A DNA stretch of 64,000 nucleotides from Myxococcota bacterium (GTDB taxonomy: Bacteria > Myxococcota_A > UBA9160 > UBA6930): positions 5,024,001 through 5,088,000 of the forward strand of contig OZ245002.1 of NCBI GenBank assembly GCA_965223415.1, read 5' to 3'. This document shows, one piece after another, positions 1-64,000 of the stretch. Under the pieces are notes generated by a model. It worked only from the letters and a program-made list of their open reading frames with translations, had not been told where the DNA came from and did no database searches. Every line of letters begins with the position of its first letter. Position 1 is the first letter of the stretch. The translations under genes were made by a program, and so were the position numbers.

Positions 1-126
1 GTGGGTGAGCTGGTGGGCCTTGGCCTCGGGCCAGCTCCCCGCCACGAACAGGCGGGCGCCGACCTCGGCCATCAGCACGACGAACGCGACGCTGGCGGCC
101 GCCAGCAGGAGCTCCACTCGGGTCAC
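1..126 (-). CDS. Partial CDS (N-terminus only, runs off window): membrane-anchored protein, possibly SGNH/GDSL-like
   Basis: GTG at 126 overlaps the dipeptidase stop (GTGA). Reads MTRVELLLAAASVAFVVLMAEVGARLF..., a hydrophobic anchor with an E-x3-R pattern. Not in the ORF track. Confidence 0.5.
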   Translation of the reverse strand, partial: MTRVELLLAAASVAFVVLMAEVGARLFVAGSWPEAKAHQLTH

Positions 127-1337
127 GGGGCTTCCGATCGGCCGTCGGGTCGGCGGGCTTCAGTCGCCCCGCCCTCCCGGGGCAACACGCTCCGCAGCAC
201 CCGGAGAGCGTTGCCCGCCAGGACCCCCCGGATCTCGTCGTCGCGGAAGCCCTCGGCGACGAGTGCGTCGACGAGGAGCGAGAGTCCCGTCGTGTCGAAG
301 GCGGTGGTGACAGCGCCGTCGAAGTCCGAGCCCAGGGCCACGTGATCGGCTCCCACGAGGTCGCGCACGTGGGCCGCGGCCCGGGCCACGTGCTCGGGGG
401 AGGTGCCGCACACCGCGCCGGCGAAGTAGCCGATGCCCACCACGCCTCCGGTGGCGGCGATGCCCCGAAGCTGGGCGTCCGCGAGGTTGCGCGGCCCCGG
501 ACAGGTGGCCTGGACGCCGGTGTGGGAGGCCACCAGGGGGCCGACCCCGAGCGCCAGGAGGTCGTCGACGGTCGCCGGCGAGGCATGGGCCACGTCGATC
601 GCCACCCCGAGCGCTCGCGCGCGCCGCACGGCGGCCCGGCCCAGCTCGGTGAGGCCGTACTTCGCCTCACCCGCCGATGAGCCGCCGACGCGGTTGTCGA
701 AGAAGTGGGTAGGCGCCATCATGCGCAGCCCCGCGGCGAACAGCGCGTCCACCCCGCCGAGCTCGCCGTCGAGGGCCTGCATGCCCTCGAGGCCCAGCAT
801 CCCGCCCACGACGGCCTCGCCCCGGCGCCGCGCCGCCACGACGGCGTCGAGGTCGGCCCGCGTCCGGACGATCCGCAGGCGGCCGTCGGATCCACCCGCG
901 AGCTCGACCAGGCGGGCCGCCTGATGCTCGGCCCGGGCCCGGCGACTCGTCCAGGTGGCCACGGGCCAGCGCTGGAGCACGGCCAGCAGGGTGATCAGGT
1001 CCGGCTCGTCGGCCGGGGTGCGCTCGAAGTTCTGGCCCGCGGGCACCTGGGTCACGAGACCGAACACCTGGAGCGCCACCTGGCCCTCCAACAGGCGGGG
1101 CAGGTCCACCTGGCCGTGGGCGAGCTGCCGGCTGAGGTCCCGATCCCAGAGGAGCGGATCCGCGTGGAGATCCACCGCACCGGCCTCGGCGAGGAGCGCG
1201 CGGGCGCGCTCGCTGCCCGCGAAGGGCGGCTCGCCCGCCACCCGGTTGATGCGGCGATCCAGCTCGCCGGGCAGCCAGAGAAAGGCGGCGAGCCCGAGCA
1301 GCGCGACCCCGCCGGCGACGAGGGCGAGCCACCTCAC
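123..1337 (-). CDS. Membrane dipeptidase (peptidase M19, amidohydrolase fold)
   Basis: N-terminal TM/signal; DLHAD, GLEG, DVAHAS, SHTG and GSDFDG metal-binding motifs. Confidence 0.9.
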   Translation of the reverse strand: MRWLALVAGGVALLGLAAFLWLPGELDRRINRVAGEPPFAGSERARALLAEAGAVDLHADPLLWDRDLSRQLAHGQVDLPRLLEGQVALQVFGLVTQVPAGQNFERTPADEPDLITLLAVLQRWPVATWTSRRARAEHQAARLVELAGGSDGRLRIVRTRADLDAVVAARRRGEAVVGGMLGLEGMQALDGELGGVDALFAAGLRMMAPTHFFDNRVGGSSAGEAKYGLTELGRAAVRRARALGVAIDVAHASPATVDDLLALGVGPLVASHTGVQATCPGPRNLADAQLRGIAATGGVVGIGYFAGAVCGTSPEHVARAAAHVRDLVGADHVALGSDFDGAVTTAFDTTGLSLLVDALVAEGFRDDEIRGVLAGNALRVLRSVLPREGGATEARRPDGRSEAP

Positions 1338-1376
1338 GCGCTAGCGCACGAGCCGATCGAGGCCCCGCATGGCGGC

Positions 1377-2801
1377 CTACAGAACCAGCCGGTCGACGAC
1401 CCGGGAGAGCTGCTTCAGGTTCCGGCACTCCTCGGCGACGTCCGTATGGGGCAGGTATTTGTCCATCACGCTGTCGCCGAAGCCCCAGGCGGAGGGGCTC
1501 TCCGGGTTCAGCCAGACGACGTCCTTGGCCTTGTTGCGGATGTCGCGCAGGCACCAGGCGCGGGGGTCGTTGTAGTTGTTCCGGGCGTCGCCCAGGATGA
1601 GCACGGTCGTCTTGTTGTCGATGGAGGACAGGAAGTTCTGCCAGAAGTGGTGGAAGGCGAAACCGAAGTTCGAACGGGTATAGACGTTGATCACGTCGCC
1701 GCCGTCGAGGGCCTTCTCGATGGCGTCGTTGATGTCCTTGTCCTTGAAGACCTGGGTCACCTCGCCCAGCTCGGACACGAAGACGAAGGCGCGGATCTTC
1801 GTGAAGCACTCCTGCAGGCTGTACATGAACTGCAGCATGAAACGGGAGACGTTGGCCACGGAGCTCGAGACGTCGCAGAGAATCACCAGCTTCGGCTTCT
1901 CCTTGCGGCGCTGCTTGAAGATCAGGTCGAAGGGCACGCCGCCGTGGGCCATGTTGCGGCGCAGCATGGTGTGGAGGTCGAGCTTGCCCTTCTTGAGCCG
2001 GCGTTTGCGGATCGAGAGCACGTTCTTGATGCGCTGGGCCAGCCGGGCGACCACCTCGCGCATCTTCTTGATCTCGTCCTCGGTGAGGTTGTAGAAGCTC
2101 TTCTCGAGCAGGCTCTCGCGGCGGAACTTCTCCATGTAGTCGAAGTTCTGCTGCTGGAGCTGGCGCTCGGTGTAGTTCCGGACGCTCTTGCGCAGGGCCT
2201 CCAGGAACTTGTCGATCAGCTCCATCAGGGCTTCGACCTCGGCGTCGCCCATACCCGACTCGCGGAGCTGCTGGGCCAGCTCGCGGAGCTGGTCCCCGGC
2301 CCCCTCGGCGTCCATCTGCTCCATCGTGCGCCGGGTGAAGAAGCCCAGCTGGAGCATGTTCTCGATGCGCTCGACCCCGGCGGCCTCGGCCGCCTCCCGG
2401 ATCAGCTGCTCGAGCTTGTCCAGATCCTGGGTAAGCAGCGCCTTGGCGAGCTCCGACAGGTCGAGATCCTGCGGATTGCCCTCCATGTTCTGCATGCCGT
2501 CCTGGATGGCCTGCATCAGCTGCTCGAGGTCGAACTCGCCGCCCATCTCGCCTGCGGCGTTGTCGAAGGAGTTGCGCAGCCCGTCGTAGAAGGCCGACCA
2601 GTAGAGATCGAACATCTGGTCGAAGGTGGGGATGTCCTCGGAGCGCTTCACCATGGTGGTGCGCAGCGCGTCCTTGAAGATCTCCCGGTCGCCGAGGGAG
2701 AGCTCGTCGAGCGCCGTGAAGGCGTCGATCGACTCCGCCACCGACACCCGGATCCCGCTCTTCCGGAGCAGATTGGTGAAATCGACGATCTTCTGCTGCA
2801 C
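1377..2801 (-). CDS. VWA domain CoxE-like protein
   Basis: MIDAS DVSSS; GDARNN and WLNPE motifs; directly downstream of a MoxR ATPase. Confidence 0.88.
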   Translation of the reverse strand: MQQKIVDFTNLLRKSGIRVSVAESIDAFTALDELSLGDREIFKDALRTTMVKRSEDIPTFDQMFDLYWSAFYDGLRNSFDNAAGEMGGEFDLEQLMQAIQDGMQNMEGNPQDLDLSELAKALLTQDLDKLEQLIREAAEAAGVERIENMLQLGFFTRRTMEQMDAEGAGDQLRELAQQLRESGMGDAEVEALMELIDKFLEALRKSVRNYTERQLQQQNFDYMEKFRRESLLEKSFYNLTEDEIKKMREVVARLAQRIKNVLSIRKRRLKKGKLDLHTMLRRNMAHGGVPFDLIFKQRRKEKPKLVILCDVSSSVANVSRFMLQFMYSLQECFTKIRAFVFVSELGEVTQVFKDKDINDAIEKALDGGDVINVYTRSNFGFAFHHFWQNFLSSIDNKTTVLILGDARNNYNDPRAWCLRDIRNKAKDVVWLNPESPSAWGFGDSVMDKYLPHTDVAEECRNLKQLSRVVDRLVL

Positions 2802-2811
2802 GGGGACCCCT

Positions 2812-3807
2812 CTAGTGCAGGACGCCCTTCTTGGCGGGCTTCGGCGCTTCGGCCTCCGCCGGCTTGCCCTCCGGGGCGGCCTCGGTCGCTTCCTCCGCCT
2901 TGCGGGTGATCAGCCGGCCGAGCTCGGCCTGGGTCTTCTTGATGTCGCCCTCGTACTTGAGGATCACGTTCAGCGTGTCGCGCACCAGGTCCTCGTCCAG
3001 CTCGTTGGCGTTGAGCGCCAGGAGCGCCCGGGCCCAGTCGAGGGTCTCGCTGATCGAGGGCGTCTTCTTGAGGTCGAGCTTGCGCAGGCGCTGCATCACG
3101 CCCACCAGCTCTTCGGCCAGGCGTCGGTCGATGCCCTCGACCTTCTTGTCGAGGATCCTCACCTCGAGCTCCTCGGTCGGGAAGTCGATGTAGAGGTGGA
3201 GGCAGCGGCGCTTGAGCGCGTCGCTCATCTCCCGGGCGTCGTTCGAGGTGAGGAAGACGATCGGCTTGTGACGGGCCTCCAGGGTGCCGACCTCGGGCAC
3301 CGTGACCTGGAAGTCCGAGAGCACCTCCAGCAGGAAGGCTTCGAACTCCGGGTCGCTCTTGTCCACCTCGTCGATCAGGAGCAGCGTGGGCTGCTCGGCC
3401 TGGATCGCGCGGAGGAGCGGCCGGGGCACGATGAAGTTCTCGGAGAAGAAGACGCTGTCCTCCTCGCCCACCCGGGCGGCGGCGTCCTTGACCGTGGTGG
3501 TCCCGGCCATCGCCTCGGAGAACTTCTCCTTCAGGATCTGGGTGTAGAGGAGCTGCTTCGAGTACTCCCACTCGTAGAGGGCCTTGGCCTCGTCGAGCCC
3601 CTCGTAGCACTGCAGCCGGATCATCGGCCGCCCAGTGGCGGCGGAGACGACCTTGGCGAGCTCGGTCTTGCCGACGCCGGCCGGGCCCTCCACCAGCACC
3701 GGCTTCTCCAGCTTCGACGCCAGGAAGACCACCGTCGCGATGTTCTTGTCGCAGATGTAGTCCTGGGCGTCGAGCTGCTCGATGACTTGCTCGGGCGAGT
3801 CGAACAT
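2812..3807 (-). CDS. MoxR-family AAA+ ATPase (CoxD-like)
   Basis: Walker A EGPAGVGKT, RLQCYEGLD, Walker B LLIDEVDK, DALKRRC. Confidence 0.92.
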   Translation of the reverse strand: MFDSPEQVIEQLDAQDYICDKNIATVVFLASKLEKPVLVEGPAGVGKTELAKVVSAATGRPMIRLQCYEGLDEAKALYEWEYSKQLLYTQILKEKFSEAMAGTTTVKDAAARVGEEDSVFFSENFIVPRPLLRAIQAEQPTLLLIDEVDKSDPEFEAFLLEVLSDFQVTVPEVGTLEARHKPIVFLTSNDAREMSDALKRRCLHLYIDFPTEELEVRILDKKVEGIDRRLAEELVGVMQRLRKLDLKKTPSISETLDWARALLALNANELDEDLVRDTLNVILKYEGDIKKTQAELGRLITRKAEEATEAAPEGKPAEAEAPKPAKKGVLH

Positions 3808-3817
3808 GGGGCTCCTC

Positions 3818-5098
3818 TCAGCTCATGAGATGCAGAACGTGCCCGAGCTTCTCCTTCTTCGTACGCAGGTACTCGAAGTTCTTCTCGTTGGGCTCGATCT
3901 CGAGGGGCACCCGCTCGACGATCGCGAGCTGGTAGCCCTCGATGCCGGCGCGCTTGCCCGGGTTGTTGGTGATGATGCGCATCTTGCGCACCCCGAGGTC
4001 GTGCAGGATCTGGGCGCCCACGCCGTAGTCGCGCAGGTCGGCGGCGAAGCCGAGGCGCTCGTTGGCCTGGACCGTGTCGAGGCCCTCCGAGTCCTGCAGG
4101 CCGTAGGCCTTGATCTTGTTCTTGAGCCCGATCCCGCGCCCTTCCTGGCGCATGTAGAGGATCACGCCCTGGCCCTCGTTCTCGATCATCTTCATGGCGG
4201 CTTCCAGCTGCTCGCCGCAATCGCAGCGCAGGGAGCCGAAGGCGTCGCCGGTCAGGCACTCGCTGTGCACCCGGACCAGGATCTCGTCGTCCTCGCGGAT
4301 CTCGCCCTTCACGAGGGCGATGTGGTCGACGTGATCGATGTCGTTCTCGTAGACGACGGCCCGGAAGTCGCCGCCGCCCACGGTCGGCAGCACGCACTCG
4401 CCGGCCCCGCGCACCAGCTTCTCGTTGCGCAGGCGGTACTCGATCAGGTCCGCGACCGTGACGATCTTGAGATCGTGCTGTCGGGCGAAGGTGACCAGGT
4501 CCGGCATCCGGGCCATGGTGCCGTCGTCGTTCATGATCTCGCAGATCACGCCCGCCGGCTTCATGCCGGCCAGGCGGGCGAGATCAACGGAGCCCTCGGT
4601 CTGGCCGGCCCGGCGCAGGACGCCGCCGTCGCGGGCCCGCAGGGGAAAGATGTGGCCGGGCCGCACGATGTCCCGGGGCCGGGCGTCCTCGGCGATGGCC
4701 GTGGCGATGGTGTGAGCGCGATCGAAGGCCGAGATGCCCGTGGTCACGCCCTCGCGGGCCTCGATGGACACGGTGAAGGCCGTGCCGAAGCCGGACGAGT
4801 TCTCCGCGTCCGGCACCATCATCGTCAGGTTCAGCCGGTCGAGCTGCTCCTCGGTCATCGGCAGGCAGATCAGGCCACGGCCGAACTTCGCCATGAAGTT
4901 GATCGCGTCGGGCGTGACGGCCTCGGCTGCCATGCACAGATCGCCTTCGTTCTCCCGGTCCTCGTCGTCGACGAGGATCACCATGCGGCCGGCGCGGATC
5001 TCCTCGATGGCCGTGTCGACGGCGACGATGACGTCGCTCGCGTCCACCGGCAGGCGCGTGGGTTCAGCCGGGTCGGGCTGCGATCGGGGGTCGCTCAT
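3818..5098 (-). CDS. ribBA: Bifunctional 3,4-dihydroxy-2-butanone-4-phosphate synthase / GTP cyclohydrolase II
   Basis: [44 protein letters not shown] at 5098 chosen over the longer ORF-track start. Confidence 0.96.
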
Positions 5099-5186
5099 CG
5101 TTCCTCTCCGTACGGACCGCGAGGGTGGCACGGTTCCGTCGGGCGCGCGGCGGCCGGAGCTGGCGTTGGGGGGCAACTTGCTGAGC

Positions 5187-5215
5187 ACCCTATCAGCAGT
5201 TGACTCTCGTGTCAA
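5187..5215 (-). promoter_or_regulatory. Putative sigma70 promoter of ribBA, overlapped by inverted repeat TTGAC-N6-GTCAA (5200-5215)
   Basis: Minus strand TTGACA (5215-5210), 17 bp spacer, TAGGGT (5192-5187). Confidence 0.6.
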
Positions 5216-5309
5216 TCGCGGGAATTTCGCAAGTGCTGGTTCCCAAAGGGGTTTCGGCGCCTCAGCCTGACCGCAGGTCAGGCGGCGACCGGTCCTCGTT
5301 CGCTTCGCC

Positions 5310-5453
5310 CTGGCGCCGGGGACGGCCATCAACGAGGGCGCGCTCGGCTACCACCTGCGCGAAGGCGAGCACGACCTCACGAGCTGGGACTGGGAGCGCT
5401 TCCTCGACTGGGCGGACCGGGCGCTCCCGGGCGCACCTACTGGAGGTTCTTGA
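5310..5453 (+). pseudogene. C-terminal remnant of a CE15 glucuronoyl-esterase-like alpha/beta hydrolase
   Basis: Reads [39 protein letters not shown]...*. In-frame TGA upstream at 5268-5270 and no ATG/GTG/TTG start. Confidence 0.55.
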
Positions 5454-6084
5454 GCACGCCCTTCAGGAAGTCGTCCTCGGAGACGGCGAACTTCTCGTGG
5501 AAGGCGTGACGCGCGTCGAGGAAGCGGTAGACCCGGCGCAGCAGCTCGCGGAAGGTCTCCACCACGCCTTCGCCGCGCATGGCCACCGCGGGGAAGGTCG
5601 GGATGTCGCCCCAGGCGCTGCGGATCTCCTCGAGGTCCTTCACGTCCGGGAGGTCGCGCTTGTTGAACTGCACGACCTTCGGAATGGCGTCGAAGTCGAT
5701 GCCGTTCGACTTCAGGTTCGCCTCCATGTCGCGCCAGCTGTAGGCGTTGGCGCCGGCGGAGGAGCGCTGGGAATCGGCGACGAAGACCACGCCGTCGGCA
5801 CCGGCCAGCACGACCTTGCGAGTCGACTTGTGCATCACCTGGCCCGGCACGGTGAAGAGCTTCAGCTTCATGGTGAAGCCGCCGGAGGTGCCGAAGGAGA
5901 CCGGCAGGAAGTCGAAGTAGAGGGTGCGGTCGTCGGCCGTGTCGAGGGTGACCATCTTGCCGCGGGTCTCGGGGTCGAGCAGCTCGTGGAGCTTCTGCAG
6001 GTTCGTGGTCTTGCCCGAGAGCGCCGGCCCGTAGTAGACGAGCTTCAGCACGATCTCACGGCCCGCCATGTTGATCTGCACCAT
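5437..6084 (-). CDS. mglA: MglA-family small GTPase
   Basis: [33 protein letters not shown]; the symbol denotes the family, orthology unproven. Confidence 0.85.
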
Positions 6085-6181
6085 CGGCCACGCTCCGCCC
6101 GGGCCTGGGGCCCGTGATGCCGGTCTCATCGGCAGGAAGCGGTCGGAAATGAAGGTGGCAGCCGGGGAAACGGCCTGCGGG

Positions 6182-7155
6182 TCAATCCCCGCGGAAGGCC
6201 CTCAGCAGGGCTCGGGCCCCGGCGGCCGGCGTGGCTCGTTGCGCCTCGACCTCGGCCTCCCAGCGGCGGACTTCCGCGGCGACGGCCGGGTGGGCGCGGA
6301 AGGCCTGGGCCAAGCCCTCCTCCACCAGGGTCCACATCCATTGGCGGGCCTGGGCGCGGCGACGGGCCTCGAGCTCGCCGCTGGCCTCGAGAGCCCGGCG
6401 GTGGCCCTGGACGGTCTCCCAGACCTCCGGGAGCCCCACCCGCTCGAGCGAGCTCACCGAGAGGACCCGCGGGCTCCAGCCGGGGGTGGTCGGCCGCAGG
6501 AGCTGGAGGGCTCCTTCGTGCTCGCCGCGGGTGCGTTCGGCGATGGCCTTCTGCTCGCCGTCGGCCTTGTTCACGATCAGAGCGTCGGCCAGCTCGAGGG
6601 CGCCCTTCTTGATGCCCTGGAGCTCGTCGCCGGAGCCGGGCTGGAGCAGCACGAGGAAGGTGTCGACCAGGGAGCGCACCGCCACCTCCGACTGGCCGAT
6701 CCCCACGGTCTCGACGATCACCACGTCGAAGCCTGCGGCCTCGCACAGAAGCAGCGCCTCCCGCGTGCGGTGGGCGACGCCGCCCAGGGCGCCGCCGGAG
6801 GGCGAGGGGCGGATGAAGGCGCGCTCGTCGCTGGCGAGCTGCTCCATGCGCGTCTTGTCGCCGAGAATGCTGCCGCCGGTCACCGGGCTCGAGGGGTCGA
6901 CCGCCAGCACGGCCACCCGGTGCCCCTCGGCGAGCAGGTGGAGGCCGAAGCTCTCGATGAAGGTGCTCTTGCCGACGCCGGGCGGGCCGGTGATGCCGAT
7001 CCGCACGGCGCCGCCGGTCTCCCCGACCAGCGCCTCGAGGATCTCCTGGGCCTGGGCCTGGTGGTCCTCGCGGGTGCTCTCGATCCAGGTGATGGCGCGG
7101 GCCAGGCTGCGGCGATCGCCCCGACGGATGGCGGCGGCGTGCTCCCGGGCGGAGG

Positions 7156-7159
<4 letters not shown>
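6182..7159 (-). CDS. meaB: Methylmalonyl-CoA mutase-associated GTPase MeaB/ArgK
   Basis: [44 protein letters not shown] overlaps the mutase stop (GTGA). Confidence 0.95.
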
Positions 7160-9288
<2,129 letters not shown>

Positions 9289-9360
9289 CTCCGCTCCTTC
9301 CGCCGCCCGCGCTTCGAGCCCCGTGGGGTCTCCGACGCGGCGGCCAGACGTTAGCCCCTG

Positions 9361-12300
9361 TCACATGGAGCGCCGGTAGCGCCCCCCGACCTGGAACAGC
9401 GCGTCCGAGATCTGTCCCAGGCTCGCCACCTGCACGGTCTCCATCAGCTCCCGGAAGAGGTTCCCGCCGCTTCGGGCCGTCTCCTGGAGCCGGGCAAGGG
9501 CCGGCGCGCAGGCCTCCCGGTGCCGGGCGTGGAACTCCGCCAGCCCCTCGATCTGGGCCCGCTTCTCCGCCTCGCTCGCGCGCATCAGCGCCACCGGCTG
9601 CTGCGCCTCCTCCGGCTCCGGGTTCAGGAAGGTGTTCACGCCCACGATGGGCAGCTCGCCCGAGTGCTTCAGGGATTCGTAGTGCAGGCTCTCGTCCTGG
9701 ATCTTGCCGCGCTGGTAGTGGGTCTCCATCGCGCCGAGCACGCCGCCCCGCTGGGACAGGCGCTCGAATTCCTGGAGCACCGCCTCCTCCACCGCGTCGG
9801 TGAGCCACTCGCTGAAGTAGGAGCCCTGCAGACCGTTCTCGTTCTTGGCCGCGCCGAGCTCCCGATTGATCACGAGCTGGATCGCGAGGGCGCGCCGCAC
9901 CGATTCGGGCGTGGGCGTCGTGACCGCCTCGTCGTAGGCGTTCGTGTGCAGGCTGTTGCAGTGGTCCTGGATCGCGGTGAGCGCTTGGAGCGTGGTGCGG
10001 ATGTCGTTGAAGGCCATCTCCTGGGCGTGCAGCGACCGGCCCGAGGTCTGGATGTGGTACTTGAGCTTCTGGCTGCGTTCGTCGGCGCCGTAGAGATCGC
10101 GCATCGCGATCGCCCAGATCCTCCGGGCCACCCGGCCGATCACGTTGTACTCCGCGTCGAGGCCGTTGCTGAAGAAGAAGGAGAAGTTCGGCGCGAACTC
10201 GTCCACGGCCATGCCGCGGGCCCGGTAGGCCTCCACGTAGGTGAAGCCATTGGCCAGGGTGAAGGCCAGCTGCGTAATCGGGTTCGCTCCCGCCTCGGCG
10301 ATGTGGTAGCCGGAGATCGAGACCGAGTAGAAGTTTCGCACCTGCTCGTCGACGAAGAACTGCTGGATGTCGCCCATCACCTTGAGGGCGAAGGCGGTGG
10401 AGAAGATGCAGGTGTTCTGGGCCTGGTCCTCCTTGAGGATGTCGGCCTGCACCGTGCCGCGGACCGTGCGCAGGACGTCGCCGCGGATGCGCGCGTAGGT
10501 CTCCGCGTCGACGGCCTCGCGGCCGGTGATCCCGAGCAGGCCGAGACCGAGGCCTTCGTGGCCCGGCGGCAGCTCGGCGCGATAGGCCGGGAGCGCGTCG
10601 CCGCCCTGGCGCTCGCGCACCGCCTCGAGCTGGCCCGTCTCGCGCAGGTGCTTCTCCACCCCCTGGTCGACGGCGGCATTCAGGAAGAGCGCCAGCACCA
10701 TCGGCGCCGGGCCGTTGATCGTCATCGACACCGAGGTCGACGGATCGCACAGGTCGAATCCGGAGTAGAGGCGCTTGGCGTCGTCGAGGGTGCACACGGA
10801 GACGCCGCTGGTGCCGATCTTGCCGTAGACGTCGGGACGTTCGGCGGGGTCACGCCCGTAGAGGGTGACGCTGTCGAAGGCGGTGGAGAGGCGGGTGGCC
10901 GGCTGCCCCTCGGAGACCAGGTGGAAGCGCCGGTTGGTGCGCTCCGGCCCGCCCTCCCCCGCGAACATGCGCGCCGGATCCTCCTCGGCGCGCTTGAACG
11001 GGAACACACCGCTGGTGAAGGGAAAGTGGCCGGGCAGGTTCTCCTGGCGCAGGTAGCGGGTGAGCTCGCCCCAGTCGCCCCCGCGTGGCACGGCGACCCG
11101 CGGGAGCTTCGTGCCGGAGAGGGTTTCGGCCCGGTTCTCGACGTGGACCTTTCGGCCGCGCACCTCGTAGGACTGGCTGTCCGCTTCGTAGCGGGTGCGC
11201 GTCTCCGACCACGCCTCCAGGGCCTCCCGGAGGGCCGGGTCGAGGGCGTCGCGGCGGGCGGCGTGCTCGGCGGCCACGACCTCGCGGGCGGTACCGGCCT
11301 CGGCGGGGAGCGCGTCTTCGGCGAGGGCGAGGGCCTGGGCGCTCCGGGCCTCCCCGGCCAGCGCCTCGGTGCGGTCCCGATAGCTCCGCACGCAGCCCGC
11401 GATCTCCTCCAGGTACCGCTCGCGGCCCGCGGGCACGAGCGGCGGCGGCTCGGCGATGCCCTTCGCCTCGCGCTCGGCCGGCCGCGCCAGCGCCGAGGCC
11501 CCATCGGCCACGAGCCGCTCGCGCAGCCGCTCGAACACGACGTCGACGCCCGGGTCGTCCCACTGGCTGGCCACGGTCGCGACCACCGGAACCGCCTCGT
11601 CGTCGGCGTCGAAGACGGTGTGGTTGCGGCGCCACTGCTTGCGGACGTCGCGCAGGGCGTCGAGGGCGCCGCGGCGGTCGGTCTTGTTCAGCACGACGAG
11701 ATCGGCGAGCTCGAGCATGTCGATCTTCTCGAGCTGGGACGGCGCGCCGTACTCGGGTGTCATCACGTAGACCGAAGTGTCCGCCAGGTCGACGATCTCC
11801 GAGTCGCTCTGGCCGATGCCGGCGGTCTCGATCAAGACGAGGTCGAAGTCCGCGGCCTGGAGCACCTGCACCGCGTCCCGGATCGCCCGGGAGAGCGCCA
11901 GGTGGGCCTGACGGGTCGCGAGGGAGCGCACGTAGACGGTCTCGCCCTGGATCGCATTCATGCGGATCCGATCGCCCAGGAGGGCGCCGCCGCTGCGGCG
12001 CCGCGAGGGGTCGACCAGCAGCAGGCCGATGCGCAGCGCGGGGAAGCCCAGCCGGAAGCGCCGGACCAGCTCGTCCACGACGCTCGACTTGCCGGCGCCG
12101 CCGGTCCCGGTGAAGCCGACGACCGGCGCCGGCGCCCGACCGCGCCGGCTCGCGAGGAGCGCGCGGGCCTCCGCGGCCTCTCCGTCCTCCGACGGTAGGA
12201 GGGACTCCAGCCAGGAGATCACCCGCGCGACGCTGCCGGGCCGATCGGCGGCGAGCTCGCGGAGGGCGTCGCCGAGGGGCGGTGCCGGAAGCGCGCGGCA

Positions 12301-12738
12301 CTCGTCCACGATCGTGCGGATCATGCCCTCGAGCCCCAGGCTGCGCCCGTCCTCCGGACTGAAGATCCGGGCCACCCCGTGGGCGTGGAGGGTCTCGATC
12401 TCCTCCGGCACGATCGTGCCCCCGCCGCCGCCATACACGCGGATGTGTCCCGCGCCGCGGCTCGCCAGCTCGTCCACCAGGTAGCGGAAGAACTCCATGT
12501 GCCCGCCCTGGTAGGAGGAGATCGCCACCGCGTGGGCGTCCTCCTCGATCGCCGCCTCGACGATCTCCGCGACGGAGCGGTCGTGACCCAAGTGGATCAC
12601 CTCGGCGCCCTGGGACTGCAGGATGCGCCGCATGATGTTGATGGCCGCATCGTGGCCGTCGAAGAGCGAGGCGGCGGTGACGATCCGGATGCGCTCGGGC
12701 GCCGGCTGGATCGGTGTGACTTCGGCAGTGGCGGTCAT
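9361..12738 (-). CDS. icmF: Fused isobutyryl-CoA mutase (B12 domain, MeaI GTPase, mutase barrel)
   Basis: SLFDGHDAAINIMRR, GTGGAGKSS, RMFAGEG (Phe specificity residue), QADILKEDQAQN. Confidence 0.95.
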   Translation of the reverse strand: MTATAEVTPIQPAPERIRIVTAASLFDGHDAAINIMRRILQSQGAEVIHLGHDRSVAEIVEAAIEEDAHAVAISSYQGGHMEFFRYLVDELASRGAGHIRVYGGGGGTIVPEEIETLHAHGVARIFSPEDGRSLGLEGMIRTIVDECRALPAPPLGDALRELAADRPGSVARVISWLESLLPSEDGEAAEARALLASRRGRAPAPVVGFTGTGGAGKSSVVDELVRRFRLGFPALRIGLLLVDPSRRRSGGALLGDRIRMNAIQGETVYVRSLATRQAHLALSRAIRDAVQVLQAADFDLVLIETAGIGQSDSEIVDLADTSVYVMTPEYGAPSQLEKIDMLELADLVVLNKTDRRGALDALRDVRKQWRRNHTVFDADDEAVPVVATVASQWDDPGVDVVFERLRERLVADGASALARPAEREAKGIAEPPPLVPAGRERYLEEIAGCVRSYRDRTEALAGEARSAQALALAEDALPAEAGTAREVVAAEHAARRDALDPALREALEAWSETRTRYEADSQSYEVRGRKVHVENRAETLSGTKLPRVAVPRGGDWGELTRYLRQENLPGHFPFTSGVFPFKRAEEDPARMFAGEGGPERTNRRFHLVSEGQPATRLSTAFDSVTLYGRDPAERPDVYGKIGTSGVSVCTLDDAKRLYSGFDLCDPSTSVSMTINGPAPMVLALFLNAAVDQGVEKHLRETGQLEAVRERQGGDALPAYRAELPPGHEGLGLGLLGITGREAVDAETYARIRGDVLRTVRGTVQADILKEDQAQNTCIFSTAFALKVMGDIQQFFVDEQVRNFYSVSISGYHIAEAGANPITQLAFTLANGFTYVEAYRARGMAVDEFAPNFSFFFSNGLDAEYNVIGRVARRIWAIAMRDLYGADERSQKLKYHIQTSGRSLHAQEMAFNDIRTTLQALTAIQDHCNSLHTNAYDEAVTTPTPESVRRALAIQLVINRELGAAKNENGLQGSYFSEWLTDAVEEAVLQEFERLSQRGGVLGAMETHYQRGKIQDESLHYESLKHSGELPIVGVNTFLNPEPEEAQQPVALMRASEAEKRAQIEGLAEFHARHREACAPALARLQETARSGGNLFRELMETVQVASLGQISDALFQVGGRYRRSM

Positions 12739-13139
12739 TCGGAGGCCTCCCGGCTCAGCGCCAGGGCGCGGGCCCCCACGTGGTCCCGGTACTTCTGGAT
12801 GTCGTCGCGGAGCGCGCCGAGCTCGCGGATGCGCTCGTCGAGCTCGCCCAGGTGGCGGCCCAGCAGCTCGCCCAAGTGCTGGAGCATGGCCGCGGTGGAC
12901 CCCTCGATGGCGTAGACCGCGTTCAGCTCACCGATCTCGGCGAGGCTGAGACCGAGGGCCTTGAGCCGCTGGATGAAGCGCAGGCGCTGGAGCTCGTCGT
13001 CGCCGTACACCCGTCGCGCCCCGGCGCGGCGGCGCACGCCGGGAAGCAGGCCGAGCTCCTCCCAGTAGCGGACCGTGCGCGGAGAGAGGCCGGTGGCTCG
13101 GCAGACCTCACCGATCGAGTGCAGGTGCTCCTCGGGCAT
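12735..13139 (-). CDS. MerR-family transcriptional regulator
   Basis: SIGEVCRATGLSPRTVRYWEELGLL HTH plus coiled coil; ATGA overlap with icmF; ATG 13139 preferred to TTG 13181. Confidence 0.9.
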   Translation of the reverse strand: MPEEHLHSIGEVCRATGLSPRTVRYWEELGLLPGVRRRAGARRVYGDDELQRLRFIQRLKALGLSLAEIGELNAVYAIEGSTAAMLQHLGELLGRHLGELDERIRELGALRDDIQKYRDHVGARALALSREASE

Positions 13140-13156
13140 GGGATCCCATCGGCTTG

Positions 13157-13205
13157 TTTGCCAGTTGACGTGAGCTGGCAAATATAGCGGACTGACTGCC
13201 AGTCA
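13157..13205. promoter_or_regulatory. Two palindromes in the divergent merR/AKR intergenic region (candidate operators)
   Basis: TTTGCCAG-TTGACGTGAG-CTGGCAAA (13157-13182) and TGACTG-C-CAGTCA (13193-13205). Confidence 0.5.
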
Positions 13206-13242
13206 CCAGCCCTCCTCGGCCTTCCTGTGCTACTCGCCCGGA

Positions 13243-14276
13243 ATGCTCCAAGCGGTCCAACTCGGCAGGAACAGCGGGCTGCGCGTATCGCGGCTCTGCC
13301 TCGGCACCATGAACTTCGGGGAGCCCGGTCGCGGCCACCAGGGCGACTGGACCCTGGGCCGCGAGCAGGTGAAGCCGATCTTCGAGGCCGCCATCGAGAA
13401 GGGCCTCTTCTACTTCGACTGCGCCGACTTCTACGGCGTGGGTGCCAGCGAGAAGGTGGTCGGCGGCCTGCTGAAGGAGCTCCTCCCCCGCGACGAGTAC
13501 GTGCTCGCGACGAAGATCGCGATGCCCATGGGGACGGGTGCCAACCAGGGCGGCCTCTCGCGCAAGCACGTGATGGAGGGAGTCGAGCGCAGCCTCGAGC
13601 GCCTCGGTCACGACTACGTGGACCACCTGGTGATCCACCGCCATCCCCACACCATCCCCGGCCAGGTGCCGACGCCAATCGAGGAGACCCTGGAGGCCCT
13701 CCACGACGTGGTGAAGGCCGGCAAGGCCCTCTCTACCTGGGCGCGTCGTCGATGTTCGCCTGGCAGTTCGCCGAGCTCCAGCACACCGCCGAGCGCAACG
13801 GCTGGACCCGCTTCATCTCGATGCAGAACCACTACAACCTGATCTACCGCGAGGAAGAGCGGGAGATGAACCCCTACTGCCGGCGCACCGGCGTCGCGCT
13901 CACGCCGTGGTCGCCCCTGGCCCGGGGCATCCTGGCGGGCTCCTACCGTGGCGGCTTCGAGGGGGGAACCACCGAGCGGTCCAAGGGCGGGGATCGGCTC
14001 CGCACCCAGAGCCTCTACCGCGGGGAGCGGGACTTCGACATCGCCGAGCGGGTGATCGAGGTGGCCCGGGAGCTCGGCCACACCCCCGCCCAGATCTCAT
14101 TGGCCTGGCTGCTCGGCAAGAGCGAGGTGGTCGCGCCGATCATCGGCGTCTCGAAGGTCGAGCAGCTCGAACAGCTCGTCGCGGCCGCCGAGATCGAGCT
14201 CGACGCGGAGACCGTCGCCCGCCTCGAGGAGCTCTACCGGCCCGTCGAGAACCTGCTCTCGATCGGGATGTCCTAG
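13243..14276 (+). pseudogene. Aldo/keto reductase split by a 2-nt frameshift near 13729-13734 (pseudogene or assembly error)
   Basis: 5' half (SRLCLGTMNFG, FDCADFY, LATK, LVIHR) and 3' half (YLGASSM, MQNHYNL, PWSPLARG) are in different frames; junction GCC CTC TC TAC CTG. Confidence 0.85.
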
Positions 14277-14320
14277 AACGCCGGCAACGCAACAAACGGA
14301 ACCGGCCCCTAACGCAACAG

Positions 14321-15556
14321 CTAGCGGCCGACGACGAAGCTGACGCTGGTCGTTCCGCTGCCGCCGATGTTCAGGGTCTGGAAGTTGGTCGCGCCCTCGA
14401 CCTGGTAGTCGCCGGCCTGGCCGGTCACCTGGAGCGTGGCGTCCAGGAGCTGGCGCACGCCGGTGGCGCCCACCGGATGGCCGGCACCGATGAGGCCGCC
14501 GCTCGGGTTGATCGGCGTCTTGCCGTCGATCTCCAGCCAGCCCTCCTCGACCGCCTTCCAGCTCTCGCCCGGCTCGGTGATCCCGAAGTGGTCGATGGCC
14601 ATGTACTCGCTGGTGGTGAAGCAGTCGTGGGTCTCGATGCCGTCGATGCCGCTGACGTCCGGGATGCCGGCGCGCTCCATCGCGCTCGTGATCGTGCTGC
14701 GCACGTGGGGCAGGACGTAACGGTTGTCGGAGCTCTCGGCGACCTTGTCGTCGAAGCGCAGGCGCGCCGTGTTGTGCCCCCAGCCCTTGATGCGCGGGAT
14801 GTCCTCGAGCTTCTTGCCCATGCCCCGCGCGTACTTCTCCGCGTAGTCCCGGCTGGCCAGGAAGACGCACACCGCGCCGTCGGTCACCTGGGAGCAATCC
14901 GCGATGCGGATGCGCCCGCCCACCGCCGGGTTGTCGTCCGTGCGGCAGAGGGCGTGTTCCTTGTTCATGTACCAGGTGCGGGTCTGGGCGTTCGGGTTGA
15001 GCTTGGCGTTGTCGTAGTTGAGCCGGCTGATCTCGGCCAGGTGCTCGTCCTTCAGGCCGTAGCGCTTGTCGTACTCGTCACCCAGCCGGCCGAAGAGCTT
15101 CGGGAAGGGGAACTCGATGTCCTTCGCCTCTTCCTCGTACCAGGCCGCCGTGCCCAGGTAGGCACCGCCCTCGGAGGCGGAGACGGTCTTCATCTGCTCG
15201 ATCCCGACCACGGCCTGAAGGTCGTAGCGGCCTGCCTCGATCTCCGCGGAGGCGGCGAGAAGCGCGATGCTGCCCGAGGCGCAGGCCGCCTCGTGGCGGC
15301 CGGTGGGAAGCCCGCTGAAGGCCGGGTGCACCTCGGTGAAGAAGGCGCCCAGGTGGCCCTGCATGCAGTAGAGCTCGGCGGCGAAGTTGCCGACGTGGGC
15401 GCTCTCGATCTCCTCGGGGGCGATCTCGACCTTCTCGAGGGCGCCCAGCACCGCCTCGCGCATCAGCGCCGAGAAGTGCTTGCTCTCCTTGGTCCAGTTG
15501 CGACCGAAGTCGGTCTGGTAGCCACCGAGCACGTAGACGTCCGAACCGGCTGCCAT
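14321..15556 (-). CDS. Acetyl-CoA acyltransferase (SCP2-type thiolase)
   Basis: [22 protein letters not shown]-terminal NIGG. Confidence 0.9.
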
Positions 15557-15574
15557 GGCAGTCTCCTTGATTCC

Positions 15575-16918
15575 CTAGCTGGCGACGAAGAAGCGCCCGG
15601 GGTTGATGTGGGGGTGCTGGAAGAGGCGCTCGCTCGTGCCCGAGCGCGCGATCTCCTCCAGGTTCGACGGCACGGGCAGCCCCGACTTCGCGATCATCTC
15701 GACCGCGGCCGGCGCGCCCATCGTGTCCACCAGCACCGACGGCGGGGCCCAGTTGAAGCCCATGCCCATGATGCGGTCGACGCCGTCGATGGTCTCGGTC
15801 ACCTCGCCCACCCGGTGGAAGGCGTAGCTGATGTAGCCGGCGATCACCTTGCGGGCAATCGCGGCGTACTCGCCTTCGGCGCCGAGGAAGCCCTGGATGC
15901 CCTCCCGGTACCGGCCCTGGGCATAGAGGTGGGCGACGTCGTCGATGTAGGAGAGATCGGGGAGGCTGACCTCGGCTTCGGGCTTGTAGTCCCCGCTCAC
16001 CGGATCGAGCACGTGGCGGACCTTGTCCTCCCGCCAGAAGAAGCCGCGGCCGGTCTTGTTGCCCAGCACGCCGCGCTCCATCAGCTTGTCCATGTAGGCG
16101 GGCAGCTTGTTCGTCTCGTGGGCCTCGTCGCTCGTGTTCTCGTAGACGTTGTCGACGATGGCCCGGTGGATGTCCCAGCCGACCAGGTCGATCGTCGCCA
16201 GCGGCGTCATGGCGCGGCCGGTGTAGGGGCCGACGAGCTTGTCGACGAGCACCGGGCCGTGCTCCTCGGCGAGCTGGGCGGCCTCGTTCAGCACCTTGAA
16301 GCCGACGCGGTTCCCGGCGAAGGCCGGCGTATCCGCCGTCCGGACGATCTCCCGGCCGAGGCGCGCCCGGGAGAAGGCCTCGATGAAGTCGACGAGCTCC
16401 GGGTCCGTGTCGTCGCCGGCGATCAGCTCGGTGCCCACGATGACGTTCGGCGGATTGAAGAAGTGGAGGCCGAGGAAGTTCTTGCGGAACGCGTTGCCGC
16501 GGCCCTCGCAGAGCTTGTTGATCGAGAGGCCGGAGGTCACCGTCGCCACGATCGCGTCGTCGCGGCGCGCCTCCTCGACCCGGTCGAACATGGCCTTCTT
16601 GACGTCGAAGTCCTCGGTGAGGGCCTCGAAGACCAGGTCGGCGTCGGCGACGGCTGCATCGAGATCGTGGTCGTAGTCGCCGACGTGGGCGCGCGAGGCG
16701 ACGGTGGGCGAGCGGACCTGCTTCACCGCGTCGCCGAGCCCCTCCTCGGCCTTGGCCTTCGTGCGGGCCAGGAAGGTGACCTTCGGGACGGCCTGGGTGA
16801 ACAGGGCGCCGCTCCCGTAGCCCATGGTGCCGTTCGCGCCGAGGACGACCACGTGCTCGAGCTTCCGACTGCGGGCGAGCTTGCGGACCGCGGCGGGGGT
16901 GAGAGGCGGGGGGGACAT
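15575..16918 (-). CDS. 3-hydroxyacyl-CoA dehydrogenase family protein
   Basis: Rossmann LGANGTMG, EALTEDFDVK, GLHFFNPP, FAGNR. Confidence 0.88.
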   Translation of the reverse strand: MSPPPLTPAAVRKLARSRKLEHVVVLGANGTMGYGSGALFTQAVPKVTFLARTKAKAEEGLGDAVKQVRSPTVASRAHVGDYDHDLDAAVADADLVFEALTEDFDVKKAMFDRVEEARRDDAIVATVTSGLSINKLCEGRGNAFRKNFLGLHFFNPPNVIVGTELIAGDDTDPELVDFIEAFSRARLGREIVRTADTPAFAGNRVGFKVLNEAAQLAEEHGPVLVDKLVGPYTGRAMTPLATIDLVGWDIHRAIVDNVYENTSDEAHETNKLPAYMDKLMERGVLGNKTGRGFFWREDKVRHVLDPVSGDYKPEAEVSLPDLSYIDDVAHLYAQGRYREGIQGFLGAEGEYAAIARKVIAGYISYAFHRVGEVTETIDGVDRIMGMGFNWAPPSVLVDTMGAPAAVEMIAKSGLPVPSNLEEIARSGTSERLFQHPHINPGRFFVAS

Positions 16919-17040
16919 CGGGTGCTTGCTCCTTCCGGGGCCGAGGCCCCGCAGGCTCCCCGGGGGCGCGGCCGATCTCGCGCGTAGGCCACCTCCTGGG
17001 AGGTGCCGTGAGGGCCGACCCTAACCCACGGGGGCGAGTG

Positions 17041-17055
17041 GCGTCAAACGTGCCA
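17041..17055 (-). promoter_or_regulatory. Possible sigma54 promoter for the dehydrogenase-thiolase operon
   Basis: Minus strand TGGCACGTTTGACGC: canonical -24 TGGCACG with GG-N10-GC spacing, but -12 is ACGC rather than TTGC. Confidence 0.35.
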
Positions 17056-17081
17056 ATAGTTGAGGTGCCCTTGACCGGGAG

Positions 17082-17969
17082 TCAGTGATAGCCGAGGGAT
17101 TTCAGGCGGTTCGGTCGTTTCGTCCAACGGGGCTCCACCTTCACCCGGAGGTCCAGGTAGACCCGGGTCTCGAGCATCTCGGCCAGGGCATGACGCGCCG
17201 CGGTACCAATCCGGCGGACCATCTGACCGCCCTTCCCGACCACCATGCCCTTCTGGGACTTCTTCTCGACCAGCAGGGTGGCGCGGATCCGGGTGAGCTC
17301 CGGGTCGCTCTCGTCGAAGGCCTCGATCTCCACCGCCGTCTCGTAGGGCAGCTCCTGCTCCAGGGCCTCGAAGACCGCCTCCCGGATCAGCTCGGCGGCG
17401 AGGAAACGCATCGAGCGGTCGGTGACCTGCTCCGCGTCGTAGTAGGGCGGGCCTTCCGGCAGGCGTTCCACCAGCGCGTCGACGAAGGCCTCCACGCCCT
17501 CGCCGGTCTTCGCCGAGAGCTGGAGATCCGCCGGAAGGTCTGGCGGAGGCGCGCCGAGGTCGCCCTTCGTGGCGACCACCAGCGCCGGCGCGCCGCGGGC
17601 GGCGAAGCGCTCGCGCAGGGCGTCGTGCCCCGCATCCCAGCCGCGCCGGCCCTCCACCAGGATCACCGCCACGTCGCAGTCCTCGGCGACGTCGTCGACC
17701 ACCTCGTTCAGGAGCCGGTTCAGGGCCTTCGGACTCTCGTGGAAGCCCGGGGTGTCGAGCAGCAGGAGCTGCGCGTCATCCCGGCTCAGGATGCCGAGGA
17801 TGCGGCTGCGGGTGGTCTGGGGCTTGGCGGTGACGATCGCGAGCTTCTGACCGAGCAGGCGGTTCAGGAGCGTCGACTTGCCCGCGTTCGGGCGCCCGAG
17901 CAGCGCGACCACGCCGGAGCGGTGCGGGCGCTCGGGTGCGGCGGTGGCGTCCGACGGCGGCTCAGCCAT
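17082..17969 (-). CDS. era: GTPase Era
   Basis: GRPNAGKST, KPQTTR, DTPG, QELPY, KH-like C-terminus; follows rnc. Confidence 0.95.
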   Translation of the reverse strand: MAEPPSDATAAPERPHRSGVVALLGRPNAGKSTLLNRLLGQKLAIVTAKPQTTRSRILGILSRDDAQLLLLDTPGFHESPKALNRLLNEVVDDVAEDCDVAVILVEGRRGWDAGHDALRERFAARGAPALVVATKGDLGAPPPDLPADLQLSAKTGEGVEAFVDALVERLPEGPPYYDAEQVTDRSMRFLAAELIREAVFEALEQELPYETAVEIEAFDESDPELTRIRATLLVEKKSQKGMVVGKGGQMVRRIGTAARHALAEMLETRVYLDLRVKVEPRWTKRPNRLKSLGYH

Positions 17970-18663
17970 CGCTCTGGGCGCGCTCCAGGGCGGCCGCGGC
18001 GGCCGCGCGCTCGGCGGCCCGCTTGGTTCGGCCGGTGCCCTCGCCCCAGCGCTCGCCGGCGACCGCCACGGCCACGCTGAAACGATCCTCCGCCTGCTCC
18101 TCACCGCTGTCGCCGAGCGGCTCGTAGGTGGGCGTCTCGCGTAGCGCCGCATGGGCCCACTCCTGGAAGCGGGTCTTGGGATCGCGCTCCAGGTTGGCGC
18201 GGCCCGCCGCCAGGGGCCCGGCGAAGGCCCGCTCGACGAAGGCGAAGACCGCGTCGATGCCCGCATCGAGGTACAGCGCGCCCACCACCGCTTCGAGCAG
18301 GTTCGCGAGCACCCGATCCTTGTCCGCACCGCCGGACTGGAGCTCGGTGCGTCCGAGCTGCACGTACCGGCCGAGGGAGAGCTCGCGGGCCCGCGCCGCG
18401 AGAGAATCCGTGTTCACCAGGGCGGCCCGCGCGCGGGTGAGCTCGCCCTCCCGCCAATCCGGGTGGGCGAGGAAGAGAAGGCGCGCCGTCACCAGGTCGA
18501 GCACGGCGTCGCCCAGGAACTCGAGGCGCTCGTTGCCGCGGGATCCGTCGCGCTCGAAGGCGGCGGAAGGGTGGGTGAGTGCGGTCTCCAGCAGGGAGGC
18601 GTCGAGGAAGCGGTGGCCGAGGCGCTCGGCGAGCGGGTCGTCGGGGGCGAGGGGCGCGCTCAC
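17962..18663 (-). CDS. rnc: Ribonuclease III
   Basis: NERLEFLGDAVL signature, EAVVGALYLD, C-terminal dsRBD. Confidence 0.96.
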   Translation of the reverse strand: MSAPLAPDDPLAERLGHRFLDASLLETALTHPSAAFERDGSRGNERLEFLGDAVLDLVTARLLFLAHPDWREGELTRARAALVNTDSLAARARELSLGRYVQLGRTELQSGGADKDRVLANLLEAVVGALYLDAGIDAVFAFVERAFAGPLAAGRANLERDPKTRFQEWAHAALRETPTYEPLGDSGEEQAEDRFSVAVAVAGERWGEGTGRTKRAAERAAAAAALERAQSDG

Positions 18664-19730
18664 GGCAACGGGCCCGCGATCCACCCGCCGCCCAGGACCT
18701 CGTCGCCATCGTAGAAGACCGCCGCCTGGCCCCGCGCGAGCGCCCGCACCGGCTCGTCGAAGCGGACCGCCACCTCCTGCTCCGGACCCGGCGAGAGCTT
18801 GGCCGGCGCGGCATCGTGGCGGTAGCGGATCTGCACCCGCGCTCGGCACCCGGCCGGCGGCGCCTCGCCTCGCGTCCACGAGACACCGGCGACGCACGCA
18901 CCGGAGGTCTCGAGCTCCTCCGCCCGCCCGACGACGACCCGGTTGCGGGCGGCGTCCAGCGCGCGCACGTAGCGCGGCTCCGGCGTCCCGAGCGAGAGCC
19001 TCTTGCGCTGGCCCACCGTGAAGCGGTGCACGCCCTCGTGGAGGCCGAGGACCCGGCCCTCGCCGTCCACGATCTCCCCGGGCCCGGGCACCTTCTCCGG
19101 CCGCAGGCGCTCGACGACCCGGGCGTAGTCCCCGTCCGGGACGAAGCAGATCTCCTGGCTCTCGGGCTTGGCGGCGGTGGCCAGGCCGAGCTCCCGCGCG
19201 ATCTCGCGCACTTCCCCCTTGCGCAGGGCGCCGAGGGGGAAACGGATGCGGCGCAGCTGCTCCGGGCCCAGATCGAACAGGAAGTAGGACTGGTCCTTGG
19301 CCGGGTCGACGCCGCGCAGGAGGCGCGGCCCGCCGCCGGCCGGGTGGTCCTCGATCCGCGCGTAGTGCCCCGTCGCCACCGCGTCGGCCCCGAGGGCCCG
19401 CGCCCGCTCCATCAGGTGGTGGAACTTGAAGCGCCGGTTGCAAGTGACGCAGGGAATCGGCGTGCGCCCGGCCAGGTAGGCGTCTGCGAACGGCAGGATG
19501 ACCTCCTCCCGGAAGCGGTCCTTGAAGTTCGCGACGTAGAAGCGGATGCCGAGCCGGTCGGCTACGCGTCGCGCGTCGTCGGCGTCGTCGAGGGAGCAGC
19601 AGCGGCTCTCGCTCCCGGCCAGGTGCATCGTCACGCCGATCACCTCGTAGCCGGCACGGACGAGCAGCGCGGCGGCTACGGAGGAGTCGACGCCGCCGCT
19701 CAGGCCGACCACGACGCGACCGCTGCTCAC
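18660..19730 (-). CDS. mnmA: tRNA-specific 2-thiouridylase
   Basis: SGGVDSS, TPIPCVTCN, ATGHYAR, KDQSYFL, ESQEICF. Confidence 0.96.
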   Translation of the reverse strand: MSSGRVVVGLSGGVDSSVAAALLVRAGYEVIGVTMHLAGSESRCCSLDDADDARRVADRLGIRFYVANFKDRFREEVILPFADAYLAGRTPIPCVTCNRRFKFHHLMERARALGADAVATGHYARIEDHPAGGGPRLLRGVDPAKDQSYFLFDLGPEQLRRIRFPLGALRKGEVREIARELGLATAAKPESQEICFVPDGDYARVVERLRPEKVPGPGEIVDGEGRVLGLHEGVHRFTVGQRKRLSLGTPEPRYVRALDAARNRVVVGRAEELETSGACVAGVSWTRGEAPPAGCRARVQIRYRHDAAPAKLSPGPEQEVAVRFDEPVRALARGQAAVFYDGDEVLGGGWIAGPLP

Positions 19731-20866
19731 GGCGCGACCTTCCGCGCCCGGGCCACCAGCTCGGGTAGCAGGACCAGGACGCGATCGATCTGCGCCTCGT
19801 CGTTGCCGAGGCCGGTGGAGAAGCGCAGCGCCCCTCGCGCCTCCTCGGGCGTGCGGCCGAGGGCGCTCAGCACGTGAGAGGGCTCGATGGAGCCGGAGGC
19901 ACAGGCCGCGCCCGCGGAGACGGCGACGCCCTCGCCGTCCAGCATCTCGAGCAGCAGGTCGCCGGCGGCGCCCTCGAACTCGACGTTCAGCGTGTTCGGC
20001 AGCACGTGCTCGGCGGAGCCGTTGCGCCGCACCCGCGGCACCTTCTCCAGGATGCCCTCCCAGAGGCGATCGCGCAGACGCGCCGCCTCCGCCGCCCGCC
20101 CGGCGAGCTCGGCTCCGGCGAGCGCTGCGGCCCGGCCGAGCCCGACGATGCCCGAGGTGTTCTCGGTGCCGCCGCGCCGCCGCCGCTCCTGGGGACCGCC
20201 GCGGATCCACGGCACGAGGGGCACCTCGGGCCGTGCCCACAGGAAGCCCGCCCCCTTCGGGCCGTAGAGCTTGTGGGCGGATCCGCTGAGGCTGTCGGCG
20301 CCCAGCGCCTCCACGTCCACCGGGATCTTGCCCAGGGCCTGGGTGGCGTCGACGTGGAGATGGGCGCCGACCCGATGGACGACCTGCGCCACGGCCGGGA
20401 CGTCCTGGATCACGCCGATCTCGTTGTTGGCCAGGATCACGGCCACGAGTGCGGTGCGGTCGTCGACGGCCCGTCCCAGGGCGGCGAGATCGAGACGCCC
20501 CACCCCGTCGACAGGCACCTGCACCGCCTCGTGGCGGCTCTCGCCGAGAAAGGCCAGGGGCTCGTCCACCGAGGGATGCTCGATCGTGGTCGAGACCAGC
20601 CGGGGCCGGGCGCTCCCGGCGCACACCGAGTGGATGGCGGTGTTGTTGCCCTCGGTGGCGCTGCCCGTGAACACGACGTCCGCCGCAGCGGCTCCGATCA
20701 GCGCCGCCACCGCGTCCCGGGCCTCGTCGAGGCCGCGCCGGGCCCGTGCGCCCTCGGCGTGGGTGCTCGACGGGTTGCCCCAGTCTTCCCGCAGCATCGC
20801 CTCCATCGCCGCGGCGACCTCGGGATGGACCGGGGTGGTGGCATTGTGGTCGAGGTAGATCCTCAC
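19727..20866 (-). CDS. iscS: Cysteine desulfurase (IscS/NifS type)
   Basis: YLDHNATT, GNPSS, SAHKLYGPKG (PLP lysine), SAGAAC. Confidence 0.9.
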   Translation of the reverse strand: MRIYLDHNATTPVHPEVAAAMEAMLREDWGNPSSTHAEGARARRGLDEARDAVAALIGAAAADVVFTGSATEGNNTAIHSVCAGSARPRLVSTTIEHPSVDEPLAFLGESRHEAVQVPVDGVGRLDLAALGRAVDDRTALVAVILANNEIGVIQDVPAVAQVVHRVGAHLHVDATQALGKIPVDVEALGADSLSGSAHKLYGPKGAGFLWARPEVPLVPWIRGGPQERRRRGGTENTSGIVGLGRAAALAGAELAGRAAEAARLRDRLWEGILEKVPRVRRNGSAEHVLPNTLNVEFEGAAGDLLLEMLDGEGVAVSAGAACASGSIEPSHVLSALGRTPEEARGALRFSTGLGNDEAQIDRVLVLLPELVARARKVAP

Positions 20867-20900
20867 GGGGGAGGAGAGTCCTGTTCGTCGCGAGCCGTCC

Positions 20901-22256
20901 TCACGCCTCGGAAGCTAGCTGAGTGGGCTCTCCGGGGGCCGCGGGGCCGCGCAGCTCGAGCACCAGGTCGCGCAGGGTGCGGCGCTCGGCGGCGGGCGCG
21001 GCGGCGCTGTCGACCTCGTCCAGCACCTCGTTCACCTCGCGGGCCACGTCGGGATCGCCGAGGGTCGCGTGCCGCGCGCCCTGCAGGGCCGACAGTACGT
21101 CGGCCACCCGCACCAGCTCGGCGGGACGGCCCAGCTGGTGCGCGCCCTGGTGCTCGCCGCCGCAGGGGGTCACGATACCCGCGGCCTCGAGCTCCCCGAG
21201 GAGCTCCCGCACCGTGCGCAAGGGCACGTCGAGGGCGTCGGAGAGCCTGTCCGCCGTCCACGGCTCGCTGCCGTCTTCGAAGGCCCGGGCGCACTGCACG
21301 GCGATGGCCAGGCCGATGGTCTCGCGCGCGGCGGGACGCGGCGCTTCGCCGCGCACCTCGCGCCGGTAGAGGTTCAAGGTCTGGTGGGCGTAGGCCACCT
21401 CGGCGCCGAACAGCACCACGTTCCAGGACCAGTAGACCCAGATCAGGAAGAGCGCGACGCCGGCCAGGGCGCCGAAGGCAGCGCCGTAGCGGGAGGAGCC
21501 CCGGATCGTGGCCACGAAGGCCATCTGGGCGATGCCGAACAGGAAGGCCGCCACCGTCCCGCCCAGCAGTGCCGAGCGGGGACGCACCTTGGTGTTGGGC
21601 AGGAACCAGTAGAGGAAGGCGAAGGCCATCAGCGAGAGCAGCAGCGGCGCGTACTCGATCCCCGAGGCGAGCAGCGACTCGACGCCGGGGAGCTCCCGGG
21701 CGCGCCGCACGAGCCACTGGCTCTCGATGGTGGTGCGCAGCGGGATGGCGATGCCCATCAGGAGCGGGGCCACGAAGATCACGGCCATGTAGTCCGGGAT
21801 GCGGCGCACCCAGGGCCGTTGCTCCTGCACCCCCCAGATCGCGTTGAGGCCCTTCTCGACGCCGCCGATCTGCAGGATGGTCGTGAAGATCACGACCCCG
21901 CCGGACAGCCCGCCGAGGGCGCCGAAGTTGAACTTGCCCACCTGGTCGAGCAGGAACTCCTGGGCCTCCGGCGTCACCGCCGCGAACTGGCCCAGGAGCT
22001 GCTTCACCACGTCCTCGCCGCCCCCGATCAGGTCGACGAGGGCCACGGCGATGGCGAGCAGCGGAATGATCGAGATCACCGTGAGGAAGGTGAGGTGATA
22101 GGCGCGCAGGGTGAGCTGGTCCTTGGCGAAGCCCTCGGCGATCAGGAAGCCCAGCTGGACGGCGGAGCGCAGCCATTCGAGGGGCGCCGGCAGGGGCTCG
22201 CGGCTCCACAGGTCGTCGCGGAGGAAGGTGCGCGCGCGTTCGAGCAGGTTGGCCAC
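20901..22256 (-). CDS. YihY/BrkB-family membrane protein with C-terminal Rrf2-like wHTH
   Basis: SIIPLLA, NAIWGV, YWFLPNTKV, YGAAFG, FGAE; C-terminal helix-turn-helix-like segment. Confidence 0.85.
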   Translation of the reverse strand: MANLLERARTFLRDDLWSREPLPAPLEWLRSAVQLGFLIAEGFAKDQLTLRAYHLTFLTVISIIPLLAIAVALVDLIGGGEDVVKQLLGQFAAVTPEAQEFLLDQVGKFNFGALGGLSGGVVIFTTILQIGGVEKGLNAIWGVQEQRPWVRRIPDYMAVIFVAPLLMGIAIPLRTTIESQWLVRRARELPGVESLLASGIEYAPLLLSLMAFAFLYWFLPNTKVRPRSALLGGTVAAFLFGIAQMAFVATIRGSSRYGAAFGALAGVALFLIWVYWSWNVVLFGAEVAYAHQTLNLYRREVRGEAPRPAARETIGLAIAVQCARAFEDGSEPWTADRLSDALDVPLRTVRELLGELEAAGIVTPCGGEHQGAHQLGRPAELVRVADVLSALQGARHATLGDPDVAREVNEVLDEVDSAAAPAAERRTLRDLVLELRGPAAPGEPTQLASEA

Positions 22257-22267
22257 CGCGGGGAAAG

Positions 22268-22658
22268 CTAGCCCCTGGCCTCGCTAGGGCACGCGACGGG
22301 CGGGGGATCGAAGGAGAGCCAGCTTCGCAGCCGGGCGACCGTCTTGGGACCGAGGCCGTGGGCCCGCATCAGGTCCGCGGCTTCGCAGAAGGGGCGCGCC
22401 TCGCGCGCCGCTACGATCGCCGCCGCGCGCGCCGGTCCGATACCCGGCAGAACGGTCAGGTCTTCGGCGGAGGCGCGATTCGGATCGAGCGCTTCGCCGA
22501 AGAGGAGCCGCCCGACCGTCGCGGGAGGGCCCTGGGGCCCCTCCGCCCAGGCCGGCGCCCCGGAGCGGGAGGCCGCCCGGGCGAGGGGCACGACCACGAG
22601 CCCCAGCGCGATCGCCAGGGCCGCGATGTCACGCCTCGGCCGCAGCGAAGGCCCTACC

Positions 22659-22672
<14 letters not shown>
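22268..22672 (-). CDS. comEA: ComEA-like helix-hairpin-helix DNA-binding protein
   Basis: [26 protein letters not shown] and a second HhH GLGPK; start uncertain. Confidence 0.75.
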
Positions 22673-23890
<1,218 letters not shown>

Positions 23891-23900
<10 letters not shown>

Positions 23901-23937
23901 GCCGCACCCCCGGTTCGAACGGTCAGGGACACGCCGC
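23891..23937. repeat. Perfect 15-bp direct repeat TCAGGGACACGCCGC (23891-23905, 23923-23937), 17-bp spacer
   Basis: Read directly. One copy carries the lysC start and the other the tsaE stop. Confidence 0.85.
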
Positions 23938-24405
23938 GCTCCAGGCTTCGAGGGCCGCGGCGGCGCCGGGGCCGCCCGCCGTGGCCCAGACTTCACGCTC
24001 GTCGACGGCCGCCCCGGCGCGGAGCTCCACCTCGAGGCGATCCGCCGGCAGCGCCTCCGGAAAGCGATCCGCCCACTCCACGATCAGGCCGGTGTCCGGC
24101 GCCAGCCAGTCGCGGAGGCCGGCGCCCTCGAGCTCGGCCTCGTGCTCGACCCGGTACCAGTCGGCGTGGACGACGCGGGTGCCGGCCGCGCTCTCGTACT
24201 CGTTGGCGATCACGAAGGTCGGGCTCGAGACGCGAGACGGATCGATCCCGAGGCCTTCCGCCAGCCCCTTCGCGAAGAGCGTCTTGCCCGCGCCGAGCGG
24301 TCCGTTCAAGCTCACGACCCATCCTCCGCCGGCGTCGAGCGCGGCGGCCAGTGCGCGACCCAACGCGCGTGTCTCAGCGGGACTCCGGGAAGTCCAGCAC
24401 GTCAC
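23923..24405 (-). CDS. tsaE: tRNA t6A biosynthesis ATPase
   Basis: [26 protein letters not shown]; follows nnr. Confidence 0.92.
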
Positions 24406-25960
24406 CCGCCGGCTCCCCGTGCGATGCCGCTTCGCGGTAGGTGGCGAGGACGCCGGGCAGGAGCTCCGGAAGGTCCGCCGCCAGCAGGCCCGCCTCTCCG
24501 CGCTGGGCGGCGAACCGGTCGCCGGCCGCCCCGTGGAGCGCGGCCCCGGCGTGGGCGGCCTCGAAGGGCGGCACACCCTGAACGAGGAGCCCACCGATCA
24601 CGCCGGCCAGCACGTCACCGGTGCCGCCGCTGCCGAGCACCGGACCTCCCGTGGGATTCACCGCCAAGCGTCCCGTCGCCTCCGCCGTCACCGTCCCCGC
24701 TCCCTTCAGCACCACCACGGCGCCGCTCTCCCGGGCCAACGCACGGGCCGCTGCGGGCCGGTCGGCTGTGATCTCGGCGGTCGTCTGGGCCAGGAGCGTC
24801 GCCGCCTCTCCTGGGTGGGGCGTCACGATAGTGGGCGCCCGGCGCGCCTTCAACACACCGAGGGCCTCGCGGAAGGCGAGCAGACCATCCGCGTCGAGAA
24901 CGAGGGGCACGCTCAGGCGCTCGGCCAGCCGGCGCACGAGGGCCAGGGTCTCGCCGGCGCGCCCGATGCCCGGGCCGAGCACGACCGCGTCCCGGCCGGC
25001 GGCCAGCTCGAGGATGGCCTTCTCGGCCTCGAGGGCGAAGGCGTGCTCGGAGGTCTCGGCGACGGGCGCCGTCATCGCCTCGGTGCACTTCACCTCGAGC
25101 ACCGGGTTGGTGCCGGCGGGGCAGGCGACGGTCACAAGGCCGGCGCCCACCCGTCCGGCGCCGTGGGCGGCCAGGGCGGCGGCGCCGGTCATCCCTTCGG
25201 AGCCGGCGGCGACCAGCAGGTGGCCGAAGGTGCCCTTGTGCCCGTGACGCGGACGCGCGGGCAGGAGGGCGCCGACGGCGCGTCGGGTCCACGTCTCGGC
25301 CTGGGGCGCCAGGCCGGGCGCCTCGTCGAGGATGCCGATGCGCCCCACGCGGATCCGGCCAGCGTGCTGGCGCCCGGGCTCGAGGGCGAGGCCGAGCTTC
25401 GGCAGCCCGAGGGTGAGCGTGACGTCGGCCTGCACGGCGACGCCCAGCACCTGGCCGGTGTCGGCGTCGAGGCCCGAAGGCAGGTCGACGGCCAGCACCG
25501 GGACGCCGGCGGGCCGCTGCCCGAGCTTCCGGATCCAGCGGGCCGGCTCGCCCTCGACCGGCCGGCCGAGGCCGGTCCCGAACAGCGCGTCCACGACAAC
25601 GTCGCCTGGCTGCGGGCGCAGGCGGGCGTTCACCGGCACGCCGATGCGCTCGGCACGGGACGCGTTGGCCGCGGCGTCGCCGCGCAGCCGCTCCGCCGGC
25701 ACGGCGGAGACGACCTGCACCGCCACCCCGCGCGCATGGAGATGGCGTCCCGCCACCCAGCCGTCGCCGCCGTTGTTCCCCGCACCACACAGGATCCACA
25801 CCTGCCCGCCGGCCGCGAGCAGCGCCTCGGCCTCCCGCGCCACCAGCTGCCCCGCGCACTCCATCAACAGCTCGCCAGGCACGCCGCGCTCCTCGATCGT
25901 GTGCCGATCGAGCCCCCGCATCTCCTCCGCCGTGACCAGCGGCCAGCGCTCGAACCCCAT
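24374..25960 (-). CDS. nnr: Bifunctional NAD(P)H-hydrate epimerase/dehydratase (YjeF)
   Basis: CGAGNNGGDG, DALFGTG, DLPSG, HKGTFG, TPHPGEA, GTGDVLAG. Confidence 0.95.
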   Translation of the reverse strand: MGFERWPLVTAEEMRGLDRHTIEERGVPGELLMECAGQLVAREAEALLAAGGQVWILCGAGNNGGDGWVAGRHLHARGVAVQVVSAVPAERLRGDAAANASRAERIGVPVNARLRPQPGDVVVDALFGTGLGRPVEGEPARWIRKLGQRPAGVPVLAVDLPSGLDADTGQVLGVAVQADVTLTLGLPKLGLALEPGRQHAGRIRVGRIGILDEAPGLAPQAETWTRRAVGALLPARPRHGHKGTFGHLLVAAGSEGMTGAAALAAHGAGRVGAGLVTVACPAGTNPVLEVKCTEAMTAPVAETSEHAFALEAEKAILELAAGRDAVVLGPGIGRAGETLALVRRLAERLSVPLVLDADGLLAFREALGVLKARRAPTIVTPHPGEAATLLAQTTAEITADRPAAARALARESGAVVVLKGAGTVTAEATGRLAVNPTGGPVLGSGGTGDVLAGVIGGLLVQGVPPFEAAHAGAALHGAAGDRFAAQRGEAGLLAADLPELLPGVLATYREAASHGEPAGDVLDFPESR

Positions 25961-26050
25961 CCCCGAAGCCTAGCGAGATCCCGACGCAACACCGGGGACG
26001 CTGCTCGGCGCATCACCCGTTTGCGTCGAGGGGCGTTCTCGCCGTCGCGT

Positions 26051-26761
26051 TCAGCGGAGGCGGTCGGTGAGGTCGCGGGTGGCGGTGGGGATGCCGGTGA
26101 GGAGGCTGCGGCCGACCCATTCGCGGCCGACGGCGATCCACTCGCAGACGGGCGCGGCTTCGAGCATGCGGGGGGCGGAGCGGTCGTCGAGGCGGCCGCC
26201 GAGGCCGAGGCGGAGGCCGAGCTTCGCGGCCAGGCGCGCGGCGTCCGAGAGGGCCTGCAGCGAGGGGCCGAGCTCGGATTCGGGCAGGTCGACGAGGGGG
26301 CTCGTGTCGAGCTCCGCGGCCGGAATGTCGGCCTGGCGCGCCGCCTTCACCGCATCCGGGTGCGGCGCGATGCGGGCCATCACGCCGATGCCCGCCTCGC
26401 GGAGTGTGCGCACCACCGGCGACAGCGCGCTGCCCCAGGCCTGGAAGTCGAGGGGACCGGCGGCCCGGCCCGCGGCGCGGGTCTCGGCGGCCAGCAGCAC
26501 ACGCTCCGGCCGCGCCTCGAGGGCGGTCTTCACCAGGGTCGGCATCGGCGCCATCCGCAGCTCGAGCTCCCGACAGGCGCGCCGCACGTCGAGCACGTCG
26601 CTCTCGGTTACCGGACGGAGCTCCTCGAGCAGCCCGACCCGCACCGCGTCGGCGCCACCGAGCTCGGCGAGGGTGGCCGCCGCGCCGAGGGTGGCGGTTC
26701 GCTGCAGCACCTGATCGCGCAGTACGGCGATCGCATCGAGACCCGTCACCAGCTTCCGCAT
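26051..26761 (-). CDS. pdxJ: PdxJ-fold protein with degenerate active site (probable pseudoenzyme)
   Basis: 236 aa, co-linear with PdxJ by eye and in the usual position after glmM (TGATG overlap); catalytic motifs altered. Confidence 0.75.
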   Translation of the reverse strand: MRKLVTGLDAIAVLRDQVLQRTATLGAAATLAELGGADAVRVGLLEELRPVTESDVLDVRRACRELELRMAPMPTLVKTALEARPERVLLAAETRAAGRAAGPLDFQAWGSALSPVVRTLREAGIGVMARIAPHPDAVKAARQADIPAAELDTSPLVDLPESELGPSLQALSDAARLAAKLGLRLGLGGRLDDRSAPRMLEAAPVCEWIAVGREWVGRSLLTGIPTATRDLTDRLR

Positions 26762-28140
26762 CAAGCGCTCCCTCCGCCGACGGCCCGTTGCAGGGCCTCG
26801 GCTAGATCCTGGGCGTACTCCTCCACCCGGGCTTCGTCCTCGCCCTCGACCATCACCCGGGCCTTCGGCTCGGTGCCGGAGTAGCGGATGAGCACTCGGC
26901 CCGACCCGCCCAGCTCGCCCTCCACCCGGGCCAGCCGCTCGCGAACCGCGGGCAGCTCGTCGATCGGGATCTTCTCGCTCACCTTCACGTTCACCAGCAC
27001 CTGGGGGAAGCGCTCGAAATCGGCCACCAGCTCCGACAGGCGCTTCTGCTGCTTGCACATCACCGCCAGGGCCTGGAGGCCGGTCAGCAGGCCGTCGCCG
27101 GTGGTGTTGTGGTCGAGGAAGACGATGTGGCCGCTCTGCTCGCCGCCGACGTTGTAGCCCCCGTCCCGCATCGCCTCGACGACGTAGCGGTCGCCGACCT
27201 TGGTGCGGACGAGGCCCAGCCCGAGCTTCTCCACCGCCTTCTCGAGGCCGAGGTTGCTCATCACCGTCGCCACCACCGCATCGCCGCGCAGCTTCTCGCG
27301 CTCGAAGAAGTCCTTGGCGAAGAGCGCCAGCAGCGCGTCGCCATCGACCACCTCGCCGCGCTCGTCCACCAGCATCACCCGGTCGGCGTCGCCGTCCACG
27401 GCGATGCCAATGTCCGCCCGCAGCTCCTTCACCCGGGCGGACAGCCGCTCGGGATGCAGCGATCCGGCCTTGTCGTTGATGTTGGTCCCGTTCGGCTCCA
27501 CGCCCAAGGTGAAGAGCTCGGCCCCGAGCTCCTGGAGCATCGTCGGGCCGACCTTGTAGGCGGCGCCGTTGGCGCAATCGAGCACGACCCGCAGCCCTTC
27601 GAGATCCCGGTCGAAGGGAAAGCACTTCTTGAGGAAGACGACGTAACGCCCCTCCGCATCGTCGATTCGCTTGGCCCGACCGATCGAATCCGGCCCCGCC
27701 CGATGGTCCTGGAGCTCGTCGGAGGCGACGAGCTCCTCGATCCGCTTCTCGACCGCGTCCGGCAGCTTGAAGCCGTCATGGGCGAAGAACTTGATGCCGT
27801 TGTCCTGGTAGGGGTTGTGGCTCGCCGAGATCATGGCGCCGGCGTCGCAGCGCATGTCCCGGGTGAGGAAGGCCATCGCCGGCGTGGGCATGGGGCCCAC
27901 CTGGATCACGTGGCCGCCCATCGAGCAGATGCCCGCGGCCAGCGCGTCCTCGAACATGTAGCCGGACAGCCGCGTGTCCTTGCCGATCAGGAAGCGGTGG
28001 AGGCCGTCCCCCTCGCGCCGGAAGACATGGGCGATCGCCTGCCCGAGCTTCAGCGCCACCTCCACGGTCATGGGGAAGACGTTGGCCCGCCCCCGTACTC
28101 CGTCCGTGCCGAACAGCGCTCCGGGCCGCTCGTCGCTCAT
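26761..28140 (-). CDS. glmM: Phosphoglucosamine mutase
   Basis: LFGTDGVRG, ISASHNP, DGDADR, GGEQSGH, RYSGTE. Confidence 0.97.
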   Translation of the reverse strand: MSDERPGALFGTDGVRGRANVFPMTVEVALKLGQAIAHVFRREGDGLHRFLIGKDTRLSGYMFEDALAAGICSMGGHVIQVGPMPTPAMAFLTRDMRCDAGAMISASHNPYQDNGIKFFAHDGFKLPDAVEKRIEELVASDELQDHRAGPDSIGRAKRIDDAEGRYVVFLKKCFPFDRDLEGLRVVLDCANGAAYKVGPTMLQELGAELFTLGVEPNGTNINDKAGSLHPERLSARVKELRADIGIAVDGDADRVMLVDERGEVVDGDALLALFAKDFFEREKLRGDAVVATVMSNLGLEKAVEKLGLGLVRTKVGDRYVVEAMRDGGYNVGGEQSGHIVFLDHNTTGDGLLTGLQALAVMCKQQKRLSELVADFERFPQVLVNVKVSEKIPIDELPAVRERLARVEGELGGSGRVLIRYSGTEPKARVMVEGEDEARVEEYAQDLAEALQRAVGGGSA

Positions 28141-28808
28141 CCCGTCTCCTCCGCTGCCTCGGGTGCGGCGGCCTCGGGCATCACCTGGACGCGCACCGTG
28201 ATGGGCTCGTCGCTCTCGAGCCAGATGTGCCGACCCACCAGGGCGGGCTTCACGCTGCGTTCGACCGGGGCGTCCGCGCCGCTCACGTCGATCGTTTCGG
28301 TCATCACCTCGCCCAACCGAAGGACTTCGCTGCGGGCGCCTGTGATCCAGATCCGGGCCGGCTCCAGCTCGACCCCCTCGATCACGAAGCCCGGGGCCGG
28401 GTCGCCGGCCAGGTCCGGCCGCAGGAGGACCGCTTTCCGGCCGCGCTGGGTGAGAGTGAACTCGATGCCCGCGGGCGACCGGCTCACCACCTGGAGGCCC
28501 CGGGGCAGCTCCAGCTCCTGGGTCTCCACCGCGTGGGCGGTCACCCCCTTCTGCGCGCCGGAGAGGTCCACGCCGTACTCGAGGTCGCCCACCGAGAGCC
28601 TGCGCAGCGCCGCCCGGCTCCCCCGAACCCGCACGTTCACCGTGTCCGTGGTCTGCTGGGTCACGACCAGGTCGTCGGGAACGCCCTCCAGCGCCACCGG
28701 AAGGTCGAATCCCCGCTCGATCGACGAGGTACTGTGGGAGACGCCCCAGAGCAGGAAGGCCGCGATCAGGGCGAGGAGCTTGAAGCCCAGGTTCTTGAAG
28801 GGCCTCAT
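28137..28808 (-). CDS. cdaR: CdaR/YbbR-like diadenylate cyclase regulator
   Basis: N-terminal TM (KLLALIAAFLLW), YbbR-like beta repeats, lies between cdaA and glmM. Confidence 0.82.
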   Translation of the reverse strand: MRPFKNLGFKLLALIAAFLLWGVSHSTSSIERGFDLPVALEGVPDDLVVTQQTTDTVNVRVRGSRAALRRLSVGDLEYGVDLSGAQKGVTAHAVETQELELPRGLQVVSRSPAGIEFTLTQRGRKAVLLRPDLAGDPAPGFVIEGVELEPARIWITGARSEVLRLGEVMTETIDVSGADAPVERSVKPALVGRHIWLESDEPITVRVQVMPEAAAPEAAEETG

Positions 28809-28839
28809 CGGGTCCGCTCGGCGTCGGGATTCAGCGCGT

Positions 28840-29745
28840 TCATCGGGTCTGCACCGCGTCGGGCGAGCTGGGGGGGCCGCCCTCGCCGCCCGTCTCTTCC
28901 ACCGCCTCGGCGGCGATCTCGTCCACGGGCGTCCCGAGGATCGAATCCCGGGAGAAGAGGTCCCGCAGCACGACCCGGAGCTGGGGCGCATCCAGGTTGC
29001 GGGTGATGTTGCCGCCGACCACCACCGAGATCCCGCCGGTCTCCTCGGACACCACGATCACCACCGCATCGGTCTCCTCGGTGATGCCGACGGCCGCCCG
29101 GTGGCGCGTGCCCATACCCTCGGGCAGGTCCCCGCTCAGCGTGAGCGGCAGGATGCACCCGGCGTGGGTGACGCGCCCTTCGGTGACGAGCACGGCGCCG
29201 TCGTGGATCGGCGAGTAGGGCAGGAAGATCGAGGTGAGCAGCTCCTTCGTCACCACACCGTCGATGGCGGTGCCCGCCTCCACCAGGTCGTCGAGGCCGG
29301 TATCGCGCTCGAGCACGATGAGCGCGCCGACCCGCTTCTCGGCCAGGCTCTGGCCCGCCCGCACCACCTCCTCGAGGATCTGCGACTCCTGGCGCTCGCT
29401 GATGCGCGGGAACACACCCCGGCCCATCCGCGCCAACACCCGCCGGATGTCGGCCTGGAACAGCACGATGATGATCAGCACCGCCGAGGCCAGGAAGTTC
29501 TCCAGGATCCAGGACAGGGTGACCAGGTCGAACAGGTCCGAGACCAGCCGCAGCGCGAGCAACGCCAGCAGGCCCAGCAGGATCTGGATGGCCCGGGTGC
29601 CCTTCAAGAGCAGCAGCAGCCAGTAGATTCCGAAGCTCACGACCAGGATGTCGAGGGTGTCGCGCACCGGGTCGTAGGTGGTCGTGAGGAACGACCACAG
29701 CTCGCCCGCCTGGGCCCGGAGCCACTCGAGGAGGAACTCGATCAC
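28840..29745 (-). CDS. cdaA: Diadenylate cyclase CdaA/DacA
   Basis: 3 TM helices, GALIVLER, HDGA, GTRHRAA, VSEETG. Confidence 0.95.
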   Translation of the reverse strand: MIEFLLEWLRAQAGELWSFLTTTYDPVRDTLDILVVSFGIYWLLLLLKGTRAIQILLGLLALLALRLVSDLFDLVTLSWILENFLASAVLIIIVLFQADIRRVLARMGRGVFPRISERQESQILEEVVRAGQSLAEKRVGALIVLERDTGLDDLVEAGTAIDGVVTKELLTSIFLPYSPIHDGAVLVTEGRVTHAGCILPLTLSGDLPEGMGTRHRAAVGITEETDAVVIVVSEETGGISVVVGGNITRNLDAPQLRVVLRDLFSRDSILGTPVDEIAAEAVEETGGEGGPPSSPDAVQTR

Positions 29746-30590
29746 GGGCGGGCTCCGCGGAGGGCGTGGGCCACCTTCACGGCCCGGGCGGTGCCCGCGA
29801 TCTCGTGCACGCGCACGGCGTCGGCGCCGGCGAACACCGCCACGGCACAGGCGGCCTGGGTGGCCGTGTCCCGCTCCGCGGCCGGATCCCCGGTGAGCTG
29901 CCCGAGGAAAGCCTTGCGGGACGGTCCGACCAGGACCGGCCGCCCCACCCGCTTGCGCAGCTCCCCGGTCTGGGCCAGGAGCGCGAGGTTGTGCGGGAGC
30001 TCCTTGCCGAAGCCGATGCCCGGATCCACCGCGATGCGCTCCGGCGCGACGCCCGCCGCTTCGGCCCGCGCGACGGCGGCCCGGAGCTCTTCCGCCACCT
30101 CGGTGAGCACGTCGTCGAAGGCGATCTCCTGCTGCATGGTGGCGGGCTCGCCGCGCAGGTGGCCGAGCACGAGACCGGCGCCCCGGCGCGCGGCCTCCAC
30201 CGCGAGCTCCGGGTCGAAGGCGCCCCCGGACACGTCGTTCACGACCCGGGCTCCGGCCTCGAGGGCCGCGGCTGCCACCTCTGCCTTGCGGGTGTCGATC
30301 GACAGCGGCACGTCCAGGTGCTTGGCGAGGGCCTCGATCAGCGGGCGGGTGCGACGGATCTCTTCGTCGGCGGGAACCGTGCCCGCCCCGGGCCGGGTGG
30401 ACTCGCCGCCCACGTCGATCCAGTGGGCACCGTCGCGCACCATGGCGCGCGCAGCCTCGACGGCCCGGCCCACGTCCGGAGCGCCGCTGCCGCGGACGAA
30501 GCGACCTCCATCCGAGAAGGAATCGGGCGTCGCGTTCAGCACCCCGACGATCGTCACCCGGTCGGGCGGGAAGATCGTCGTCCAGCTCAT
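29742..30590 (-). CDS. folP: Dihydropteroate synthase
   Basis: NATPDSFSDGG, DVGGESTRPG, DPGIGFGK, SRK, VRVH. Confidence 0.96.
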   Translation of the reverse strand: MSWTTIFPPDRVTIVGVLNATPDSFSDGGRFVRGSGAPDVGRAVEAARAMVRDGAHWIDVGGESTRPGAGTVPADEEIRRTRPLIEALAKHLDVPLSIDTRKAEVAAAALEAGARVVNDVSGGAFDPELAVEAARRGAGLVLGHLRGEPATMQQEIAFDDVLTEVAEELRAAVARAEAAGVAPERIAVDPGIGFGKELPHNLALLAQTGELRKRVGRPVLVGPSRKAFLGQLTGDPAAERDTATQAACAVAVFAGADAVRVHEIAGTARAVKVAHALRGARP

Positions 30591-30648
30591 CCGCCAACCT
30601 CTCTGGGGGGAGATTCTCGCTCTGGCACCTCGGACGCCCCGGCTCGCG

Positions 30649-32574
<1,926 letters not shown>

Positions 32575-32793
32575 GTTCGCTCCCGGCGACTCGGATGCCG
32601 TTGATTCAGATGCCGTAGGTGGTGCCGTTGGGTCGGACGCGCAAGACCGATCTGAGCTGTGTGGAAGAAGCCCCAAACGCAAGATCGATAGTGGTTCCCG
32701 CAGCTTAGCATCCGCCCCCTGCCGTGCCCGATCGCTCCCCACGTCGTTTCGGCAGGAGTCTCGTCCCGCCTGAGGGCGCGCGGCCTCGCTTGG

Positions 32794-33843
32794 TCACGAA
32801 GGGCTAGGACGCTCGTCGGGGTCGCTTCGTTCTGCGGATGTCGCGCAAGCGAGCCGGAAGCCCTGGGCGTCCCGTTGCAGGCGGAGGCCGCCGGGAAGCT
32901 CCAGCACCGCACCGGGTGCCGCGGCGACCACGAACTCCAGCGCGCGGTCGAGGTGACGACGGCTCACATCGCGGCCGCCGCCGAGCCCGTGCCACGCACG
33001 GCGCAGCAGACGACGGGCCAGGGCCGGCGGCAGCGTCTCCCAGCCGTCGCCGGCGAGGCGAACGACCTCTTCGTTGCCTCCGAGCCAGCGCGGCGCGGCT
33101 TCGTCGACCAGGGTCTCCATCCAGGCGTTCTCGTCCCGCTGGGCCGCGGCGAGATCCGCCAGGGCCCGCCGCCAGCCCGGGTTGAGGGCGACTGCCAGCT
33201 CCTGGAGCCCCAGGCGCAGGCGCGCCCGGGCGAAGCGCGGCTCGCGGTTCGACGGGTCCTCGCGCCAGCGAAGCCCGCGCTCGGCGGCCCAGGCCTCGAT
33301 CTCGTCGCGTCCCAGGCCGAGCAGCGGCCGCACGACCCGCCCGTCCGGAGACACGGGAGGAATTCCGGCGAGCCCGTCCGGGCCCGTGCCCCGGAACAGC
33401 CGGAGCAGGATCGTCTCCGCCTGGTCATCGCGCTGGTGGGCCGTGGCGAGGTGGGAGGCGCCGAGCTCCGCGGCCATGGCGTGCAGGGCGTCGTAGCGCA
33501 GTCGGCGGGCCGCCTCCTGGAGGCTCGGCCGGGCCCGACTCGGCCCCTCGTCCCGCAGGCGCTCCGGATCCACCTTCGCCAGGCGAAACGGGAGCCCCAG
33601 CCGCGCTGCCGCCCCCTCCACCAGGGCCACGTCCGCGTCGGCGTCAGCGCCGCGCAGGCCGTGATGGACGTGTCCCACCGAGAGCCCCAGCCCGAGCTCC
33701 TCGCGGAGCTCGGCCAGCGCGTGCAGCAAGACGATCGAGTCGACCCCGCCCGAAACGGCGACGAGCAGATGCCGTCCGCCGAGCCCGAGCGCCTGGACCG
33801 CCCGCGCCACCTCCGCGGACGCCTGGGCGAGGGGTCGGCCCAC
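32794..33843 (-). CDS. tilS: tRNA(Ile)-lysidine synthase
   Basis: AVSGGVDS, HHGLR, AHQRDDQAET, RPLL, EDPSN. Confidence 0.93.
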   Translation of the reverse strand: MGRPLAQASAEVARAVQALGLGGRHLLVAVSGGVDSIVLLHALAELREELGLGLSVGHVHHGLRGADADADVALVEGAAARLGLPFRLAKVDPERLRDEGPSRARPSLQEAARRLRYDALHAMAAELGASHLATAHQRDDQAETILLRLFRGTGPDGLAGIPPVSPDGRVVRPLLGLGRDEIEAWAAERGLRWREDPSNREPRFARARLRLGLQELAVALNPGWRRALADLAAAQRDENAWMETLVDEAAPRWLGGNEEVVRLAGDGWETLPPALARRLLRRAWHGLGGGRDVSRRHLDRALEFVVAAAPGAVLELPGGLRLQRDAQGFRLACATSAERSDPDERPSPS

Positions 33844-33847
33844 GGGT

Positions 33848-34708
33848 CTAGCGGAGCGCGCTGGCGTCGCCGATCAGGACGCGGGTGCCGTCGTCCTTCT
33901 CGACCCAGACGTCGCATGCGACCCGGGTGCGCGTCCCCTCCGGCCACTCCTCGCGCACCCGGCCGTAGGCGGTGACGCGCTCGTCCACCCACAGCACGTT
34001 GGTGAGCTTCAGCGACATCTTGCCGCCCTGCAGGAAGCCCATGCCGAAGTGGTCGAGCATCACCTGAGCCGCGAAGCAGGTGGTCATCATCCCCTGCACC
34101 ACGATGTTCGGAAAGCCGATCTTCTGGGCCTCTGCCGCATCGGTGTGGTAGTTGCGTCCGGGACCGCTGAACATCCAGCAACGCCGGGCATCGATCCGCT
34201 TGCTCGTCGGCGCGAGATCTTCGCCCGTGGCCGTGGGAAACGGCGGACGCGGCGTCTTCTTCTTCGCCGTCGACTCGTCCACGACGTAGCCTTCGTCGCC
34301 CTCCCGCTCCTTCGGCGGAAGGAAGGACTGGTGCGTGCGTCCGCGCACGAGCAGCTGGCCGCTCTCGGCGTCCACCACGTCGGTCTCGTTCACGACGTAG
34401 TCGCGCCCGCGCTTGGCGTAGCGGCCGACGATCGTCGAGCGGGTGCGCACCCGGCTTCCGACGCGGATCGGTGCGAACAGCTCCCAGTCCTGCTGGCCGT
34501 GGAGGTTCCCGAACAAGTTCTTCAGGTACCACTCGCCGACGAACTGGTAGCACTCGGAGTGAAAGAGCAGCGGCGGTGCCACCTCTTCGTAGAGCGGATT
34601 GGGATCGTCCAGGGCGTCGGCGTAGAACGTGACCACCTCCGGAGTGACGTCGTAGGTATGGCTTCCGCAGTGACGGCCGACGAAGGCCGGCTGACCGAGC
34701 AGGTTCAC
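33848..34708 (-). CDS. Double hot-dog MaoC-like dehydratase family protein
   Basis: Two hot-dog halves; LDDPNPLY, NYHTDAAEAQKIGFPNIVVQG. Confidence 0.75.
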   Translation of the reverse strand: MNLLGQPAFVGRHCGSHTYDVTPEVVTFYADALDDPNPLYEEVAPPLLFHSECYQFVGEWYLKNLFGNLHGQQDWELFAPIRVGSRVRTRSTIVGRYAKRGRDYVVNETDVVDAESGQLLVRGRTHQSFLPPKEREGDEGYVVDESTAKKKTPRPPFPTATGEDLAPTSKRIDARRCWMFSGPGRNYHTDAAEAQKIGFPNIVVQGMMTTCFAAQVMLDHFGMGFLQGGKMSLKLTNVLWVDERVTAYGRVREEWPEGTRTRVACDVWVEKDDGTRVLIGDASALR

Positions 34709-34779
34709 GGGGCTCCTCCCGGGAGCCGTGGCGGCTCCCTCCGCGGCAATGATCGCATACTTCCGGTATCACACCCGCC

Positions 34780-36312
34780 GTGCCGAGCCCGCTCGACAAC
34801 GTGAGCCTCTGGATCCGCGAGCGCGCGCGCCTCGCACCGGAGCGCACGGCGGTCATCGACGCGGAGCGCAGCCTCGACTTCGCTGCCCTCGAGGAGCGGG
34901 TGGCCCGCGCCGCCGGTCTCCTGGCGGGGCATGGGATCGGGCACGGCGATCGGGTGGGCCTGCTGCTCGGCAACCGCAGCGCCTACCTGGAGCTGGTGTT
35001 CGCGGCCGCGCGCCTCGGCGCCATCGCCATGCCGATCAACACCCGCCTCGCCCCACCGGAGGTAGCGGAGCTGCTCGACGACGCGCGGCCCGGCCTGCTC
35101 TTCCACGAAGCGGCGCTCGAACCCCTGGCCCGGGCCAGCCTGGAGCGCGCCCGCCTCGCCTCGCCGGCGCCCCGCGCCGTGGGGGGCTCAGCCGATCCCT
35201 ACGAAGCCGCCCTCGCCGCCCAAGCGCCCCACGACACCATCGCCCCGGTCGCACCGGAGGATCCGATGATCCTCATGTACACGTCCGGCACCACCGGCGT
35301 TCCCAAGGGCGCGCTGCTCCCGCACCGCAAGACGCTCTACAACAGCCTCAACGCCCAGCTGTTCTTCGGCTGCACCCAGGACGATCGGGTGCTCGTGGTG
35401 GTGCCGCTCTTCCACTCCTTCGGGCTCAAGATCCTGGCGATCCCGGCCCTCTACTGCGGCGCCACGGTCTTGCTCCAGGACGCTTTCGAGCCCCACGCCC
35501 TGTGGCGCGCGGTGGAGGAGCACCGCATCACCTACTTCGGCGGGGTGCCCACGCTCTTCGGACCGCTTCAGGAGGCCCTCGACACCGATCGCCCCGACCT
35601 GTCCTCCCTCCGCTTCGTGTTCACCGCCGGCTCCGCGATCCCGGTGGAGCGCATCCATGCCTTCGAGGAGCGGGGGCTGCGCCTCAAGCAGGGCTTCGGC
35701 CAGACCGAGACCTCGATCCTCTGCTGCCTCGACGCCGCGGACGCGGTGCGCAAGGCCGGGAGCGTCGGGCGCCCGGTCTTCCACGGGGAGGTGCGTATCG
35801 TCCGCGAGCGCTCGCTCGCGGCGCCTCCCGCCCGGTGGGAGGATTGCGAGGTGGGCGAATCCGGCGAGATCGTCGTGCGCGGCCCCATCACCATGCTGGG
35901 TTACTGGGAGCGCCCGGACGCCAACGCCGAGACCCTGCGCGACGACTGGCTCCGCACCGGCGACCTGGGCGCCTTCGACGCCGAGGGCTTCGTCACCCTG
36001 ACCGGCCGCGCCCGCGACATGTACATCTCCGGCGGCGAGAACGTGTACCCGCGGCAGGTCGAGGCGGTCTACGAGGCCCACCCGGACGTGCACGAGCTCG
36101 CCGTCATCGGCGTGCCGGACGAGCGCTGGGGCGAGACCGGCCACGCCTACGTGGTGCTCGAGCCTGGCGCCCGCCTCGACGCGGAGGCGCTGCGAGCCTG
36201 GGGGCGCGAGCGGCTGGCCACCTTCAAGGTGCCGACGACTTTCGAAGCGGTGGGCGCGCTGCCGAAGACCGTTACCGGGAAGGTGCAGAGGTTCCGGCTG
36301 GCCGGACGCTAG
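34780..36312 (+). CDS. Acyl-CoA synthetase / AMP-binding enzyme
   Basis: YTSGTTGVPKG, GFGQTET, RTGDLG, SGGENVYP, TGKV. Confidence 0.92.
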   Translation: MPSPLDNVSLWIRERARLAPERTAVIDAERSLDFAALEERVARAAGLLAGHGIGHGDRVGLLLGNRSAYLELVFAAARLGAIAMPINTRLAPPEVAELLDDARPGLLFHEAALEPLARASLERARLASPAPRAVGGSADPYEAALAAQAPHDTIAPVAPEDPMILMYTSGTTGVPKGALLPHRKTLYNSLNAQLFFGCTQDDRVLVVVPLFHSFGLKILAIPALYCGATVLLQDAFEPHALWRAVEEHRITYFGGVPTLFGPLQEALDTDRPDLSSLRFVFTAGSAIPVERIHAFEERGLRLKQGFGQTETSILCCLDAADAVRKAGSVGRPVFHGEVRIVRERSLAAPPARWEDCEVGESGEIVVRGPITMLGYWERPDANAETLRDDWLRTGDLGAFDAEGFVTLTGRARDMYISGGENVYPRQVEAVYEAHPDVHELAVIGVPDERWGETGHAYVVLEPGARLDAEALRAWGRERLATFKVPTTFEAVGALPKTVTGKVQRFRLAGR

Positions 36313-36331
36313 CCCGAGAGGGGAGCCGCGT

Positions 36332-36408
36332 TGGTGGCGATGGCTGGACTCGAACCAGCGACCCCCGGCTTATGAAACCAGTGCTCTAACCGACTGAGCT
36401 ACATCGCC
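36332..36408 (-). tRNA. tRNA with CAT anticodon, most likely elongator tRNA-Met
   Basis: GGCGATG acceptor stem, D-arm AGCTCAGTCGGTTAGAGC, loop TTCATAA, GGTTCGAGTCC, encoded CCA; 77 nt. Confidence 0.95.
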
Positions 36409-36470
36409 ACGCGACGGGGCAAGCTAGCGAATCCGGCCCCTTCTGCTCTCTGCGGCCGGCGGGAGCGCTC

Positions 36471-37085
36471 TCAGCGGCCGCCCGCGCGGGCGGCCTGATC
36501 TCCGGCTGCGCTCCCGCTCGAGAAGACCTGCTTCTCGAGCGCTTCGACCCGGCTGCGCAGCGCTTCGAGCTCGCCGCGGGCTGCCGCCGGGTCGCTGGCG
36601 GACACCTTGGGGAGCCTGCCGAGCCCACCGGTGACGTGGTGGGCCACGCGCTTCACCAGGTTGTCGAGGCGAGGGATGATCTCGCCCAGGGTTCCCGATT
36701 GCACGAACACCGAGCGGGGGTCGCCGGCGTCCTCGCCCTGGACCTGCACGCAGCGGACGTCCAGGCTGGCGCCCTCTCCGAAGCGGGTGAAGGAACCGTA
36801 GAGCACCCAGCGGGCGCCGGCGGCGCGGCCGGCGCCCTGGGCGGCCTCGAGGTCGGTCGTGGCCTGCTCCGGATCGTCGACCTTGATGACCGCGACGCCC
36901 TTCTCCTGGCCCAGCCGGGAGGCGAGCATCTCCGCGAGGCCGGATCGCAGGTAGTCCCGATCCTCCGTGGCATGCACGACGATCGGGAGGATCGCCACGC
37001 GGGCGCGCGAATCGGCGGCGGCAGCGGTGCCCGCCAGCACGAGGAGCAGGACGGCCGCGGCAGCGATGGCGGACTCTCGTTTCAC
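36471..37085 (-). CDS. Exported protein with TolB-N/CsgG-like alpha/beta domain and coiled-coil tail
   Basis: Signal peptide (AAAAD), VAILPI, MLASRL, GARWVLYGS. Confidence 0.65.
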   Translation of the reverse strand: MKRESAIAAAAVLLLVLAGTAAAADSRARVAILPIVVHATEDRDYLRSGLAEMLASRLGQEKGVAVIKVDDPEQATTDLEAAQGAGRAAGARWVLYGSFTRFGEGASLDVRCVQVQGEDAGDPRSVFVQSGTLGEIIPRLDNLVKRVAHHVTGGLGRLPKVSASDPAAARGELEALRSRVEALEKQVFSSGSAAGDQAARAGGR

Positions 37086-37192
37086 GTCGGGCACTCCCCT
37101 GGGCAACGGCCCCTGCGTCGATCCGCACCGACGCGGGGTTCCCCCCGCGGAGACGGAGACGCGAGTCGTTCTATCAGGTGGGGAGGGGAGGG

Positions 37193-38851
37193 TCAACCAG
37201 ACGCGCCGAGAGGCAGCCGGACGCGGAAGCAGGCGCCCTCGCCGGGCCGGCTGGTGACCTCGATCAGACCGTCGTGCTCGGTCACGATCCGGTGGCAGAT
37301 CATCAGCCCGAGGCCCGTGCCGTGGTCCGGCCCCTTGGTGGTGAAGAAGGGATCGAAGATGCGCTCGAGGTCGTCCTCGCCGATGCCCTCTCCCGCATCG
37401 ACCACCTCGATGGTCGCGCCGTCCCCCAGAGCCGGCCCACCGGGCTCGATGCGGATGCGAACGGCCTCGCCCTCGGGGCTGGCGTGGATCGCGTTGAGGG
37501 TGAGGTTGAGGAGCAGCTGGTGGATCTGTTCGCGGGAGGCCATGAGCTTCGGCGAGGCGGGATCCGCGGTGATCTCGAGGCCCACCCGACTGCGCTCGGC
37601 CTCGGGAGCGACCAGCGTCACGACCTCGCTGGCAATGGCCCCGAGATCGCACGCCGAGCGCTTCGCCGCGCCGCTGTCCTCCCGGCCCAGACGGCTCATC
37701 GTCGCCACCAGCCCGCGAATGCGCTCCACCTCCGAGCAGGCGAGGCGGTGGTAGCTGCCCCAGAACTCCTCGTCGGCCTCGGTGCGTTTCGCCGGCGCGA
37801 GGCTCAAGAAGGTGTGGATCGAAGTGAGCGGGTTGTTGATCTCGTGGGCCAGCCCGGCCGCCAGCGTGCCCAGGGTGCCGAGGCGGTCAGCGCGCAGCAC
37901 CTGCTGCCGGCTCGACCGCAGGTCCTCCACCAGGCGGGCGTTCTGCAGCGCGATCGCCGCCTGGTGCGCCACCGCGGCGAGCAGCGTGCAATCGCGCGGC
38001 TCGAAGGGCGCCCCACCGCTGCGGTTGTCGACGGCCAGCGCCCCGAGCAGGCCGGCCTTGCCGACGAGTGGAACCACCAGCACGTCGCCCGCGATCTCAG
38101 TGAGCCAATCGCGCATGGGCGCCGGGTAGTCGAGGCAGTGATCGAGGGTGAGCAGGCGCGGCTCGCCGCGGGCCAGCGCATCCAGCAGCTCCGCCGCGTG
38201 CTCGCGGGTGAGCTGATGGCTCTCGAGGAAGGCCGCGGTGGGCACGTCGCTCGGAACGCGCCGATCGAAGACCAGACTCTCGCGGGTGGGGTCGTAGAGC
38301 AGCAGCGCCGCCCCGTCGTAGTGGAGCGTATCGGTCAGGGACGCCACCAGGAGCTCGGTGAGCTTATCGACCGCAAGCTCGCGCGTGATCGTCGCCGCGA
38401 GCTCTCCCACGGTTCGCAGCTCCCGCACCAGCGCCTCGCGCTCGCGGTCCAGCGCGTAGTGCTCGATCGCCCGCTTCAGGGCAACACGCATGTCCTCTGG
38501 CTGCCACGGCTTGGCGATATAGCGGTAGACGGAGCCGTCGTTGATCGCGTGGCTCAGAGTATCCACCGAGCCGTAGGCGGTGACCAGCATGCGCATGGTC
38601 TCCGGCGCCATCTCGCGCACCCGCGAGAGGAACTCGACGCCGGTCATGCCCGGCATCTTCTGATCCGAGAGCACGACGGCGAAGCGCTCGTTCATCAGCC
38701 GCTCGAGCCCCTCCTCGCCGGACGCCGCCGTCACGATGCGGAACTCGCGGCGGAAGGTCAGCTCGAAGACCCGGAGGTTCTCCGACTCGTCGTCCACGTA
38801 GAGGAGCGGGAAGGCACGTAGATCGACCGGGTGCGGTTGGCTATCCGGCAT
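37193..38851 (-). CDS. Hybrid histidine kinase REC-GAF-HisKA-HATPase
   Basis: YVDDE/SDQKMP/KPW receiver; GAF-like middle; AHEINNPL; NAIHA, DAGEGI, GTGLGL. Confidence 0.92.
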   Translation of the reverse strand: MPDSQPHPVDLRAFPLLYVDDESENLRVFELTFRREFRIVTAASGEEGLERLMNERFAVVLSDQKMPGMTGVEFLSRVREMAPETMRMLVTAYGSVDTLSHAINDGSVYRYIAKPWQPEDMRVALKRAIEHYALDREREALVRELRTVGELAATITRELAVDKLTELLVASLTDTLHYDGAALLLYDPTRESLVFDRRVPSDVPTAAFLESHQLTREHAAELLDALARGEPRLLTLDHCLDYPAPMRDWLTEIAGDVLVVPLVGKAGLLGALAVDNRSGGAPFEPRDCTLLAAVAHQAAIALQNARLVEDLRSSRQQVLRADRLGTLGTLAAGLAHEINNPLTSIHTFLSLAPAKRTEADEEFWGSYHRLACSEVERIRGLVATMSRLGREDSGAAKRSACDLGAIASEVVTLVAPEAERSRVGLEITADPASPKLMASREQIHQLLLNLTLNAIHASPEGEAVRIRIEPGGPALGDGATIEVVDAGEGIGEDDLERIFDPFFTTKGPDHGTGLGLMICHRIVTEHDGLIEVTSRPGEGACFRVRLPLGASG

Positions 38852-41657
38852 CCGCGCCCTCGGCGTCGACCGGGAGCACCACGGTCACGCGGGTGCCCTC
38901 TCCCGGCGTCGAAGCGAGCTCGATCCGGCCACCGTGCTCGCGCACGATGCGATCGGACATGGCCAGGCCGAGCCCGGTGCCCTGCCCCGCCTGCTTCGTG
39001 GTGAAGAACGGCTCGAACAGGCGGGACTGAACGTCCGCTTCGATGCCCGAACCGGTATCCGCCACCCGCACCTCCAGCTCCCCGTCGACGCGCTTTGCCT
39101 GGACGGAGATGGTCCCTTCTTCTCCTTCGAACGCCTCGATGGCGTTCTTGAGCAGGTTGAGGAACACCTGGTTCAGGCCGCCTGGGTCGCCGAAAACCGC
39201 CGGGAGATCCGCCGCGATCTCCACCTCCGTGGCGATGCCCGCCTCGCGCAGCTGATGCCCAAGGAGCTGCAGGGTCGAGCGCAGGCCGGCGCCCACGTCC
39301 ACGATGGCGTGGCCGCTTCGCCCCGGAGCTGCGAAGTCCCGCAGGTCCGCCACGAGCCGCGCCGTCCGGTCGAGGCCTTCGGTGACGATGCCCACCAGCT
39401 CGGCCAGCTCCGAGGCCATGTCCTCGAAGCCCATCTCCCGCTTCTTCCGCTCCAGCTGCAGCAGCTGCACCCGGAGCGTCTGGGGATCGTCCGCATCGAG
39501 CTCGCCGACCCAGGAGACCAGGCCCTGGATATCGTCCGCGTAGGCCCGGAGCGCCGCCAGGGAGTTGCGCGCGAAGTTGAGCGGGTTGTTCACCTCGTGG
39601 GCCACGCCCGCCGAGAGCTCGCCGACGGCCGCCAACCGCTCCGCCTGGACGAGCTGGACCTCCGCCTCCTTCAGCTCCTCGAGGGCCTGGGCGAGCTCCG
39701 CGTTCGACGATTCGAGCGCCGCGTTCTGCTCGCGGAGCTCGAGCTGGAGGGAGCGGATCCGCACCAGCGAGCGCGCCCGGGCCAGGAGCTCGCGGGGGTG
39801 GAAGGGCTTCGTCACGTAGTCGTCCGCTCCGAGCTCCAGCCCCTCGATCTTCATCTCGCGCTCGGCCTTGGAGGTCACCAGCATCACCGGCACCCCGCGC
39901 AGCGCCCCGTCCTGCTTGATCGCGCGACACAGCTCGGTGCCCGACATCTCGGGCATCATTACATCGGTCACGACCAGCTCGGGGGCCTGCTCGCGGACCG
40001 CCTCGAGAGCCTCCAGGCCGTTGCGCGTCGGCCGCACCCGGAACTCGCGACCGAGCAGGAAAGCCAGCAGCCGGCGCATCTCGGCATTGTCCTCGGCGAT
40101 CACGATCTCCGGCGTACCCTCGGCATGCTCCGGAAGCTCGAACACCCACTCGTCGCCGTGCCGGGTCGCCTCCCAGCGGCTCACCGTGTGCTCCACCGCC
40201 GCGAAGCGCCCCTCTCCGGCGTGCTCGAGGTCCATCGAGGTCTCGCTGGCCAGCGCCTCAAAGGACTTGGCTGCGGAGAGAGCGCGATTTCCCCCGGCCT
40301 CGAGCAGTACCTCCTCCTCGGGATCGTCGTCCGCCTCTCCGAGAGGCAGCAGCACGTGCATCTGCGACCCGTGCCCATCGCCCTCGCTCGTCGCCCAGAC
40401 CCGCCCGCCATGCAGCGCGACCAGCTCCTGCACGAGACTGAGCCCGATCCCCGTCCCCTCGTGCTTTCGGGTCGCCGACCCGTCCACCTGGGCAAAGCGA
40501 TCGAACACCCGCGCGAGCTGATGCTCCGGAATGCCGACGCCCGTGTCCTCGACCACGATGTGGACCCCCTCCGCATCGAGGCCCCGCCCGTCGCCGGCGG
40601 CAGCCGGCGCTCCGCGCACCGTGATCCCCCCGGAATCCGTGAACTTGAGCGCGTTCCCGATCAGGTTCACCAGCACCTTCTCGAGCGCATCCGGGTCGAC
40701 ATTCGCCGTGGGCAAGCCGTCGAATCCCTCGGCCCGCAGGTGAAGCCCCTTCCGCTCCGCCATCGGCAAGGCGCCGTCCACGATATCTGCGACCAGCCGC
40801 CTGAGCTCGATTGGCACCCGCCGCACCGACAGCTGCTCACTCTCGATCTTCGCAAGATCCAGCAGGCCATTGATGAGCTTCAGGAGGCGCAGCCCGTTGG
40901 ACTGCATCGTCCGCAACGTCCGGTCGAGCCCGCTGGGAATGTCGCCCATGTCCCCGGATCGCATGGCTTCGATGGGGGCGAGCATGAGGGTGAGCGGCGT
41001 GCGGAGCTCGTGGTGGATGTTGGCGGTGAAGCGGGACTTTGCGCGATCCAGGTCTTCGAGTCGGTCGCGCGCGCATTCGAGTTCGCGCCGCTTCGAGAAG
41101 TCCGAGTAGCGGATCTTCTCAAGGTTCACCGAACTCGCGACAGCGAGTATGAACGCCGAGGACAGAACCAAGCCGTGGAAGACCACCGTCGTGGATCCGG
41201 TCCCGTCGGAGCCCACCGCGACCATCAGGAAGAAGCACAGGCTTGTCGCGCCGCAGACGAGGACGGTCTGCCGGATTGTAACCGGGATGATCACCGGGAA
41301 GGCGCCGAAGAGCAGGACGAGTCCAGAGTAGTAGGGACTTGTGCCCGCGCCCGTGAAGGCGGAGATCGCCACGAGCATCATGCCGATGGATAGCCCCATT
41401 CCGATGCTGGCCACCTCAGGGGCCCTGGATCGGAACGCCCAGTAGAGGCCACCCATCACACCGGCTGTCGCAACACGGATTGGGGCGAAGACGCGCCACA
41501 TCTGGGGCTCGGCGATGGCGTCCAGCGGTATGAACCCCAGCACGATCGCGAGGCCGCAGGGGACGGCGATTCGAAGCGCGGGGGGCATTAACTCCCGGCG
41601 CACGAACTCCCGGTAGTCCGCGAAAGACTCGGCGGTCCTGGGCGGCACGGTCTCCAC
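38841..41657 (-). CDS. Membrane (~6 TM) hybrid kinase with two transmitter modules: TM-HisKA-HATPase-REC-HisKA-HATPase
   Basis: Hydrophobic N-terminus with SPYYSGL; HHELRTPL, NALKFT; AEDN/TDVMMP/KPF; AHEVNNPL, GTGLGL. Confidence 0.92.
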   Translation of the reverse strand: METVPPRTAESFADYREFVRRELMPPALRIAVPCGLAIVLGFIPLDAIAEPQMWRVFAPIRVATAGVMGGLYWAFRSRAPEVASIGMGLSIGMMLVAISAFTGAGTSPYYSGLVLLFGAFPVIIPVTIRQTVLVCGATSLCFFLMVAVGSDGTGSTTVVFHGLVLSSAFILAVASSVNLEKIRYSDFSKRRELECARDRLEDLDRAKSRFTANIHHELRTPLTLMLAPIEAMRSGDMGDIPSGLDRTLRTMQSNGLRLLKLINGLLDLAKIESEQLSVRRVPIELRRLVADIVDGALPMAERKGLHLRAEGFDGLPTANVDPDALEKVLVNLIGNALKFTDSGGITVRGAPAAAGDGRGLDAEGVHIVVEDTGVGIPEHQLARVFDRFAQVDGSATRKHEGTGIGLSLVQELVALHGGRVWATSEGDGHGSQMHVLLPLGEADDDPEEEVLLEAGGNRALSAAKSFEALASETSMDLEHAGEGRFAAVEHTVSRWEATRHGDEWVFELPEHAEGTPEIVIAEDNAEMRRLLAFLLGREFRVRPTRNGLEALEAVREQAPELVVTDVMMPEMSGTELCRAIKQDGALRGVPVMLVTSKAEREMKIEGLELGADDYVTKPFHPRELLARARSLVRIRSLQLELREQNAALESSNAELAQALEELKEAEVQLVQAERLAAVGELSAGVAHEVNNPLNFARNSLAALRAYADDIQGLVSWVGELDADDPQTLRVQLLQLERKKREMGFEDMASELAELVGIVTEGLDRTARLVADLRDFAAPGRSGHAIVDVGAGLRSTLQLLGHQLREAGIATEVEIAADLPAVFGDPGGLNQVFLNLLKNAIEAFEGEEGTISVQAKRVDGELEVRVADTGSGIEADVQSRLFEPFFTTKQAGQGTGLGLAMSDRIVREHGGRIELASTPGEGTRVTVVLPVDAEGADAG

Positions 41658-41696
41658 GGAAGCTGTATCGGCCCCCGTGGGGGGCTCCTTGATGCG

Positions 41697-43877
41697 CTAC
41701 TCCGAGGCCCCTTCCCGTGGCGCTGAAACCACCAATAAGGCCGGCAAGAGGAGGAGATCCGCGAGAAGGCAGACCCCCATGATCGCCGCTGTAACCAAGC
41801 CAAGGTTCCGAACGAGGTTGAAGCCCGAGAGCCCCAGCACTCCAAACCCCACCGCGATGACCACCGTAGTTCCCAACACTGGCGGGAGAGTCCGCCGCAG
41901 AGCGCCGGCGACCGCCTCCGCCGCTGGAAGCGTGCTTCTGTGTCGCCGATACTCCACAACCACGTGAATCGTGTCGTCAATTGCGATTCCAAGGGCAAGG
42001 GTGCCCAAGAGGACGGTGCCCGCGTCGAGAGGGATGTCGAGTAGGCCCATCAGCCCGAATGCGAACACCACTGGCGTCGCGTTCGGAATGAGTGAGACGA
42101 CCGTCATTCGAACGGACCGCAGAAGGATGCCTAGGACGATCCCAACCGCGACGAACGCGAACACCAGGCCGCGCAGCTGGCCCCTCTCGATCTCCCGCTC
42201 AGAACGCGCGTACTCGTGCATGATGCCAGTGACCTGTGCATCGAAGTCCGCCGGGCCGAAATCCTCCCACCACCCCTCCGACGCACGAGCGACCCGAAGG
42301 AGATCGTTAGAACCGTTGTTATCCACACGCAGCAGCAAGTTCGCCTGCCGTCGATCCGCAGTGACGACGTCTCCCATGTAGTCAACCGACTCGAGCAGCA
42401 GCAGGTACTGCTCGATTCCGTTCTCATCGACGGGTAGAGGGTATTGGGAGTCGCCGAGGAACCCACCGTGGAGTTGTCGTAGGGGGTCCGCTAGGGAAAC
42501 TGCCTTGCCCACTTCGGGCAGTTGACCGAGAAAGTGCTGGAGCCCATCTATAGAGCGCAACACGTCCGGATCTGTGACTCGCCGGTCCCCCTCCGAGGAG
42601 ATCACAACGTTCATGGGGCTAATTCCCGAGAGACGGGTCCGAATCTCGCGGTAGTCCTTTCGAGGAGTGCTGTCCTCCTGGAAGTAGAGAATCACGTCGG
42701 TTTCGATGTCGAGCCGCGAGATGCCAACTCCGACTACGAGGAGGATTGCAGCCCAACCGGCCAGGATGGCTACCGGACGCGTCAAGAGCGAGCGAAGGTG
42801 GCCCACGATCGCGTCGCGGGCCCGAACGACGAGGACCGACCGGACCTCGGCCACTGGGAATAGAGCCAGAAGCGCGGGCGCTAGCGAAATCGCAGCTGCG
42901 AGCACGAACAGACATCCCAACGCTCCGAATGCACCGATCCAGCGGATTACATCAATTCGCACCAAGGTCATCGCCACGAAACCGATCGCCGTCGTGACGC
43001 CCGAGACCACGATTGGGGCAACCACTCGCACGAGCTCCACCTCAATCCGACCCGGGGCCCCCTGGGCGGCCGCGATTGCCGAGACCACATGAAGTGAATA
43101 TGCACAGCCCAGCGCGAGCAGCACCGATGGAAGAACAACTGTGCTGATTGTGAGAGGAACCCCCAGCGCACCCATTGTGCCCAGCGTCAGGAGGCTCCCC
43201 ACTGATCCGACGGCAAGAACGACGATTGGTACCCGAGCGCCCCTCAATGGAAGCATGAGTAGAAGGCCGATGATCAAGCCGGTGACCGGGAAGAAGATCG
43301 CCAGCTCACTTCGCATCAAGCGATTGGTCTCAGTGCGGAAGACGGGCCCCCCTGAGATCCAGGCTGAGCCGAGTCGCTTAGATGATTCCCGAACGGCTTC
43401 GACGACGCGTTGATCGTTCTCGGCGCCGATGTCGTCCATTCGAACGACCACGGCGAAGGTCCGTCCATCCTCTGAGACCACTGCCTTGGGAAGGACCCGG
43501 TCTTTCTCGATCTTTGCGACGGCGCCAGCAACCTCTCCATCCGAGGCGCCTGGTTCGATCGCGGGATCCAGCTCGAGTGTTCCGTCAGGCCCCGCGTGGA
43601 CGAGAGGCATGGTGCTGATGCTGTCGACGCGGCGAACACCGGCAACCTCCTCGAGATCTGCCGAGATAGAGGCGATAGTGCGAACCACTTCCGGGTCGAA
43701 GGCGTGCTGCGCCTCGGCCGCAAGCACGACGATCTCGTCGCCACCGAAGGTGTTGGTGGAGGACTCGTAGAACCTCCACGATGGGCTCTCGCGACTCAGC
43801 ACGCTGTCCGTCGAGGTTTCGATGTTCAATCGCGCGAGCCCTGCCAGGGAGGCCACTGCGAGGATGGCCCATACCAA
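41697..43877 (-). CDS. MMPL/RND-family lipid transporter (true start probably upstream of 43877)
   Basis: Two repeats of TM, large loop and 5 TM; GIAIDDTIH; frame stays open back to 43958. Confidence 0.88.
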   Translation of the reverse strand: MVWAILAVASLAGLARLNIETSTDSVLSRESPSWRFYESSTNTFGGDEIVVLAAEAQHAFDPEVVRTIASISADLEEVAGVRRVDSISTMPLVHAGPDGTLELDPAIEPGASDGEVAGAVAKIEKDRVLPKAVVSEDGRTFAVVVRMDDIGAENDQRVVEAVRESSKRLGSAWISGGPVFRTETNRLMRSELAIFFPVTGLIIGLLLMLPLRGARVPIVVLAVGSVGSLLTLGTMGALGVPLTISTVVLPSVLLALGCAYSLHVVSAIAAAQGAPGRIEVELVRVVAPIVVSGVTTAIGFVAMTLVRIDVIRWIGAFGALGCLFVLAAAISLAPALLALFPVAEVRSVLVVRARDAIVGHLRSLLTRPVAILAGWAAILLVVGVGISRLDIETDVILYFQEDSTPRKDYREIRTRLSGISPMNVVISSEGDRRVTDPDVLRSIDGLQHFLGQLPEVGKAVSLADPLRQLHGGFLGDSQYPLPVDENGIEQYLLLLESVDYMGDVVTADRRQANLLLRVDNNGSNDLLRVARASEGWWEDFGPADFDAQVTGIMHEYARSEREIERGQLRGLVFAFVAVGIVLGILLRSVRMTVVSLIPNATPVVFAFGLMGLLDIPLDAGTVLLGTLALGIAIDDTIHVVVEYRRHRSTLPAAEAVAGALRRTLPPVLGTTVVIAVGFGVLGLSGFNLVRNLGLVTAAIMGVCLLADLLLLPALLVVSAPREGASE

Positions 43878-43958
43878 GAGAGCTGTGCGTGGGTGCCGGA
43901 GGGATCCAACCGCCGTTCGCTCAAGCGGCCGGGACGTGAGGTCACGAAGCTGCAGGGG

Positions 43959-46409
43959 CTACGCCCTCGTCGCTGAAGCCACGATTGCCTGCTGCGGCGA
44001 GCCCAGGCAGGGAAAGACCGACTCGACTCGCAGGCCGGCGCTCTCGATCAGCTTTCGGAAAGCGATCTCGCTCCAGAACTGAAACGCGCCGGCTTCCTCC
44101 AGATCCATCAACTTCGCACCGTCGTTGAGGAACGCCCGAGCCGCTTGCATGATCTGCGCGCGGGATGCGCCGGGAAAGAAGGAATCGAACTGGCCATCTT
44201 CGACGCCAGCGAGAGCGCGCGTGTAGATCTGCGAGATGTCCGCATCGGGCCTCATTGTTGAGAGAACCAACCTCCCTTGCGGGCGCAGAACTCGCGCGAT
44301 CTCGGTCAGGACAGACTTCGCATCCGGTACATAGCTGAGCAGGAGAGATGCGAGCACTCGATCGCAGGAACCGCTGGCAAGGGGAAGGACCGAACGCTTG
44401 AGGTCGGCCTGGACGAACTCCACACTCAAGCTCGCATCTCGGCGAATCTGGGTCTTCACGTGTTGGAGGGCACCCATCACGAGGTCGCACTCAACGAGCT
44501 GCAGGGCGGGCTGGGATCCAGCCCGACGCAGGTAGCTCGGAAACGCGCCCGTTCCCGAGCCGAGATCGAGAACGCGATTGCCTGGGGTCAGCTGGAGATC
44601 CGCGACCTGGCGCTGCATAAACTCCTGGTAGTCGTGTGTCGCGTTCAGAAGCGCGATCCCCATACCAGAGGATCTTCCAAGCAAGTAGTCCGCCCAGAAG
44701 TCGGCGACATTCGGCTCGGCCTGCCCGAGGCGAGACCGCTCGGCCGCACTCCGCTTCGCAAGATCCCGAATGCTGGGCGCCCGTCCGCTGATGCGGCGCT
44801 CCAACGCAGCCTGGCTCACCTCTTCAGCGATGAGCTGGAAGACGTCGAGCGCCTCTTGGCTAGAGCGAAGCTGGTGACCCGTAGGCACCTCTAGGAGCTT
44901 GCGGTTGCCAGCACTCCCGCAGGCGAGGACCTCCCGCACGCGATCGAGCTCCATCCACGCGTCGAACCTCCCGTGGAGCCACGTGATGGGCACGAAGATC
45001 TGGGAGAAATCCCGACGCGAATCGGAAAGGAAGGAGAGCCCTTGTTGCGTTGCATCCACCCCCGCATAGTCGATATCGACGGTGACCCCGAGGATCTCCT
45101 GGCGGCCAAACGACAACCCCTTTTCGATGCCGCCCATGTAGTCGACGCCACCAGATATGACGCGCATCATCGACTGAATATCGGCCGTACCTACCACGCA
45201 GATCCACGCATCGACGGTCTCGCCGCGATCCGAAGCCAAATACGCTCTACCTTCGATCGAGGACGCGCTAAACGTGACCAGCGCCAGCTTCTCGCAGCCG
45301 CGTTCACGGCGCAGGAAGTTGGCTGCAGCACGGATGTCCTTGACCCCCTGGGAAAAGGTGAACCGGTCGTGCTCCCGACCTGGCTGCAAGCAATCGGGGT
45401 CCCTGTAGGACTCGCCGCGCTTTCGTACACCGTCGAATCGAAGGATAGAAACGGGCTGGCTCGCCGCCCGAAACGTCGCCAGGAGAGTCCTGGCGAGCGG
45501 CATTAGGGTCTCCTTTGTTCGGCCCCATGCCGGCGGGATCACCACACCGAGGCGTCCCTCCCCCCTCCCCCACTCGTCCGCGATGCCTCGAATGGGCTCG
45601 CGGTCCTCGGTCTCGAACTCCACAAGATGGATCTTTGTGTCACGAGTTCCGAGCCCCGCTCGGCGCAGCAGCTGCTCAGTTGCACTCGCGGTTGCTCCCG
45701 ATGCCACAGCCAACTTCCGCAATAGCCGCTGGCTTGAAGAGCGCTCAACGATCGCGTCCTTTCGATCCACACCGACCGCCGGAGCGTAGGGTACGGGCGA
45801 TGTCTTGAGGTGTATCCGCGACCAGCCGTTCGCATCCCGAGTTACGCCCGCGACCCTGGCGAAGCGGTGGCTGTGGCGGGATGCACTCGTGTCGAACTCG
45901 AGTTCGAAGGAGGCTCCCGATTGCGGGGCACTCGTCGCTTCCGCGCGAATCGCCAACCCCGCTTCCGAGGAGTCAAGGATCTCGCCTCGGAACGCTTTTC
46001 CTTCGCCTCGCAAGACGACGCGTTCCCCGGACAGGTCCCCCGACCGCAGCCGCTCACGCCGCTCGTTCTGAAACACGACATCGGGAACCCGCACGATCAA
46101 CGGCGATTCGGATTCAGGCGACAGCGGATCAGCCGAGAAGAAGTACCGGTTGCCGTTCAGTTCGAAGCGCAGGAAGATCTGCTCCCGTCCGGTCGCGGCG
46201 AAGTTCTCCGTCGCCAGCACCAGCTCTCCGCCCCGGATCTCCTCGATCGTCGCGGACTCGGGGCGTACCGCCCTGTTCATCCCGCGATAGAGGGTCGCTC
46301 GCTCGCTGGCAGCCTGCTCCAACAGGGCGCGAACGCCCGACACATCCCGCATGCCCTCAGGATGAAGCCGAGCAAGATCGTCCACACCGATCAACTGCGA
46401 AACCGCCAC
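43959..46409 (-). CDS. Fusion protein: YcgR-N/PilZ + LuxD-like acyl-thioesterase + class I SAM methyltransferase
   Basis: PilZ RERLR and DSSEAG; hydrolase RFDG...GES, TFSAS, FDAW, TGHQL; methyltransferase VLDLGSGTG. Confidence 0.82.
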   Translation of the reverse strand: MAVSQLIGVDDLARLHPEGMRDVSGVRALLEQAASERATLYRGMNRAVRPESATIEEIRGGELVLATENFAATGREQIFLRFELNGNRYFFSADPLSPESESPLIVRVPDVVFQNERRERLRSGDLSGERVVLRGEGKAFRGEILDSSEAGLAIRAEATSAPQSGASFELEFDTSASRHSHRFARVAGVTRDANGWSRIHLKTSPVPYAPAVGVDRKDAIVERSSSQRLLRKLAVASGATASATEQLLRRAGLGTRDTKIHLVEFETEDREPIRGIADEWGRGEGRLGVVIPPAWGRTKETLMPLARTLLATFRAASQPVSILRFDGVRKRGESYRDPDCLQPGREHDRFTFSQGVKDIRAAANFLRRERGCEKLALVTFSASSIEGRAYLASDRGETVDAWICVVGTADIQSMMRVISGGVDYMGGIEKGLSFGRQEILGVTVDIDYAGVDATQQGLSFLSDSRRDFSQIFVPITWLHGRFDAWMELDRVREVLACGSAGNRKLLEVPTGHQLRSSQEALDVFQLIAEEVSQAALERRISGRAPSIRDLAKRSAAERSRLGQAEPNVADFWADYLLGRSSGMGIALLNATHDYQEFMQRQVADLQLTPGNRVLDLGSGTGAFPSYLRRAGSQPALQLVECDLVMGALQHVKTQIRRDASLSVEFVQADLKRSVLPLASGSCDRVLASLLLSYVPDAKSVLTEIARVLRPQGRLVLSTMRPDADISQIYTRALAGVEDGQFDSFFPGASRAQIMQAARAFLNDGAKLMDLEEAGAFQFWSEIAFRKLIESAGLRVESVFPCLGSPQQAIVASATRA

Positions 46410-46446
46410 GCCGCCGCCTCTTCTCTTGCCGTTCGCCAGCCCCGAG

Positions 46447-47352
46447 TCACGCGAAACGAGGAGTGAGTCCTATAGCTCTCCACAACGGCAGGGTTCTACG
46501 AGACACCATCTGAAGCTGCACGAGGAACGGGAGAATCCGCGACGTGCAGTCCCGGAAGAACTCGCGGCGGTGTACCGAGCGGCGCGAAGAACGCCACAAG
46601 CGCCACGCTTCACTACTGTCGGAGGCTAGGCCGGATCGGACGTAGACCTGCGGTGGGTTCATGGCTTCAAAGACAAGAAGCAGGACGGCAGGTGCGGCCA
46701 GGTCGATTGCTGCTCGTCGAACCGCACCAGAACTCTCATAGGCATCGTGGAGGTTCATTCTGGCATAGTCCATGTGCCGCGCCTCCTCCATGCGATGAAT
46801 CATGCCAACGTCCCGAAGGGTCGGATGCTTGGCGCCGAGCTCGAGAGCGCGGGCAATGAACGTGTCCGTGATGTCCTCAACCGCGAGCATCCCTAGGAAG
46901 TAGAGCGCGTTCCCTTTGGCAACGGCCCACTCCCCTACCCGTTCGACCGCACCATGGAAACCGGCAGGTGGGTACGGACCTACGCCGATCTCGCTCACGA
47001 GCCGAGAAAACATGCGGCTGTGGCGAGCCTCTTCCTCGATGACCTTCAGCCGGTATCGGGTCACGTCCGCAACCGGGTCGGAGTTCCGAACCAAGCGGGC
47101 CAAGGCCTGATTCAGGACGCCCTCGAAGCGGATGAATGACGAGAACATCGCGGCCGTCTCATGGAGTGCGAGCTCGGCCTTCTGGGCCTCGGAGAGGCGA
47201 TCGAACTCGGGCGTCCCAAACAGGCTCAGCGCCTCGTCAGGGAGGAGGGGGGGCGCGCCGCGGAACGGGACGCCCCACTCAACAGCCTCGTCCGGATCGA
47301 TGAAGTTCCTGACCGAGGCGCTCTCGAGCTTCTTGAGCCGACTGACATCCAT
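46447..47352 (-). CDS. AurF-like ferritin-fold diiron oxygenase
   Basis: FE...EEARH and VE...HRMEEARH carboxylate/His ligand sets; LSLFGTPEFDRLSEAQK. Confidence 0.82.
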   Translation of the reverse strand: MDVSRLKKLESASVRNFIDPDEAVEWGVPFRGAPPLLPDEALSLFGTPEFDRLSEAQKAELALHETAAMFSSFIRFEGVLNQALARLVRNSDPVADVTRYRLKVIEEEARHSRMFSRLVSEIGVGPYPPAGFHGAVERVGEWAVAKGNALYFLGMLAVEDITDTFIARALELGAKHPTLRDVGMIHRMEEARHMDYARMNLHDAYESSGAVRRAAIDLAAPAVLLLVFEAMNPPQVYVRSGLASDSSEAWRLWRSSRRSVHRREFFRDCTSRILPFLVQLQMVSRRTLPLWRAIGLTPRFA

Positions 47353-47591
47353 GTGTGGTCGGGAATCCTGGGCTAGGGCGATCCTGAAGAGCTCAAGAGT
47401 AACGGCAAAACGCGGTTTTAGACCAAAGAACTGCCGATTCGTGAGATGGGGCGAATCGACTACAGGCGCTGGCGAGATTAACCCGTTTAGGGTGCCATAC
47501 TACACCCACATATTGCCCCGTGGGAAGCGTAAGCGCGCCCGTGCGAGCGATTCTGGGCACAAGTGGACGCTCCCGGACAGGCCAGAAGGCC

Positions 47592-48596
47592 CTAAGGCGA
47601 GCCCGATATCTGTCTCGCCTTGACCCCCGCTTCACGAAGGAGCCGGACCGAAACGTCTCCGAGCGGATAGGCGATATCGAAAACCACCTCCGCGATCCCC
47701 GAATTGATGATCATCTTGGTGCAGAGCAGACACGGGCAGAAGGTCGAGTAGAGTGTCGCCCCCCGGACCTGGACCCCGTGATACGCGCTCTGGGTAATCG
47801 CGTTCTCCTCGGCGTGGGAGCAGACGCATTCGCCGAGGTCTTTGCCCCCCGGCCCGAAGTCGTTGCAGCGGGGACAGCCACCTTCGTTGCAGTTCGTGGT
47901 GCCGCGAGGAGTCCCGTTGTAGCCGGTGGCGATGATGCGGCGGTCGATCGTGAGGACGGCGGCCACCTTGCGTTTCACGCAGTTGCTACGAGTGGCCACG
48001 ACGCGGGCGATGCTCATAAAGTACTCGTCCCAGTCGGGTCGCCGAAAGAACTGGTTGCCCCGAAGAAGGCTCTGGATCGCGGCGTGAAGCTCAGCGAGAT
48101 CCCCATCGTTTCTGAGGGTGTGGTCGGCAAGGTCGCGGACGCCAAGGAGCTGCTGGCTCGCTGGATCGGGACTGGCCAGCTCAGATCCCTCCAGGCGACG
48201 CAGCTCTTCCAGGGTGTGAGGATCACCGGAGCGGCCCCGCGTTCTCAGTCGTTCGAAACGGATGGATTCATCAGCGTCCACCCAGATAAGGCGGAAATCC
48301 GACGCTAGCTCACGGAGAGCATCCACTTCCGCGGGATGACGGATCGAGTCGACCACGTAGTTGTGATGCGGCTCGAGGTAGGTCATCAGGCGACGCGCTA
48401 GGGCGCCTTCACCCTCCGCTTCGCGCAGAGCCCGCCCCGTTTGGATCATGCGCTCCCGGGTCTCATCCAGCCCCTTGCGAGCAAGTTCCTTGCGGATGAC
48501 GTCGGAGAGTGACCAGGCCGAGAAGCTCCGACCCTCCAGGAAGGACACGACCTCGCCCTTGCCCGCTGCGTAGAGGCCGGACACCCCGATGATCAT
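47592..48596 (-). CDS. P-loop nucleotide-kinase-like domain fused to dCMP deaminase
   Basis: MIIGVSGLYAAGKG, SDVIR, DSIRHPAE; RPDWDEYFM, GYNG, HAEENA, PCLLC (Zn). Confidence 0.9.
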   Translation of the reverse strand: MIIGVSGLYAAGKGEVVSFLEGRSFSAWSLSDVIRKELARKGLDETRERMIQTGRALREAEGEGALARRLMTYLEPHHNYVVDSIRHPAEVDALRELASDFRLIWVDADESIRFERLRTRGRSGDPHTLEELRRLEGSELASPDPASQQLLGVRDLADHTLRNDGDLAELHAAIQSLLRGNQFFRRPDWDEYFMSIARVVATRSNCVKRKVAAVLTIDRRIIATGYNGTPRGTTNCNEGGCPRCNDFGPGGKDLGECVCSHAEENAITQSAYHGVQVRGATLYSTFCPCLLCTKMIINSGIAEVVFDIAYPLGDVSVRLLREAGVKARQISGSP

Positions 48597-48694
48597 AGAA
48601 TTGGCTCCCCTGGTCTGATTCGCGATCGGTGCCTGATCTTTGCACCTACGCGGCGCCAAGCCAACACGGTCGTTTCGCCGAAGGCGGCCCCTTA

Positions 48695-51673
48695 CTAGCC
48701 GGCAACACGCCGCCGAATGTCGGCAACGGAAGTTCCGAGCGCAGCCATTCCGAGGCCAGCTGCGGTCTCTTCAGCCTCCCCAAGCTCCTTCAGCGCCTGG
48801 TCGACCTGTGCCCGCCCGCCTAGCGCCAAGCGAACCCGGGCTGAATCGACCAAGGTGTGCGCCCGCCAGACCGGGCATTGCGCCTGGCTTTCCGCTTCAG
48901 CCGCCGACTCCAGCCTGGCAATCGCAGCTTCGAGGTCACCCTCAGCCGCCAGCAGTTTCCCAACGATTCGCTCAACGGTTCCCCACGTCATGACCCCGTA
49001 CCCCGCCATCGGGCGCTGGGACGAGAACGGAGCCAGTGCTTCGCGAAAGCGCGGTGTGTCTTCGGTGACCGAGAACGCAAGGCACACTTCTGCCAGGACA
49101 GTCAGCGTCAGGAGCCAGACGTTGTCGAGCGACAGAAAGGAGATTCCTCCGGCGAGCCCGCGGTAGTCGTTGCGAGCAAGCTGGTCCATCCCCGCTTGCT
49201 CCGCGTACCGGCACCTCACAGCCCTCCACACGACGAAGCCTGGGAATTGATCAACGATTTCTGTGATCGAGGGGACGGCTTCGTTGAAGCGACCCTGGTG
49301 GTACGCGGTTACAACGAACATCGCGCCACTACTGTGAATGAGGTTCGCGTCTCCATAGGGCCCACCAACGCGTGCCATTTCCGCCGAGTGGCGCTCGACA
49401 GCTCCCCAGTCGCCCTCATCGAGCGCAATGCTCGCCCGGTAGAGGACTGGATACCATCGGCTCTCGGGAGTCCCCGGCCTCTTGACGACTGCCTCGAGAC
49501 GCGAGATCTCTCTCTCCCGCTCTACCCGCCTACCAAGCTCTGCGAGAGTAGACGCACGAAAGATCCGCGCGACGATCTCCACCTGACGCTCTGAGGCGTC
49601 GGCGGCCGCGGCGGCCAGTCGTGTGGCAGCGTTTAGGCGCTCGACCACGTCACCCGGCTGCCAGAGGGCCGCGATTCGAAAGGCCTCCACGAAGAGCTTC
49701 GAGCTTCGCTCTCCTGAGGCCGCGGCGGCCCGCGACGCATCTTGAAGCAAGCGCCGCCGCTCCTCGGATGAGCCCGGTTCCCAGTACAGCGCCATGGCGA
49801 GCCGGGCCAGTAGGCGTGCGCGTTCCTCCTTCGCGGATAGAGGCACCTGCGCGAGCGCACGGCGGGTGACCGACAACGCCACCTCATCGACTCGTCCCGC
49901 CTCGAGCGACGTAACGCCGGGAGCCACTGTCAAGGCGGCCTGGCATGCAACCCCCCAATTGCCGCTCTGCTCAGCGATGTCCATGGCCCTGAGCACGGTC
50001 CGCCTCGCGTCCCCTCGATTTCCCGCAGACATCTGTGCGGCTGCAAGGTTGCCCAGCGTGGCGGCTTGCAGCTCGGCCCCTATCGAGTGTTCGCGCATCA
50101 GGGCGAGAGCACGCTGACAGTGCGCGACAGCTTCTGAGAATGCACCGCGCGCGAAGGCCTCGAGTCCGGCCTCGGCGGAGTACCTCATCGCCGGCTCGGG
50201 GCCGCAGGCTGGAATGGCCTCTGAAAAGTGATGTGCAAGCGCGGAAGCGATCTCGGATCGGTCGGATCGTTCCAAGGCCGATGCGACGGCAGAGTGGTGC
50301 TGGACCCGATGGCGCTGCTCGATCGCGGAATAGATCGCATCCCTCACGAGGAGATGCGCGAAGCTCGTGATCCGCCCATGCGGCCCCGGTGATCGGAGGA
50401 GGTCAGCATCGACCGCTGGTTCAAGGTCTCGAGACAAGCTTGCCAGATCGCACCCTAGGACTTCGGCCAGCAGATCGAGATCGACCTCCTGCCCGAGCAC
50501 GGCAGCAACATCCAGGGCGCGCCTCGACTGCGGGGGTAGGCGATCGACGCGATCGATCGCAGCGCCCAGCGCGTTCGACGGCAGGTTGGTTGTATCTTGT
50601 GAGATCGGCCCAGCCAGAAGCTGCGAAAGAAAGAGCGGATTGCCCCCCGAGAGCCGAAACAGCCTCTCGACGTGGTCTCGTGCAGTTCCAACGCCGATCT
50701 GAGTCGCGAACTCCCGCGTCGAGTCGATATCGAGGGGCCCTAGATCGAGTACCGCACAACGGCTCTCGAGGCTCCTCAGAGGCGGAACCAGGTCCGCCGT
50801 CCACTCCGTCTCTGCCCCTCGATAGGCGGCGAGCATTCGAAGCGCACAGGGGCGCATCTCGAAGCACACGAACATCGCCTGCCGAAACGAAGCGCCATCG
50901 GAGCGATGGAGATCGTCGATGACAAGGACCGGCGAGAGTCGATCAGCGGCTTCCCTCCAGAGCTCCGCTGTCTCGTCCAGCGCGGCGAAGTGCGTCGCCG
51001 CGGCCAATCCAGCTCCATCGGAGGCGGACCGGCCCGGACGAGCTAGCCAACCATCGGCCTTCTCGACCAAGGGCGTTTCGCCGGAACTCGAGGCGAAATC
51101 GCGGAGCTCGCGCGCAAGCTGAATCCACGGCCAGAGCGGAGGCGCCCCCGGAGTCTCGGCACAGCGGCCGACGAAGATCGGGGAACCTGATGCGCGGGCT
51201 CGCCTCGCGAACTCGGACCAGAGGCGCGTCTTTCCCACGCCCGGCTCTCCGCGAAGGAGAACCAGCCGAGTCTGCTCGCCCGGTGCGTCCAGCAGCTGCG
51301 CCTCGAGCTGCGCAAGCTCTGCGGACCGGCCGATGAGGGGAGGCCCTGCTTCATTCGGGCCCGAGACGATTTCGACGTCTGTGGCGAAGCGGATCCCTCT
51401 CCCTCGAACTGTTTCGATGAGCCGTGAGTTCTTGGCGTCATCACCGAGTACACGCCGCGCCGAATAGATCGCCTGAGAGACGACGTGGTCCGAGACGTGT
51501 ACCCCTTTCCAAACCTCCGCGAGCAGCTCAGACCGAGTGACGATCCGACCCCGAGACCGGGCTAGGTAGAGAACTACGTCGAGGACTCGTCGCTCGACGG
51601 GAACTAGCTTGGATTCGCGGCGAAGCTGGCCAGCGAAGTCGTCGATCTCGAAATCAAGGAAGCGATACAGCAT
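48695..51673 (-). CDS. OmpR/CadC-type wHTH + STAND-like ATPase + helical-repeat transcriptional regulator
   Basis: wHTH ending IETVRGRGIRF; LIGR..EL; GEPGVGKT; VIDDLH; GGNPLF; FAHLLVRD; TPR-like C-terminus. Confidence 0.88.
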   Translation of the reverse strand: MLYRFLDFEIDDFAGQLRRESKLVPVERRVLDVVLYLARSRGRIVTRSELLAEVWKGVHVSDHVVSQAIYSARRVLGDDAKNSRLIETVRGRGIRFATDVEIVSGPNEAGPPLIGRSAELAQLEAQLLDAPGEQTRLVLLRGEPGVGKTRLWSEFARRARASGSPIFVGRCAETPGAPPLWPWIQLARELRDFASSSGETPLVEKADGWLARPGRSASDGAGLAAATHFAALDETAELWREAADRLSPVLVIDDLHRSDGASFRQAMFVCFEMRPCALRMLAAYRGAETEWTADLVPPLRSLESRCAVLDLGPLDIDSTREFATQIGVGTARDHVERLFRLSGGNPLFLSQLLAGPISQDTTNLPSNALGAAIDRVDRLPPQSRRALDVAAVLGQEVDLDLLAEVLGCDLASLSRDLEPAVDADLLRSPGPHGRITSFAHLLVRDAIYSAIEQRHRVQHHSAVASALERSDRSEIASALAHHFSEAIPACGPEPAMRYSAEAGLEAFARGAFSEAVAHCQRALALMREHSIGAELQAATLGNLAAAQMSAGNRGDARRTVLRAMDIAEQSGNWGVACQAALTVAPGVTSLEAGRVDEVALSVTRRALAQVPLSAKEERARLLARLAMALYWEPGSSEERRRLLQDASRAAAASGERSSKLFVEAFRIAALWQPGDVVERLNAATRLAAAAADASERQVEIVARIFRASTLAELGRRVEREREISRLEAVVKRPGTPESRWYPVLYRASIALDEGDWGAVERHSAEMARVGGPYGDANLIHSSGAMFVVTAYHQGRFNEAVPSITEIVDQFPGFVVWRAVRCRYAEQAGMDQLARNDYRGLAGGISFLSLDNVWLLTLTVLAEVCLAFSVTEDTPRFREALAPFSSQRPMAGYGVMTWGTVERIVGKLLAAEGDLEAAIARLESAAEAESQAQCPVWRAHTLVDSARVRLALGGRAQVDQALKELGEAEETAAGLGMAALGTSVADIRRRVAG

Positions 51674-51787
51674 GGATGAGCCGGCAGAGAGAGTGCAGCA
51701 TCGGCCAATCGCGAGGAAACCAATGCAGGCCTCAATCTAACGACTCGATGCCGAGGCGCGGCTGGACGGTTTCGGCGGGGGTGTGCC

Positions 51788-52309
51788 TCAGAAGTCCACG
51801 AGGATGCAGAGGCCGCTGCTCGGCCCCAAGGAGCGGCCCAGGCGATCGCGGGGGTCGACGGGGTAGCCGGTGCCGGCCTGACCGCGGAATTTCGCGGGCA
51901 GCTCGAGGATGGCGATCACGGGGCTGCCGCCGGCGCAGTTCTCGAGCTGGCCCAAGGTGAGGCCGGACGGCTCGGCGGGGCCATAGGCGAGGACCGGGGC
52001 GGGTGCCTGGCGAACGGGATAGGCGCCCAGAACTCGTGGCCGCGGTTCGTCGGCGGGCAGCACCACGCGGGCGGGTACAGCTCGCCCCTCCGCGTCGAGG
52101 CCGAGCGCGATACGAAGGGGTCCGTCCGCCTGCTCCGCGGCGAGCCAGGGGTCGCCGTAGGCGGGGTCCATGCGCGGGGTGATCAGGACGGCCGCGGCGG
52201 CTGCTGCGAAGCACGCACCCACCACCAGGGCGTGTCGGAGGGGGATTCGACCCACCGGGACGAGCCCGCAGCTGGGATGGGAACGGCGGTGCTGGGCATT
52301 GGCGTCCAT
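51788..52309 (-). CDS. Hypothetical membrane-anchored or exported protein
   Basis: ATG start, GC-rich third positions, one hydrophobic segment; no recognised family. Confidence 0.5.
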   Translation of the reverse strand: MDANAQHRRSHPSCGLVPVGRIPLRHALVVGACFAAAAAAVLITPRMDPAYGDPWLAAEQADGPLRIALGLDAEGRAVPARVVLPADEPRPRVLGAYPVRQAPAPVLAYGPAEPSGLTLGQLENCAGGSPVIAILELPAKFRGQAGTGYPVDPRDRLGRSLGPSSGLCILVDF

Positions 52310-52441
52310 CGCGTGGAACGTGCCAGACGACCCGGAGCGGAAACCTCAGGATTCGCTAAAGGATCCTCCCCTCGGGGACAGCCAGGCGCCAACGCTCGTC
52401 CGCCTGGTTCGCTGCGTCCCCATCTGTCAGGTTCCGCCGCC

Positions 52442-53371
52442 ATGCACATCCTCGTCACAGGTGCCGCAGGCCTCGTCGGCCGCCAGCTGCTGCCTCGCCT
52501 CGAAAGGGAGGGCCACGACGCAATGGGCTGCGACGTCGCCGGCTCCGGCTGCGAGCACGAAGTGGACGTGGCCAACCCGGTGGCTTTCGGAGCCCTGGTC
52601 GACGCGCTGCGGCCCGAGGCGATCGTGCATCTTGCGGCGATCTCGGCCACCCGGACTCCGGAGGACGATCCCGCCCAGGTCTTCCGCGTCAACTTCGGCG
52701 GCGTGCAGTCGGTCCTCGCTGCGGTGCGAGAGAGGGTTCCGGCGGCGCGCCTCTTGCTGGTGAGCTCGGGGCTGATCTACGGATGCGACCTCGCGGAAGG
52801 CGAGGCCTTCGACGAGACGGCGCCGTTTCGCCCGCGCGGGGCCTACGGGTGGAGCAAGGCGGCGGGGGATCGGCTGGCTTCGCTTCACGCGGAGCAGCAC
52901 GGGCTCGACGTCGTGCGTGTCCGGCCCTTCAACCACACGGGGCCGGGTCGCCGAGACGACTTCGTCGAGGCCAGGCTGGCGAGGCAGATCGCCGCCGTCG
53001 AGCTGGGCATCCAGCCGCCCTTCGTCGACGCCCTCAACGTCGAGGGTACGCGCGATTTCCTCGCGGTGGAGGACGTGATCGACGCCTACGCCAAGCTGCT
53101 CGCCCCGTCGGTGCCAGCCGGCACCTACAACATCGCGAGTGGCCAGGGCGTTCGCATTCGCGAGGTCTTCGATCGTCTGCTCGCCGGGAGCACCGCGGAG
53201 GCGGAGCTGCGGGTGGCCCCGGAGCAGCAGGACCCTTCTGACCGCAGCGTTGGCAACGCGCAGCGGCTGCGCGATGCGACCGGCTGGGCGCCTCACCGCG
53301 ACCTGGACGAAACGCTGGGCCGCCTGCTCGAAAGCTGGCGCCGCACGCTGAGAGACGGGGCCGTCGCCTAG
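52442..53371 (+). CDS. NAD-dependent epimerase/dehydratase (Rmd-like GDP-keto-deoxysugar reductase)
   Basis: ILVTGAAGLVG, HLAA, YGWSK, RPFNHTGPG, RDF. Confidence 0.88.
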   Translation: MHILVTGAAGLVGRQLLPRLEREGHDAMGCDVAGSGCEHEVDVANPVAFGALVDALRPEAIVHLAAISATRTPEDDPAQVFRVNFGGVQSVLAAVRERVPAARLLLVSSGLIYGCDLAEGEAFDETAPFRPRGAYGWSKAAGDRLASLHAEQHGLDVVRVRPFNHTGPGRRDDFVEARLARQIAAVELGIQPPFVDALNVEGTRDFLAVEDVIDAYAKLLAPSVPAGTYNIASGQGVRIREVFDRLLAGSTAEAELRVAPEQQDPSDRSVGNAQRLRDATGWAPHRDLDETLGRLLESWRRTLRDGAVA

Positions 53372-54126
53372 ACGAGGCCCCCGAGCAGCTCGACGAGATC
53401 AGCGCGGATCGGCATGAAGTAGAGCGATGCTTGCCGCTCCTCCGCCCAGGCCAGGGCCGCGGCCGCATACCTGCGGTTCCATGCGAGGCTGGGCTCGAAG
53501 TCACGGGGCAGGAAGGCGCGGTTGCGCCTCTCCCAGTAGCGCCGCGTCGAAGCGGCGAGTACCGGCGACACGCCCCAGTAGACGCGCTCTTCGTCCAGCA
53601 GATCGGCCCACACATCCTGGTAGCGGAGGTCGAAAAACGGCTGGGTGAAGAAGCCGTCGGCTCCGGCGGCGCGCTTCTCGGCGGCATAGGCGCACTCGCG
53701 TTGCGGGCTCGAGCGATAGGGGTCCAGGGCCGCGTAGATCGTCAGCTCGGGGAGGCTCTCCCGGAGGGCCCGGATCAGCGCGACGCTCGAGGTCACACCC
53801 TCCGGCGTGTCGCCGTCCGGCGTGTCGCCCTGGACGACGATCACCTCGTGGAGGCGAGCGGCCGAGAGATGCTGCTTCAGCACATCGAGGGCGAGGCCGC
53901 CGCCATGCGCTCCGAGCAGGTCGACGTCCGCGGCCCGCAGGTGCGGGATCGCGCGTCCCACGAAGCGGCGCGCGAGCCGGCAGGCCACCCAGCTGCGCAG
54001 CTCGAAGCGCGTGAGGTCCGGGATGTTGACCGTGTCGAAGCCCGGGAAGCGCTTCGCGATCTGGCGCAGCTCGCGCTGGAGGGTGGCTTCGTCTCGGGGG
54101 ACGAGCTCGATCGAGTGAGGCGTCAA
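53368..54126 (-). CDS. metF: Methylenetetrahydrofolate reductase (short type)
   Basis: SIELVPR, NIPD, IPHLRA, VVQGD, KRAAGADGFFTQPFFD. Confidence 0.82.
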   Translation of the reverse strand: MTPHSIELVPRDEATLQRELRQIAKRFPGFDTVNIPDLTRFELRSWVACRLARRFVGRAIPHLRAADVDLLGAHGGGLALDVLKQHLSAARLHEVIVVQGDTPDGDTPEGVTSSVALIRALRESLPELTIYAALDPYRSSPQRECAYAAEKRAAGADGFFTQPFFDLRYQDVWADLLDEERVYWGVSPVLAASTRRYWERRNRAFLPRDFEPSLAWNRRYAAAALAWAEERQASLYFMPIRADLVELLGGLV

Positions 54127-54163
54127 TCCAGATATATTACTGTATCCGGATATATTGATTCAA
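54126..54163 (-). promoter_or_regulatory. AT-rich metF promoter/operator
   Basis: ATCCRGATATATT twice (54126-54138, 54144-54156); dyad ATATAT-N12-ATATAT (54132-54155); minus strand TTGAAT-N18-TAATAT. Confidence 0.6.
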
Positions 54164-55020
54164 GCTCTCCACATTGCTGCGAGCCAGTGGTCGCCCAGCC
54201 CATCCCGATCCCGCCGGGTCCGCTCGGGCACCAGCCCCAGCCGGGCCCGGGCCTCCTTGAGCAGCCCCTCCTCCTCCTTCAGCAGGCCCGAGAGGATCAC
54301 CCGGGCACCCGGCGCACACCGGGCCCGGATCTCATCCAGCAAAGGGAACAGCTCCGCCCGGATCAGGTTGGCCAGGACGAGGGAGAAGGGTTGGGGGGAG
54401 AGCGCCGCCAGGGGGCCCGTCCACACCCGGAGGCCCGCCTCGAGGCGGTTGCGCGCGGCGTTGTCGCGGGTGGCCTTGCAGGCCAGGGGGTCCAGGTCCA
54501 GGGCCACCACCTCCCGGGCGCCGAGGGCGAGGGCCGCCAGCCCGAGGACACCGGTTCCGCAGCCCACGTCGAGCACCCGCGCTTCCTCCAGTGCGGGGGA
54601 CGGCAGGGCCGCCAGGAGCTCCAGGGCGAGGCGGGTCGAGGCGTGGCCCCCGGTGCCGAAGGCCTGGCCCGGGTCGATCACCAGGGCGGTCTGGCCGGGT
54701 GCCGGCTCGAAGGGCACGAAGGAGGGGGTGACGGCGAGGCGCGGGCTCACGACGACCGGCTCGAGCCCCTCCTTCCAGGCCTCGCTCCACGCCACGTCGG
54801 CGACGGGCTCGGGCGGGCCGATCTCCAGCTCGCCCCCCACCGCCGCCCGGAGCGCGGCCTGGACGGCTCCCCCCCGGGCCTCGAGGGCGAAGACGATCAG
54901 CCGGGCGGGATCGTCGCGCTCCTCTCCGCCCTCCGCGCCGGCCCCGACGGCCGCCACCAGCGCCCGCTCCCGCGCGTCGGGGGTGCCGCCCTGCAGCGTC
55001 AGGCTCACGTAGGCGCTCAA
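54160..55020 (-). CDS. prmA: Ribosomal protein L11 methyltransferase
   Basis: WSEAWK, IDPGQAFGTGGHAST, VLDVGCGTG, LANL, ILSG; TTG start uncertain. Confidence 0.9.
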   Translation of the reverse strand: MSAYVSLTLQGGTPDARERALVAAVGAGAEGGEERDDPARLIVFALEARGGAVQAALRAAVGGELEIGPPEPVADVAWSEAWKEGLEPVVVSPRLAVTPSFVPFEPAPGQTALVIDPGQAFGTGGHASTRLALELLAALPSPALEEARVLDVGCGTGVLGLAALALGAREVVALDLDPLACKATRDNAARNRLEAGLRVWTGPLAALSPQPFSLVLANLIRAELFPLLDEIRARCAPGARVILSGLLKEEEGLLKEARARLGLVPERTRRDRDGLGDHWLAAMWRA

Positions 55021-55057
55021 ACCTGCCGAAGTTAGCGGAGAACCCGCGAGGCCTCCG

Positions 55058-56041
55058 TTGCACGACGCCGAACCTTCGCCCCTGGATGCCCCTACGGCCG
55101 CCGAGCTGGCTGCGAAGCTGCGTGCGAGCTGCGAGCACGCGCTGCGCGGTAAGCCACGCGTCGTCGAGCGCGCCATCGAAACCTTGATCGCCGGCGGTCA
55201 CCTCCTGCTGGAGGACGTGCCCGGGGTCGGCAAGACGACCCTCGCCGCGGCCCTCGCCCGCAGCGTCGCCGGAAGCTTCCGCCGCATCCAGTTCACGAGC
55301 GACCTGCTGCCGAGCGACGTGATCGGCGCGGCCCTTCCGGAGCTGGCGAACGGCCACCCCACCGGCGGCTTCGTCTTCCATCCGGGGCCGCTCTTCGCCC
55401 ACGTGGTGCTGGCGGACGAGATCAACCGCGCCAGCCCGAAGACCCAGTCGGCGTTGCTGGAGGCGATGGCCGAGGGCCACGTCACGGTGGACGGGGAGCT
55501 GCACCCCCTGCCCCAGCCCTTCTTCGTCGTCGCGACCCAGAACCCGATCGAGCACGCGGGCACCCACGTCCTGCCCGAGTCCCAGCTCGATCGCTTCCAC
55601 GTACGGATCTCGATCGGCTACCCCTCGGCGGAGGACGAGGCTGCGGTGCTCCGAGACGATCCAGCGACGACCGCCCTGCCCCAGCTCGAGGCGGTGGTCA
55701 CGCCGGGCCAGGTGATGGCCCTGCGCGCGTGCGCCCGGCGCGTGAAGTTCGACGACACGCTGATCGCCTACCTGCTGGCGATCGTCGCCGAGACCCGCGA
55801 GCACGAGGCCGTCCAGGTCGGCGCGTCCACCCGCGCCGCCCTCGCGTTGCGGCACGCCGCCCAGGCCCACGCATTGCTCGAGGGGCGCGACTTCGCCATT
55901 CCCGAAGACGTGCAGGATCTCGCGTCGGACGTGCTCGCCCATCGGCTCGTGGTCGACGGCCATGCCCGCGGGCACGCGTCCGCCGATGAGGCGCGCTGGA
56001 TCCTGCGGGAGATCGTCGAGCGGGTGCCGGTTCCGTTGTGA
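55058..56041 (+). CDS. MoxR-family AAA+ ATPase
   Basis: EDVPGVGKT, RIQFTSDLLPSD, DEINRA, ATQNPIE. Confidence 0.93.
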   Translation: MHDAEPSPLDAPTAAELAAKLRASCEHALRGKPRVVERAIETLIAGGHLLLEDVPGVGKTTLAAALARSVAGSFRRIQFTSDLLPSDVIGAALPELANGHPTGGFVFHPGPLFAHVVLADEINRASPKTQSALLEAMAEGHVTVDGELHPLPQPFFVVATQNPIEHAGTHVLPESQLDRFHVRISIGYPSAEDEAAVLRDDPATTALPQLEAVVTPGQVMALRACARRVKFDDTLIAYLLAIVAETREHEAVQVGASTRAALALRHAAQAHALLEGRDFAIPEDVQDLASDVLAHRLVVDGHARGHASADEARWILREIVERVPVPL

Positions 56042-57045
56042 GCGGCGACCCGCGCGGCCGCTGGGGACGGCGCCTGCGCCGCAGCCTCCGGCCCCCGCGT
56101 TCGCTCAAGCCCACCCGCGCCGGCTGGTGCTTCTTCGCCCTCACCCTCGGCGTGGGCTTCGCCTCGCTGAACACCGGCAACAACCTCCTCTACATGGTCC
56201 TGTCGGTGCTGTTGGCGTTCCTCGTGCTGTCCGGCGTCTTCTCCGAGGCCGCCCTACGACACGTCCGGGTGCGCCGGCGCCTGCCGCGGGAGGTGTTCGC
56301 GGGCACGCCGGCCTCGATCGTCTACGAGGTGCGCAACCACAAGCGCCGGGTGCCGAGCTACGCGATTGTCGTGGAAGACCTGGCCGGCGCGCATCTCTTC
56401 CAGACCGAGCCGGCCGCACGGGCGTTCTTCTTCCTCGTCCCCGCCGGCGAGACGGTCACCCGGGCCGCGCGCTGGACGCCGGACGCCCGGGGCGAGACCC
56501 ACTTCGCCGGCTTCCGCATCTGGACGCGCTTCCCCTTCGGGCTGTTCGTGAAGGCGACGGTGGTCGAGCAGGCCCAGAGCATCGTGGTCTATCCGGAGCC
56601 TCTCGCCCACCTGCCCGTCGCCAAGGGCAACCGCTGCAGCGATCCCGGTGAGCGCGCCGCCGGCCAGGGCGGCGAGAGCGCCGAAGCCGCAGGGGTGAGA
56701 GAGTACGCGCCGGGCGACAGCTTCCGGCGCGTGCACTGGCGCCACAGCCTGCGGCGGCGCGAGCTGCTCGTGCGGGATCGGGAGCAGGACACCCGCCCCG
56801 AGCTCGTCGTCACCCTGGCCACGCGAGGCGTGGCCCCCGGGCCGGGCTTCGAGGCCGAGGTCAGCCGCGCCACCGGCCAGCTCGTCCGCCATCTGGCGGA
56901 GGGCTGGCGGGTCGGATTGCGCACCGAGCACCACTTCCTGCCCCCGCGTCTGGGCGGGGCGGCGCGGCGTGAGATGCTGGCGTTCCTGGCGACGGTGCAG
57001 CCGGCCGAAGCCGACGCGAGCGGCGGCGCGGAGAACGCCGCGTGA
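56038..57045 (+). CDS. DUF58 domain protein
   Basis: NTGNNLLY TM hairpin, FPFGLF, VREYAPGD, VHWR. Confidence 0.88.
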   Translation: MSGDPRGRWGRRLRRSLRPPRSLKPTRAGWCFFALTLGVGFASLNTGNNLLYMVLSVLLAFLVLSGVFSEAALRHVRVRRRLPREVFAGTPASIVYEVRNHKRRVPSYAIVVEDLAGAHLFQTEPAARAFFFLVPAGETVTRAARWTPDARGETHFAGFRIWTRFPFGLFVKATVVEQAQSIVVYPEPLAHLPVAKGNRCSDPGERAAGQGGESAEAAGVREYAPGDSFRRVHWRHSLRRRELLVRDREQDTRPELVVTLATRGVAPGPGFEAEVSRATGQLVRHLAEGWRVGLRTEHHFLPPRLGGAARREMLAFLATVQPAEADASGGAENAA

Positions 57046-59123
57046 GCCGCCAGGAGTTCCGGGAGCCCACCCAGTCGCCCCGCCCGCGCTCGGCGGTGGT
57101 GATGGTGGCGGTGGCGACCCTGATCCTCGCGATCACCGAGCAGGTGTCGCCCGCGGCCCTCGCCGTCACGGCGGCGTGCATCGCCTTCACCGCCTGGCAG
57201 CGCGATCGGCGCTATGCGTGGCAGCGGAACCGGCTGCTGCTGAACGCCGGCTTGCTCGCCTGCCTCGGGGTCGCGGCCATGGTCCTCGTCGAGCGCCTCG
57301 CCGTCGTGGCCCTCGCCCACTTCGCCGTGCTCGCCCAGGGCCTCCAGCTCCTCGACGCCCGTGCCCGCCGCTCGGAGTTCCTGCTCGTCGCCCTCTCGGT
57401 CCTGCAGGTCGTCCTGGCGGCGAACCTCACCGACCACCTGGCGTTCCCGCCGCTGCTGATCGTCTTCACCGTCGCCACGGTGTGGACCCTCACGGTGCAC
57501 ACGCTCCGGGCCGAGGCCCTCGAGATGGGCGAGCCGGAGGCGGCGCGCCGGGCACTCTCGAGCGGGCTGCTCCGCACGACCCTGGGGGCGAGCCTCGCCT
57601 CGGTGCTGCTCGCCGTCTTCCTCTTTCCCATGTTGCCGCGGGTTCGATCGGGCTCGTTCATCTCCCACGGCATCGGCTCCCCCCTCGCGATGTCGGGCTT
57701 CTCCGAGAACGTCGAGCTGGGCGATCTCGGGCGCATCCGCCTGGACCCGGCCGTGGTGCTGCGGGTCGAGCCCCTCGAAGAGGCCCTCCCTGCCCCCGAG
57801 CATCGGTACTGGCGCGGCCTGGCCTTCGATCGCTTCGACGGGCGCCGTTGGGCGGTGACGCCCTCGGAACGCACCTCGGTGAAGGGAGACGCGGAGATCG
57901 GCATCGACTTCGGCCAGCGCCGCGTCGGCAGCAAGCTCCGCCAGCGCATCACGCGCGAGAAGCTCGAGACCGGTGTGATCTTCTCTCCCGGCCTCGCGAT
58001 GGTCGTGCGCGGCGACGTGGGGCGCCTGCAGCAGGACGCCGGCGGCTCGCTCTACGGCCTGCGGACGGCGGGTGACCGCGTCGACTACCAGGTGGCCGGG
58101 GACGTGCGCACACCAGCGCTTCCGGATCTGCAGCGCGACGTCGCCGCGGCGCCTCGCGACGGGGGCGAGCGCTACCTCCAGCTCCCGGAGCTCGATCCCG
58201 CCGTCGCGCGCCTGGCCGAAGAGGTCGTCGCCGGCCAGGCCACGGACGCGGGCCGGGCGGCAGCCTTGGAGCGGCACCTCCAGCAGGTCGGCCGCTACAC
58301 GAACGATCCGCCGGATCACGGGGCCGAAGACCGCTCGCCCGTGGAGTCGTTCCTCCTGGAACACACGGCCGGCCATTGCGAGTACTTCGCCAGCGGGATG
58401 GTAGTGCTCGCTCGCAGCGTCGGGCTGCCGGCGCGGCTGGTGAACGGCTTCGCCGGCGGCGCCGTCAACGAGATCGGCGACTTCCTCGAGGTGACCCAGT
58501 CCGACGCCCACACCTGGGTCGAGATCCACTACCAACGCGCCGGCTGGATCCGCTACGACCCGACGCCCGCCGATCTGCGCCTCGCCGGCGCCGCCGAGCT
58601 GCGCGGCGAGCGCTGGTGGGCGAGCCTGCGCAGCGCCGCGGACCTGTGGTGGTTCCGGATCGTCGATTTCGACCGCAGCAGCCAGGGCCGCGTGCTGCGC
58701 AAGGCCTGGCTGGCGTGGCACCGCTGGCGCGGCGAGCGGCGCGCGGCCGCGGCCCAGGAGACGAGCCCGACCCGCGACTCGGGGCGCCTACCGGTGCTTC
58801 CGGGCTGGGCCTGGATCGGCGGCGCGGCGGTGCTTCTCGGTGCCCTGGTCCTCGCGGACCGCCGGCGCCGCGCCCGTAGCGCCCAGTTGCCCGGCTTCTA
58901 CGCCCGGGCCCTGCGTCTCCTCGCGCGCCGCGGCCTCACCCGCGAGCCCAGCACGACGGCCCGCGAGTTCGCGGCCCGTGTCGCCCGGGAGGTTCCGCCC
59001 GCCGCCGCCGCCGCATTCGCGCGAATCACCGAAGCCTATCTTCGCGAGCGCTTCGCCTCGGACCCGCCCGGAGACTGCGCCCAGAGCCTGCGCCGTCTCC
59101 AGGAGGGTCTGCGCGGCGCCTAG
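57042..59123 (+). CDS. Membrane transglutaminase-like protein (TgpA-type)
   Basis: Multi-TM N-terminus, YWRG, catalytic GHCEYFAS, AHTWVE, DPTP. Confidence 0.9.
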   Translation: MSRQEFREPTQSPRPRSAVVMVAVATLILAITEQVSPAALAVTAACIAFTAWQRDRRYAWQRNRLLLNAGLLACLGVAAMVLVERLAVVALAHFAVLAQGLQLLDARARRSEFLLVALSVLQVVLAANLTDHLAFPPLLIVFTVATVWTLTVHTLRAEALEMGEPEAARRALSSGLLRTTLGASLASVLLAVFLFPMLPRVRSGSFISHGIGSPLAMSGFSENVELGDLGRIRLDPAVVLRVEPLEEALPAPEHRYWRGLAFDRFDGRRWAVTPSERTSVKGDAEIGIDFGQRRVGSKLRQRITREKLETGVIFSPGLAMVVRGDVGRLQQDAGGSLYGLRTAGDRVDYQVAGDVRTPALPDLQRDVAAAPRDGGERYLQLPELDPAVARLAEEVVAGQATDAGRAAALERHLQQVGRYTNDPPDHGAEDRSPVESFLLEHTAGHCEYFASGMVVLARSVGLPARLVNGFAGGAVNEIGDFLEVTQSDAHTWVEIHYQRAGWIRYDPTPADLRLAGAAELRGERWWASLRSAADLWWFRIVDFDRSSQGRVLRKAWLAWHRWRGERRAAAAQETSPTRDSGRLPVLPGWAWIGGAAVLLGALVLADRRRRARSAQLPGFYARALRLLARRGLTREPSTTAREFAARVAREVPPAAAAAFARITEAYLRERFASDPPGDCAQSLRRLQEGLRGA

Positions 59124-60445
59124 TTCGCTACCTGCTCCGCCATCACCCGGGCCATCTTCCTGCCGAACAGGCGGGTTCCATCGGCGTTCCAGTGGCTGTC
59201 GGTCCGCGAGTTGATCGAGGCGAGGATGTCCTCCCCTTCCTCGAAATCGAGCGGATGGACGAGGGCATCGGGCTCGAGCCGCTGCCGGAGATACGCGTTC
59301 AGCGCGGCGTTGAACCGGTAGGTGAACAGCACGAACGGAACGCCCGCCTCGCGGGTCGTGCGCGCGATCTCGCGGAGCGCGGCGGTCTGCTCGCGGGCGA
59401 AGGCGTAGCGACGCTCCACCGCCGCGGCGGTGGCCGCCGGATCGGCGAGATCGAGGGGCTGGCCCTTGGCGGCGGGTGCAGGCGGGGCGACCCTGCCCCG
59501 GCGATCGCGCACCAGCTTCGCCGCCGTGGTCGCGATGAAGGAGCGCTTGATGCCGTAGTTGACGAGGCCGAGGAACGCGCCGCTCGGCCCCGAGCGCGGC
59601 TGCTGGAGGGCCTCTCGTTCGACGGCGGTCGCCTCCAGGGTGGTGAGCAGGCCCGCATCCACCCCGTCGAGGCCGCGCAGGTAGCCCACTTGGTCCACGT
59701 AGGCGGGCCGGTCGGTGAAGTCGTTGTCCACCGCGACGGCGAGCACCAGATGGGGTCGATAGGCGAGCCCCTGGCTACGGAGGACGATCAGCTCGTCGAT
59801 GCTGTTGAACGAGCAGTTGCCGGTGTTGATCACCTCGATCCGGTCGTAGCGGGAGGCCACGGCCTCGTCGGCGCCGAGGGCCCGCTCGATCTCGGCCGTG
59901 ACGGTGCTCGCCTGATCCACGCCCCAGCTGAACACGACCGAATCGCCCAGCGCCAGGACGCGGAGCGCTCCCTCGGCGGGCTCGCGCGGGTGATCGACGG
60001 CGCGCCACCCTTCGGCGTTGGTCTCGATCAGGCCCCAGGGAAAGCGGAGCTCCGCGTCCGGCGGGTGCGCGTGGGACAGGGGCGTGCCCTGCCAGCGCTG
60101 CCACTGGAAGTAGCGCTCGGACTCGGCGTAGTAGTGATAGCCGCGGGGGTTGAACGCGTTCGCGTAGGTCTCCACGCAGGCGACCGGGAGCAGGCCCCCC
60201 ACCACGAGGAGGGCGAGCGCCGACGCCGGGAGCAGCCGGTAGAGGCGCCGGCGAAGCAGCAGGAACAGCAGGGTGCCCGCGAGCAGGGCCCCGAGCACGA
60301 GGTTCAAGACGCCGTAGGAGGCGCCCACACGGCCGGAGCCGCGCAGGAAGCCGAAGGCGAGCAGCACCAGGAGGAGCAGCAGGGCCAGGCTGGCCGCCGC
60401 TGCGAGCACCCGATCGCAGAAGGCCTCGGCCTGCGGGCTCGGCAC
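59120..60445 (-). CDS. Membrane-anchored SGNH/GDSL hydrolase
   Basis: 3 TM; NAEGWR; LGDSVVF; DND; DSHWN. Confidence 0.8.
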   Translation of the reverse strand: MPSPQAEAFCDRVLAAAASLALLLLLVLLAFGFLRGSGRVGASYGVLNLVLGALLAGTLLFLLLRRRLYRLLPASALALLVVGGLLPVACVETYANAFNPRGYHYYAESERYFQWQRWQGTPLSHAHPPDAELRFPWGLIETNAEGWRAVDHPREPAEGALRVLALGDSVVFSWGVDQASTVTAEIERALGADEAVASRYDRIEVINTGNCSFNSIDELIVLRSQGLAYRPHLVLAVAVDNDFTDRPAYVDQVGYLRGLDGVDAGLLTTLEATAVEREALQQPRSGPSGAFLGLVNYGIKRSFIATTAAKLVRDRRGRVAPPAPAAKGQPLDLADPAATAAAVERRYAFAREQTAALREIARTTREAGVPFVLFTYRFNAALNAYLRQRLEPDALVHPLDFEEGEDILASINSRTDSHWNADGTRLFGRKMARVMAEQVAN

Positions 60446-60446
60446 G

Positions 60447-61727
60447 TCAGAGCCCCGGCGCGTGGAAGTCGGGCTTCTCGTCCCGGTGCCCGAGCACCCA
60501 CTCGTACACGTCGGCGATGTGCCGCGCCTTCGCTTCCCAGGAGTGGCGCGCCTTCACGTAGGCCTGGGCCGCGTGGCCCAGGCGGGCGCGGCGTTCGGGG
60601 TCCGCGGCCAGCTCTTCCAGGGCGCCGCGAAAGGCTTCGGTCACCTCGGGCTTGGTGGTGAGCGGCACCTTCACGCCCCGATCGGCGTCCACGTAGCGGC
60701 CCGGCCCGCCGTAGTCGACGACCACGCAGGCCATGGCCTGGCCCATGGCCTCGATCACCACGCCGGCGCCGAGCTCGCGGATCGACGGGAAGGCGAAGAC
60801 GTCCGCCTCGGCCATGTGCTTGGCGGTCTCGTCGTGGGGAAGCCAGCCGGTGAACTCCACGCAGTCCCGCAGGCCCTGGGCGTCCACGCTCGCCTCGAGC
60901 CGCTCCCGATCGGGCCCGTCGCCGACCATCACCAGCCGGTGCTTCCGGAGCGCCGGACTGGCGGCGAAGGCGTCGACCACCACGTCGGGGCACTTGTAGG
61001 GGACGAGCCGGCCCACGAAGAGGACCGTCATGCGCTCGCCGGGCGGGCGCTCCGGCGGCGTGGGGCTCGCCGCATCGTCGTAGCCCACGTCCGGGCAGTC
61101 GAAGGTGCGCGGCCGCGCGCTGGCCGGCAGGTCGGCGATGGTGTGGTCGAAGCCGGCCAGGATCGCCGCCGCGTCCCGGTAGGTCGAGCGGTAGTAGGGC
61201 ATGAGCGTATGGGCGCCGCGCAGGCTGCGCATCCACTCGCGTTCGCGCCGCAGCTCCCCGAAGAAGGCGCGGGGCCACTTGAGGCCGCCGTTCACCGGGC
61301 CGAGCACGAACGGGGCCGGGCTCCAGCTCGCCAGCGGGCTCGGCAGGGTCGGCGAGAGCGGCGTCACCCGGTGCACGACGTCGAAGGCGCCGCGCCGGAT
61401 CTCGTCGCCGAAGCGCTTCCAGACCCCGCGCTCGAAGGCGAGGTAGCTGGCGTAGTTGAGGGCGACGTTCAGGGTGAGGGCCTTGTTCGGCCCACCGCGA
61501 AGCCAGCGCGACAGCTTGAACAGGGGGCGCGCAATGTACTCGGTGTCGATGAACGCCACCTTCTCGACGCCCATCGTCTCCGCGTCGACCGCCCCGTGGT
61601 TGCGCACCTGGGTGGCCACGACGGCCTGCTCCACCTGCCGCGCGACCGCCTTGCAGATCTGGTAGCCGAAGTACGGCGTCGAGGCCATCGACGGATTGCA
61701 GCTGTCGGCCACGAGCAGGATGCGCAT
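60447..61727 (-). CDS. Glycosyltransferase family 4
   Basis: FVGRLVPYK, GDGPDR, PSIRELGAGVVIEAM (E-x7-E). Confidence 0.9.
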   Translation of the reverse strand: MRILLVADSCNPSMASTPYFGYQICKAVARQVEQAVVATQVRNHGAVDAETMGVEKVAFIDTEYIARPLFKLSRWLRGGPNKALTLNVALNYASYLAFERGVWKRFGDEIRRGAFDVVHRVTPLSPTLPSPLASWSPAPFVLGPVNGGLKWPRAFFGELRREREWMRSLRGAHTLMPYYRSTYRDAAAILAGFDHTIADLPASARPRTFDCPDVGYDDAASPTPPERPPGERMTVLFVGRLVPYKCPDVVVDAFAASPALRKHRLVMVGDGPDRERLEASVDAQGLRDCVEFTGWLPHDETAKHMAEADVFAFPSIRELGAGVVIEAMGQAMACVVVDYGGPGRYVDADRGVKVPLTTKPEVTEAFRGALEELAADPERRARLGHAAQAYVKARHSWEAKARHIADVYEWVLGHRDEKPDFHAPGL

Positions 61728-61786
61728 TCGCCCTTCTACCTCGGCCGAACATAGGCTCGAGTTGACGGGGGTGGTAGCCTGGCGCG

Positions 61787-62296
61787 GTGAAGCGGTTCGT
61801 CTTCCTGGACCGGGACGGCACGCTGGTCCGCGATCCCGGTTACGTCCATCGGCTCGAGGACTACGAGCTTCTGCCGGGCGTGGTGGAGGGCCTTCGCCGC
61901 CTGCGCGCCGCGGGCTTCGAGCTCGCCATCGTCACCAACCAGAGCGGCATCGGCCGCGGGCTGTTCGACGAGGCCGACTTCCAGCGCTTCCAGGAACACC
62001 TCCTCGCCGATCTCGCCCAGCAGGGCGTCCCGATCGCCGGCACCTTCCACTGTCCCCACCGGCCGGAGGAGCACTGCCCCTGCCGGAAGCCCCTGCCCGG
62101 TCTGCTGGAACGGGCCCGCGACGAGCTCGGGGCCGACCTCGAGACCTCGTGGATGATCGGCGACTCGGAGCGGGACGTGGATGCGGCGGCGGCGGCGGGG
62201 CTGCAGGGAGCCGTCCAGATCGAGGAGCCGGGAGCGGATTTCCGCGACGCGGTCGACCTGCTGCTCGAGGGCGCGGCCGCCCGCGAGCCCGCTTGA
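61787..62296 (+). CDS. gmhB: D-glycero-D-manno-heptose 1,7-bisphosphate phosphatase (HAD)
   Basis: FLDRDGT, VTNQSG, CPH..CPCRKP, MIGD. Confidence 0.88.
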   Translation: MKRFVFLDRDGTLVRDPGYVHRLEDYELLPGVVEGLRRLRAAGFELAIVTNQSGIGRGLFDEADFQRFQEHLLADLAQQGVPIAGTFHCPHRPEEHCPCRKPLPGLLERARDELGADLETSWMIGDSERDVDAAAAAGLQGAVQIEEPGADFRDAVDLLLEGAAAREPA

Positions 62297-62297
62297 T

Positions 62298-63908
62298 CTA
62301 CCGGCAGAGCCCGCCGCCCAGGATCGCGTAGGGCTCGCAGTCGTAGATCAGGCGGCCCGCCTCGCCGTGCTGCCAGTCGAGGGCCGGCAGCGCGTAGCCC
62401 GGCGGCATGCCGGGAGCCGGCTCGTCCTGCAGGTCGGCCACGGGCACCGGGTAGCTCGCCCAGTCCTTCGGCGCCCGCCAGCCCGGCGGAGGCACCAGCT
62501 CGTGGCGCGTCCCGGAGACCGGGTAGAGCATGCGCCATTGGTGGATCGCCTCGCCGATCTCCTCCACCACCTCCGGGTGGAGGGCGGCCAGGTTGTTGTG
62601 CTCGTTCGGATCTTCCTCGATCCGGAAGAGGTGGGTCGTCACGCTGGCGCCGAGCAGGCCCTGGTCGATCTCCTGGACGAGCTTCCACTCGTCGTTGAAG
62701 CCGGTGATGTTGAAGTGGCCGCGGATCGGCGTCTCGGAGGCGAAGAAGAGCCAATCCCGCCGCGGCTCCTTGCGCCCCTCCCGGATCCCGGGCCAGAGGT
62801 TGCGCCCGTCCAGCTCGAAGGGCGACTGGATCTTCACGTCCGCCGCCGCGGACAGGGTGGGGAACACGTCCATGGCGGACATGATGCTCGTGTTCTTCGT
62901 GCCCGCCGGCAGCGCGGCCGGCCAACGCAGGACCGAGACGACGCGAATGCCGCCCTCGAAGGTGTCGCCCTTGCCGCCGCGCAGCGGCACGTTGTCGGCG
63001 CCGCCGGTGGCGTAGGCAGCGCCGCCGTTGTCGCTGAAGAAGAGGACGATGGTGTTCTCCGCCACGCCCTCGTCGTCGAGGGCGTCGAGCACCATGCCGA
63101 TGGCCTGGTCCATGCCGTCGACCACCGCCGCGTACATCGGCCGGGCGCTCGGCCGGAGCATCAGCTTGCGCAGGCGGCGCGAATCGTCGGTCTGGGCGCT
63201 GCGGGCCGGCTCCCGGTCGTCCTCCATGTCCTCGTACTTGGCCTTCAGGTCCTCCGGCGCGTCGAGCGGAGTGTGGGGCGCGATGAAGGGCATGTAGAGG
63301 AAGAAGGGCTTCGCTTCGTCGCGCTCGCGGATCCAGCGCGCGCCTTCGCGGCCGAGCAGGAACGATTCGTAGCCCTCGTCGTCCAGGCTCTCGCCGTTGC
63401 GCTGGAAGTCCTTGCCGCGCTGGCTCGCAAACGGCGGAAAGAAGCCGACCTCCGTGTGGAGGTGGCCGTAGAAGTGCTCGAAGCCGCGCTGGTTGGGATG
63501 ATAGGTCTCCTGGGCGTGGCCCAGGTGCCACTTGCCGACCATCGCGGTCTGGTACCCCGCGTCCCGGAAGCTCTCGGGCATGAAGCGCTCGTCCGGATGG
63601 ATGCCGTTGGTCATCCAGGGCATGATCACGCCGTAGGCCACCCCCAGGCGCATGGGATCGCGACCGGTCATGAGTGCAGCGCGGGTCGGGGAGCAGATCG
63701 GCGTGGAGTAGAAGCGGTCGAGCTGCACGCCCTCCCGGGCCAGCCGGTCGAGGGAGGGCGTCTCGATCACCTCCTCCCCGTGGAAGCCCACGTCGGCCCA
63801 GCCCAGGTCGTCGGCCAGGAAGATGACGACGTTCGGCCGCTCAGCGTGGGCCGCGGGGGAGACGAGCGAGCCGAGGGCGGCGACGATGAGAACGAGCGAT
63901 CGCTGCAT
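62298..63908 (-). CDS. Exported arylsulfatase (formylglycine type)
   Basis: Signal peptide, ADDLG, CSPTRAALMTG, GKWHLG, SDNG. Confidence 0.93.
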   Translation of the reverse strand: MQRSLVLIVAALGSLVSPAAHAERPNVVIFLADDLGWADVGFHGEEVIETPSLDRLAREGVQLDRFYSTPICSPTRAALMTGRDPMRLGVAYGVIMPWMTNGIHPDERFMPESFRDAGYQTAMVGKWHLGHAQETYHPNQRGFEHFYGHLHTEVGFFPPFASQRGKDFQRNGESLDDEGYESFLLGREGARWIRERDEAKPFFLYMPFIAPHTPLDAPEDLKAKYEDMEDDREPARSAQTDDSRRLRKLMLRPSARPMYAAVVDGMDQAIGMVLDALDDEGVAENTIVLFFSDNGGAAYATGGADNVPLRGGKGDTFEGGIRVVSVLRWPAALPAGTKNTSIMSAMDVFPTLSAAADVKIQSPFELDGRNLWPGIREGRKEPRRDWLFFASETPIRGHFNITGFNDEWKLVQEIDQGLLGASVTTHLFRIEEDPNEHNNLAALHPEVVEEIGEAIHQWRMLYPVSGTRHELVPPPGWRAPKDWASYPVPVADLQDEPAPGMPPGYALPALDWQHGEAGRLIYDCEPYAILGGGLCR

Positions 63909-64000
63909 GGGATCTCCTCACGGCCAGTCTACGCCACCCCCACGAGCGGGTGCGTCTGGGGAATGACCCGCACGTCGCGCAGGCGTCGCCCGGCCGCCCG

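Follow-up and report, generated by a model that had tools for sequence, protein, structure and literature searches.

The window, i.e., the whole stretch of 64,000 nucleotides that was analysed, comes from an uncultured myxobacterium and contains a run of minus-strand genes that encode an AurF-family oxygenase, a three-domain fusion enzyme, an MMPL transporter, a membrane kinase (HK1), a soluble kinase (HK2), and a secreted protein. The features of the locus, from upstream to downstream, are the following:

48695-51673, minus strand: SARP-like Trans_reg_C/AAA_16/TPR regulator (Pfam, NCBIfam), frequent upstream neighbour whose membership of the cluster is uncertain
47592-48659, minus strand: P-loop kinase-dCMP deaminase fusion (Pfam, NCBIfam), also a frequent upstream neighbour of uncertain membership
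47353-47591, minus strand: intergenic region of 239 bp upstream of the AurF-like gene, candidate promoter region by position only
46447-47352, minus strand: AurF-family diiron oxygenase gene (ORF, 301 aa)
43959-46409, minus strand: fusion enzyme gene (ORF, 816 aa)
45765-46409, minus strand: fusion enzyme residues 1-215, YcgR-like N-terminal barrel and PilZ domain, putative c-di-GMP receptor (Pfam, motifs, model)
44775-45647, minus strand: fusion enzyme residues 255-545, LuxD-like alpha/beta serine hydrolase or acyltransferase domain (structure and profile)
43959-44642, minus strand: fusion enzyme residues about 590-816, class I SAM-dependent methyltransferase domain (Pfam, SAM motif, Foldseek)
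41697-43877, minus strand: MMPL/RND-type transporter gene (ORF, 726 aa, TTG start)
38841-41657, minus strand: HK1 gene, membrane kinase (ORF, 938 aa)
41088-41657, minus strand: HK1 residues 1-190, membrane sensor domain of 5-6 TM segments without a large periplasmic loop (hydropathy segments)
38841-41087, minus strand: HK1 residues 191-938, kinase core 1, receiver, and kinase core 2 (Pfam, sequence boxes)
37193-38851, minus strand: HK2 gene, REC-GAF kinase (ORF, 552 aa)
36471-37085, minus strand: sixth gene, secreted 204-aa protein (tblastn with the L008 homolog; frame and start determined)

The earlier note had described five tightly packed minus-strand genes, and the ORF coordinates agree with it: starting from the AurF-like gene, successive genes are separated by 37 bp, by 81 bp in frame (fusion enzyme and MMPL genes), and by 39 bp, and HK1 and HK2 overlap by 11 bp. 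This inventory was incomplete, since the co-directional sixth gene, located 3' of HK2, had been missed. The AT-rich intergenic region of about 240 bp that had been noticed upstream was also recovered, with a GC content of 58.6% versus 63.4% in the surrounding 10-kb block and 69.9% in the whole window. A scan of this region for the sigma-70 consensus gave zero sites, and its position alone makes it the place where a promoter may lie. The GC3 break in the window falls at the MMPL/HK1 junction and not past the TM domain (0.72 in MMPL; 0.78-0.90 over codons 1-200 of HK1). The deaminase fusion and the SARP-like regulator, found in 28/50 and 17/50 loci, respectively, among those with at least 5 kb of upstream DNA, share with the enzyme block its low GC3.

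The fusion enzyme had been proposed to join PilZ, LuxD-like, and methyltransferase domains, an architecture that is supported by Pfam, by motifs, and by a structural and sequence match to LuxD. The PilZ domain is weak in the Pfam scan of the full-length protein and scores 24.4 bits when scanned alone (cut-off 22.5). Among 25 homologs, its motifs RRxxxR and DxSxxG vary little or not at all (R117, R118, R122, and G151 invariant; D146 and S148 nearly invariant), and the structure model of the N-terminal module consists of two beta-barrels. As in YcgR and PilZ-gated enzymes, an N-terminal barrel precedes the PilZ barrel, the linker carrying RRxxxR and the barrel DxSxxG. The covalent union of this module with the catalytic domains suggests allosteric licensing by c-di-GMP. 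In contrast to BcsA, Alg44, and YcgR, the module would act on a soluble acyl hydrolase-methyltransferase and not on a glycosyltransferase or the flagellar motor.

The middle domain gave no family match when it was scanned against Pfam. Its structure model (pLDDT 93.2) retrieves LuxD (1THT) at rank 1 both with Foldseek (E 9.1e-16) and with VIA-align (Z 27.7, rmsd 2.6, 259 residues aligned), and LuxD is the sole significant match in the PDB of a 37-sequence profile of the domain (E 5.2e-4). The Ser-Asp-His triad aligns residue for residue, S381, D483, and H512 with S114, D211, and H241 of LuxD, and the nucleophile context is non-GxSxG in both proteins ('TFSAS' here, 'AASLS' in LuxD). According to the available text of PMC6279958, LuxD unloads myristoyl-ACP and is acylated at S114. 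Since feruloyl esterases, monoacylglycerol lipases, and the DcsB thioesterase are placed by VIA-align within 1-3 Z units below LuxD, a thioester substrate is likely rather than established. The domain differs from LuxD in its 15% identity, in its position between the PilZ module and the methyltransferase, and in having neither luxCE partners nor luminescence genes here.

The methyltransferase domain matches Methyltransf_11 at 66.8 bits (Pfam), and the SAM motif residues D615, G617, and G619 are invariant in the homolog alignment. Foldseek returns small-molecule and lipid methyltransferases, with 8ys9 at rank 2. By sequence, the closest proteins with a solved structure are MitM and the N-methyltransferases that act on phosphoethanolamine and phosphatidylethanolamine, rather than enzymes that methylate carboxyl groups. 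Against the Mtf2 model for fatty-acid O-methyltransferases the domain reaches 42 bits (cut-off 400), and we regard it as one of generic type. The complete protein has zero TM segments and probably makes a methylated fatty compound. We found no description of this family in the literature searched; a search pairing 'PilZ' and 'LuxD' gave no paper with both, and the PilZ-hydrolase-methyltransferase architecture was absent among the literature matches listed.

The AurF-like assignment of the 301-aa protein is confirmed by Pfam (PF11583 at 157 bits, cut-off 29.6), and the ExxH pairs EEEARH and MEEARH are readable in its translation. The gene appears in 1/69 loci and in 3 other genomes of the 120 that form the order sample, and the orthologs found (43-47% identity) are all inside this cluster (L006, G303, G447, and G438). 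Thus, the oxidation step of the earlier note would be at most a lineage-specific tailoring, and the oxygenase is an accessory, optional enzyme of the cluster. The 726-aa protein is an MMPL/RND transporter, as had been proposed, with PF03176 above cut-off (111 bits) and about 12 TM segments. It resembles in this the MMPL/HpnN/HAE3 lipid transporters and matches the HAE3 and HpnN models of NCBIfam in part (204.7 bits with TIGR00921 (HAE3), under the cut-off of 351.9); unlike mycobacterial MmpL, it is shorter and scores below the subfamily cut-offs.

HK1 had been described as a hybrid kinase of about 6 TM segments without a large periplasmic domain. The 5-6 TM segments stand, and the correction is that the protein contains two complete kinase cores in the order TM, HK, REC, HK, with HisKA and HATPase each found twice in addition to REC (Pfam), and with both H-boxes and the N, G1, F, and G2 boxes readable in the sequence. 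Residues F42, D46, R61, G103, Y109, G112, G119, P125, and F164 of the sensor domain are conserved among 48 sequences, and MASE8 matches it at 21.1 bits, below the cut-off of 26.2. HK2 is a soluble REC-GAF-HisKA-HATPase protein (Pfam), in agreement with the REC-GAF kinase of the earlier note, and follows HK1 in 26/42 informative loci. The sixth gene is found in 26/28 loci with HK2 and in 0/14 without it; its L008 homolog matches it in tblastn at 72% identity over 185 residues. Its product carries a signal peptide and a conserved domain, ends in a coiled coil, belongs to no family of Pfam or NCBIfam, and is weakly placed by ESM Atlas near FlgO/CsgG/LpoB-like clusters (score 0.91).

The conserved neighbourhood is present at 69 other loci, and thus, it is not a chance arrangement, all of these loci coming from one phylum and most from one order. 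The co-occurrence of kinase and biosynthetic genes, a check set beforehand, was found in 49/50 loci having at least 3.5 kb of downstream DNA, where HK1 lies directly 3' of the fusion enzyme gene or past one MMPL gene. In the phylum sample, judged by coordinates, HK1 is adjacent in 25/27 same-order and 21/24 distant Myxococcota genomes carrying the enzyme. This adjacency is kept at 27-45% enzyme identity across families and throughout the at least 19 label changes that the MMPL and HK2 arrangement undergoes on the enzyme tree. The only locus without HK1, L063, is also the only PilZ-less variant. What persists of the proposed five-gene system is therefore the enzyme-HK1 pair, whereas MMPL (next to the enzyme in 31/44 informative loci and not adjacent in 13/44), HK2, and AurF are optional. 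Variants without the LuxD fusion keep to lipids: in G268, MMPL and HK1 accompany a PilZ-methyltransferase and a cyclopropane-fatty-acyl-phospholipid-synthase-like gene, and in G098, a methyltransferase, MMPL, and HK1 lie beside a fatty-acid desaturase. Other loci contain extra genes for an SDR, an NAD_binding_4-type reductase, luciferase-like monooxygenases, or a LolA-like protein (3 loci), and in two distant loci a PAS-GGDEF-EAL gene, a link to c-di-GMP, lies 3' of HK1. Some housekeeping-looking genes (dCMP deaminase fusion, acyl-CoA ligase, TilS, and FtsH) are also syntenic.

Mantel tests on 40 loci (2000 permutations), which compare identities among related sequences and are liberal with kin, gave r 0.81 between the HK1 TM domain and the enzyme versus r 0.53 between the TM domain and its own cytoplasmic half. 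The partial correlation of TM and enzyme given the cytoplasmic half was 0.74, with 0/2000 permutations as high, and that of TM and cytoplasmic half given the enzyme was 0.18. MMPL co-diverges with the enzyme (r 0.87), but the TM domain follows the enzyme rather than the physically nearer MMPL gene (0.61 for TM and enzyme given MMPL; -0.03 for TM and MMPL given the enzyme, with 1240/2000 permutations as high). HK2 co-diverges with the cytoplasmic half of HK1 and not with the enzyme. Vertical descent alone can make two fast-evolving regions correlate better with each other than with a slow one, a confound that is countered only by bimodality at matched identity and by supported tree conflicts. 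Pairs at about 70% cytoplasmic identity are bimodal, with TM 26-43% and enzyme 42-45% in one group and TM 71-83% and enzyme 63-72% in the other, the high-TM pairs belonging to a single clade only. HK1 of the window and of L008 are 76% identical in the cytoplasmic half and 26% in the TM part, with a step near residues 190-200 where the identity climbs from 13-40% to 85-95%. On the HK1-cytoplasmic tree, the members of both major enzyme clades (99% support) are fully intermixed, and L005 and L051, the window and L008, and L048 and (L014, L019) are sisters, each with 100% support. This co-divergence of sensor and enzyme is the kind of pattern expected of a product-receptor pair, in which the kinase would sense the lipid made by its own cluster.

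The earlier note had proposed a lipid-signal system, and this reading is partly supported, by the kinase-enzyme linkage and the sensor co-divergence, and not as regards a general oxidation step or an obligate set of five genes. We give about an even chance to a circuit in which a methylated acyl lipid is synthesized under c-di-GMP licence, exported, and sensed by the adjacent kinase. Binding of c-di-GMP to the YcgR-like PilZ module would license both catalytic domains; the LuxD-like Ser-Asp-His domain would take a fatty-acyl chain off a thioester carrier (acyl-ACP or acyl-CoA), and the fused methyltransferase would methylate the product, released or transferred, to a methyl ester or other methylated lipid. 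The AurF-family oxygenase may modify this product in some lineages, that of the window included, and the MMPL transporter would carry it into or across the envelope. The 5-6-TM domain of HK1 would then sense it inside the membrane and pass the signal from kinase core 1 to the receiver, to kinase core 2, and to HK2 where present. The product may act between cells or on its producer only. Points against this circuit are the generic type of the methyltransferase, the esterases and lipases that score close to LuxD, the 13/44 loci where MMPL is not adjacent, and the place of the GC3 break at the MMPL/HK1 junction.

An envelope lipid remodelling system appears rather unlikely. In that case, the enzyme would deacylate or transacylate and methylate a membrane or outer-membrane lipid at high c-di-GMP, e.g., during surface or biofilm growth, MMPL would deliver it to the outer membrane, and the kinases would monitor the membrane state or control the pathway homeostatically. 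PilZ domains that bind c-di-GMP typically gate envelope and matrix synthesis (BcsA, Alg44), and such gating fits equally well here. The N-methyltransferases and 8ys9 among the best solved matches, the cyclopropane-synthase-like gene of the G268 cluster, the resemblance of MMPL to HpnN and HAE3, the LolA-like genes, and the FlgO/CsgG/LpoB-like secreted protein that goes with HK2 point the same way. However, joint diversification with a single enzyme, next to a conserved transmitter half, is not expected of a homeostatic sensor, and the lineage-variable tailoring (AurF, desaturase, monooxygenases) suits a diversification of specificity better than a core envelope lipid. Moreover, the enzyme-kinase pair persists in the loci where the exporter is not adjacent, and no DNA-binding regulator is encoded within the operon, whereas lipid-remodelling two-component operons usually encode one.

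The co-divergence of the TM domain and the enzyme could also reflect a protein-protein interface. The enzyme or MMPL would dock on the HK1 membrane domain and control the kinase either by contact or through reversible methyl-esterification; the assembly would be a flux-sensing complex or a CheR/CheB-like adaptation module, with c-di-GMP as the real input and no free ligand. The fusion of a methyltransferase and a serine esterase recalls in outline the paired methyltransferase and esterase activities of CheR and CheB, and a PilZ protein that binds the methyltransferase CheR is a precedent, as far as the available text of bioRxiv 10.1101/814665 goes. Nevertheless, we consider this coupling improbable: the partial correlation of -0.03 argues against a transporter-kinase complex, an enzyme without TM segments and a sensor almost wholly embedded in the membrane offer little contact surface, the esterase domain is LuxD-like and not CheB-like, MCP-type methylation helices are absent from HK1 (Pfam), and lipid-modifying enzymes replace the fusion in the variant clusters. 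That enzyme and kinases are functionally unrelated neighbours held by inherited synteny, as the narrow origin of the loci and the likewise syntenic housekeeping-looking genes might suggest, is very improbable, given an adjacency that is kept across families, outlasts many rearrangements of other genes and the exchange of the cassette relative to the HK1 cytoplasmic half, and is lost in the sole PilZ-less locus.

The proposed lipid-signal circuit has relatives among known systems. According to the available text of PMC8578825, the Ralstonia phcBSRQ operon encodes the methyltransferase PhcB (signal synthase), the sensor kinase PhcS, PhcR (a receiver-plus-kinase protein without DNA-binding domain), and the receiver PhcQ, and the sequences of PhcB and PhcS cluster according to the type of signal. 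The signal of this operon is methyl 3-hydroxymyristate or methyl 3-hydroxypalmitate. By gene content, as far as that text allows, the locus is similar in combining in one operon a SAM methyltransferase (the presumed lipid-signal synthase), a membrane sensor kinase, and a receiver-plus-kinase unit, and the grouping of PhcB and PhcS parallels the co-divergence of enzyme and sensor. In contrast to phcBSRQ, the methyltransferase shares its polypeptide with a putative PilZ c-di-GMP receptor and a LuxD-like acyl hydrolase, the cluster usually includes an MMPL exporter, and a single protein of 938 aa unites the sensor kinase with the receiver-plus-kinase unit and precedes a REC-GAF kinase; no Phc-named NCBIfam model was found among the best 25 of 33 matches. 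In CqsA/CqsS of Vibrio and RpfF/RpfC of Xanthomonas, the synthase gene, which encodes a PLP-dependent acyl-CoA transferase (CqsA) or a crotonase (RpfF), adjoins a polytopic hybrid kinase without a large periplasmic domain. The putative synthase gene lies here beside such a kinase as well, but the LuxD-like hydrolase and methyltransferase belong to unrelated families, and those systems have neither PilZ nor MMPL.

In the pherotype cassettes comQXP of Bacillus and agrBDCA of Staphylococcus, the signal-making genes and the membrane sensor of the kinase vary, and the cytoplasmic part of the kinase and its downstream partner are conserved. The boundary between variable and conserved parts is found here also at the sensor/transmitter junction, although the presumed signal is a lipid instead of a peptide, and the pattern is seen among species-level genomes of one order instead of strains of one species. 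The mosaic of enzyme and kinase histories thus resembles that of quorum-sensing specificity cassettes: enzyme, exporter, and sensor domain may form a single specificity cassette that is exchanged or diversified as a unit, and the transmitter half, i.e., the cytoplasmic part of HK1, HK2, and the secreted protein, would be inherited separately.

The earlier note had proposed a five-gene lipid-signal system in which synthesis is gated by c-di-GMP and the product is oxidized, methylated, exported and sensed by a kinase. The five minus-strand open reading frames were found exactly where they had been placed, with spacings of 37 bp, 81 bp (in frame), 39 bp and an 11-bp overlap, and they are preceded by an intergenic stretch of 239 bp that is indeed AT-richer (58.6% GC) than the window (about 70% GC, 69.9%; the source genome is a single contig of 5.83 Mb). 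Pfam also bore out the domain calls, i.e., an AurF family protein, a methyltransferase with a weak PilZ signal, an MMPL protein, a kinase with two HisKA and two HATPase domains plus a receiver, and a REC-GAF kinase. The five genes stand, but the set is not complete, since a sixth co-directional gene had been overlooked. The features of the region are the following:

33848-34708, minus strand: MaoC/FAS1-type dehydratase
34780-36312, plus strand: long-chain-fatty-acid-CoA-ligase-like gene, convergent to the operon (454 bits, cut-off 476)
36471-37085, minus strand: sixth gene, encoding a 204-aa secreted protein in a frame that differs from the spurious Arg-rich open reading frame there
37193-38851, minus strand: HK2, REC-GAF kinase
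38841-41657, minus strand: HK1, 938-aa membrane kinase (transmembrane sensor domain, residues 1-190; cytoplasmic half, residues 191-938)
41697-43877, minus strand: MMPL transporter
43959-46409, minus strand: 816-aa PilZ/LuxD-like/methyltransferase fusion enzyme
46447-47352, minus strand: AurF-like oxygenase
47592-48659, minus strand: fusion of a P-loop kinase (AAA_18) with a dCMP/ComEB-type deaminase, conserved more strongly than any other neighbour of the cluster (56-78% identity)

The sixth gene product matched no family in Pfam or NCBIfam, and its ESM Atlas feature score of 0.91 to FlgO/CsgG/LpoB-like clusters is a lead only. Two other candidate downstream genes were rejected, neither having a Pfam or NCBIfam match: the open reading frame at 36424-37128 (dn234) is an Arg-rich wrong frame lying over the sixth gene, and that at 35188-36144 (dn318) is the antisense shadow of the AMP-binding acyl-CoA ligase gene. 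A sequence scan returned no promoter-like sites (1.1 expected) and three terminator-like sites (6.5 expected), none of them intergenic on the minus strand.

The fusion enzyme had been described as a PilZ-LuxD-like-methyltransferase protein, and this call proved correct. The PilZ domain (PF07238) passes the Pfam cut-off of 22.5 bits when residues 1-215 are searched alone (24.4 bits) and falls just below it in the whole protein (21.4 bits); in distant homologs of the long form it reaches 50-60 bits. When 25 full-length homologs with 38-50% identity are aligned, residues R117, R118, R122 and G151 of the c-di-GMP-binding motifs RxxxR and D/NxSxxG are invariant, and D146 and S148 are conserved in at least 90%. 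The methyltransferase domain (Methyltransf_11/25, class I SAM-dependent) scores 66.8 bits against a cut-off of 21.2, and its SAM motif residues D615, G617 and G619 are invariant in the same 25 homologs. This domain is generic: the nearest solved sequences are the N-methyltransferases of phosphoethanolamine and phosphatidylethanolamine, together with MitM, and the curated models for the fatty-acid O-methyltransferase Mtf2 (NCBIfam; 42.3 against 400 bits) and BioC (53.7 against 184.95 bits) stay far below their cut-offs. That the product is a methyl ester is a guess.

The middle domain (residues 255-545) matches no Pfam family even at E<=1, and thus the sequence model of the LuxD family, which we take to be Acyl_transf_2, is unmatched. 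In structure models of both the whole protein (pLDDT 83.5) and the middle domain (pLDDT 93.2), LuxD (1THT) is the best alpha/beta-hydrolase match. For the middle domain it ranks first in Foldseek (E 9.1e-16, TM 0.77) and in VIA-align (Z 27.7, rmsd 2.6, 259 residues aligned), where the next families follow at Z 24-26. Since feruloyl esterases, monoacylglycerol lipases and the DcsB thioesterase lie within 1-3 Z units behind LuxD, the fold by itself leaves the substrate unfixed. LuxD was also the sole significant PDB sequence found with a profile of 37 domain sequences (E 5.2e-4, 22.4 bits). The candidate triad S381, D483 and H512 is invariant and aligns to S114, D211 and H241 of LuxD, of which D211 and H241 are presumably the triad residues. 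According to a review (PMC6279958), LuxD unloads myristoyl-ACP, and its S114 belongs to a classical triad as the serine that becomes acylated.

The transporter scores 111.3 bits with the MMPL model (PF03176; cut-off 20.5) and has its hydrophobic segments in two clusters; it misses the cut-off of the HAE3 subfamily (TIGR00921; 204.7 against 351.9 bits). The AurF-like protein matches the family of diiron oxygenases (PF11583) with 157 bits against a cut-off of 29.6 over profile positions 8-279 of 282, and it carries the ExxH metal motifs EEEARH and MEEARH, so that it is a predicted oxygenase; its best match among PDB sequences has an E of 0.67, with none at E<=0.1. HK1 is a hybrid histidine kinase by Pfam (HisKA twice, HATPase twice, REC). 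The earlier description of a membrane hybrid kinase holds, with 5-6 N-terminal transmembrane segments, but it was incomplete, as there are two complete kinase cores with the receiver between them; both H-boxes, the N, G1, F and G2 boxes and the receiver Asp context are legible in the sequence. The transmembrane domain remains below the MASE8 cut-off (PF20968; 26.2 bits) both in the whole protein (21.1 bits) and alone (19.4 bits).

A search of 1.84 billion representatives assigns 343 clusters (50% identity) to the enzyme family at E<=1e-30. Of 401 genomes sampled evenly across the phylum, 51 contain a match at E<=1e-20: 27 have near-full-length orthologs, every one in the order of the window, and the other 24 have a longer form (950-1200 aa, 27-37% identity) whose PilZ domain is strong. 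The carriers of the cluster in the phylum are almost all uncultured, and related records are nearly all titled Myxococcota or 'delta proteobacterium' MAGs. There are also 16 cluster records titled as Spirochaetales/Spirochaetaceae, Anaerolineaceae, Planctomycetales, Acidobacteriota or Opitutales MAGs (L010, L020, L021, L023, L024, L026, L030, L035, L038, L040, L047, L053, L058, L059, L061 and L071). The loci with non-Myxococcota titles nest among Myxococcota rows on both the enzyme and the kinase trees, and mislabelled bins or contigs seem likelier than transfer between phyla. In several MAGs whose isolate names start with 'MFD' (loci L016, L017, L019, L068 and L069), enzyme or kinase genes appear in two to four tblastn pieces; the broken genes look like frameshifts from assembly errors, not real pseudogenes, and rows of this kind were left out of the co-divergence analysis.

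A scan of species-representative genomes provided 69 homologous loci, which were compared with the proteins of the window by tblastn. The co-occurrence of kinase and biosynthetic enzyme expected from the earlier proposal was found: HK1, including its N-terminal part, lies co-directionally downstream of the enzyme in 49 of the 50 loci with at least 3.5 kb of downstream sequence. The sole exception (L063) encodes a 687-aa enzyme relative without a detectable PilZ domain (9539-11602), followed by a phosphate-selective porin and no HK1. By coordinates, the N-terminal 220 residues of HK1 have a match beside the enzyme in 25/27 same-order and 21/24 distant enzyme-positive genomes of the phylum sample.

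The other genes are less constant. In 44 loci with informative sequence on both flanks, the MMPL gene stands between enzyme and kinase 23 times and divergently upstream eight times, and 13 loci lack an adjacent copy. HK2 comes after HK1 in 26 of 42 informative loci (15 scored automatically and 11 more from coordinates, since HK1 cross-matches the kinase core of HK2), and in L064 it is inverted upstream. The sixth gene is present in 26 of 28 loci with HK2 and in none of the 14 without it. The six architecture labels, mapped onto a quick maximum-likelihood tree built from 49 enzymes, require at least 19 changes; therefore, accessory genes have repeatedly been moved, lost or gained while the adjacency of enzyme and HK1 stayed. 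Of the 50 loci whose upstream sequence spans 5 kb or more, 28 have the kinase-deaminase gene. Its product matches in part the NCBIfam 'anti-phage dCTP deaminase' model (126 bits, cut-off 400); it could be a housekeeping gene, a part of the system or a defence gene. An acyl-CoA ligase is again found downstream of the cluster in nine of the 69 loci.

Orthologs of the AurF-like protein (43-47% identity) are rare, appearing in one of the 69 loci (L006) and in three other genomes of 120 sampled in the order, and every one found lies within this cluster. The gene order is deaminase-AurF-enzyme in one of these genomes (G303) and regulator-AurF-enzyme in another (G447); in the third (G438), HK1 is divergent from AurF-MMPL-HK2 and the enzyme lies on another contig. 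Just downstream of this rearranged group there are integrase-core and IS200-like transposase genes (L082, 9018-10842; G438:C43). Three same-order genomes have the kinase with no detectable LuxD fusion, and the flanks are readable in two. In G268 (L084, G268:C98, 9160-15420), a 512-aa PilZ-methyltransferase, a cyclopropane-fatty-acyl-phospholipid-synthase-like methyltransferase, MMPL and HK1 are preceded by a luciferase-like monooxygenase; in G098 (L085, G098:C4, 9090-13794), a 328-aa methyltransferase, MMPL and HK1 lie beside a fatty-acid desaturase. Further accessory genes at other loci encode SDR proteins, NAD_binding_4-type reductases, luciferase-like monooxygenases and LolA-like proteins. 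Two Myxococcota with large genomes have a PAS-GGDEF-EAL gene immediately after the HK1 homolog, with the long-form PilZ enzyme before the kinase (L073, 14171-16348; L074, about 4297-5568). Judging by their predicted functions, the variable neighbours point consistently to fatty-acyl chemistry with optional oxygen-dependent tailoring, and to c-di-GMP.

The comparison of the window with its nearest relative, L008, separates the cluster into conserved and diverged parts. The cytoplasmic half of HK1 (76% identity), HK2 (66%) and the upstream deaminase (78%) are conserved, whereas the transmembrane domain of HK1 (26%), the enzyme (42%) and the MMPL protein (42%) have diverged. The step within HK1 is abrupt, from 13-40% identity up to residue ~200 to 85-95% beyond it, and a similar step is seen in the pairs L005-L051, L012-L049, L019-L048 and L018-L012. 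The transmembrane domain is not intrinsically hypervariable, because in the pairs L037-L070, L014-L019 and L045-L033 it is conserved as much as the rest, or more.

This pattern was quantified in 40 loci including the window, after dropping those whose HK1 or enzyme was truncated, frameshifted or less than 90% covered by a single alignment. The identity of the transmembrane domain correlates with that of the enzyme with r = 0.81, compared with 0.53 for transmembrane domain and cytoplasmic half and 0.54 for cytoplasmic half and enzyme, bearing in mind that two fast-evolving regions can correlate under vertical descent and that the concordant high-identity pairs come mostly from one clade. Partial Mantel tests, which are liberal here since the identities of kin are not independent, gave 0.74 for transmembrane domain and enzyme given the cytoplasmic half (reached by none of 2000 permutations) and 0.18 for transmembrane domain and cytoplasmic half given the enzyme (reached by 21 of 2000). 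Among the 30 loci with MMPL, the transmembrane domain tracks the enzyme (0.61 given MMPL), not the physically nearer MMPL gene (-0.03 given the enzyme), and MMPL itself tracks the enzyme (0.81 given the cytoplasmic half). In the 20 loci with HK2, this kinase tracks the cytoplasmic half of HK1 (0.61), not the enzyme (0.07). The trees, which are quick ones (IQ-TREE for the enzyme, FastTree only for the kinase), agree with this separation: in that of the cytoplasmic half, both main enzyme clades are thoroughly intermingled (13 label changes, shuffled mean 13.8), and there are strongly supported sister pairs that the enzyme tree splits. The idea that the presence of AurF marks one sensor specificity group was dropped, given that the AurF-bearing L006 shares 31% transmembrane-domain identity with the window and G303 shares 35%, the latter over a 220-residue N-terminal query that includes the start of HisKA.

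Codon composition draws a boundary in the window at another position. The SARP-like regulator, the kinase-deaminase, AurF, the fusion enzyme and MMPL form a 10-kb block (41697-51673) with GC3 of 0.71-0.76; HK1, HK2 and the sixth gene have 0.88-0.91, and the mean of 13 other genes of the window is 0.93. The break is sharp and falls at the MMPL/HK1 junction, not after the transmembrane domain, which is a caveat for the co-divergence. This composition suggests that the block has had a history different from its flanks, possibly a replacement from a lower-GC relative.

On these sequence comparisons, we read the cluster as two evolutionary and functional modules. A specificity module would consist of the enzyme, the optional tailoring oxygenase, the exporter and the sensor domain of HK1, and a transmitter module of the two HK1 kinase cores with their receiver, HK2 and the secreted protein. 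A similar mosaic pattern is shown by the specificity cassettes comQXP and agr. In the simplest account, the c-di-GMP-bound enzyme would make a methylated fatty-acyl compound, MMPL would move it and HK1 would sense it in the membrane. The lipid-signal interpretation is partly supported, and the co-divergence result strengthens it; every biochemical step in it is an inference. The compound may act between cells, or as an autocrine or envelope-state cue.

A serious rival is envelope remodelling, with which the predicted c-di-GMP gating and the lipid-transport neighbours agree; the diversification into matched enzyme and sensor types favours communication. Direct docking of the enzyme or the transporter on HK1 is less likely, because the enzyme lacks a membrane segment and the transmembrane domain shows no independent tracking of MMPL. 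Within the communication reading, we put forward, as a tentative and on balance doubtful proposal, that the cluster represents an undescribed family of lipid cell-cell communication in uncultured Myxococcota, in which c-di-GMP directly licenses the PilZ/LuxD-like/methyltransferase synthase, and synthase, exporter and sensor domain are interchangeable specificity cassettes of a lipid 'pherotype' system that could serve kin discrimination.

The closest described organization is phcBSRQ of Ralstonia. According to PMC8578825, its operon combines a synthase of the methyltransferase type with a sensor kinase, a receiver and a receiver-plus-kinase protein that lacks a DNA-binding domain. The product in Phc-type systems is a 3-hydroxy fatty acid methyl ester that is sensed once a threshold density is reached. 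The cluster likewise combines a methyltransferase synthase, a membrane sensor kinase and a receiver-kinase without a DNA-binding domain, a likeness of architecture only. Compared with known systems, the cluster is new in its phylum, in the PilZ module carried by the synthase, in the fusion of a LuxD-like domain with a methyltransferase, in the MMPL exporter and in the dual-core kinase. Literature searches returned no description of this architecture or cluster. The searched passages of a survey of PilZ proteins in M. xanthus (PMC8316039) mention no methyltransferase, and a homolog could still be in its domain-architecture figure or supplements.

If the proposal is true, this would be the first c-di-GMP receptor domain on a signal synthase, and there would be a direct link between the 'sessile versus motile' second messenger and the making of an extracellular or envelope lipid cue. 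The co-divergence gives testable predictions on the matching of enzyme and sensor domain and on the position of the domain boundary, and experiments could start from the long-form homologs, which occur in large myxobacterial genomes of probably cultivable organisms. If the proposal holds, two features would also extend to a phylum noted for kin discrimination and social behaviour: the Phc-type scheme, in which a membrane kinase and a kinase relay read a methylated fatty-acid signal, and evolution by pherotype cassettes, to date described for peptide signals.

Follow-up and report, generated by a model that had tools for sequence, protein, structure and literature searches.

A PilZ–LuxD-like–methyltransferase fusion beside a PhcS-type sensor kinase as a candidate lipid-signal synthase of uncultured Myxococcota

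The window, i.e., the whole 64,000-nt stretch of Myxococcota DNA analysed here, carries on its minus strand a three-part fusion gene (43959..46409, 816 aa, without an internal stop) that we predict to be a signal synthase. What is new, judging from sequence comparison, is the link of this PilZ–LuxD-like–methyltransferase fusion to PhcS and PhcB. The reading that we favour, and regard as fairly probable, is that the fusion represents a new class of autoinducer synthase, which would combine acyl release with methylation, be subject to c-di-GMP feedback, and operate in a circuit resembling those of Phc and Rpf. A preliminary description of this DNA had suggested a fatty-acid methyl ester synthase, and the genomic context now backs this idea, as fusion and PhcB-type genes replace each other beside a PhcS-type sensor; the product itself is a prediction. 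A synthase of a fatty-acid methyl ester signal is likely because the gene both sits beside a PhcS-related sensor kinase and varies together with it.

A broader proposal, for which our doubt slightly outweighs our belief, is that the fusion marks an undescribed and widespread family of lipid quorum-sensing systems that are diversified into pherotypes and occur in uncultured Myxococcota-like and other bacteria. In such systems a single polypeptide, itself a c-di-GMP receptor, would both release and methylate an acyl chain. Tailoring enzymes that can be exchanged for one another (di-iron oxygenase, P450, desaturase, cyclopropane synthase, radical SAM) would produce strain-specific methyl-ester dialects, each matched to a co-inherited PhcS-type sensor, and the receptor would close a feedback loop by HD-GYP or GGDEF output.

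The fusion protein and its three domains

The ORF at 43959-46409 is real, all three domain assignments of the preliminary description (PilZ, LuxD-like, SAM methyltransferase) were borne out, and every motif it cited lies within two bases of the place given. A public contig, which may be the source sample itself, is identical to the window across 37000-53000, and AlphaFold2 returns a single confident model of the whole fusion (pLDDT 91, pTM 0.91). A homologue search at E<=0.001 gave 183 homologous proteins, and conservation was read from an alignment of the best 120 of these (the query included, a few of them partial), which are mostly full-length and 38-50% identical to the fusion. Since the cited motifs are near-invariant among these best 120 of 183, they are not there by chance.

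Regarding distribution, 78 fusion loci were fetched from species genomes, with titles mostly of Myxococcota or Deltaproteobacteria MAGs, and a hydrolase profile detected the fusion in 72 of the 201 genomes that represent the class, almost without exception as a single copy, as is the case in the genome studied here. A longer subfamily of about 900-1200 aa has extra PilZ domains and sometimes a REC domain, and keeps the triad and the methyltransferase; it was sampled through 62 metagenome loci, some of them near-duplicates. A search for the hydrolase as a stand-alone protein of 158-517 aa gave 33 mostly partial matches and no clear free form; two candidates, P0264 and P0265, are on long contigs and have no Pfam match. 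The preliminary description had said that prior characterisation of the architecture would count against its reading, and our search of open-access full text found no paper describing a PilZ, LuxD and methyltransferase combination. A scan for promoters and terminators gave only chance-level matches.

The N-terminal part (aa 1-212, 45774..46409, minus strand) is a YcgR-like PilZ module, putatively of the PilZN+PilZ kind. Both c-di-GMP motifs are intact, as had been claimed: RxxxR reads RERLR (R118-R122, 46044-46058) and DxSxxG reads DSSEAG (D146-G151, 45957-45974). Among the best 120 of 183 homologues, 117 rows cover this region, and all of them keep R118, R122, D or N at 146, and G151, while S148 is kept in 107. 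The profile check proposed earlier places the cut-out domain over the PF07238 cut-off (24.6 versus 22.5 bits), and 47 of 60 members match this family at E<=0.1; the best PDB profile match is YcgR (5Y6F), a weak one (E 0.044, positions 11-163). The N-terminus is all-beta in the AlphaFold2 model, and no PilZ chain is among the matches listed in the whole-model fold searches, which are filled by the other two domains. Receptors of the YcgR/MrkH type share both motifs and have the two-barrel layout that is predicted here; they act on the motor or on DNA, whereas here the module is fused to a two-enzyme module.

The middle domain (aa 257-545, 44775..45641, minus strand) is an alpha/beta hydrolase that had been said to track LuxD, and LuxD is indeed its best match by profile, Foldseek and VIA-align. 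With the family profile, LuxD (1THT) ranks first at E 1.4e-5, the runner-up being at 0.028; Foldseek also places it first (E 2.9e-13), and VIA-align superposes the two with Z 27.9 and an rmsd of 2.9 over 277 residues, against runner-up values of 24.9 (Foldseek top 1000) and 24.5 (48,161 representatives). Feruloyl esterases and monoglyceride lipases are only about 3 Z units behind, and in the ESM Atlas the first match, again PF02273, is tied with general hydrolases at 0.97. Profiles and folds were required for this assignment, as single-sequence searches of PDB, Pfam, NCBIfam and plasmids with the hydrolase gave nothing. The profile alignment puts Ser381 (45267-45269), Asp483 (44961-44963) and His512 (44874-44876) on LuxD Ser114, Asp211 and His241, the latter two of which we take to be the remaining members of the LuxD triad. 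The non-canonical nucleophile elbow proposed around this serine, together with the Asp and His, is therefore in register with LuxD, and the three residues are invariant in 120 of the best 120 of 183 homologues; no non-LuxD hydrolase with a different triad, named beforehand as an outcome that would overturn the assignment, ranked above LuxD. In the long forms, Ser is present in 33 of 34 (Cys in one), and Asp and His in all 34. According to the accessible part of PMC6279958, Ser114 of LuxD is the residue that becomes acylated, forming an acyl-Ser ester.

The domain is LuxD-like rather than LuxD because identity is 15% and the curated cut-offs are missed. The gene is not part of a luxCDABE operon either, as far as LuxC/E matches show, which occur only outside the window. 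The window protein matches neither PF02273 nor the NCBIfam LuxD model; some long forms exceed the Pfam cut-off of PF02273 (20.3 bits), and the best of them scores 33 against an NCBIfam cut-off of 420. LuxD, the myristoyl-ACP thioesterase (PF02273, 1THT), and this domain have in common the fold, the non-GxSxG elbow and the Ser/Asp/His positions; unlike LuxD, the domain is known here only in fused form and without linked lux genes.

The C-terminal part (aa 565-816, 43962..44717, minus strand) is a class I SAM methyltransferase, as had been called (PF08241, E 2.7e-18). Both the DxGxGxG motif I (DLGSGTG, 44547-44567) and the acidic residue after strand 2 (Asp642) are present, and D615, G617, G619 and D642 occur in 120 of the best 120 of 183 homologues. 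The domain fits no named subfamily: its top NCBIfam matches are mixed (DVU1556-type, BioC, ArsM, MenG) and all far under cut-off, and the fatty-acid O-methyltransferase Mtf2 ranks only seventh, also far under cut-off. Orthology to PhcB was considered and rejected, as the alignment is confined to the Rossmann core (138 columns at 19% identity); a PhcB-type profile matched nothing in the genome under study, and the fusion lacks the PhcB motifs KPxGY/FxGD and DWxxIYR. These comparisons make the fusion an ortholog of neither LuxD nor PhcB.

The surrounding cassette and its relation to Phc

The fusion belongs to a one-strand cassette in the order AurF-like gene, fusion, MMPL, HK1 and HK2 (all on the minus strand). 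The first four genes are separated by 37, 81 and 39 nt, in this order, and HK1 and HK2 overlap by 11 nt. This signalling cassette is absent from the preliminary description. The gene 37 nt upstream of the fusion (46447..47352) encodes an AurF-like di-iron oxygenase (PF11583, E 7e-46, two EARH motifs) and occupies a variable tailoring slot, filled at other loci by different tailoring genes. Downstream lies, by domain matches, an MMPL/RND (HAE3-like) transporter and candidate lipid exporter (41697..43877), present in 49 of 78 loci. HK1 (38841..41657) is a hybrid kinase and candidate receptor with the PhcS+PhcR-like order sensor-HisKA-HATPase-REC-HisKA-HATPase, in which both His residues and the REC Asp are conserved; profile comparison identifies its hypervariable membrane sensor (41058..41657) as PhcS-type (MASE8-like). 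HK2 (REC-GAF-HisKA-HATPase, 37193..38851) is a candidate downstream relay. A winged-helix/AAA/TPR regulator, assigned by domain matches (48695..51673, minus strand), lies near the cassette in 24 of 79 loci.

When 43 proteins near fusion loci were scanned, they included three P450s, three desaturases, two cyclopropane synthases and one further AurF-like protein, along with radical SAM enzymes, two ketoacyl synthases (KAS), a thiolase and LolA-like proteins, and also unrelated ones, among them a transposase, fumarate reductase subunits and a transpeptidase. Judging from these family assignments, the genes that occupy the slot adjoining the fusion serve fatty-acid tailoring and can replace one another. 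The long subfamily has an AMP-binding ligase after the fusion in 26 of the 30 loci examined, and a B12 radical SAM enzyme in 19 of them. Its receptors have an HD-GYP output, fused or following, in 24 of 26 loci: 20 end in an HD/GxGYP domain (16 of these with AHQE in place of the usual HHE), four are followed by a second kinase and then a REC-HD-GYP gene, and two loci are cut by contig ends. The cassette of the window has no HD-GYP.

The sensor accompanies the fusion closely. Of the 59 short-family loci that extend downstream for 3.5 kb or more, 58 carry it, as do 31 of the 62 long-family metagenome loci, or 26 of 28 by hand count when at least 4 kb is available downstream; the two others, L155 and L156, have enough room and yet no sensor. 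In the class, 68 of 72 fusion genomes carry it (hand count), the remaining four being assemblies of 290-830 contigs, although this co-occurrence is inflated because the sensor profile was built from kinases beside the fusion. The long subfamily is the more independent test of linkage.

The profile of the HK1 sensor spans the whole membrane domain of a kinase from Paraburkholderia (74.6 bits, E 8e-21; 98% in hhalign), while the best non-family match in the genome of the window reaches only 12 bits. That kinase belongs to a Paraburkholderia graminis plasmid operon, reached via the replacement-slot methyltransferases described below, which consists of a methyltransferase, the kinase and two regulators, with a cyclopropane synthase before them. 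The 90% cluster of the kinase has members annotated PhcS, and the other clusters of the operon are annotated PhcB (EF 3-hydroxypalmitic acid methyl ester biosynthesis protein) and PhcQ; these names are automatic annotations, and the comparison was made via Paraburkholderia proteins, not those of Ralstonia. The P. graminis methyltransferase has an Arg at position 22 (hand count), and Arg 22 is named as a PhcB site in the accessible part of PMC6989110. Searches did not support a PilZ-like N-terminus on the Paraburkholderia PhcB-type protein. As far as the accessible parts of PMC6989110, PMC9102662 and PMC13220807 go, fatty-acid methyl ester quorum sensing is described for the Ralstonia group, with PhcB making 3-OH PAME/MAME and PhcS sensing them; no statement on the acyl-chain source of PhcB was found in the parts of the Ralstonia-group literature available.

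Genomes with the sensor and without a detected fusion numbered 17, of which 14 were fetched, the other three having the sensor at a contig start. Seven of the 14 have a PhcB-type methyltransferase in the slot of the fusion: four of 326-334 aa, beside a desaturase, and three of 486-529 aa, whose N-terminus is of the PilZ type (a Pfam match in two). The other seven comprise one fusion cut by a contig end, four contigs ending before the slot, and two other contexts. The cluster label of a short replacement is 'extracellular factor 3-hydroxypalmitic acid methyl ester biosynthesis protein', which we take to mean PhcB. In each of two genomes, G070 and G137, both types of synthase occur, together with two sensors. 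Two non-orthologous methyltransferases therefore alternate beside one receptor family, given that only the Rossmann core is common to both.

In the literature, MASE8 is named in a preprint that gives no ligand; a search for phcB/phcS in Myxococcota had nothing relevant among the matches listed, one for PhcB, PilZ and c-di-GMP found only a paper on 2',3'-cGMP, and one of open-access full text for fatty acid methyl ester quorum sensing with thioesterase, methyltransferase and PilZ found no paper.

Co-divergence of sensor and predicted synthase

DNA of congeners can be aligned with the window (75-76%) as far as 41,054-41,092, i.e., the junction of sensor and HisKA, and not beyond; three of the five congeners reach this junction (one ending 82 nt further on) and two break earlier. 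The apparent absence of the fusion from three congeners was not scored as loss, because their contigs stop within HK1 or 82 nt beyond the boundary of the sensor. Compared with the window, G201 and G017 are 76-79% identical in the kinase core and 78-82% in the dCMP deaminase, against 30-33% in the sensor, 42-43% in MMPL, 29-34% in PilZ, 53-57% in the hydrolase and 37-40% in the methyltransferase. Across three congeners the tailoring slot holds an AurF-like gene, a radical SAM gene or no gene.

Trees were compared for 51 loci (52 minus one duplicate). The cost to the sensor alignment is 83 lnL when it is placed on the fusion tree, as opposed to 718 on the tree of its own kinase core; for the control, part a of the core, the cost is 157 lnL on core b and 521 on the fusion tree. 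As a topology for the sensor, the fusion tree is rejected by AU (p 0.003) but not by SH (p 0.2), and the two trees have only 22 of 48 splits in common. Seventeen disjoint close pairs (core identity at least 0.62) are bimodal, nine having sensor identities of at least 0.70 and fusion identities of at least 0.63, and eight having both at 0.47 or below; there is no mixed pair, and r between sensor and fusion is 0.98. Moreover, 41.0-51.7 kb has a GC of 0.636 versus 0.710 for the genome, and its GC3 of 0.71-0.76 compares with 0.87-0.94 for five genes on its flanks and 0.77 for one more, which is MoxR-like.

Sensor and fusion diverge together, and the break is at the sensor/kinase junction, in the manner of pherotype cassettes. 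Such cassettes, agr and comQXP, combine a hypervariable signal maker with the sensor half of its receptor, and they share with the present locus a hypervariable block over both and a break inside the kinase gene; their signal is a peptide, whereas a small-molecule lipid is predicted here. As sensor, MMPL and fusion are contiguous, a single recombined block could give this co-variation without ligand matching.

Alternative readings and the predicted circuit

The cassette might make a signal by other chemistry, a reading that we consider unlikely, with the hydrolase acting as a methyl-esterase (a BioC/BioH-like make-and-break pair switched by c-di-GMP) or acyltransferase, or with methylation of O, N or C outside a carboxyl group. 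Esterases do rank just under LuxD in the fold searches, the mixed and far-under-cut-off NCBIfam matches of the methyltransferase, with Mtf2 only seventh, leave room for it, and LuxD itself forms an acyl-Ser ester (PMC6279958, accessible part). Yet the PhcB-type replacements have no hydrolase domain, so that ester removal is not needed in this slot, and the acyl-CoA-ligase-like gene linked to the long family fits the release of a free acid, as with RpfB beside RpfF.

A little less probable again is that the enzyme makes a structural or surface lipid, or a metabolite, under c-di-GMP, with the kinase sensing something else and the co-variation being hitchhiking. MMPL/RND and LolA-like neighbours would suit such a role, GC3 is low over the whole 41.7-51.7 kb, where MMPL and the regulator vary too, and recombination is expected to break within the conserved HisKA region; however, this family of sensors is partnered by PhcB-type synthases both here and in Paraburkholderia, and it also accompanies the long-family fusion where the gene context is unrelated and lacks MMPL. 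Very improbable, finally, is a LuxD counterpart feeding fatty-acid reductases. LuxC- and LuxE-like genes over the Pfam cut-off exist in this genome (C1, 2.05 and 2.47 Mb), outside the window, which has none, as previously reported for luxC and luxE; but they are more than 2.5 Mb distant, no LuxC/E family occurs among the fusion-locus neighbours scanned, and the fused methyltransferase and receptor would be left unexplained.

In the favoured methyl-ester signal reading, the LuxD-like domain would release an acyl chain from acyl-ACP via acyl-Ser381 as a free acid, which the methyltransferase would convert with SAM into a diffusible methyl ester, at a rate presumably set by c-di-GMP binding to the PilZ module, in either direction. 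The adjacent tailoring enzyme, AurF-like here, may modify the acyl chain, the MMPL protein may export the lipid, and the PhcS-type sensor of HK1 would read the product and pass the signal on via HK1/HK2. The HD-GYP of the receptor would, in the long subfamily, feed back on c-di-GMP.

By analogy, the fusion would work like PhcB, and its long form like RpfF with RpfB, RpfC and RpfG, as a member of neither family. With Phc (phcBSRQ; 3-OH PAME/MAME; Ralstonia, Cupriavidus, Paraburkholderia) it has in common a methyltransferase gene adjoining a kinase with a homologous sensor, the PhcS+PhcR-like domain order of HK1, and replacement by PhcB-type genes in some relatives; it differs from Phc in adding a LuxD-like hydrolase and an intact PilZ, and the cassette adds a candidate MMPL exporter and a variable tailoring slot. 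Rpf/DSF, consisting of the thioesterase-dehydratase RpfF, the ligase RpfB, the hybrid kinase RpfC and the REC-HD-GYP protein RpfG, follows the same logic as the long subfamily: acyl release, an acyl-CoA-ligase-like gene, a hybrid kinase, HD-GYP output and c-di-GMP. RpfF, which has thioesterase activity according to PMC13660987, is a crotonase, whereas the fusion is an alpha/beta hydrolase plus methyltransferase with the c-di-GMP module on the synthase itself.

If the methyl-ester reading is true, this would be a second, self-contained class of methyl-ester synthase with a built-in acyl-release domain and c-di-GMP input, and a single gene might suffice to turn acyl-ACP into methyl esters. PhcS-type receptors would extend to a large uncultured clade, and the MASE8-like sensor would gain a candidate class of ligand. 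If the signal is made, uncultured bacteria would likely recognise their own kind by it, probably under c-di-GMP control, and the family provides naturally occurring synthase-sensor pairs, matched as well as mismatched, for tests in E. coli. The genome of the window also has 21 GGDEF matches, one of them fused to a second sensor of the HK1-sensor family.

PilZ-type domains and plasmid carriage among PhcB-type methyltransferases

Three of the PhcB-type methyltransferases, which fill the slot of the fusion in seven genomes, carry an N-terminal PilZ-type domain (L092:7318-8853, L098:7179-8636, and L101:3911-5497), and in each case both the RxxxR and the DxSxxG motif are present. This arrangement would place a c-di-GMP input on a second synthase class, unrelated to the fusion.

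Among L043, L074, and the Rhizobium and Enterobacter plasmid matches H42-H70, members of this family are common on Rhizobium plasmids, and one, on an Enterobacter plasmid, is located inside a type I polyketide synthase gene. A conjugative plasmid of Paraburkholderia graminis has a phcBSRQ-like operon (L103:4406-10836), with a cyclopropane synthase upstream, in which the gene in the PhcR position encodes only a 134-aa receiver.

PhcS-type sensors and fusions lacking a nearby receptor

The PhcS-type (MASE8-like) sensor, found in the candidate receptor HK1, is also joined to an intact GGDEF domain in a single protein, both in the own genome (G000:C1:3015688-3016938, minus strand) and in G011 (L102:9628-10812), and these proteins are candidate signal-responsive diguanylate cyclases. 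Sensor kinases of the same family are encoded upstream of the fusion at L016:4043-6637, where it is a second copy, L065:5559-8261, and L049:484-3285. Regarding the long-form fusions of L155 and L156, no receptor is found nearby at either locus, and each is followed by a phosphopantetheinyl transferase (L155:11513-12253 and L156:7597-8343).

Other genes of the own genome and the window

LuxE- and LuxC-like genes occur in the own genome at G000:C1:2469642-2471867 (minus strand) and G000:C1:2049891-2051878 (plus strand), with no linkage to the fusion; one pair shares a single 896-aa open frame.

In the window, the NCBIfam search returned no match for ORFs 51788-52309 and 36471-37166, the latter keeping its place downstream of the kinase HK2 in 26 of 79 loci. 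Within the low-GC stretch, an AAA-kinase-like/dCMP deaminase fusion (47592-48596) keeps 75-82% identity in the congeners, while the flanking genes on both sides are hypervariable.
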